Translations under genes and position numbers: made by a program | NCBI GenBank assembly: GCA_038736825.1 | Contig: JAVYME010000001.1 | Span: 72,708 to 104,707, forward strand | Direction: 5' to 3' | Length of the DNA stretch: 32,000 nucleotides | Source: Candidatus Iainarchaeum sp. | GTDB taxonomy: Archaea; Iainarchaeota; Iainarchaeia; Iainarchaeales; DTGL01 | Shown: positions 1 to 32,000 of the stretch, one piece after another | Numbering within the stretch: the first letter of the stretch is position 1 | Layout: each line of letters starts with the position of its first letter | Notes under the pieces: model-generated | Databases searched by the model: none | What the model saw: the letters and a program-made list of their open reading frames with translations, nothing else | Told to the model about the DNA's origin: nothing

Positions 1-528
1 GAAGCAGACTACCAGAGTGGCTTGGCTAAAATGAAAGGGCATTCAGTGAAAAACGCAGAATACTTGTGTATAACCTGCGATTATGTTTCCAAAGGCAGCA
101 TTCCAGCAGAAGGCACTTTCACACAGGAAGAGTTTACAGCGCAAATGAACAAAATGAACTCCAAAAAAGGCCCATTAAAAGACATTCAAGTCAAATTCAA
201 TGCAGATGGTTCAATGGAGGCATCTGGCAGGATAACAGATCCAAGGCTGACGACAACGGTTTACATAAAGGGCAGGATTGCCTCTTATTCCCAGAAAAGC
301 GTCAGGCTTTCACTTGAAAAAATAGAGGCAAGCCAGGTGGCTCTCTCAGGCGAGCAAGCAGAGCAAGTGCAAGGCATAGTGAATGGCGCAATATCGGATT
401 TTTTCAATAAAAACCCCGGCTTGAGCATAGAATCGCTTTCAATAGGCAATGGTTCAATTCATTTCAAGGGAACTTTTCCTCAAGAAATAGAGGGAAACCC
501 GAATGTTGTGCCAAAGGAAATCGCTTGA
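1..528 (+). CDS. hypothetical protein, C-terminal part (gene probably starts upstream of the window)
   Basis: The frame is open from base 1 with no upstream stop, and TGA lies at 526-528. The ORF-track start at 22 is a TTG. No motif recognised. Confidence 0.45.
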   Translation, partial: EADYQSGLAKMKGHSVKNAEYLCITCDYVSKGSIPAEGTFTQEEFTAQMNKMNSKKGPLKDIQVKFNADGSMEASGRITDPRLTTTVYIKGRIASYSQKSVRLSLEKIEASQVALSGEQAEQVQGIVNGAISDFFNKNPGLSIESLSIGNGSIHFKGTFPQEIEGNPNVVPKEIA

Positions 529-604
529 GCCCTAAAAAAACATGGAAGCGCCTTGAACAAATCGGGCATTTATTTTTAAATCATAATATAATACAACAAT
601 TATC

Positions 605-988
605 ATGTGCCCTCATGTTGACGCCATTTTATTCAACAAAAAAGGCGTGAAAAAAATTCTCACCATTGTTTTGGACGACGGCGAGGATATTTTGAAATGC
701 ATTCAAAAGGCAATGGAAGAGCACGGCCTCAAAGAAGTAAAGGTTGAAGACATGAGTGGCACAATGAAGGAAGGCTACATAAACTATTTTGAGGGCGGGC
801 ATTTCGCATCAGCCAAATTCAAGGACAAACCAATACTGCGAGCAAATGGAAACTTCAAATTGTCAGGCGGTGACTTGTGGGGCACAATGCACATTTGCAC
901 TGCGGACAAAAAGCCAATAATGGGAACTCTCATAAGAGGGCTGGCGGCAAACGGAATGGAAATAAAGGTTTCTTTTGTTCAGCTTTGA
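605..988 (+). CDS. PPC/DUF296-like (PD1-like) domain protein
   Basis: 127-aa ORF. ATG 605 lies about 25 nt downstream of an AT-rich TATA-like box (574-582), so it is probably leaderless. The pattern ILTIVLDDGEDILKCIQKAMEEHGLK ... GGDLWGTMHIC ... GTLIRG resembles the PPC/DUF296 family. This is recognition from memory, not a search. Confidence 0.55.
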   Translation: MCPHVDAILFNKKGVKKILTIVLDDGEDILKCIQKAMEEHGLKEVKVEDMSGTMKEGYINYFEGGHFASAKFKDKPILRANGNFKLSGGDLWGTMHICTADKKPIMGTLIRGLAANGMEIKVSFVQL

Positions 989-1980
989 ACAAGCCTGCAT
1001 ATAAAAACCTTGTTTTTCAGGTTTAGCACGTGGAACTTGCCTTTTCCACTTAATTGAGCCTCAATTTCTTTTTTTGCGAGTGCCTGCAGTCTTGAATCAA
1101 ACCTGCCCCTGAGAACTATTCTGCCCGCACCAAGCGCTTTTAATCCTGCAACCAAATCCTTTTCTTTAACTTCCTTTAAAACCTCAAAACAGTTCACAAA
1201 AAAAGCGCTTTGCTGAATGGAACAAGAAGTGAAAAAATTTTCGGAAAAAACACTGAGGTTTTTTCCAAGTTTTTCCAAAAGTTCTGCTTGAAGGCGGCTT
1301 TTCACTATTGCTTCATCCAATTCCAGCAAAAATTTTTTTGGCAAGCCAGCCTCTATGAAGGGCTTTGGCTTCAGGGATTGTGATTCAATTATTTCTCCAG
1401 CCGGCAGCGAAACAGCAGACCTCTCGCATTTTTTGAGGGAACCGAAATAGAGTGAAACACAGTTCAGCTCTCCATTAAGTGAAATGTATTCGCGCTCGCA
1501 ATTGAAAGGAATCTCTTCAGGCGAAAGCTCTCGCGAAACCTCTATGCAAAAATCTTCTATTTTGTTTTTTTCAAGGAAACGCACAAGCTGTTTTGTGCTG
1601 GGCTTGGTTTCATCCAAGCCCTTGACCCGGCGGTCTTTTGTGCGGCGGGAGGGGTCAGCAAAGGCAATTTCCACATTAAGGGATTTCAGGTTGACGTCAA
1701 AACAGTCAGAGTTTAAGAATTCAATGTTTTCAATCTTTTCCGCTTCAGCATTTTTTTTCGCGCACTCCAAGACATTTTTGTCGGTTTCAACTGCAAAAAC
1801 CTTTTCACAGTTTTTTGCAAGGGCAATGGCATCCACTCCAATGCCACAACACAAATCAATTGCCGCACAGCACTTTAGGCGTTTTGCCCTGTAAAAAGCA
1901 ATAGTTTTTGGTGTTGCCTGTTCCAGAGAGGAATGCGAAGGAAAAAACAGTTTTTCAGTGTTTTCTTTCAAGGACACCAC
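979..1980 (-). CDS. class I SAM-dependent methyltransferase with an extra C-terminal domain
   Basis: 333-aa ORF. It has motif I AIDLCCGIGVDAIALA, post-I VFAVETD and motif IV-like IAFADPSRR. A further ~150 aa at the C-terminus are tentatively THUMP-like. Its start codon abuts the stop of the upstream methyltransferase (1980/1981). Confidence 0.75.
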   Translation of the reverse strand: MVSLKENTEKLFFPSHSSLEQATPKTIAFYRAKRLKCCAAIDLCCGIGVDAIALAKNCEKVFAVETDKNVLECAKKNAEAEKIENIEFLNSDCFDVNLKSLNVEIAFADPSRRTKDRRVKGLDETKPSTKQLVRFLEKNKIEDFCIEVSRELSPEEIPFNCEREYISLNGELNCVSLYFGSLKKCERSAVSLPAGEIIESQSLKPKPFIEAGLPKKFLLELDEAIVKSRLQAELLEKLGKNLSVFSENFFTSCSIQQSAFFVNCFEVLKEVKEKDLVAGLKALGAGRIVLRGRFDSRLQALAKKEIEAQLSGKGKFHVLNLKNKVFICRLVQS

Positions 1981-2613
1981 TCACTTTTTGGCTCTTACTC
2001 CAAATGCCTCTTCCACTTTTTCGATTTCCCTGAAACCACATTGCTTAAGCCTCTTCATTGTTTTTGTCTTGAAATCTATGCCTTTTTTTTCGCCTGGAGC
2101 GCCAGTGTAATGGAACAATGTTCCGCCTGGCTTCAGAACACGAAAGAGCTCGCAATAAAACGGTCTTCCATAGAGATCGCCTGCAAGCGAAAGGCGTGGC
2201 GGATCATGAAGGATTAAATCAAAGAAAGATTCAGGGAATTCTTTTATTCCCTCAACGACATCCGCGTTTTCAAGAAAAATTTTTTTGCTTGAGAAGAGTT
2301 TTGCAGAACAAGGGTTTTGCCTTGCAATTGAAAGAACATTGGAATCAATTTCAAAAGCATGCACTTTCCTGACTTGCGGGCTTTCAGCAATCATTATTGT
2401 AGTATAACCCAAGCCCGCACAGGTATCCAAGACAATTCCGTGCAAGTCACCGAGAGCGCGCACCATTGCCTGCGTGCTTGCCTTGACGCCTTTTTCCACG
2501 CAATGCATTCGCACTCCAGAGATTTCAAGGCAGGGCCAGTCTTTTGTGGCAAAAAGGCGATAGAATTTGTTGGAAGAAGAATCAAAAAATGAAACAATAG
2601 TGTTGGTTTGCAT
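1981..2613 (-). CDS. small SAM-dependent methyltransferase (DPPR motif; COG2521-like predicted archaeal methyltransferase)
   Basis: 210-aa ORF with motif I VLDTCAGLGYT, post-I HAFEID and motif IV ILHDPPR. A TATA-like GTTTAAAT sits on the minus strand about 25 nt upstream of the ATG (around 2633-2642), which suggests a leaderless transcript. Confidence 0.75.
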   Translation of the reverse strand: MQTNTIVSFFDSSSNKFYRLFATKDWPCLEISGVRMHCVEKGVKASTQAMVRALGDLHGIVLDTCAGLGYTTIMIAESPQVRKVHAFEIDSNVLSIARQNPCSAKLFSSKKIFLENADVVEGIKEFPESFFDLILHDPPRLSLAGDLYGRPFYCELFRVLKPGGTLFHYTGAPGEKKGIDFKTKTMKRLKQCGFREIEKVEEAFGVRAKK

Positions 2614-2839
2614 GAAAAAAATATCTATGGGGGGGATTTAAACTCTTTTCTTGCCTTAAATGCTTAAACTGGATTGAAAAAAAGCATACTTCTGTTCTTT
2701 TTTTTGGACTGAATAAGCTGAATTTGTAAAAAATTGTGGCGGATAAGCGCATAAAAAAATTTAAAATATTTGCCGAGTGCTTTCAAGCGGCGATGGCTTT
2801 TTTAAGAGTTCTGTTTTTATTCTGTGAAAGAATTCGGGG

Positions 2840-3028
2840 ATGCAAATGAGGTCAAGGAATGTTGGTGGCGGAAGGCCTTTGCCTGACACGCCTGAAATGA
2901 AGTTGTGGCGCAAAGAATACGAGCAAATGTCGTTGGAAGAGCACAGGGCAAAGCTGGCAGAGCTTGGCTTGGGTGAAGAAGAATTTGCAGAATTCAAGGA
3001 AGTCCTTGAAAGAGAAAAAAAGAAGTGA
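2840..3028 (+). CDS. small highly charged hypothetical protein (62 aa)
   Basis: ATG 2840 (second ATG at 2846) is preceded by GGGGA. The sequence looks helical: LWRKEYEQMSLEEHRAKLAELGLGEEEFAEFKEVLEREKKK. A TATA-like TTTAAAATAT lies at 2760-2769. The overlapping minus-strand ORF 2761-3033 looks non-coding. No family recognised. Confidence 0.4.
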   Translation: MQMRSRNVGGGRPLPDTPEMKLWRKEYEQMSLEEHRAKLAELGLGEEEFAEFKEVLEREKKK

Positions 3029-3066
3029 TGCACTCAAAGCCAAAAAAGTGGCTTATGCCTTTCAAT

Positions 3067-4302
3067 TCAACCGAAAAGGTCTGAAAAATTGGTTTCTTCC
3101 AGTTCTTCGCTTTCCTCTGCTTTTTTTGGTTGTTCTTTTTTCTTTTTTTTGTCTTCTTCTTCTTTTTGCTCTTCTTCGTGTTTTTTTCTGAGTTCAACCA
3201 AAAACACAATTAATATTACCGTTAGTGCTGCAACTAGCAAGCCAACAATAAGCCAGGGCACTTCTTTGGGTTGATTTGGCGGGGTTGGAGTTTGGGTGCT
3301 ATAAGATGGCTGGCTGGTTTGTTCCACTGGCTTTACCTTTTTTACCAGAGAATTTATTTCCGCTTGAAAGGATTTTATGGCTGAAAAGTTGCCTTTTGCA
3401 ATTTCCCCTTCTATTAAATCAAATTGCTTGTCAAATTCTAGTAGGATTTCGCTGTTGTAATCAGAATAATGGTCTGCCAGCATTGCTGCCAGTTCTGCAA
3501 CCTTAAAATAATAGGTTGCTGCCTCAATTCTGCCATCTAAAACAGCGTCTTCACCCATTTCAAAAAAGTTCAATGCTCGCTTGTCAGTAACGCCTTCCAT
3601 TCTCTGGCTGATGGCAGAATAATCCAGTTCACAGGAATCAAAGTTGTTGTTCCAGTGGTCATTGCAACAAATTCCCCTCTTTTTGGGAATGCACTGCCAT
3701 TGAACTGCTTCAAAGCATTCCCCGCAATTTATGGGCACACAGTTTCCGTCAATGCAGCGCTCGCTTCCACTGCAATCACTAGTGGAATGACAGCACTTTT
3801 CAATTCTGGTGCGAATGCATTTTCCCATAGCGCATTTATCCAAAGTGCATGAATCGTTGTCATCACAATTTACGCCTCTACAGGATTGCCCGTTAAAACA
3901 ATAACCCCATCTCCCGTCAGTGCCGCATTCTTGCGTGCTTGTTACATCGCAAACCCTTTTTTGCCCTGGACAGCATTCAACCCTTGAACTATATGGCTGG
4001 CATTCTTTAGACCATTGCCCGCAAATATTGCAATATTTTACTCCGGTAATGCTGTTGCAGTCAACTCCATTCACTTTAGGGGAATCACAAGCTGTTTTCT
4101 TTCCGTATTCGCATTCAATGCTTTCAATGAGGCATTCAGACCACTTGCCATCAACGCATTTTTGAATTCCATTGCAGTCTTGGGCTGTCACGCAAGCTCT
4201 TCTTTGACCGGAAGAGCATTCGGTTTGAGCAAAATAAAGAGGTAGAATTAACAAAAACGAAAGCAATAATGCCATTAAAAAAATCTTGCGGTTTGAAGCC
4301 AT
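3067..4302 (-). CDS. Cys-rich secreted surface protein with C-terminal TM anchor and Lys/Glu-rich cytoplasmic tail
   Basis: The ORF runs 3067-4311 from a GTG. ATG 4302 gives the signal peptide MASNRKIFLMALLLSFLLILPLYFAQ. By my count there are 32 Cys in about 200 residues, with repeated C..C..DG[KR]W..C units. A helical domain, a Pro/Thr/Gln stalk, a TM helix (WLIVGLLVAALTVILIVFLV) and a K/E-rich tail follow. Confidence 0.75.
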   Translation of the reverse strand: MASNRKIFLMALLLSFLLILPLYFAQTECSSGQRRACVTAQDCNGIQKCVDGKWSECLIESIECEYGKKTACDSPKVNGVDCNSITGVKYCNICGQWSKECQPYSSRVECCPGQKRVCDVTSTQECGTDGRWGYCFNGQSCRGVNCDDNDSCTLDKCAMGKCIRTRIEKCCHSTSDCSGSERCIDGNCVPINCGECFEAVQWQCIPKKRGICCNDHWNNNFDSCELDYSAISQRMEGVTDKRALNFFEMGEDAVLDGRIEAATYYFKVAELAAMLADHYSDYNSEILLEFDKQFDLIEGEIAKGNFSAIKSFQAEINSLVKKVKPVEQTSQPSYSTQTPTPPNQPKEVPWLIVGLLVAALTVILIVFLVELRKKHEEEQKEEEDKKKKKEQPKKAEESEELEETNFSDLFG

Positions 4303-4504
4303 GAAAACCACTCAAAACCCAAAACAAATACAACATTCCAGTATTTAATATTTCCGTATGAATGCAAAGGGTTTGACTGCTGTTGCAATCTCAAAAAAAA
4401 AAAGCCAGCAAATGCAACATTGGACTGTTTTATGGGTTTGACAAAAAAAAGCAATAAATGGCTTTTTATTTTTTTATGCGTTTTTTTGTTAGAGGGCATA
4501 GCGC

Positions 4505-4948
4505 ATGATTTCCGAAATAGAAATGCTGGTAAGGCTTGTTGTTGCCACGCTTTTGGGCATGATGGTTGGCTATGAAAGGGAGATAAGCGAAAAGCCGGCT
4601 GGCATAAGGACTTTTGCAATAGTTTCAATTGGAGCCTGCCTTTTTGCAATAATTGGCTTGATTATAGCTGAAGGTAACACTGATGGAAGCATTGACAATA
4701 CCAGGATTGCCGCAGGCATTGTCAGCGGCATAGGTTTTTTGGGCGCTGGTGTTCTATTTCACTCTGAAAACAAGGTTTTAGGGCTTACAACTGCGGCTGG
4801 AATTTGGGCAATGGGGGCTGTAGGGCTTGCTGTTGGCTTGGGTTATTATTTGGCAGCCACTCTTGCAACTGCCCTAATATACATTGTTCTCTTTTCAGGA
4901 AGGTTTTATGGCAAAAACCCAATAGCAGTAAAAAAAGAAAAAAAATAA
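4505..4948 (+). CDS. mgtC: MgtC/SapB family membrane protein
   Basis: 147 aa and multi-TM. Family-typical stretches are LLGMMVGYEREISEKPAGIRTF and GIGFLGAG...GLTTAAGIWAMGAVGLAVG. Confidence 0.85.
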   Translation: MISEIEMLVRLVVATLLGMMVGYEREISEKPAGIRTFAIVSIGACLFAIIGLIIAEGNTDGSIDNTRIAAGIVSGIGFLGAGVLFHSENKVLGLTTAAGIWAMGAVGLAVGLGYYLAATLATALIYIVLFSGRFYGKNPIAVKKEKK

Positions 4949-5113
4949 TGCAAGGCAAAATGCAAACCGGCAGTTTAAGGGATTTTAAAAATTGGTTGAA
5001 TTCAAAAAGTCGTTTGCACAAACCAGTGAAAGCCGCAATACCAACAATAAAAGAAATAATTGCAATTCATTCAAAAACTCCAAGCAAAACCGGTTTTTGC
5101 GTTCAGTGAAACA

Positions 5114-5123
5114 TTTATATTTA
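5114..5123 (+). promoter_or_regulatory. TATA-box-like element upstream of the rpoH-led cluster
   Basis: TTTATATTTA is preceded by a purine-rich stretch. It is the only strong TATA-like box between mgtC and rpoH, and it implies a leader of more than 100 nt. Confidence 0.4.
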
Positions 5124-5284
5124 TTTCTGTTTACTATGAATAGAGTTTCCAAAATTGCTTGAATAGATATCTTTGTGGCGATTTTTGCGGCTTTATTGGC
5201 TTTCCCTCAGCTTTGGTGAATCCCTCCTGAAATCGTTTGCTAAGGTGCCGGGAACGCAAAACGCCAGTTTTTCCGGTGAAACAC

Positions 5285-5524
5285 GTGGCAGAAAAAACCG
5301 AACAAGAAGAAGAAAACTTTTTAGTGCCAAAACATTTCTTGGTAGATGAAGCCGAAGCAACAGCCCTTCTTGCAAGGCTTGACTGCAAAAAAGAAAACCT
5401 GCCAGGCATACTAAAGACAGATCCTGCAATAAAAAAACTCAAAGCCAAAAAAGGAGACATTATAAGGATTGAACGGAATTCTCCAACTGCAGGAAAAGCG
5501 ATTTATTATAGGGTTGTAAGGTAA
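5285..5524 (+). CDS. rpoH: DNA-directed RNA polymerase subunit H (Rpo5)
   Basis: The conserved core is FLVPKHFLVDEAEATALLARL...LPGILKTDPAIKKLKAKKGDIIRIERNSPTAGKAIYYRVV. There is no ATG in frame. GTG 5285 follows GGTGA (5275-5279) at 5-nt spacing and gives an ~80-aa product. Alternative starts are TTG 5237 (ORF track) and GTG 5276. Confidence 0.85.
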   Translation: MAEKTEQEEENFLVPKHFLVDEAEATALLARLDCKKENLPGILKTDPAIKKLKAKKGDIIRIERNSPTAGKAIYYRVVR

Positions 5525-5526
5525 AG

Positions 5527-7011
5527 GTGTTTGTGGTGACTGAATTTGACAAATGGCCATTGATTGACAATTATTTCCGCAATAGAACCTTTGCAGACCT
5601 TGAAATACAGTCCTTTAACCAGTTCGTGGAAGAAAAACTTCCAGAAATAGTGGTGGAAAACCAAGACATAAGCCCAAAAATAGAAGAAGTGCGAGTGGAG
5701 GTTGCAAACATAGAGGTTTTAAGGCCGCGCGTTGTTGAAGCCGATGGCTCTCCAAGAAACGATTTTTGGCCAATAGAGGCACGCATAAGGAATCGCACTT
5801 ATTCTGGACCAATTTATCTGGATATGCGTTTGCTGCGAAGGGATGTAGAGCAGGACGTGAAAAGAGCCTATGTGGGCGAACTGCCAATAATGCTTAAATC
5901 CAACAAGTGCTGGCTTTACGGAAAAACCCCAGAAGAACTAATTGAAATGGGTGAAGATCCTTTAGATTTCGGGGGCTATTTTATAATCAATGGCTCGGAA
6001 AAAGCACTCATGACTCAAGAAGTGCTTAGCTCTGACCGAGTAATGATTTCTGAAAAGGTTCGAGGAGACGTCATAGCAGAAGTAATCAGCACTCGCGGAG
6101 CATTCAAGGGCCGCGTGAGAGTCATGAGGAAAAAAAACGGCTTGCTTTATGTAAGGTTTCCCAGTTCGCCAAAAAAACTCAAATTGTTTGTGCTCATGAG
6201 AGCCCTTGGAATGGAATCCGAAAACGACATAAAAGCAGCCTTCACAATCGGTGAAGAACAAGTCCAAAATGATGTGCTCTTGAACCTAGAACAAACCGAA
6301 ATAACAAAAGAAAAGGACGCTCTTGACAAGATAGGGAAAAGCGTTGCCCCAGGCCAAGTAATAGATTACAGGCTGAAAAGAGCCCAAGAAGTGGTTGATG
6401 GTTTTTTGCTTCCACACATTGGGCAAAGCAAAAGCGACAGAATTGCAAAAGCATACTATTTGGGAATGATGGCTTCAAAAGCAATAGAAAGAGCCTATGG
6501 TTTGAGGGAAGAGGATGACAAAGACCATTATGCAAACAAAAGGCTTGAATTGTCCGGCAAGCTCATGGAGCACCTTTTCAGGTATGCTTTCAAGTATTTC
6601 GTTAAAGACTTGAAATTCCAAATAGACAGGACTGTAACGAGGAGAAGAAAACTCAACATTAGCACAGTGGTTAGACCTGATGCAATAACTGAAAGAATCA
6701 GGTTTGCAATGTCCACTGGCAACTGGATTGGCAGAGCCACTGGTGTAAGCAAATTCATGGACCGCGTGAACTATTTGAGCCCTTTAACCGATATAAGGAA
6801 AGTCAAAAGCCCATTGAACAAAAACAGGGAATTATATGAAGCAAGAGATGTCCATGGAACACACTGGGGAAGAGTTGACTCTGTTGAAACCCCGGACGGA
6901 CCGCAATGCGGTTTAGTGAAAAACCTTTCCTTGATGGCAAGAGTCACCACTGACAGCCGCACTGAAACAATAGAGGAAATGCTTAAAGCAAAGGGAGTGA
7001 AACTAGACTAG
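5527..7011 (+). CDS. rpoB2: DNA-directed RNA polymerase subunit B'' (N-terminal half of split subunit B, Rpo2N)
   Basis: 494-aa ORF starting 2 nt after rpoH. AAGGTG lies at 5524-5529, and candidate GTG starts are at 5527, 5533 and 5536. Conserved blocks include GGYFIINGSEKALMTQE and HGTHWGRVDSVETPDGPQCGLVKNLSLMA. The ORF stops where B' begins. Confidence 0.95.
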   Translation: MFVVTEFDKWPLIDNYFRNRTFADLEIQSFNQFVEEKLPEIVVENQDISPKIEEVRVEVANIEVLRPRVVEADGSPRNDFWPIEARIRNRTYSGPIYLDMRLLRRDVEQDVKRAYVGELPIMLKSNKCWLYGKTPEELIEMGEDPLDFGGYFIINGSEKALMTQEVLSSDRVMISEKVRGDVIAEVISTRGAFKGRVRVMRKKNGLLYVRFPSSPKKLKLFVLMRALGMESENDIKAAFTIGEEQVQNDVLLNLEQTEITKEKDALDKIGKSVAPGQVIDYRLKRAQEVVDGFLLPHIGQSKSDRIAKAYYLGMMASKAIERAYGLREEDDKDHYANKRLELSGKLMEHLFRYAFKYFVKDLKFQIDRTVTRRRKLNISTVVRPDAITERIRFAMSTGNWIGRATGVSKFMDRVNYLSPLTDIRKVKSPLNKNRELYEARDVHGTHWGRVDSVETPDGPQCGLVKNLSLMARVTTDSRTETIEEMLKAKGVKLD

Positions 7012-7035
7012 GTTTTTTGAATAAAGGTGTGCTTT

Positions 7036-8853
7036 ATGGCGAAAGGCAATGCAAAGGTTTACATTAATGGAAGGCTTATAGGATTCCATCCAGCACCGGA
7101 AAAACTCACTCAAGAACTCATTGAGGCAAGAAGACAGGCAAAAATAGACTCTCAAATAAACATTGCATTAAACGAAATGACAAACGAAATATACATTAAC
7201 ACTGATTCCGGCAGAGTGCAAAGACCAGTGATTGTGGTTAAAGACGGAAAACCACTGTTAACCGAAAAACACGTTGAAAAAGTAAAAAACAATGAACTGT
7301 CATGGGATGACCTTGTAGAACAAGGCATAATAGAATACCTTGACGCAGAAGAAGAAGAAAACGCAATGATTGCCACAAAAGAATCCGAACTCACAAAAGA
7401 ACACACTCACATGGAAATAGAACCTGCTGGCATCCTGAGCGTCATAACAAACCTCATTCCATTTGTGAGCCACAACCTTAGCGGAAAAGCATTGCATGGC
7501 GCAAAAATGTTCAAACAAGCAGCAGGCATAGGGCAAATAAACTACAATCTAAGAACGGACACTGAAGGCTATTTATTGCACTACCCGCAAAAAAACCTTG
7601 TAAAAACCAAAACAATGGACTTAGTGCACATGGAATCAAGGCCTCAAAACCAAAACTTTGTAGTAGCAATCTTGCCCTATTACGGTTTCAACACTCTTGA
7701 CGCAGTAGTAATAAACAAGGGCGCTGTTGAAAGAAGCCTTGGAAGAATGGCTTACTTTCGCACTTATGAAGCCATGCAAACCAGATACCCCGGCGGGCAA
7801 AGAGACAAATTTGAAGTTCCAAGCGAGGAAACAGTTGGCTACCTTGGAAAAGAATACTATCACGCTTTAGGAGAAGACGGCTTTGCAGAAATAGAATCAA
7901 AAGTGAACGGCAAAGATGTAGTAATAGGCAGAACCTCTCCACCAAGATTCCTTGAAGAAGTCAGCGAATTCGGGGTAGTAAAAGAAAGAAGACGCGAATC
8001 CTCAATTACCGCAAGAAAAGGAAAAGAAGGATTTGTGGACAAAATATTCATTACAGAAAGCACTGACGGCGACATGCTTGTCAAAGCAAAAATCAGGAGC
8101 GACATGAGCCCAGAAGTGGGTGACAAGTTCTCTTCAAGGCATGGCCAAAAAGGAGTTGTCGGCGCAATAGTGCCGGAAGAAGACATGCCCTTTACAGCAG
8201 ACGGAATAAAACCAGATTTGCTCTTGAACCCACACTCTATTCCAAGCAGAATGACAATAGGGCACTTGTTGGAAATGCTTGCCGGAAAAGCCGCTTGCAT
8301 GAACGGCGAAATAGTTGACGGCACTCCATTCAAGGACGCAAAAAGAAGCGAGCTAGAGCAAATCCTTTTCGAGCACGGTTTCAGGCCGGACGGCAGAGAA
8401 GTCCTTTACGATGGAATTTCCGGTCAAAGAATAGACGGCAAAGTCTTCATAGGAGTGGTTGGATACAGGCGCCTTTACCACATGGTTGCCCACAAAATGC
8501 AGGCAAGAGCGCGCGGTCCAGTGCAAATACTTACAAGGCAACCAACAGAAGGAAAAGAAAAAGAAGGCGGTTTAAGGTTTGGGGAAATGGAAGGCGAAAC
8601 CCTAGTAGGACACGGTGCAAGCATGCTCTTGCAAGAAAAATTCATAGATGACTCTGACAAAGTAGTGGAACTGGTTTGCGAAAAATGCGGAATAATTGCA
8701 GTCAACGACAAGATAAGGAACAAAAAATATTGCCCGGTTTGCGGTAGTTCAAGGGTTTACGGAGTGGAAATGAGTTATGGCTTTAAATTGTTGCTGGATG
8801 AACTCAAAGCGTTGGGCGTTTACCCAAAACTCAACTTGGTGGACAAAGCATAG
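7036..8853 (+). CDS. rpoB1: DNA-directed RNA polymerase subunit B' (C-terminal half of split subunit B, Rpo2C)
   Basis: The ORF runs 7027-8853. ATG 7036 is preceded by AAAGGTG (7023-7029). Conserved blocks are GDKFSSRHGQKGVVG, RLYHMVAHKMQARARGPVQILTRQPTEGK and GGLRFGEMEGETL. A C-terminal Zn ribbon reads CEKCG...CPVCG. Confidence 0.95.
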   Translation: MAKGNAKVYINGRLIGFHPAPEKLTQELIEARRQAKIDSQINIALNEMTNEIYINTDSGRVQRPVIVVKDGKPLLTEKHVEKVKNNELSWDDLVEQGIIEYLDAEEEENAMIATKESELTKEHTHMEIEPAGILSVITNLIPFVSHNLSGKALHGAKMFKQAAGIGQINYNLRTDTEGYLLHYPQKNLVKTKTMDLVHMESRPQNQNFVVAILPYYGFNTLDAVVINKGAVERSLGRMAYFRTYEAMQTRYPGGQRDKFEVPSEETVGYLGKEYYHALGEDGFAEIESKVNGKDVVIGRTSPPRFLEEVSEFGVVKERRRESSITARKGKEGFVDKIFITESTDGDMLVKAKIRSDMSPEVGDKFSSRHGQKGVVGAIVPEEDMPFTADGIKPDLLLNPHSIPSRMTIGHLLEMLAGKAACMNGEIVDGTPFKDAKRSELEQILFEHGFRPDGREVLYDGISGQRIDGKVFIGVVGYRRLYHMVAHKMQARARGPVQILTRQPTEGKEKEGGLRFGEMEGETLVGHGASMLLQEKFIDDSDKVVELVCEKCGIIAVNDKIRNKKYCPVCGSSRVYGVEMSYGFKLLLDELKALGVYPKLNLVDKA

Positions 8854-8862
8854 GTGAAAAAA

Positions 8863-11481
8863 ATGCTGCAAAAAAAAATAGGCTCAATAGATTTCAGGGT
8901 AATGGACCCAAAAACAATAAGAAAAATGAGCGCAATAGAAATAAAAACAGCTGAAACCTATGACAAAGACGGTTATCCAATGGAAGAAGGGCTAATGGAC
9001 CCACACCTTGGCGTCATAAACCCTGGCTTGAGATGCAAAACCTGCGGGCAAAAAATGAAGCATTGCCCTGGACACTTTGGCTCCTTTGAACTCGTAAGAC
9101 CAGTATTGCACGCAAAATTCAGTAAAAAAATAGAAGAACTCTTGCAATGCACTTGCCGCAATTGCGGGCGCATCCTCTTAGAAGAAAGCGCAATAGAAGA
9201 ACTCTTGAAAAAAACAGGCGGCAAACCAGTTGATTTAACCAAAAAAATAAAAACAAAGGCAAAAAATGCCAAAAAATGCCCTCACTGCAATGCCCCCCGC
9301 GACAAAATCTCCCTTGACAAGCCAACAAATTTTTACATTGAAAAAAACAGGTTTTATCCAACAGAAATAAGGGACTGGCTGGAAAAAATTCCAGACAAGG
9401 ATTTACCCTTGTTTGGAGTGGATCCAAAACTGTTAAGGCCTGAATGGCTTGTGCTAACAGTACTGCCTGTTCCGCCAATAACAATAAGGCCGTCAATAAC
9501 CCTTGAAACAGGCGTAAAATCCGAAGACGACCTAACACACAAGCTTGTGGACATCATTCGCATTAATGGCAGGCTAAAAGACAACATTGACGCTGGAGCA
9601 CCACAACTCATTATAGAAGACTTGTGGGATTTATTACAATACCATGTAACAACCTATTTTGACAACCAGATAGCTGGAGTGCCGCCAGCAAAACACCGTT
9701 CCGGCAGGCCATTGAGAACAATAACCCAGCGGCTAAAAGGAAAAAAAGGAAGGTTCAGGCACAACCTCACAGGAAAAAGAGTGAATTATGCAGCGCGTTC
9801 AACCATAAGCCCCGATCCCTATATCTCCATAAACGAGGTTGGCATTCCTGAAGAAATAGCCCAAGAACTGACAGTACCGGAAAGGGTTACAGAATGGAAC
9901 AAAAAAAGAATAGTGGACGCCATCCTGAAAACAGACACAATTGTCACTGTAACCAGGCCTGATGGCACAAGAAAACGCATTACAGAGGAAACAAAAGCCG
10001 ACATAGCAAAAGAAATAGACTTGGGTTACAAGGTTGAAAGAAAACTAAGAGACGGCGACATAGTGCTATTCAACAGGCAACCCTCATTGCACAGGCTTTC
10101 AATGCTAGCCCACAAGGCAAGGATTTTGCCAGAAAAAACCCTTAAAATGAACCCGATAGTGTGCAAGCCATACAATGCAGACTTTGACGGAGACGAAATG
10201 AACCTGCACGTGCCACAAACAGAAGAAGGACAAGCTGAAGCCAAAGAACTCATGTTTGTCCAAAAACAAATAATAAGCCCGAGATATGGCGCTCCAATTA
10301 TAACCCTTGACGAAGACGGCATTTCAGGAGCATACGTGCTCACAATGGATCAAACCGAATTCGACAAAGAAAAAGCCTACCAGTATTTTTACGAAATCGG
10401 CTTAAAGGAATTCCCAAAACCGGACAGGGGAAACAAGTACTCGGGAAAACTCATATTCAGCCAGTTATTGCCAGAAGACCTCACAATTTCCTACAAGTCA
10501 AGAATGTGCGAAACCCTGGCGCAAAGCGATCCACACTACAAATGCCAGGGCGAAAAATGCAAGTATTGCGTTAAAATAGTGAAAGGAAAACTGTTAAGCG
10601 GCGTCATAGATGACAACTCGCTCGGCGAAGGAAAGGGAAAACTAGTGGACGTGCTCACAAGAAAATACCCGCCAGAAATAATAACCGAATTTTATGACAA
10701 AATGAGCAGAATCGTTTCAGACCTATTGACAACCCGCGGAATCACAGTAGGATTGGACGAATACGAAGTAAGCGACAACATAAAAAAAATGAAAGAAGAA
10801 GCATTAAAAGACCTCCAAAAAAGAGGCGAAGAACTTGTCAAAAAATACAATGAAAAAAAACTCCAGCTCATTCCCGGAAGAGGGTTAGACGAAAGCTTTG
10901 AAATCTACATGCTCCGCCTGACATCTGAAGTAAAATCCAAAGTGGAAAAAGCACTCTTAAGGGAAAAACTTGAAAACGTGCTAAAGGAAAAACCACAATA
11001 CAACACAAGCGTAATGATTGTCTCCGGTTCAAGGGGAAGCAGCACCAACCTAATGAACATTGGCGGCTTTTGGGGCCAGGCATCAGTCAGAGAGGGAAGA
11101 CCAAAGCGTGGATTCTATCACAGGCTGATAGTGCAAAACAAAAAAGGCGATGTTGGAATAGACGCAGGCGGCTTCATTAAAAGCAATTTCATGGACGGAA
11201 TGAATTGCACAGAATACTTTTACCACGCAATAGGCGGAAGACAAGGAGAAGTGGACACAGGCGTTAGCACAAAAGTCTCAGGATACCTTTACAGGAGGCT
11301 CGCCAATTCATTGAAAGACATAAGCGTTGCAAAAGACGGCACTGTAAGAACAAGCGGCCACAAATTAATACAATATGTTTACGGTGAAGACGGCGTATTC
11401 CCAATGAACAGCAGAAAAGGACGAACAATAGACCTTAACAGCATAATAAGCGAAATAACCGGTTCGGAAAAAAAGGTGTGA
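8863..11481 (+). CDS. rpoA1: DNA-directed RNA polymerase subunit A' (Rpo1N)
   Basis: The ORF runs 8854-11481. ATG 8863 is preceded by AGGTGA (8852-8857). It has the N-terminal Zn site [16 protein letters not shown] and the catalytic loop [12 protein letters not shown] at 10174-10209. Confidence 0.97.
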
Positions 11482-11483
11482 AA

Positions 11484-12662
11484 ATGTCATCAAAGGAAAA
11501 AAAAGAAGAAAAAGAACCAAAAGAAAAAAAAACACTAAAAGAAGAGCTCGAAGAGCTCAGGGGAAACCTTCCCCAAAAAACATGGGATGAAATTTTCAAA
11601 AAATCAGAAGAACTCGGCTTGAAAAGAGAACAAATAGAAAAAATAATAGCCCATGCCAGAGAAGAATACGAAAAAAACCTGGTTCAAAGCGGTGAAGCAG
11701 TGGGCATAGTGGCAGCGCAAAGCCTTGGCGAGCCAGGAACACAGCTCACTCTCAGAACAAAACACTTTGCAGGAGCACTAGAGGTTTCAGTAGGCTCAGG
11801 AATCCAGAGAGTGGAGGAAATAGTTGACGGCAGAAGCAAAACAAAATACCCGACAATGACAATCTACCTCTGTGACGAAATCAAAAAAGACAAAAACAAA
11901 GTGGAAAAATTCGCGCAATCACTTATTGATGTGCGCGGCGAAGAAATACTCAAAATCACAGAAGATTTCTCCAAAAAAACAGTGGAATTGGAACTAATAG
12001 AGGAAAAAATAAAAGAAAAAAACCTTGACGAAACAGAACTCATAAACAAACTCAAAGAACTAATAAAAAAAGGAAAGGCGGCAAAAAGAGGCACCAAACT
12101 GATAGTCACATTTCCCCGCAACTATCCATTGATAAAAATAAGAAACGAGCTCATAAAAGTGTTGAGAAAACGCATTCAAGGCGTCAACGGAATAGAAAAA
12201 ACAATAATTTCAGAAAAAGACGGTGAATTCGTAATACACACTGTTGGAACAAACCTTAAAACAATCCTGAGAAAAAAAGAAGTGGACGCAAAACGCACCA
12301 CCACAAACGACATAGCCGAAATAGCAAAAGTGCTGGGCATAGAAGCAGGCAGAACCGCAATCATTGAAGAACTCCACAAAACATTGGAAGAAAACAACAT
12401 TGCAGTGGACTTAAGACACATAATATTGCTCGCAGACGTCATAACCTTTTCAGGAGAAATCAAGGGAACAGTAAGAACAGGCGTAATGAGAGAAAAAACC
12501 TCGCCCTTTGCCAGAGCAGCATTCGAAGAAACAGTCAAACACCTTCTCAACGCAGCAATGTACGGCGAAAGAGAAGAACTGCAAGGAGTAGTGGAAAACA
12601 TAATTGTAGGCCAGCCAATAAAAATTGGCACAGGCACTGTCGAAATAGTCATGAAAGAATAA
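11484..12662 (+). CDS. rpoA2: DNA-directed RNA polymerase subunit A'' (Rpo1C)
   Basis: The ORF runs 11478-12662 and overlaps the rpoA' stop (GTGTGA). ATG 11484 follows AAGGTG. It has the trigger-loop block [28 protein letters not shown] and a Lys/Glu-rich N-terminal extension. Confidence 0.95.
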
Positions 12663-12675
12663 AAAGGGGATTTAA

Positions 12676-12993
12676 ATGACAGAAATTGATTTAGAAAAAG
12701 AATTGAGGCGCGCAATAGACACTGGAAAAGCAGAATTCGGCTACAGGTCAAGCGAAAAAAACATGCTCTTAGGCAAAGGCAGGCTGCTCATAACAAGCAC
12801 CAACCTTAACAAAAGGCAAAGGGAAAGACTAGTGCATCTCGCAGGATTATCAGAAATACCAGTGCTGGATTCAGGAAAAAGCGCTCTAAGGCTTGGCTCA
12901 ATCTGCGGCAAACCCTTTCCAGTAACCGCAATGGTAGTCATTGAAACAGGAAAAAGCAAGATTATGAGCATAGCACAGCCAAAAAAACAGTGA
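12676..12993 (+). CDS. rpl30e: ribosomal protein eL30 (L30e)
   Basis: 105 aa. ATG 12676 is preceded by AAAGGGGA. The sequence is L7Ae/L30e-fold-like (GKAEFGYRSSEKNMLLGKGRLLITSTN ... ALRLGSICGKPFPVTAMVVIE). It occupies the canonical slot between rpoA'' and nusA. Confidence 0.88.
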   Translation: MTEIDLEKELRRAIDTGKAEFGYRSSEKNMLLGKGRLLITSTNLNKRQRERLVHLAGLSEIPVLDSGKSALRLGSICGKPFPVTAMVVIETGKSKIMSIAQPKKQ

Positions 12994-13400
12994 ACCAAAT
13001 GAAACTAGAAATGGAGGAAATTTTCTTCATTAATGCATTGGACGCAGAAACAGGAGTGATAGCAAAAGACTGCATAATCAGCCCAAAAATGGTGACATTC
13101 CTGGTAAAAAACGAGGACATGGGAAAAGCAATAGGGCCAAAAGGAATCAAAATAAAAAACCTTTCAAAAAAACTCGGCAGAAAAGTGGAATTGCTGGCAT
13201 TCTTTGAAAGCCCTGAAGAGTTTTTCCGAAAAGCATTCCCTGAAACCGAATTCGGGGAAATCAAAAAAGAACAAAACTCGCTTGTCCTGCAGATAAACTC
13301 CATGGAAAAAAAGAGAATGATGCAGGACACAGGCAAATTCAAAAGAATAAAAAAGATAGCGGAGAGGAATTATAATATAACCGGAATAAAAATGAAATGA
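12990..13400 (+). CDS. nusA: archaeal NusA homologue (two KH domains)
   Basis: 136 aa. GTG 12990 overlaps the eL30 TGA; ATG 12999 and 13011 are alternative starts. It has the KH GxxG loop [15 protein letters not shown] and sits in the canonical position upstream of uS12. Confidence 0.85.
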
Positions 13401-13417
13401 AAAAAAGGTGTGTTTTA

Positions 13418-13840
13418 ATGGCAAACGGGGAATTCTCAGCCAGAAAACTGGAAAAAGACAGAAAAAAATGGAGAAAAAAGAAAACAGGATACAAGAAAAA
13501 GCACGAATCGCGCAAGCACAGCCTTTTAGAGGGCGCACCGCAAGCAAAAGGAATAGTGATTGAAAAGCGCGGAGTTGAAGCCAGACAGCCAAATTCAGGC
13601 GTAAGAAAATGCGTGAGAGTGCAACTAATAAAAAACGGCAAACAATTGACAGCGCTTGCACCAAAAGACAAAGCAATACAATTCATAGACGAACACGATG
13701 AAGTGACAATAGAAGGCATAGGCGGAAGAAAGCACGGCGCAATAGGCGACCTCTGGGGAGTGCGATTCAAAGTCATAGGCGTCAACAACCAGTGCCTAGA
13801 AATGCTTCGCACAGGAAGAAAAGAAAAGGTAAAGAGGTAA
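13418..13840 (+). CDS. rps12: ribosomal protein uS12
   Basis: The ORF runs 13397-13840. ATG 13418 is preceded by AAAGGTG. The family signature is [26 protein letters not shown]. Confidence 0.95.
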
Positions 13841-14448
13841 TGCTGATGGCAAAAGTTTTTGGCAAGTGGGAAACAGAAAACATAAAAATCAGCGATCCGG
13901 GACTGCAAAAATACATTTGCCTTGAAACAAAAACAATCCCGCACACCTTCGGCAGAGCCTCAAAAAAAAGATTTGAAAAAGCAAAAATAAGCATTGTGGA
14001 AAGACTGGTGAACAAAGTAATGCGCTCAGGGCAAGGCAAAAGAAAACTGAGCGGAAAATACATAAGAGGCCGCGGCTCAACCGGAAAAAAACTGCAAGCA
14101 ATGCAAATAGTTGAAGTGGCATTCGACAAAATAGAAAAAAGAACCAAAAAAAACCCAGTGGAAGTTCTAATAAAAGCAATAGAGTTTTCAGCGCCAAGAG
14201 AAGACACCACAAGGCTGAAAAAAGGCGGCATATCCTATTCGCAAAGCGTGGACGTAGCACCAATGAGAAGGCTTGACGAAGCACTGAAAAACCTTGCCCT
14301 GGCAGCCTTTGCAAATTCTTTCAACAACAAAACCAGCGTTGAAGACGCACTCGCAGAAGAATTGATTCTGGCAAGCCAGGAAAACCCGAAAAGCCAGGCA
14401 GTAAAGAGAAGAAACGAAATTGAAAGAATTGCAGTAAGCTCGAGGTAA
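13840..14448 (+). CDS. rps7: ribosomal protein uS7
   Basis: ATG 13840 overlaps the uS12 stop (TAATG), with a second ATG at 13846 and AAGAGGT upstream. The call rests on uS7 position and sequence (IVERLVNKVMRSG ... AVKRRNEIERIA). The ORF-track start at 13792 lies inside uS12 and is unlikely. Confidence 0.93.
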   Translation: MLMAKVFGKWETENIKISDPGLQKYICLETKTIPHTFGRASKKRFEKAKISIVERLVNKVMRSGQGKRKLSGKYIRGRGSTGKKLQAMQIVEVAFDKIEKRTKKNPVEVLIKAIEFSAPREDTTRLKKGGISYSQSVDVAPMRRLDEALKNLALAAFANSFNNKTSVEDALAEELILASQENPKSQAVKRRNEIERIAVSSR

Positions 14449-14486
14449 AAAAAAACTGTCTGGAAACAGGTTTAATGGTGGTTTCA

Positions 14487-16679
14487 ATGGGAAGAAGAGA
14501 GGAAATGGTGAAACTGGCACAAGACATGATGGAAAACAAAGACAACATAAGAAACATAGGGATTGTGGCACACATAGACCACGGCAAAACCACCATGACA
14601 GACTCACTAATTGCAGCAGCCGGCTTGATGTCAGAAGAACTCGCAGGAAAACAATGCTTGATGGACTTCTATGAACTCGAACAACAGCGCGGCATAACAA
14701 TCAATGCAGCAAACATTTCCGTAGTATACAAACACGAAGACAAGCCCTACCTAATAAACGTGATAGACACTCCAGGACACGTGGACTTCGGCGGAGACGT
14801 AATAAGAGCGATGCGCGCAGTCGACGGCGTAATAGTTTTAGTTGACGCAGTTGAAGGAGTAATGCCACAAACAGAAACCGTGATAAGGCAAGCCTTAAGG
14901 GAAAACTGCAAGCCGGTTTTATTCGTAAACAAAGTAGACAGGCTAATAAACGAATTAAAAGTAAGCGAAGACGAAATGCAAGACCGCTTGATAAAAGCAA
15001 TTTCAAAAGTGAACACGCTCATAAAAAAGAACGCGCCAAAACAGTTTGCAGAAAAATGGATTGCAAAAGTTGAAGACGGTTCAGTAACCTTTGGCTCAGG
15101 GCTGTACAAGTGGGCAATCTCAGTGCCAAAAATGAAAGAAACCGGGGTTTCCTTTAAAGAAATATACAAATACTGCAAAGAAGGCAAAATGAAAGAACTC
15201 TCAGCAAAAATACCGCTATACAGGGCATTAATGGACATGATAATCAGACACCTGCCAAGCCCAGTTGAAGCACAAAAATACAGGATTCCAGAAATATGGA
15301 AAGGCGAAATAGAAAGCGAAACCGGAAAAGCAATGCTAAACTGTTCAAGCGAAGGCCCGCTTGCAATGATGGTAACCGACGTAGTGGTTGACCCGCACGC
15401 AGGAGAAATTGCAACAGGCAGAGTATACTCTGGAAAAATCACTAGAGGAATGAAAGTATTCCTAATCAACTCCAAAAAAGAAGTCAACGTGCAAGCAGTC
15501 GGCGTTTACATGGGACCAGAAAGAGTCAACATGGAATTCATTCCAGCAGGCAATATTGCCGCAATTTCAGGCACAAAAGAGGTATATGCAGGCGAAACCA
15601 TTGCCACAGAGCAAATCCAGCCATTTGAATCCTTTAAAAGCTCTGTCGAACCAGTAATGACTGTCAGCATAGAAGCAAAAAAAACCGCAGACCTGCCAAA
15701 ACTCATAGAAGTACTAAAACAAGTCTCAAAAGAAGACCCAAACGTTGTAGCAACAATAAACCAAGAAACAGGCGAACACCTGGTAAGCGGAATGGGCGAA
15801 CTCCACTTGGAAGTCACAAGGTACAGAATTGAAGTAGACCACAACGTGCCAATAGAAGTAAGCCAGCCAATTGTCGTATACAAAGAAACAACCCTCAAAA
15901 AATCGCCATCCTATTTTGGCAAAAGCCCAAACAAACACAACCAATTCAAAATAAGCGTTGAACCAATCAAGCCAGAAATCCTTGAAAAACTAATAGAATC
16001 AAAACTTGAAGGAAAAATAAGAAAAAAAGACATTGAAAAAATGGCAAAACTGGAAGAAATAGGCTTTTCAAAAGACGATGCAAAAAACACTTGGTGGGTT
16101 CACAACAACAATGTACTAATAGACTGGACAAAAGGAGTTCAAGCAATCCAAGAAATAAAAGAACTCGTATGCCAGGGATTCGTGGACGCAATGAACGAAG
16201 GCCCCCTAGCAAAAGAAAAATGCTATGGCTTAATAGTAAGGCTGGAGGACGCAAAACTCCACGAAGACGCAATCCACCGCGGTCCAGCACAAGTATTGCC
16301 AGCAATCACTAGAACAATCTATGCATGCATGTTAAGCGCAAACGCAGTATTGCTTGAACCAAGACAGAAAATGTTCCTTTCAGTGCCACAAGACTACATG
16401 GGGGCTGTCAGCAGGGAACTACAACAACGCAGAGCCACAATCAACGAAATTCAAAGCGAAGGCGACCAAACCATAGTGATAGCAATCGCTCCAGTAAAAG
16501 AACTCATTGGCTTTAGTTCAGCCATAAGGGGCGCAACACAAGGAAGAGCAATCTGGACAGCCGAATTCTATGACTATAAAGCGCTACCGGAATCACTGCA
16601 AAAAGAAGTAATAAAACAAGTGAGAACAAGAAAAGGAATGGAACCAGAACCAAAACCAGCAGCCTTCTTCCTAGAATAA
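14487..16679 (+). CDS. fusA: translation elongation factor aEF-2
   Basis: The ORF runs 14475-16679. ATG 14487 gives the canonical N-terminus MGRREEM...IRNIGIVAHIDHGKTT, with G1 at 14568-14594. DTPGHVDF and NKVDR are present. The diphthamide-site context is HEDAIHRGPAQ, with the His codon at 16275-16277. Confidence 0.97.
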   Translation: MGRREEMVKLAQDMMENKDNIRNIGIVAHIDHGKTTMTDSLIAAAGLMSEELAGKQCLMDFYELEQQRGITINAANISVVYKHEDKPYLINVIDTPGHVDFGGDVIRAMRAVDGVIVLVDAVEGVMPQTETVIRQALRENCKPVLFVNKVDRLINELKVSEDEMQDRLIKAISKVNTLIKKNAPKQFAEKWIAKVEDGSVTFGSGLYKWAISVPKMKETGVSFKEIYKYCKEGKMKELSAKIPLYRALMDMIIRHLPSPVEAQKYRIPEIWKGEIESETGKAMLNCSSEGPLAMMVTDVVVDPHAGEIATGRVYSGKITRGMKVFLINSKKEVNVQAVGVYMGPERVNMEFIPAGNIAAISGTKEVYAGETIATEQIQPFESFKSSVEPVMTVSIEAKKTADLPKLIEVLKQVSKEDPNVVATINQETGEHLVSGMGELHLEVTRYRIEVDHNVPIEVSQPIVVYKETTLKKSPSYFGKSPNKHNQFKISVEPIKPEILEKLIESKLEGKIRKKDIEKMAKLEEIGFSKDDAKNTWWVHNNNVLIDWTKGVQAIQEIKELVCQGFVDAMNEGPLAKEKCYGLIVRLEDAKLHEDAIHRGPAQVLPAITRTIYACMLSANAVLLEPRQKMFLSVPQDYMGAVSRELQQRRATINEIQSEGDQTIVIAIAPVKELIGFSSAIRGATQGRAIWTAEFYDYKALPESLQKEVIKQVRTRKGMEPEPKPAAFFLE

Positions 16680-16736
16680 AAAAAACACAAAAAAACAGCA
16701 TTTATGCGGCTTTAAAAGCAAAAAAGCCAAAGAATA

Positions 16737-16749
16737 ATATTTAAATTTA
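16737..16749 (+). promoter_or_regulatory. TATA-box-like element for aEF-1alpha
   Basis: ATATTTAAATTTA lies in the 145-nt gap after aEF-2. A GCCCT-GTCA-AGGGC hairpin at 16771-16784 and GGAGGG at 16813-16818 follow before ATG 16825. Confidence 0.45.
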
Positions 16750-16824
16750 TTCCTTTAACTATTATTAGAAGCCCTGTCAAGGGCAAAGGAATTCTAGCAT
16801 TTTAATCGGTTAGGAGGGCATTTT

Positions 16825-18096
16825 ATGGCTGAAAAGAATCACTTGAACCTGATCTTCATTGGCCATGTTGATCACGGTAAATCAACCACTGTTGGAAGGC
16901 TCTTGTATGACTCTGGCACGCTAAGCGAGCAAGAATACAGGAAGCTGGAAGCAGAAGCAGCAGCACAGGGAAAGGCAAGCTTTGCCTTTGCCTATGCAAT
17001 GGACAGGCTGAAAGAAGAAAGAAAAAGAGGCCTGACAATAGACCTGGCATACAAAAAATTCAAGGCAAAAAAGAACGATTTCACAATAATTGACGCTCCA
17101 GGCCACAAAGACTTTGTAAAAAACATGATTACCGGAACAAGCCAAGCGGATGCCGCAGTCCTAGTGATTTCGGCAAAAGAAGGCATCCAGCCGCAAACCA
17201 AAGAGCACGCCTTCCTCGCCCAAGTAATGGGCATAAAACAACTAGTAATAGCAGTCAACAAAATGGACGAAGTGAATTATGACAAGGGTCGCTTTGAACA
17301 AATGCAAAAAGAAATCCTGAAGTTCTTGACAGGCGTTGGAATAAAAGAAGACCAGCTCAAATTTGTGCCAATTTCCGCCTTTAAAGGAGACAACGTGGTA
17401 AAAGGCAAGGGCAAGCTGGACTGGTGGAATGGCCCAACACTCCTAGACGCACTAGACGAACTAAAAGCACCACCACTGCCAACAGATAAACCGCTCAGGC
17501 TGCCAATACAGGACGTATACAACATTAAAGGCGTTGGCACAGTTCCAGTGGGAAGAGTTGAAACAGGAATAATGAAACCAGGCGACAAAATAGTGATAAT
17601 GCCAGCAAACAAGACAGGCGAAGTAAAAACAATTGAAATGCACCACGAACAATTATCGCAAGCAGTTCCAGGAGACAACATTGGCTTCAACGTGAGAGGC
17701 TTGGGAAAAGAAGACGTGCAAAGAGGCGATGTTGCAGGACACACAAACAACCCGCCAACAGTCGCCGAAGAATTCATTGCACGAATTGTGGTCCTAAACC
17801 ATCCAACCGCAATCCCAGTAAACTACACTCCAGTATTCCACTTGCACACAGCACAGCTTTCCTGCCAGATAACCGAAATCCAGAAAAAACTTGACCCGAA
17901 AACAGGAGCAGTAGTTGAAGAAAACCCCAAGTTCTTGAAAACAGGCGATGCGGCAATAGTAAAAGTAAAACCAACAAAACCAGTAGTAGTGGAAGAATAC
18001 AAAAAATTCCCACAACTAGGCAGGTTTGCAATCAGGGACATGGGGCAAACCGTTGCAGCAGGAATGGTTGAAAGCGTTACACCAAAGAAAATGTAA
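16825..18096 (+). CDS. tuf: translation elongation factor aEF-1alpha
   Basis: 423 aa with GGAGGG at 16813-18. GTPase motifs [17 protein letters not shown] and NKMD are present, and EF-1alpha/EF-Tu similarity extends over the full length. Confidence 0.98.
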
Positions 18097-18110
18097 CGCT
18101 TCCCTTTTTT
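18074..18110 (+). terminator. hairpin plus T6 run at the end of the aEF-1alpha gene
   Basis: A perfect 7-bp stem pairs GCGTTAC (18074-18080) with GTAACGC (18093-18099) around a 12-nt loop. TTCCC and TTTTTT (18105-18110) follow. The stop codon lies in the 3' arm. Confidence 0.45.
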
Positions 18111-18122
18111 CTCTTCCAAATG

Positions 18123-18131
18123 ATTTAAAAG
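18123..18131 (+). promoter_or_regulatory. TATA-like box about 23 nt upstream of the uS10 ATG
   Basis: ATTTAAAAG lies between the tuf terminator-like hairpin and ATG 18150. GGTGA at 18142-18146 is also present, so both read-through and re-initiation are possible. Confidence 0.3.
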
Positions 18132-18149
18132 CAATGGCAGTGGTGAAAA

Positions 18150-18458
18150 ATGCAAAAAGCACGCATCAAACTAGCAAGCCCAGACTACAAGCAATTAAAC
18201 GAAGTAAGCGCAAAAATCGTTGAAGTCGCAAAACGCACTGGAATAAAGTTTTCAGGACCAGTTCCACTGCCAACAAGAAAACTGGTTGTCCCCACAAGAA
18301 AAAGCCCTGCTGGCGGGGGAACAGAAACCTACGAGCGATGGCAAATGCGCATCCACAAGCGCATAATAGACATAGAATCCGATGAAAGAACACTGCGCAA
18401 AGTAATGCACATAGAAATACCGGAAAAAGTGCACATAGAAATAGAACTAATAGAATAA
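18150..18458 (+). CDS. rps10: ribosomal protein uS10
   Basis: 102 aa with GGTGA at 18142-18146. The uS10 loop is PTRKLVVPTRKSPAGGGTETYERWQMRIHKR. Confidence 0.95.
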   Translation: MQKARIKLASPDYKQLNEVSAKIVEVAKRTGIKFSGPVPLPTRKLVVPTRKSPAGGGTETYERWQMRIHKRIIDIESDERTLRKVMHIEIPEKVHIEIELIE

Positions 18459-18471
18459 AGCTGTTTTTTAT

Positions 18472-19983
18472 TTGCGCAAAAAAGTTAAAAATTTCGCGCC
18501 TGCTTTGTCTGTGCAAGAAAGCATTTTTTTAGGTTTTGCAAAAGGAATTATTGCACGCATTGAAGAAAACCGCCAAGGCATTGCCTTTTGGATCGCACTT
18601 CTCTATTTTGTGTGCATTGTCAAGGCAATTTTTGGCTGGTTTGCAAGCCTGCTCACAACGTTTTCAAGGCCTGTTTTTTTCCTTGCCGGCTGGCCCTTGT
18701 TCTATTTCAACATATTTATTTCACTGGCACTAATTCTCTCTTTTTTCACTAAAGAAACAGTGGATAAAACCTCAAAAGCAGTTTTTGCCTTTTCTTTCAT
18801 TGTAATCATTATTCCGATTGTTGATTTCATTGCATATGGCCCTGAAGTGTGGCGCATCTTTCCAATGAGCATTGAAGAAATTGCTGCACAGTTTTTCTCT
18901 TTAGCTGGTCTTTTGCCTGGTTCTGTCCTGCACTTGGGGCAGGGCTTGACGTTTTGGTTAGCCCAAGCCCTGATTGCAGTGTATGTTTTCACCAAAAAAG
19001 GAAGTTGGCTGAAAGCATTGGGAGCAATGTTTTGCTTTTATGTAGCCTGTTTGGCATTATCCTCAGTCCCTTTCCTTGCATCCATCCTTTTTAGCCTTGG
19101 CAACACCTACAATTACACAGTAATAATGCACGGGCTCGCGCTATATGCGCTCTCAGCATTTTTGCTTGCTGTAATCTGGCTCTTTATCTATGACCGCGCA
19201 CTCCTAAAAAAAGTGGTTTTGGAATGCAAGCCTGAACGAGCCGCACATTATCTTGCCCTTGTGCTAATGGGCTGGCTTTATGCACTAACGCTTTTCTCAA
19301 TAGAAAAGCCCAATTTTTTGGGACTTTTTTTTGCGTCATTTTCAATTTTTTTGGCATTTGAAAGTGCTCTGGCGTGCAATAATCTATTTGACAAGGAATT
19401 GAAGGGTATCAAGGCAAGGCAATACCGCGGGATTTGCCTTTCGCTGTTCACCCTTGCCCTTGTTTTGGCATATTTTGTAGGAGAAACAATTTTTGCATTA
19501 GTGCTTTCAACAATGCTCCTTGGAATTGCCTACTCTGCAAAGCCAATTAGCCTAAAAAATCTCGGCTTTCTCAACAATGTGGTAATAGGCCTAATTTCAG
19601 CACTCGCATTCATTGTAGGCATTATCACACAAAACCCAAAAATTCCCTTTAATGCAACGCTTGCAGTTTTTGCAACATTCTCACTTGCAGCCAACATAAA
19701 GGACCTTAAAGACTTTGAATCCGATAAAAGGAAGGGCATTCAAACCCTGCCAGTGCTTTTGGGCAAAGAAAAAGGATTGAAAGTGATTGCTGTGCTTTCA
19801 TCAGTTTCCTTTATTATTCCAGCAGCTTTTTTAGACTATCCTAATTTATTGCTTGCGGGCATAATTTTTGGCACTCTAAACTTTCTGGCACTAATGAAAA
19901 CAAAAAAAGAAACTGCAACATTTGCACTATACTTCGCTTATGCCTTGCTATTTGCGCTTTCACTGCTTTATCGAATCCCTTGA
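18472..19983 (+). CDS. polytopic membrane protein with C-terminal UbiA-superfamily prenyltransferase-like domain (degenerate first Asp-rich motif)
   Basis: 503-aa ORF starting at TTG 18472, with GTG 18511 as an alternative. The C-terminal ~250 aa carry three blocks. NNLFDKELKGIKARQYRG (from 19378) stands in for NDxxDxxxD. AYSAKPISLKNLGFLNNVVIGL follows. DLKDFESDKRKGIQTLPVLLG (19702-19764) is intact. The N-terminal ~250 aa form an extra multi-TM region. Confidence 0.6.
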   Translation: MRKKVKNFAPALSVQESIFLGFAKGIIARIEENRQGIAFWIALLYFVCIVKAIFGWFASLLTTFSRPVFFLAGWPLFYFNIFISLALILSFFTKETVDKTSKAVFAFSFIVIIIPIVDFIAYGPEVWRIFPMSIEEIAAQFFSLAGLLPGSVLHLGQGLTFWLAQALIAVYVFTKKGSWLKALGAMFCFYVACLALSSVPFLASILFSLGNTYNYTVIMHGLALYALSAFLLAVIWLFIYDRALLKKVVLECKPERAAHYLALVLMGWLYALTLFSIEKPNFLGLFFASFSIFLAFESALACNNLFDKELKGIKARQYRGICLSLFTLALVLAYFVGETIFALVLSTMLLGIAYSAKPISLKNLGFLNNVVIGLISALAFIVGIITQNPKIPFNATLAVFATFSLAANIKDLKDFESDKRKGIQTLPVLLGKEKGLKVIAVLSSVSFIIPAAFLDYPNLLLAGIIFGTLNFLALMKTKKETATFALYFAYALLFALSLLYRIP

Positions 19984-19987
19984 AAAT

Positions 19988-20560
19988 TCAGGTTGCATTC
20001 GCATAAACCTTTAACAAATTGCCACCATCAGCGCAACCAGAAATGCATGCAACCTCAAAAACCAAAACGCCCTTTTCTTTTTTTTCTGCTTTTGCGCCAC
20101 TCTTTTCAACAATATCGCCAAAATAGGGCAATATAACCAAATCCAAAACCGTTGTCTTAGCCGGTGCAACAACAAACTGCACTGCAGAATAATTGGTTCC
20201 ATCAATTGCTGGAGAGGTAATCGCAAATGAAAAGGTTTTGCTCGACTTGTTGGATAAAACCAATCCCGTGGATTCCCCAATTGCAATCTCTGTCAAAGAA
20301 AAACCTTGTTCTGAAAGTGGCACCTCAATCATTGACACTTTGTCAAAAGAGAGAACCAATGGTTGTGATGGTTTGTAGTCAGGGTTTTCCTTCAAAAACT
20401 GGGAAACAAAATATGGTTTCAAAACAATATGAGGATTAGGATCTGGAGGCGGTTCGGCGGAAGGCCGTCCACCCCAATTAAAAACAAAAACAAATAAAGC
20501 CAGCAATATTGCAAAAACAACTATTCCCAAAACAGCCAGCTTCAAATACTTTTTATCCAT
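19988..20560 (-). CDS. N-terminally membrane-anchored hypothetical protein
   Basis: 190 aa. ATG 20560 is preceded by GGTGA. It has a TM anchor (LKLAVLGIVVFAILLALFVFVF), a Pro-rich linker (EPPPDPNP) and a beta-rich ectodomain. No family recognised. Confidence 0.6.
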   Translation of the reverse strand: MDKKYLKLAVLGIVVFAILLALFVFVFNWGGRPSAEPPPDPNPHIVLKPYFVSQFLKENPDYKPSQPLVLSFDKVSMIEVPLSEQGFSLTEIAIGESTGLVLSNKSSKTFSFAITSPAIDGTNYSAVQFVVAPAKTTVLDLVILPYFGDIVEKSGAKAEKKEKGVLVFEVACISGCADGGNLLKVYANAT

Positions 20561-20658
20561 TCTATCACCAATCCAAGCATAGTAAAATTAATATATGAGG
20601 TTATATATAATGCTTGTGCATTACATTGCATTGTTTTGACTCTTGTGAAGGTGAAAAA

Positions 20659-21864
20659 TTGGAAAAATCTGGAAAAAAAGGAACTATCGTGTTTTTACTA
20701 ATTACACTTTTAGTTGCACAAGTTTTTGCTGCAGATTGCCTGGATTGGATGGAATCACAATCTGGAAAAGAAGTGGGAGACAATATGAATGATGACGGCG
20801 TTTTAGGACCTGGGGAAACACTCGCAAATAATAAAACAAATAAGCCTGGAGAAATCGGAGTTAATAATGCAAGTACTGTTAAACAAATTGGCGAGAACTA
20901 CATTAATGGCTCAACTGTGCCTGTAACAATATCAAACGATAATGGCACAACAGTACAGACAGACCCAAACCTAAAATATGAACTCACTCCAATTTGGGGT
21001 TACAGCAAAGAGTACGGATTTTACGTTAGCGGTTGGAAAGTCAGTGCTGTGGAAGAGGAAACTGAAAAAGATCTGGATTTTGGTGAGGGTTGGACTCCAG
21101 TTAGTCCGACTCCAAAGCCTGTGACCCCTACTCCAACTCCAACGATAACTCTAACGCCAACACCTACGCTAACCCCTCTCCCAAACCAAGCACCAACCGC
21201 AGACTTTGAAATGTATCCAGAGCCAGCAAATGGCATGGTTCCTTTGACTGTAAAGTTTAAAGATAAAAGTTTTGACCCAGACGGTTCCATTGTTTCATGG
21301 AATTGGGAGTTCGGGGTAGGTACAATTGAAGGAACAAATTGTTGCACAAATAAGGAAACAAGCCATGTTTACACTTCAGCTGGCTATTATACTGTCCGGC
21401 TAACCGTAACAGACAACTTGGGGGCAACAGCATCTAATCAAAAATCTATAATTGCAATACAAAAAGCGGCAATAACAATTTTCAAATCAAACAATCCAGA
21501 AAACCCAAACCAGCCAGCACAAATTATTATTGCATGCGGCAAGCAGGCAGCCCTCCAATTGGAATTCCTTGACAAGGACAGCCAGCCACTTTCCGGAGTT
21601 CCAACTCAACTAATGGATGGAGCTCACGGCCTGCCATTTTGCAATATCACACCTACAATTCTCAACATAACTGGCTTTCCAAAACCAGGGCTTTATCAAA
21701 TAAAGGCAAACATTCTTGGAGAGGAGTGCACTAATTGTCCAAAAACGATCCACATAGTTGTCGGTCAAGAAATGCCAGAACTCCAAACTCCAGAAATCCC
21801 AGCAATACTAACCGCAGTAATCGCACTTGCAGTGATTGTCATCACAAACAGGAAAAAGAAATAA
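20659..21864 (+). CDS. secreted PKD-domain surface protein with Thr/Pro linker and C-terminal TM/basic anchor
   Basis: The ORF runs 20614-21864 from a TTG. TTG 20659, preceded by AGGTGA, gives the signal peptide KSGKKGTIVFLLITLLVAQVFA/AD. A Thr/Pro linker spans 21100-21189. The PKD domain spans 21190-21440 (LTVKFKDKSFDPDGSIVSWNWEFGVGT...SHVYTSAGYYTVRLTVTDNLGA). The C-terminus is IPAILTAVIALAVIVITNRKKK. Confidence 0.8.
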   Translation: MEKSGKKGTIVFLLITLLVAQVFAADCLDWMESQSGKEVGDNMNDDGVLGPGETLANNKTNKPGEIGVNNASTVKQIGENYINGSTVPVTISNDNGTTVQTDPNLKYELTPIWGYSKEYGFYVSGWKVSAVEEETEKDLDFGEGWTPVSPTPKPVTPTPTPTITLTPTPTLTPLPNQAPTADFEMYPEPANGMVPLTVKFKDKSFDPDGSIVSWNWEFGVGTIEGTNCCTNKETSHVYTSAGYYTVRLTVTDNLGATASNQKSIIAIQKAAITIFKSNNPENPNQPAQIIIACGKQAALQLEFLDKDSQPLSGVPTQLMDGAHGLPFCNITPTILNITGFPKPGLYQIKANILGEECTNCPKTIHIVVGQEMPELQTPEIPAILTAVIALAVIVITNRKKK

Positions 21865-21925
21865 AAAAAGCCAATATATTAGTTCAAAGAGAAAAAAAGC
21901 AGGGGGACAATTTTTGGTTTGCTCC

Positions 21926-23494
21926 CTATTTTTTTCCTTTTTTTTCTTGTGTTGATTTTTTTAACAATAGTTCTCTTTCTTGTTGTAGTTTGAGGAGTCT
22001 TTCCCTGTAAGCGCTTTCTGAAAGCCGTCTCTTGAAAAAATCCAGTTTTGCTTTTTTTTCAAGTTCTGAAATTTTTTCAAGGCGCCTTTCAATGGAGCGC
22101 TTTTCCAGTTGCTTGAGTTTTTTTCTCCAAAAAAATGCTGAAATTGAAAGAATTAAGGCTGTTATTCCGCCTCCAAAAACAATTATTTTGCCCCAATCTA
22201 TGGGTTCAATTATTTCTGTTGAAATCTTTGCTTTTCCTGAAAAAGGCGGTTTTAAAACAATTTCAATGGTGTGGGTTCCCTGTAAAGCAAATGGCAGGCT
22301 TGCAGAGCAAAAGCCTTTTTCAGTGCAGGAAAGAGTAATTGAGTGCTGTTTTTCGTCAATGTAAAGCAATGCTTCAACCTCATTGCTTGCAACTTGTTGT
22401 CCTTCCACTTGTACTTCTATTTTTGTAGCTCCGCCACGACTTTCAGTTCTGCCTTCCATTGGGAAAACGAACAAAACCTGGTTTTCAGTCGGGCTTGCCC
22501 CTTCTGGAGAAAGCATTTCAAGAGAAAAACTGTTTTTTTCAGTTTTTGTTCCAGAAGCGTTTTTGCCTGAAACAGTTATCTTCAATTCACTGTCTTTCTC
22601 GCTAACGGGGCGCGTGAATTCTGCACTCCAGGCTCCTCCTGCAAAAGACAATTTTTTTCTTTCCAGTATTTTTTCTTTTGACAAAAGCCAAGCCTCAAAA
22701 TCCCCGCTGTTGACAACAGTTTCTTTTTGGTGAAGAGAAAAGGAAATTTTTCCAACAGGCGAGCCAAAAAAATATTTCTGTTCTTCATTGAAGGGATTGC
22801 GGACTTGAATGGTTGCTGGCTTGAAGAAAAGCGGAATGAAAAAAGTTTTTTCCTTTGAGCCTGCAAGCGCTGCCTTCAATTCCAGTTTTTCAAATTCTTC
22901 AAAGGAAGCGTCTGGAACAAAAGAGCCTTCCAAAAAAAGGTTTTTGGAATCCCATTGCAAGGCAATGCTTTTGCCTTTTATTAAGGCACTAAAATGGGAA
23001 AAGGCTTCCTTTTCACTTGAACCCAAAAACCTTTGAATGTAGGAATTGTCTTTGTCCAAGAAAGCAATACGTATCTTTTTTTCAACTCCTGTTTCGATTG
23101 CAATATCCTGTCTTGCCTCTGAAGAGGGCGGCAAAAATGCTTTGAATTCAGTTCTCGTGATTCGCACTGGCACTGTTTTTTCCCCTAAAAGCATGCCGTT
23201 GTCCTTAAGCTTTATTTGTGCTTTTACTTGAAAGGTTTTCGGGGAAAAATCTATTGCTTCAAGGTAATATGCATGGCTTGCAAAAGGGCTTTCGGTTGAA
23301 ATTTCAGTGCCATCCCCAAAACTCCAAACAAAATCCAAAACGCTTTCAGGAAAATTTTCCAGCTTTAAATTGAAATCCACTGCTTGCGCTTCAAATGCCT
23401 CGCTAGTGCTCGCTGAAAGCCCGAAATCAAGCGAGCTATGGGCAAATGGCAAAAGCAAGAAAAGAAAGGCTGCCAAAAAAAGGCTTTTTGCCAT
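21926..23494 (-). CDS. secreted PKD-like/Ig-like repeat surface protein with C-terminal TM and basic coiled-coil tail
   Basis: The ORF runs 21926-23500 from a GTG. ATG 23494 is preceded by GGAGAGGTGA. It has the signal peptide MAKSLFLAAFLFLLLPFAHS and a PKD-like unit (FVWSFGDGT...SHAYY), followed by beta-rich modules. The TM helix is at about 22127-22195 and the 66-aa tail at 21929-22126. Confidence 0.8.
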   Translation of the reverse strand: MAKSLFLAAFLFLLLPFAHSSLDFGLSASTSEAFEAQAVDFNLKLENFPESVLDFVWSFGDGTEISTESPFASHAYYLEAIDFSPKTFQVKAQIKLKDNGMLLGEKTVPVRITRTEFKAFLPPSSEARQDIAIETGVEKKIRIAFLDKDNSYIQRFLGSSEKEAFSHFSALIKGKSIALQWDSKNLFLEGSFVPDASFEEFEKLELKAALAGSKEKTFFIPLFFKPATIQVRNPFNEEQKYFFGSPVGKISFSLHQKETVVNSGDFEAWLLSKEKILERKKLSFAGGAWSAEFTRPVSEKDSELKITVSGKNASGTKTEKNSFSLEMLSPEGASPTENQVLFVFPMEGRTESRGGATKIEVQVEGQQVASNEVEALLYIDEKQHSITLSCTEKGFCSASLPFALQGTHTIEIVLKPPFSGKAKISTEIIEPIDWGKIIVFGGGITALILSISAFFWRKKLKQLEKRSIERRLEKISELEKKAKLDFFKRRLSESAYRERLLKLQQERELLLKKSTQEKKGKK

Positions 23495-23496
23495 TT

Positions 23497-26400
23497 TCAC
23501 CTCTCCTTGTAAAGCCTTGCCAAAACCATTTCAATTACTTTTTCACTATAGCCCTCGTTTCTAAGCCCTCTTGCCACCTCTTCTCTTGAAAACTCTCCGA
23601 TTCTTCCGCAAAGTCTTGTTGTGAGCACTATGGCTTGAACTTTTTCAGGCGCTTTCTTGAAATCCTTTGAGGGAAAAACTGTTTTCCAAAAGCCTGTTTT
23701 AATCCAAAAACCGCTTTTTAATAGAGAATCAATGCATTTCAGTCCTTTGCTTAAAAGCCTTATTTGTTCGCCGAGCTCGCTTTCAGAAATATGCCTTTTG
23801 AAAAACTCAAACTTGTATTTTTTCTCCAGTCCAGTCAAGCGCTCTTTTTCCCTAAGCAAGAAAGCCCTTTCAGAAAAAACATTTCTTAAAAGCAATGCAA
23901 GGAAAACCAGGATTACAATGCAAGCAAAACCGAAAGCCAGCAAAGCAAGGCTTAAGCCTTGCTCAATGGTTGCAATAACTGTTCCTTCTCCAGAAAAATC
24001 TTCTTTTAAAACAAGCTTGAGTGAATGCGTTCCAGCCAGCAAGGGCGAACTCAAAACCCCCTTGTGCAATTTTTCTTTTTCGTCAAACTTGAGTGAAACA
24101 GGCTGCAGGTTGCCGTCAACCAGCAAATCGCTGTTCAATGCAATGTTGGCAAACAAGTGGTTGTTGGGCTGGAAAAACCTAACACTTATCTCGCTTATTT
24201 TGCCATTCCAGGGCTTGTTCAAGCCAGCGCTGGGTTGAACAAAAACCATTTGCAGGTTGTTTGAAAGTGAAATTGTTAAAAACTCTAAATCCATCAATTC
24301 TTTGCCGTCAAGAGTGGCGTGTGCTTCAAGCCGGCAGCTCACGCTTTTTTTGCCAGAATCCTGCAATGGCAAAAGGATTTTCGCAGAATATTGCTGGCTT
24401 TCTTTATCAAAATCCATTTCCTCCAAAAAATCCAGTTCAGGGCATTCCACAATGATTTTTTTGTTTTTAACCTTGTAATTGTCTGAAAGAATTTTTGCCT
24501 TCAAGTTAACTGTTTGCCCGAAAGCATACTCGCGCTCACTGTTCACTGGCTCCAATATTGAAATAACCAGTGCCGAGTTTTTTGCAAGCGGAACCGCTTG
24601 CACTTCATCAACCTTGTTGCCTGCAGCATCCCTGCCCTTCAATTTCAACTTTAAACCATGCAAAAAATCGGTTTCATTCACAGTATGGTCAAAATAAAGC
24701 GTGTAATCAAACTCGTTTTTTTCAATTCTCACTTCTTCCTCTTTTTTGCCTGAAACAAGCACTGCCCTTAACTCGCTTGGAAAAACCACGATTATGCCGT
24801 TCAACAAAAACATTACTTTGGCTTTTTCAAGGGAATCAAGCAAAAAATATTTTTTGCCCTTGAAGACATTGGTTGCCTTGAAAAAAGAAGGCTCAAAAAA
24901 CACTGGCGCTTTTGCATGGAACTCGCGCTTTTCCCCCTTAACCTCACTCAAAGCATGAATTTCCAAGAATTCAGTTTCAGAAAGCGAACTCCAAGGCTTA
25001 AAAATTCCCTCAAAAATTGTTCCAGAACAATGCATTTCAACCAGCGAGCCAGCAAGCAAAACCCTGAGCGAAATTCCTTGACAAGCAATCCTTTCATCGG
25101 CTTCATCCAAAAACTCCAAGCGCACATTCAAATCCCTTTGCTTTGAATTTGTCTGCACATGGGTTGGCTCCAAAACTCTTGCCTTAAACTTGGACTTTAA
25201 AACCTTAACCTTAACCTCTGCGCCTGCAGTCTGCCCTTTGGAATCACTAACGCGAACCTTCACCAAAAACTCTCGCTCTTTCTCCAAACCCAAAAAATAA
25301 GCGTGAAATGCCTCTCTCTGGCTTGCATTAGAGTCATCACCGAAATCCCAGAAAAATTCAAGCGACTCTTCATTCAAAGCATTAGTGATTGCAGTGAAAT
25401 AAAAATATTGTCCTTCAAATTGCTGCCTGCTTTCAGGGTCAACCAGTACTGTCAAAACCTGCAATGGCTCGTCCTTTAAAGAAGTTTTAAAGGACAAAAC
25501 AGGGCTTTCCCTTGAAAGGCTTTGCGTTGAAGAAACTGCCTTGAAAAAATAGTTTGTTTCCGGTTTCAATCCAAGCAAGTGGATTTTGTGGTGAATTGTT
25601 TTAGTGCCGTCAAAAACCCTTGAACCCAAAGCACTGGTTTCACCGAACTCCACTGCAGAATCGGATTGCACTAAAGTGTTCCAGTAAACCTTTGCATGAG
25701 TGGCAAAAGCAAAAACCTGAACATTTTTTGGATCAATATCCTGCAATCCTGCTTTCAAAATGCAGCGGTTTTCTTGACTGCAATAAAAGCCTTCCTCGCA
25801 CTTTGCAGTGCAATCAATTTTTTGCCCGCAATTATTGCTTTTAGAACCACACTCGCTCTCGGAACACGAAAGGGCTTTGCAGCATTTTCCATTAATGCAA
25901 TTCCAGCCAGCACTGCAAGAGCACTGAATTGTGCCACCGCAATCATTTGAAAAAGAACCGCATTGTCCTGCAAAATCCCTTGAACACGACTTGCAGGATT
26001 GCAAGCATTTCCCGTTCAAGCAACCCCCCGAACAAAACTCGCTTTCAATCCTCGAGCAATCCGCATTAGAGTAAACCCTTGTAGAACCAGAACAAAACCA
26101 TCCTTGAACACAAGGTTGAAGCAAACCACTAGAAGCAGCACTAGAACCCTGTGGTTTGCACTCAGGACACAAAGAACTGCCATCACCTGATTGTGATAAA
26201 TTTTGTCCTGGCATTTGATAAACAGCTGCAGGAGAGCCCTTAGCTTTTGATTGCAAATAATCATCATATGGGTCGCCCCCCTTAGACAAATCCTCATAAG
26301 AACCACCGGCAGGTGCCGCTCCATCATCTTGTCCTAGCTCATTTACTCCTCCTGTAGCTCCTGTTTGACTCAAGCCATCATCATTTTGGACAAAAGTTGG

Positions 26401-26676
26401 AGTGGAAGCGCCATCAGCAGCCCCGCTAGGCAAACTTGGGCCAGGCGAGTTGTTAGTTGGGGGATTGAGTGCGTCGTCTGAAACAGGGCAATCTGGACAG
26501 TAGTATGCGCCTGTGCCTTCGGTTACAGCAAAATATGCTGTTTTTTCTTTAGGCAAGGCTAATGAAAAGAAACCGGTTTTTTCGCTTAAAATGGTTTCAT
26601 AAAACAGCCAGGTTATGGCTAGCACTAAAACTATTGCCAACAAAAAGGCAGGCTTTTTTGAAAAAACTGAAGGCAT
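23497..26676 (-). CDS. 1059-aa mosaic surface protein (N-terminal hydrophobic segment, acidic disordered region, Cys-rich repeats, FN3-like, PKD-like, Ig-like modules, TM, 129-aa cytoplasmic tail)
   Basis: An uninterrupted 1059-codon ORF with these parts in order. N-terminal TM or signal: 26599-26652. Gly/Ala/Ser/Asp/Pro-rich region: about 26122-26481. Cys-rich region: about 25762-26169. FN3-like unit: 25483-25740 (AKVYWNT...VEFGET...HHKIHLLGLKPETNYFFKAVS). PKD-like unit: 25192-25464 (FFWDFGDDS...FHAYF). TM helix: 23887-23955. Tail: 23500-23886. Confidence 0.85.
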   Translation of the reverse strand: MPSVFSKKPAFLLAIVLVLAITWLFYETILSEKTGFFSLALPKEKTAYFAVTEGTGAYYCPDCPVSDDALNPPTNNSPGPSLPSGAADGASTPTFVQNDDGLSQTGATGGVNELGQDDGAAPAGGSYEDLSKGGDPYDDYLQSKAKGSPAAVYQMPGQNLSQSGDGSSLCPECKPQGSSAASSGLLQPCVQGWFCSGSTRVYSNADCSRIESEFCSGGCLNGKCLQSCKSCSRDFAGQCGSFSNDCGGTIQCSCSAGWNCINGKCCKALSCSESECGSKSNNCGQKIDCTAKCEEGFYCSQENRCILKAGLQDIDPKNVQVFAFATHAKVYWNTLVQSDSAVEFGETSALGSRVFDGTKTIHHKIHLLGLKPETNYFFKAVSSTQSLSRESPVLSFKTSLKDEPLQVLTVLVDPESRQQFEGQYFYFTAITNALNEESLEFFWDFGDDSNASQREAFHAYFLGLEKEREFLVKVRVSDSKGQTAGAEVKVKVLKSKFKARVLEPTHVQTNSKQRDLNVRLEFLDEADERIACQGISLRVLLAGSLVEMHCSGTIFEGIFKPWSSLSETEFLEIHALSEVKGEKREFHAKAPVFFEPSFFKATNVFKGKKYFLLDSLEKAKVMFLLNGIIVVFPSELRAVLVSGKKEEEVRIEKNEFDYTLYFDHTVNETDFLHGLKLKLKGRDAAGNKVDEVQAVPLAKNSALVISILEPVNSEREYAFGQTVNLKAKILSDNYKVKNKKIIVECPELDFLEEMDFDKESQQYSAKILLPLQDSGKKSVSCRLEAHATLDGKELMDLEFLTISLSNNLQMVFVQPSAGLNKPWNGKISEISVRFFQPNNHLFANIALNSDLLVDGNLQPVSLKFDEKEKLHKGVLSSPLLAGTHSLKLVLKEDFSGEGTVIATIEQGLSLALLAFGFACIVILVFLALLLRNVFSERAFLLREKERLTGLEKKYKFEFFKRHISESELGEQIRLLSKGLKCIDSLLKSGFWIKTGFWKTVFPSKDFKKAPEKVQAIVLTTRLCGRIGEFSREEVARGLRNEGYSEKVIEMVLARLYKER

Positions 26677-26879
26677 ACTATACTTAAGGTTTCTTTTTTA
26701 TTAATCTTTTCCTTGCTCTTTCAGAAAGGTTTGAGAAAGCAAAACCATTAAAACACAAAAAAACAGCAAAACAATAAAAAGTTATGGCCAGGCAGTGCAA
26801 TTAAAAACATTTTTAAAAACATACAACATAACTATTTTTAATTAAATAATGAAATTTTTTGGCGTGGAGGGGTTTGAGA

Positions 26880-28151
26880 ATGCTTTTCGGTTTTCCTTTG
26901 AAATTCTTTGACCAAAAATTTAAACCAGTTGCTTTTTTATCGGTTTTGGCTTTACTGGTTTTTTTTGCCTCGAATTCTTTTGCTCAACAAAGAGTGGAAC
27001 TGGCAAATCCAGTGTGCTTTTATGATGTCAATCAAATGCACGAATACTTTACTGACTTGCAGGGCAATAAAATTCCAAACCTGGACTTTATAAGGCTTTT
27101 TAGCGCTATTGAAGCAAAACCCCAAAACGACCCTTCAATAAAGGACGAAATAAAGCGCGCGCTCAGGGGACAATTTTATACTGGTTATTTGCAGCTCGCT
27201 TACACTATTGAAGGCGGAAAAAAGAACCCTTTCAAGGGAGGCAATTATGCTAAATGCGATTTAGGTTGCTTTCCACAATTTACTTATTTTGGGAGAACCT
27301 ATTACAACAAGTGCATTACAAGGATTTGCACTGAGGGCAGAATGGTTGGCACTCCTCGTTTTTGTGATCCAAAAATCGGACCCGATATTTACATTCACTA
27401 CCTGACTTTTTGGTGCGAAGATGTTCCACAGGCAACAATGATTTGCGGGCCGTCAGCTCATTGCGAGCAAAGAGCGGATGGCACTTTTTTGTGTGAATAC
27501 AATAGCGCAACTTCTTCAAACCAAAGCAATGGCGTGGAATATGTTTTGGTTGCTCCAGCGGATTCAAGCTCTCAAATAATGGTTGCAGCATACCAGAACG
27601 GAAAGCTCATTGCAAGCAAGCCGATTGGCACAACAGGCCCTGTTCATGCAAGCCAGGCTTATGCTTTTGCGCAAAGCACTGGATTGGCTTCGGTTGTGGC
27701 TTCAGCACTCCAGCAAAAAACAACAACCACTGCTTCCAGTAAGCCTAGCACAACCTATTCTGCATCATACAATGGCAGCACAAACTATTCTTCAACTCCA
27801 ATAAGAATGCAGGTTGTTGCTAGTGCCACAAAAGGCCTTTCAGCCTATAGAGCGCCAACTGCAACCTACAAAACATATTCAACCACAAGCACAGCCAGCA
27901 CTGCAACATACGCTTACAGCACAAGCCAAACCAAAAGCACTTCTGCAAGCAGTTATTCTTCAAGCACAACTTATTCGCCAACAAAAACCACTTATAGCAA
28001 TACGGTTTCACCTTATTCAACTTCAAATTACAGGATTCAAGCAACAACTTATAATCCGACAAGGACAGCATACTCTACAAACGCTTACACAAGCACTTAC
28101 AGCACCACAACACAGGCTACGGCGAGTGTTTCAAAATACAGGCAAACCTGA
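26880..28151 (+). CDS. secreted protein with Cys-containing N-domain and long Ser/Thr/Tyr-rich C-terminal tail, no anchor
   Basis: The ORF runs 26859-28151 from a TTG. ATG 26880 is preceded by GGAGGGG (26866-26872). The signal peptide is FKPVAFLSVLALLVFFASNSFA/QQ. The low-complexity S/T/Y tail spans 27717-28148. Confidence 0.7.
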   Translation: MLFGFPLKFFDQKFKPVAFLSVLALLVFFASNSFAQQRVELANPVCFYDVNQMHEYFTDLQGNKIPNLDFIRLFSAIEAKPQNDPSIKDEIKRALRGQFYTGYLQLAYTIEGGKKNPFKGGNYAKCDLGCFPQFTYFGRTYYNKCITRICTEGRMVGTPRFCDPKIGPDIYIHYLTFWCEDVPQATMICGPSAHCEQRADGTFLCEYNSATSSNQSNGVEYVLVAPADSSSQIMVAAYQNGKLIASKPIGTTGPVHASQAYAFAQSTGLASVVASALQQKTTTTASSKPSTTYSASYNGSTNYSSTPIRMQVVASATKGLSAYRAPTATYKTYSTTSTASTATYAYSTSQTKSTSASSYSSSTTYSPTKTTYSNTVSPYSTSNYRIQATTYNPTRTAYSTNAYTSTYSTTTQATASVSKYRQT

Positions 28152-28178
28152 AACCGCATGTATTTTTTCTTTTGACAA

Positions 28179-29465
28179 TCAGGTCGTTTCCAGAAGCCAT
28201 TTCCATAAAGGCATAAACCTTATTTTTTTACCCTTGTATTCTTCAATTCCTTCAAAATCAGCGTTAACCACCAGCAAATTGTTACACTTGAGCTCTGTGC
28301 TTGCTTTGAGCAGTCCTTCAAGTTCTCGTTTTTTGGTTTCAAAATCACTCAAATCATAGCAAACCTGAATTAACTGGAGCACCTTTGGACCTTCCTTTAA
28401 AACAAAATCAACCTCTTTGCCTGAAGAGTCCTTCCAGTAATAGATTTCTGCAGGGGCTTCCAAATAAGACTTTCTCCTAAGCAATTCAATTGCAACCGCA
28501 TTTTCAACAAGCTTGCCATAATTTTGGCTTAATTTGAAAGAAACCGCGTTTACAAGGCCAGTGTCAATACAATAGATCTTTTTAGGGGCTTTGATTTGCT
28601 CTTTCAACTTGGGTGAAAATCTTTCAAGTTTGAAAAACAAATAGGAGTTTTCCAAATAAGCAATCCAATTGGACACCGTGTGAGTGCTCTTTAAGCCCAA
28701 AATGTTTTTCAGCCGGTTGTAAGTTAATTCAGAAGAGGTATTGGAAATCAAATACCTTGAAAGCTCTTTAAGTTTCGAAACATATTTTATTTTATACCTT
28801 TGAATTACGTCCTTTTCAATGATGTCACTATAAGTTTCTATAAGAAACAGTCTGCCCAGCTTAAAAGCCAGGGGAAACCCGCCTTCACGCAAATATCTTT
28901 CCAAAAAATTCTTTAATTTTGCAACAGACTTTGTGGAATACTGGTCTTTTTTATCAAACTCAACCCCAGCATAATCCAAAAACTCTCTGAAGCTGAACGG
29001 AAAAAGAACAAAATCAATATGCCTGCCGGTTAAAAAAGTGGAAAGCTCTTTACTCATCAATCGCGCATTGCTGCCAGTGACAATTACCTTCTTCCCAGTG
29101 CTGACTCTAGAAACAAAACGCTCCCACCCACTAACATTCTGGATTTCGTCAAAAACAAGAAGGCTAACATCGCCTTTTAAAGAATAAACTGCCTCTATAA
29201 CTGAATTCAAGTCACGAACAGCCACGCCGAGTCGCTCATCTTCAAAATTCACATATCCTCTCCGGTCTGATTCAAAACATTGAAAAGCAAAAACAGACTT
29301 GCCACATCGCCTGACACCGGTTATTATCACTATAACATCCGTGGAAATAAACTTTTTAACTTGGCTAAGGCATTCCCTCTCAATAATTCGCTCACTCTTG
29401 AACTTATCAAGCAAAGCCTCTTCTCTGTCCACAATTGCAGATTTAATATCCCCCAACAAAACCAT
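28179..29465 (-). CDS. AAA+ ATPase of the AAA_14/DUF4143 (COG1373) type
   Basis: Walker A is ITGVRRCGKS and Walker B is LLVFDEIQNVSGWE. The C-terminus has the DUF4143-typical YYWKDSSGKEVDFVLKEG. ATG 29465 (MVLLGDIKSAIV) lies about 27 nt downstream of a TATA-like box. The ORF-track start at 29510 is a TTG inside the promoter palindrome and is unlikely. Confidence 0.85.
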   Translation of the reverse strand: MVLLGDIKSAIVDREEALLDKFKSERIIERECLSQVKKFISTDVIVIITGVRRCGKSVFAFQCFESDRRGYVNFEDERLGVAVRDLNSVIEAVYSLKGDVSLLVFDEIQNVSGWERFVSRVSTGKKVIVTGSNARLMSKELSTFLTGRHIDFVLFPFSFREFLDYAGVEFDKKDQYSTKSVAKLKNFLERYLREGGFPLAFKLGRLFLIETYSDIIEKDVIQRYKIKYVSKLKELSRYLISNTSSELTYNRLKNILGLKSTHTVSNWIAYLENSYLFFKLERFSPKLKEQIKAPKKIYCIDTGLVNAVSFKLSQNYGKLVENAVAIELLRRKSYLEAPAEIYYWKDSSGKEVDFVLKEGPKVLQLIQVCYDLSDFETKKRELEGLLKASTELKCNNLLVVNADFEGIEEYKGKKIRFMPLWKWLLETT

Positions 29466-29476
29466 AAAAAAAAAGT

Positions 29477-29513
29477 AACGCAAAGATTTTAAAAAACTTT
29501 GCGTTGGCAACGC
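29477..29513. promoter_or_regulatory. perfect 9-bp inverted repeat bracketing the TATA-like box of the AAA ATPase gene, plus an overlapping 5-bp palindrome
   Basis: AACGCAAAG (29477-29485), an 11-nt spacer ATTTTAAAAAA, then CTTTGCGTT (29497-29505). GCGTT-GGC-AACGC (29501-29513) overlaps the right arm. The spacer is the TATA-like box about 27 nt upstream of ATG 29465 on the minus strand. Confidence 0.45.
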
Positions 29514-29682
29514 TAACCTGTTTTAGCCTAGCAAATCCAGCATCCAATACCTTATCGTATACCAAAAACGGTTTTCGATTTAGAGAATTGATAAAAAAAG
29601 CCTGCAGGTTAAAGCCAAAGCAAACCTGAAGCCAGCTATTGCTTTTTTCTCTTTTTCTTTTCTTTTCACTATAGTGAATTGA

Positions 29683-30120
29683 ATGGATTTTTTTTTGGGT
29701 TCAGACCATGGCGGGTATCCCTTAAAGGAAAAAGTCAAAAAATGGCTGGAAAGCGAAGGCCATTCAATAAAAGATTTTGGCTGTTTTTCAGTGGAAAGCT
29801 GTGATTATCCCGAGTTTGCTGAAAAGGTTGCAAGAGCAGTTACAAAAAATAAAGATTCAATTGGATTGCTTTTTTGCGGCACTGGAATTGGCATGAGCAT
29901 TGCAGCAAACAAAATCAAGGGAATACGGGCAGCACTCTTGCATAACGCTTTTGAGGGAAAAATGGCAAAAGAGCACAACAATGCAAACGTGCTCTGCTTT
30001 GGAGGCAGAACTGTTTCTTTCAGGAATGCAAAAAAGGCAATCACTGCTTTTTTAAAGGCAGAATTTGTGGGCGGCAGGCATTTGCGGAGAATAGAAAAAA
30101 TTGCAGCACTCGAGAGATGA
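29683..30120 (+). CDS. rpiB: ribose-5-phosphate isomerase B (RpiB/LacAB family)
   Basis: 145 aa. It has GSDHGGYPLKE near the N-terminus, CDYPEFAEKVA, the active-site region LLFCGTGIGMSIAANKIKGIRAA, and NANVLCFGGR ... GGRHLRRI. Confidence 0.9.
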   Translation: MDFFLGSDHGGYPLKEKVKKWLESEGHSIKDFGCFSVESCDYPEFAEKVARAVTKNKDSIGLLFCGTGIGMSIAANKIKGIRAALLHNAFEGKMAKEHNNANVLCFGGRTVSFRNAKKAITAFLKAEFVGGRHLRRIEKIAALER

Positions 30121-30542
30121 AAATGTTTGAATTGTTTGAGCACAAGGCAGACATTGGAGTGCGCGGTTATGGAAAAACGCTTGAAGAAGCCTTTCAAGAG
30201 TGCGCGAAGGCAATGTTCAGCGTAATGTCAAACCTGAAAAAAGTCAAAGCCAGAGAAAGCATTGAATTGCGAGTTAGAGCGAGAAATGAAGAAGAATTGC
30301 TTGTTGCCTGGTTAAACGAATTATTGTTTGAAAAAGGCACAAAAGAAATGCTGTTCTCTGAATTCAAAGTGAAAATTTCAAAGGAAAAAGAAGGACTGGT
30401 TTTGAAAGGCACAGTGAAAGGCGAAAAAATGAACCACAAAAAACATGAAATGAAAACAGAAGTCAAAGGAGCAACCTATTCTGGCTTGAAAGTGATTAAA
30501 GAAAAAGAAAAGTATTTAGCGCAATGCATTGTCGATGTATAA
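30117..30542 (+). CDS. archease (RtcB tRNA-ligase activator family)
   Basis: 141 aa. The ATG overlaps the rpiB stop (ATGA, 30117-30120). The N-terminal FEHKADIGVRGYGKTLEEAF and the C-terminal VKGATYSGLKV ... AQCIVDV match the archease signature. Confidence 0.85.
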   Translation: MKMFELFEHKADIGVRGYGKTLEEAFQECAKAMFSVMSNLKKVKARESIELRVRARNEEELLVAWLNELLFEKGTKEMLFSEFKVKISKEKEGLVLKGTVKGEKMNHKKHEMKTEVKGATYSGLKVIKEKEKYLAQCIVDV

Positions 30543-30578
30543 AGCAATTGCAGCAAAGCCGCGTGGTTTGACAATAAT

Positions 30579-30588
30579 GTTTAAATAG
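30579..30588 (+). promoter_or_regulatory. TATA-box-like element for the frameshifted surface-protein/vWA operon
   Basis: GTTTAAATAG is centred about 27 nt upstream of ATG 30611, so the transcript is probably leaderless. Confidence 0.4.
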
Positions 30589-30610
30589 TGGAAATGCGTA
30601 ATATTTGAGA

Positions 30611-31410
30611 ATGAAAAGATTTGGTTTTTTGCCTTCAGTTTTTTACTGTCTCGCCATGTTCGGCTTGATTTTCACGCTAGTGGCAGCCCAAGAAGAAGTA
30701 AGGCAGCTTTCCATTAAAATTGAAGGCTTGCGCTATGTAAGGCATGAAACAGTAACCATTACGGCGCTTTTTGATGGGCAACCCGTTGCTGGCGTTGATG
30801 TAAATGTTTTTTTCAAAGATTTGAACCTGAAAAAACAGACCAAAACAAAATAATATTGCAAAGAATAGAAGATTATAAGACAGACAGTCAAGGCAAGTTT
30901 TCCTTTAAATTGCATGAAGCCGGCACTTACTTTTTATTTTTTGCCAAAAAAGAAGGAACCATTTTTTACGCAGCAAGCGAAAAAATAGATTTTTTGATAA
31001 ATCCAAGACCATATTTCAGTGCAAGCAATGGCGTTTACAATCTTTGCTTTAGGGAACCAATTGGCTCAATAACAATCATTGAAGGCGAGAAAAGAACAAC
31101 CCAAAGCCTTGATGAAAACAATTGCACTCAATACTCTCCAAAAACAGAGTCCTTCACAGTTGAAACCCCTTACAGCAAAGAATTCAAAAAGATTTCAATA
31201 CCAGTAAAAGTTGAAACAGAAAAACCAACCCCTGTCCCAACACAACCCACTCCAATACAAACACAATTTGAAGAAAAAACAAAGCCGATTTCACAACCAA
31301 AAACACAAACCCAGCCAGACTTACTGTTACCTATCAGCATATTGTTAGTTGCAAGCATATGCTTGGTTGCTGCAGGAGTTTACCTCAGAAAACGGAGGAT
31401 GAATTCATGA
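30611..31410 (+). pseudogene. surface-anchored protein gene interrupted by a frameshift (signal-peptide half 30611-30853, anchor half 30856-31410)
   Basis: ORF1 (ATG 30611) encodes a signal peptide (MKRFGFLPSVFYCLAMFGLIFTLVAAQ) and the start of a beta-sandwich-like unit (TITALFDGQPVAGVDVNVFF), then stops at 30851-30853. The other frame is open from 30799. It continues the same kind of unit (KTDSQGKFSFKLHEAGTYFLFFAKKEG) and ends in a Thr/Pro/Gln stalk, a TM helix and RKRR. It has no signal peptide of its own. A 1-nt insertion anywhere in 30799-30851 fuses the two ORFs. Confidence 0.6.
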
Positions 31411-32000
31411 AAAAAATACTCTTTGTTTTGGCTCTTTTTTTAATGCTTTCCTGTGCCAATGCAGCAAAAAAAATCCAGCTCACTGTAGAAGACGACGGCA
31501 TTGACCCAGTAACCCCAGAAGAAGATGCTGACACAAAAGACAAAGCATACCTTGTAGTAGGACCAGGGCCTTACACTTTGACAGTCAAAATCCAAAACTT
31601 GCAGGAAATAGAAGAGTTTGGCGGTCCAGTTGATGTAATGGCTTTATTTGATGCCAGTTATAGCTTTAATGATGAAATCGAGGTTGTCAAAAATGACATA
31701 GAAAAACTTGGAGCAGAACTGGATCAAAACTGCCAAAAAATAGGCATTCCGGGGTGCTTCAATTTAGGGCTTTACGTTTTTGAAGGAGGCACTTGCGCTA
31801 GAAATTGTTCCAACCAATATGTTTGCACTCAAATAAATTGCAGAATAGTCACAGTTAAAGATTGGTGCACTGAGTGTACTGTAATAACAATTCCAGGCAA
31901 GTGCCAAGTTTGCGATTATGAAACTGAATGCCGTGAGGTTTGTGAATTGCGTGATAACGTGAAAGTATGCTGGCCAGAGTGCCACGAAGTGCCAAAAAAC
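31407..32000 (+). CDS. secreted (lipobox-like signal) vWA-like protein with Cys-rich insert, 5' part; continues beyond window
   Basis: I translated this by hand; it is not in the ORF track because there is no stop inside the window. ATG 31407 overlaps the upstream stop (ATGA). The signal is MKKILFVLALFLMLSCANA. A MIDAS-like beta-strand plus DxSxS reads PVDVMALFDASYSFNDE, with DASYS at 31650-31664. Dense Cys follows (CTQINC..WCTECTV..GKCQVCDYETECREVC..). Confidence 0.6.
   Translation, partial: MKKILFVLALFLMLSCANAAKKIQLTVEDDGIDPVTPEEDADTKDKAYLVVGPGPYTLTVKIQNLQEIEEFGGPVDVMALFDASYSFNDEIEVVKNDIEKLGAELDQNCQKIGIPGCFNLGLYVFEGGTCARNCSNQYVCTQINCRIVTVKDWCTECTVITIPGKCQVCDYETECREVCELRDNVKVCWPECHEVPKN

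Follow-up and report, generated by a model that had tools for sequence, protein, structure and literature searches.

A paralogous long/short pair of Ig-like membrane proteins with conserved cytoplasmic tails in an Iainarchaeota genome

Two adjacent minus-strand genes, B and C, lie in the window, by which we mean the whole 32,000-nucleotide stretch of DNA that was analysed and that derives from a MAG of Candidatus Diapherotrites/Iainarchaeum. Judged from their sequences, their products are true paralogs along all of B, and each is predicted to carry an extracellular rod of Ig-like beta-sandwiches, four in B and five in C, the first of them PKD-like. We put at about even the chance that B and C form an adhesin- or receptor-like long/short surface pair coupled to a cytoplasmic partner. 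The original prediction had treated B, C and the neighbouring gene A as equal members of a locally expanded family with the same modules in the same order. All three open reading frames exist with the ends it gave, every motif that it quoted was found in the sequence, and its FLD motif coordinates fall inside the true spans (21553-21585, 23042-23074 and 25093-25125). The common module order stands for B and C, as do their divergent N-terminal heads, while gene A shares only the PKD unit and ~24-40 further residues. Coordinates are collected in Table 1.

Table 1 Features of genes A, B and C and of the neighbour of gene A (positions in the window)
Feature	Position	Strand	Description	Basis
Gene A	20659..21864	+	401 aa from TTG	ORF list
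Gene B	21926..23494	-	522 aa, short partner; signal peptide, D1 (PKD), D2 (FLD), D3, D5, TM, tail	
Gene C	23497..26676	-	1059 aa, long partner, type-I membrane protein of the B/C family	
C aa 1-31	26584..26676	-	N-terminal hydrophobic segment	Kyte-Doolittle scan
C aa 183-306	25759..26130	-	Cys-rich head	Cys positions
C aa 311-405	25462..25746	-	FN3-like (Pur_ac_phosph_N-like) domain	sub-cut-off Pfam match
C D1	25195..25455	-	PKD-like beta-sandwich, FFWDFGDDS...FHAYF	Pfam score, motif, AlphaFold
C D2	24892..25191	-	'FLD' beta-sandwich	AlphaFold
C D3	24586..24888	-	beta-sandwich	AlphaFold
C D4	24259..24573	-	beta-sandwich, none in B	alignment gap, BLAST offset, AlphaFold
C D5	23962..24255	-	membrane-proximal beta-sandwich, includes LAGTHSLKLVLKEDFSGEGTV	BLASTP, motif, AlphaFold
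C transmembrane helix	23869..23955	-		hydropathy, AlphaFold
C cytoplasmic juxtamembrane helix	23707..23865	-	family signature LEKKYKFEFFKRHISESE	alignment, motif search
C C-terminal domain	23500..23646	-	RecX_HTH1-like three-helix domain, GEFSREEVARGLRNEGYSEKVIEMVLARLY	sub-cut-off Pfam, AlphaFold helices
B cytoplasmic tail	21929..22126	-	LEKKAKLDFFKRRLSESAYRERLLKLQQE, without RecX-like domain	ortholog identity
C-B junction	23494..23512	-	GGAGAGGTGA	read from sequence
A PKD domain	21184..21444	+		Pfam PKD aa 190-259; PKD_4 aa 176-262
A second domain	21445..21774	+	LQLEFLDKDSQPL...ECTNCPKT	hhalign
A C-terminal anchor	21775..21864	+		NCBIfam score, ortholog conservation
190-aa protein	19988..20560	-	N-terminally anchored	conserved divergent neighbour of A-type gene

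Paralogy, gene pairing and family extent

Pairwise BLASTP aligned residues 30-320 of B with 416-691 of C (2e-12) and residues 193-500 of B with 666-972 of C (1e-13). The two segments are offset by ~100 aa, and domain D4 of C is a gap in the B-type rows of the family alignment. Similarity of B and C outside the PKD unit was thus found, including the TM-flanking and cytoplasmic regions, and the second segment confirms the membrane-proximal unit that had been proposed as common to both. Each product gives one full-length match to the family profile (B over hmm 1-522, C over hmm 22-520), the matching part of C being its core, aa 408-1002. The NCBI MAG protein QXK06_00375 is identical to the product of gene C. 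A single C-terminal hydrophobic helix is present in A, B and C, as had been claimed; signal-peptide and topology calls on these proteins are from hydropathy only, by which aa 1-31 of C are predicted to be a signal peptide or else a signal anchor.

Where C gives way to B, GGAGAGGTGA overlaps the TGA that ends C; AA and then the ATG of B follow, a layout which suggests translational coupling within a single operon. L001, L002, L004, L005, L008 and L017 have the two genes in this order too, and just as closely spaced. Long-then-short pairs with short or overlapping junctions were found in the window, L001, L002, L004, L005, L008-L010 and L017, and the arrangement recurs in three sequence-divergent groups of contigs. 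Single-gene members occur in L011, L012 and L013, and pairing is therefore not obligatory. All five complete pairs checked (window, L001, L002, L004 and L008) have a RecX-like end domain in exactly one partner; this count leaves out L017 and L005, whose downstream gene is cut by the contig end, and includes the L008 short partner, whose end domain is a QGY variant that the regex missed and that was identified by eye.

A word-indexed search returned only 2-3 relatives of B and C. The tiny family that this implied was overturned by an exhaustive profile search, which places at least 70 clusters at 50% identity in the B/C family, with ~70 of the best 150 matches covering the whole profile in one stretch. 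The expansion is genuine, yet it is lineage-wide rather than just local. Family members whose organism is named by the source all come from Iainarchaeota (Diapherotrites) MAGs. For the genome scan with the C-type alignment the pattern, [YF]K[FY]EF[FY]KR, was very strict and gave only 5 loci, so taxonomic breadth is under-sampled. Heads differ greatly between members, and at least seven paralogs lie on a single contig of 292 kb.

Ectodomain modules, predicted structures and cytoplasmic tails

A PKD unit had been assigned to all three products. Gene A scores 57.5 bits (PKD, PF00801) and 53.8 bits (PKD_4, PF18911), above the Pfam gathering cut-offs of 23.5 and 27 bits, while B (19.4 and 18.4 bits) and C (15.7 and 24.6 bits) fall just below them. 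The assignment in B and C is backed by hhalign of the A PKD against the B/C PKD (probability 83%), by a PKD Pfam match in 27/31 family members at E <= 0.01 and by the structure model.

The FLD unit fared less evenly. In B and C it is a homologous domain of ~100 aa (D2), whereas A aligns only over ~24 residues round the motif. The letters F-L-D are themselves variable in orthologs (FFEAD, FRDDF, FFDSR, FYDKD and IFDNK), and VRLEFLDEA in C is a beta-strand early in D2 (strand 109-117 of the AlphaFold model). As a fold the module is nothing new, being an ordinary beta-sandwich. Among 30 D2 sequences no Pfam family was matched by more than one member (best E-value 0.018), and a PDB profile search with D2 gave nothing below E 0.03. 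Its identification as a named bacterial Ig-like family (Big_x, Invasin or CARDB) was rejected since Pfam matches were not consistent across D2 sequences. The absence of a named family for the FLD and membrane-proximal modules, as originally stated, agrees with searches of Pfam, NCBIfam and PDB, none of which gave a match. Pfam and NCBIfam scans of the C head, the B/C middle domains, the B tail, the A head and the A second domain likewise returned nothing usable. On these comparisons existing domain libraries recognise PKD only; the rest of the B/C family appears undescribed, and literature searches found no description of it.

The Cys-rich part of the head of C (aa 183-306) contains 24 Cys in three knot-like modules and has no Pfam match. 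Similar Cys-rich knot-like modules are found in the heads of other family members and in that of the A-type protein of L001. Residues 325-398 of C match Pur_ac_phosph_N (PF16656) at 25.8 bits, against a cut-off of 30, and P0004/P0005, like the long partners in L001 and L008, have precomputed matches to that family.

The AlphaFold model of the C core (pLDDT 96, pTM 0.70) consists of five stacked beta-sandwich domains, the TM helix, a cytoplasmic helical hairpin and a three-helix end domain; the LAGTHSLKLVLKEDFSGEGTV region forms the last two strands of D5, the final Ig-like domain. The B model, of low confidence, has an all-beta ectodomain plus helices. The stacked Ig-like ectodomains that had been foreseen are thus borne out by the models and by Foldseek, whose matches are tandem Ig-like arrays (protocadherins, CSF-1R/KIT, DSCAM, SiiE and Bap) together with S-layer proteins (7ptp and SbsB 4aq1) and alpha-2-macroglobulin. 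These matches are generic with the B and C models alike (TM-score 0.15-0.22, ~10% identity).

Past the TM helix the proteins continue into the cytoplasm, for 66 residues in B and 123 in C; these tails are conserved, and the original prediction did not mention them. The family signature of the cytoplasmic helical hairpin is L..LKKxKxE[FY][FY]KRxISExE[FY]. Its part E[FY][FY]KRxISExE[FY] lies within ~60 residues past the TM helix in B (DFFKRRLSESAY) and C (EFFKRHISESEL) and is lacking in A; a looser regex, tolerant at most positions, finds the tail motif in 59/69 members. Ortholog identities place the strongest constraint on the cytoplasmic tail and not on the surface modules. In B, identity to orthologs is highest in the tail, at 62-65%, and only 33-52% in the ectodomain; in C the juxtamembrane motif region (66-74%) is among the best conserved. 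That the strongest constraint is intracellular argues for a surface protein communicating with the cytoplasm, a behaviour uncommon among described prokaryotic Ig-like adhesins. Two candidate identities of the tail motif were discarded: SHOCT had no Pfam match, and GvpG was matched by 7/30 members with a best E-value of only 0.019.

The end domain of C scores 17.5-22.9 bits against RecX_HTH1 (PF21982), depending on the fragment, with a cut-off of 26. Eleven of 21 members match RecX_HTH1 (best E 4.7e-7), and in many members the domain sits on a long Lys/Glu/Pro-rich linker; many other members, B included, are without it. Within the end domain of C, the alignment to the RecX three-helix repeat covers the last ~26 residues, SREEVARGLRNEGYSEKVIEMVLARL, and helices two and three of the repeat. 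Unlike in RecX, the repeat is single in C, is terminal on a membrane protein, scores below the cut-off and has no RecA-related context. PDB profile searches with the tail and with the end domain gave no meaningful matches.

Gene A and its neighbour

Gene A is arranged as signal peptide, head, Pro/Thr linker, PKD, a Cys-containing second domain and a C-terminal TPEIPAIL-helix-NRKKK, and its product ends 5 residues past the C-terminal helix. Only the first ~24-40 residues of its second domain resemble D2 of B and C. The hhalign comparison of the A FLD region with B/C covered ~24 columns, and its probability was 41% when the profile held 6 sequences and 20% when it held 30. Over aa 176-401 A shares 44% identity with its ortholog in L001, and in L002 an A-type fragment and the B-type gene converge. 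The A-type gene of L001 has a gene for a 199-aa protein divergent to it, and the 190-aa protein of the window (19988-20560) is 41% identical to that protein (E 3e-42). On these alignments gene A is distantly related to B and C, through its PKD and the first part of the domain that follows. It does not rank equally with them as a third member but is a PKD surface protein apart, whose C-terminus is different and resembles a sorting signal; it is paired with a conserved partner gene of its own, for a small membrane protein.

This C-terminal anchor is conserved in three orthologs and is possibly an archaeosortase-type sorting signal. Like archaeosortase/exosortase signals (Loki-CTERM, PGF-CTERM type), it closes the protein with a short motif that contains Pro (TPEIPA), then a hydrophobic helix and lastly the basic NRKKK. 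It differs in its score, 18.6 bits against Loki-CTERM (NF033507) where the cut-off is 19.9, with no match in two orthologs, and no archaeosortase gene was found within the 32-kb window.

Proposed role of B and C and alternative readings

In the mechanism that we propose, B and C would be co-transcribed as paralogous type-I (N-out, C-in) single-pass membrane proteins and would stand side by side via their homologous stalks, TM helices and juxtamembrane helices. To this arrangement C adds a distal head (Cys-rich plus FN3-like) and the C-terminal RecX-like three-helix domain. The head of the long partner may bind a ligand outside the cell (a surface, a polymer or another cell, for example), and the conserved tail and end domain may hold a cytoplasmic partner; if so, the pair would work as an adhesion or receptor molecule and not as a passive coat protein. 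No known ligand-binding or signalling domain was found in B or C. The idea of a heterodimer derives from the gene pairing and the complementary presence of the end domain. DPANN archaea are thought to depend on contact with other cells, and to our knowledge a role has been established for hardly any of the proteins on their surface. For B and C, attachment to a host or between cells would be a plausible candidate role. A stronger version, in which the pair is an archaeal heterodimeric adhesion receptor that associates through its TM and juxtamembrane segments, recognises a partner cell or surface with its variable head and recruits a cytoplasmic effector with the invariant KR-ISE helix and the one RecX-like domain that each pair has, strikes us as decidedly unlikely; if true, it would be an outside-in coupling device of small-genome archaea that arose independently of eukaryotic CAMs. 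The B/C family in any case now has a fold predicted at high confidence, a cytoplasmic motif by which its members can be told and a two-gene arrangement that recurs, so that even a purely structural role would leave a recurrent 'hypothetical protein' pair better annotated.

Such a structural role, with B and C as S-layer or S-layer-anchoring proteins of which the long one forms the canopy or decorates it, with the short one as stalk, as in SlaA/SlaB, seems to us unlikely. Tandem Ig-like domains with a C-terminal TM helix have been proposed for S-layer-like proteins of Nanobdella, a DPANN archaeon (bioRxiv 10.1101/2023.10.27.564410), 7ptp and SbsB are among the Foldseek matches, and the long/short operon recurs widely, all of which fit a coat. 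However, both partners have a TM helix and a strongly conserved tail, superfluous for a coat protein, and a genome may contain as many as seven paralogs or more, their heads being different. N-glycosylation sequons number 1 in B and 4 in C, against 13-52 in proposed DPANN envelope proteins (bioRxiv 10.1101/2023.10.27.564410). An S-layer protein would be expected to combine dense sequons with no conserved cytoplasmic domain, and B and C show neither trait. Moreover, the part of S-layer protein in Iainarchaeota has been proposed for another protein, A0A2G9N319 (bioRxiv 10.1101/2024.05.28.596244), a contrast with B and C that concerns proposed role only. The long Lys/Glu/Pro-rich tether in many members, the strong constraint on the tail and the RecX_HTH1 matches could also indicate membrane-tethered sensors or regulators, in which an outside ligand alters the RecX-like HTH-type end domain, for example by release or partner sequestering. 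We regard this as very unlikely: the end domain of C stays under the curated cut-off and is missing from many members, RecX repeats are protein-binding modules and not proven DNA binders here, and evidence of a kinase, a protease site or DNA binding was not found.

It is extremely improbable that A, B and C are simply unrelated PKD-domain proteins whose other common motifs are due to chance or composition. The short FLD alignment of A (24 columns only) would allow it, as would BLASTP of A against B or C, which gave only E 0.006-0.022, and the pattern 'hxhxhxD..G.P' after a beta-strand is common in bacterial Ig-like domains. For B and C the reading is refuted by their alignment over the whole of B, TM-flanking and cytoplasmic regions included, and ~70 full-length relatives were recovered by profile. 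As for A, hhalign of its PKD and next domain against PKD and D2 of B/C gave 94.8% (E 5e-8, 106 columns), whereas the other B/C domains, used as within-protein decoys for the A second domain, were not matched. Searched with an A-type HMM, B is matched over its PKD and D2 with E 9.5e-6 (hmm 7-138 only), and in three genomes the pair has an A-type gene next to it or close by.

The adhesin- or receptor-like reading of B and C can be compared with several known systems. Surface proteins with PKD domains or Ig-like folds form a general class in DPANN and other archaea, described for Nanobdella aerobiophila (bioRxiv 10.1101/2023.10.27.564410), and B and C resemble these PKD/Ig-like proteins in their signal peptide, 4-5 tandem domains, C-terminal TM helix, several paralogs per small genome and presumed surface role. 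They stand apart in their fixed domain order, few sequons, conserved cytoplasmic helix motif, optional RecX-like end domain and recurrent long/short pair, with no sequence kinship shown. In SlaA/SlaB of Sulfolobales, where the small protein is anchored by a C-terminal TM helix (bioRxiv 10.1101/2023.10.27.564410), adjacent genes likewise encode two envelope proteins, one large and one small, with many Ig-like domains. B and C differ in being paralogs that are both TM-anchored and both have a conserved cytoplasmic tail, and no library search showed sequence similarity to SlaA/SlaB. The top Foldseek matches of the C model are protocadherin 6vg4, CSF-1R 4wrm, KIT 8dfm and DSCAM 3dmk. With the eukaryotic Ig-CAMs, cadherins and class III receptors B and C have in common type-I topology, a rod of about five beta-sandwiches and a single TM helix; the fold is generic and no kinase or catenin-binding sequence is present, so the likeness is one of analogy, not homology. 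The tails of those receptors bind intracellular partners, and the B/C tail is likewise conserved.

Paralogy of B and C and the relationship of A

The original prediction described three adjacent surface-protein genes, and the three open reading frames, referred to here as A (401 aa), B (the 522-aa short partner) and C (the 1059-aa long partner), are present at the positions and on the strands claimed, with every motif that had been quoted from them. An RNA polymerase B''/B'/A'/A''-L30e-NusA-S12-S7-EF-2-EF-1alpha-S10 block, followed by a UbiA homolog, lies just upstream of the cluster. Both B and C have exact matches on a 157-kb contig of a MAG labelled 'Candidatus Diapherotrites archaeon', where they are annotated as hypothetical proteins (QXK06_00370 for B, QXK06_00375 for C); contigs related to the window are labelled 'Candidatus Iainarchaeum archaeon'.

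Positions of the genes and sequence features
Sequence	Positions	Strand	Feature
Window	5527-8853		RNA polymerase subunit B in two pieces, B'' (494 aa) and B' (608 aa)
Window	18472-19983	+	UbiA-family prenyltransferase, ~300-aa multi-TM N-terminal extension; between S10 and surface-protein cluster
Window	19988-20560		190-aa membrane protein, divergent neighbour of A
Window	20614-20730		start region of A
Window	20659-21864	+	A
Window	21865-21925		61-bp spacer between convergent A and B
Window	21926-23494	-	B
Window	23497-26676	-	C
Window	26859-28151	+	430-aa ORF divergent to C; signal-peptide-like N-terminus, Cys-rich middle, long low-complexity tail rich in Ser/Thr/Tyr
Window	28179-29510	-	AAA_14 / DUF4143 ATPase gene; between surface-protein cluster and RpiB-archease pair
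Window	31402-32000	+	ORF running off window end; signal peptide MKKILFVLALFLMLSCANA at start, then DVMALFDASYSF and a Cys-rich stretch
L008/L009	382-3921		~1170-aa S8 peptidase gene directly upstream of P0161-P0162 pair, same strand
L008; L012; L015; L016	10562-12256; 10368-11603; 13621-15314; 5009-6695	opposite	block downstream of a family member: acetyltransferase, ~225-aa protein (weak DUF3368 match in some), ~185-aa protein; in L012 the last two only
L011	6680-7456		UbiA gene adjoining family member P0141
L014; L015; L013 (292-kb contig)	5405-11878; 2682-19828; 8001-12491		family members, including a divergent adjacent pair (1491 aa and 625 aa)

In BLASTP, residues 30-320 of B aligned with 416-691 of C (2e-12), and residues 193-500 with 666-972 (1e-13), confirming that B and C are real paralogs with the PKD, FLD and membrane-proximal units that had been proposed. 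The two segments are offset by ~100 residues because C has one extra domain, and alignment indicates that D4 of the ectodomain beta-sandwich domains (D1-D5) is the one missing from B. Similarity spans the PKD-like (D1), 'FLD' (D2) and membrane-proximal (D5) units, the surroundings of the TM helix and a cytoplasmic tail that the original prediction did not mention.

Analysis of A gave considerably weaker scores, with BLASTP E values against B or C of only 0.006-0.022. In profile-profile comparisons the PKD of A matched that of B/C with 83% probability, its FLD region matched D2 with 41% over only 24 columns (20% with a 30-sequence D2 profile), and its PKD and next domain jointly matched B/C with 94.8% (E 5e-8, 106 columns); the two-domain unit had no match to the remaining B/C domains. 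An A-type HMM matched B across the PKD and next domain at 9.5e-6. A is therefore at most a distant relative of B and C, linked to them by its PKD and the first part of the domain that follows; of the modules proposed as common to all three genes, it shares the PKD and only a portion of the FLD unit.

A ends in TPEIPAIL, a hydrophobic helix and NRKKK, stopping five residues past the helix, and this tripartite C-terminus scored 18.6 bits against the NCBIfam Loki-CTERM model (cut-off 19.9). Its 630-aa ortholog in L001, a related MAG, shares 44% identity over PKD, second domain and anchor, and the divergent 190-aa neighbour is likewise conserved there (41%). The A-type gene of L002 is convergent to a B-type gene as in the window. 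In L001 the A-type gene is located upstream of the C-type gene, ~3.6 kb away, and is flanked by RpiB-archease, which in the window is separated from the surface-protein cluster by the ATPase gene; this points to rearrangement of the region between L001 and the window. The NCBI record of A (P0009, 371 aa) starts ~30 codons downstream and hence lacks a signal peptide; translation from the TTG at 20659, which follows GGTGA and has a TTATATATA box ~45 nt upstream, gives a typical one, like that of the L001 ortholog. In the A-B spacer both strands have T runs flanking a short, imperfect, G+C-rich inverted repeat, an arrangement that would fit a bidirectional archaeal terminator.

Extent and architecture of the B/C family

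A word-indexed search with B and C returned two or three relatives only; an exhaustive HMMER search with the B/C profile yielded 3902 proteins (E <= 1e-3). Going by the best 150, many of the 3902 seem to be proteins with multiple PKD domains; ~70 of these 150 match the whole profile in a single stretch. The family plan comprises a signal peptide; a head that is absent or consists of Cys-rich knots, FN3, extra PKD, Big-like or very large Cys-rich regions; a stalk of a PKD-like domain and four more beta-sandwich domains; a single TM helix; the cytoplasmic motif L..LKKxKxE[FY][FY]KRxISExE[FY], matched in 59 of 69 members by a looser, position-tolerant regex; often, a Lys/Glu/Pro-rich linker; and, in about one third of members, a ~50-residue C-terminal domain (...[FY][ST]RxEI...EG[FY]S..V...V..L[FY]).

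PKD is the sole domain recognised by Pfam (27 of 31 members). The middle domains, the tail motif and D2 matched no Pfam, NCBIfam or PDB family, the last in agreement with the earlier view of FLD as a module without a named family. RecX_HTH1 matches the end domain in 11 of 21 members (best E 4.7e-7), with C itself under the cut-off. The letters F-L-D, proposed as the conserved opening of the module, vary even between orthologs; the recurring D2 pattern is a beta-strand with Asp at its end, in many members followed by Gly/Asn-x-Pro. Region-wise comparison with orthologs found the highest identity in the tail. In B, identity is 62-65% in the tail but 33-52% in the ectodomain domains and 21-25% in the TM helix; in C it is 66-74% in the tail motif and 69-74% in the end domain, compared with 50-69% across most of the ectodomain.

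An AlphaFold model of B built with five sequences was mediocre (pLDDT 62), with an all-beta ectodomain followed by helices. Modelling of the C core (aa 408-1059) with a 70-sequence family alignment gave pLDDT 96 and pTM 0.70. In this model five beta-sandwich domains precede a long helix that crosses the membrane and reaches ~residue 959, a second helix makes a hairpin at the KR-ISE motif, and the end domain forms three helices. The FLD motif lies on a beta-strand early in D2 (model 109-117), and the GTH..VLK..FSG motif forms the final two strands of D5. Foldseek against PDB retrieved generic tandem Ig-like arrays only (TM-scores 0.15-0.22, identity ~10%), among them protocadherins, alpha-2-macroglobulin/complement MG domains, CSF-1R/KIT, titin, DSCAM, SiiE, Bap and S-layer SbsB. 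The predicted structure and these matches confirm the proposed stacked Ig-like domains, yet Foldseek against PDB identified no specific structural relative.

Long and short partners

The TGA stop of C falls within GGAGAGGTGA, two bases ahead of the B ATG. A long gene followed by a short one, with the two overlapping or only narrowly spaced, is likewise present in L001/L003, L002, L004 and L005, in the sequence-divergent P0161-P0162 pair (L008; three metagenomes), and in a pair formed by P0200 and a 605-aa protein (L017), both of which start with D2. In each of the five complete pairs compared (window, L001, L002, L004, L008) the RecX-like end domain is on exactly one partner, as counted by regex with the QGY variant of L008 recognised by eye; in L005 the contig breaks off within the downstream gene. 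Within the window lineage the long partner is the carrier, whereas in L008 the domain sits on the short one. Some family members are single genes, and a 292-kb archaeal contig (JGI Ga0314843_0000019) holds at least seven paralogs, dispersed or neighbouring, with differing heads; three members lie inside 20 kb. The opposite-strand block shared by four contigs suggests positional orthology of the adjacent family members across related genomes.

Possible function and neighbouring genes

Members of the family are built like type-I cell-surface proteins, in which a semi-rigid Ig-like stalk bears a variable head at its distal end and the cytoplasmic tail is under constraint. The long/short pairing, apparent translational coupling and single end domain per pair suggest that the two paralogs may form a hetero-complex. 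The most likely role would be cell-surface adhesion or recognition, with coupling to a putative cytoplasmic partner. The main rival is that B and C are envelope or S-layer proteins. The conserved tail and the many paralogs count against this, as do the few N-glycosylation sequons (1 in B and 4 in C) relative to the 13-52 of proposed DPANN envelope proteins (bioRxiv 10.1101/2023.10.27.564410). A further point against it is that a different protein, A0A2G9N319, presumably unrelated to the B/C family, has been proposed as the Iainarchaeota S-layer protein (bioRxiv 10.1101/2024.05.28.596244). There is weak support for a third possibility, a regulator tethered to the membrane.

DPANN genomes are known to encode TM-anchored surface proteins rich in Ig/PKD domains (bioRxiv 10.1101/2023.10.27.564410). 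The B/C family, its cytoplasmic signature, the RecX-like end domain and the recurrent long/short pair are outside Pfam and NCBIfam coverage, and our literature search found no paper describing them. Its value lies in improved annotation and in a hypothesis that can be tested; the finding itself is not surprising.

The B''/B' split of RNA polymerase subunit B is found too in several euryarchaeal and DPANN lineages. The occurrence of a UbiA gene near the surface-protein cluster in the window and of another beside P0141 in L011 may be coincidence. Pfam gives no family for the 430-aa ORF, and L001 has no conserved counterpart beside its C-type gene; from its composition it looks like a further secreted or surface protein. 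The ORF at the window edge would be an additional surface-protein gene, its DVMALFDASYSF presumably resembling the von Willebrand A metal-site motif.
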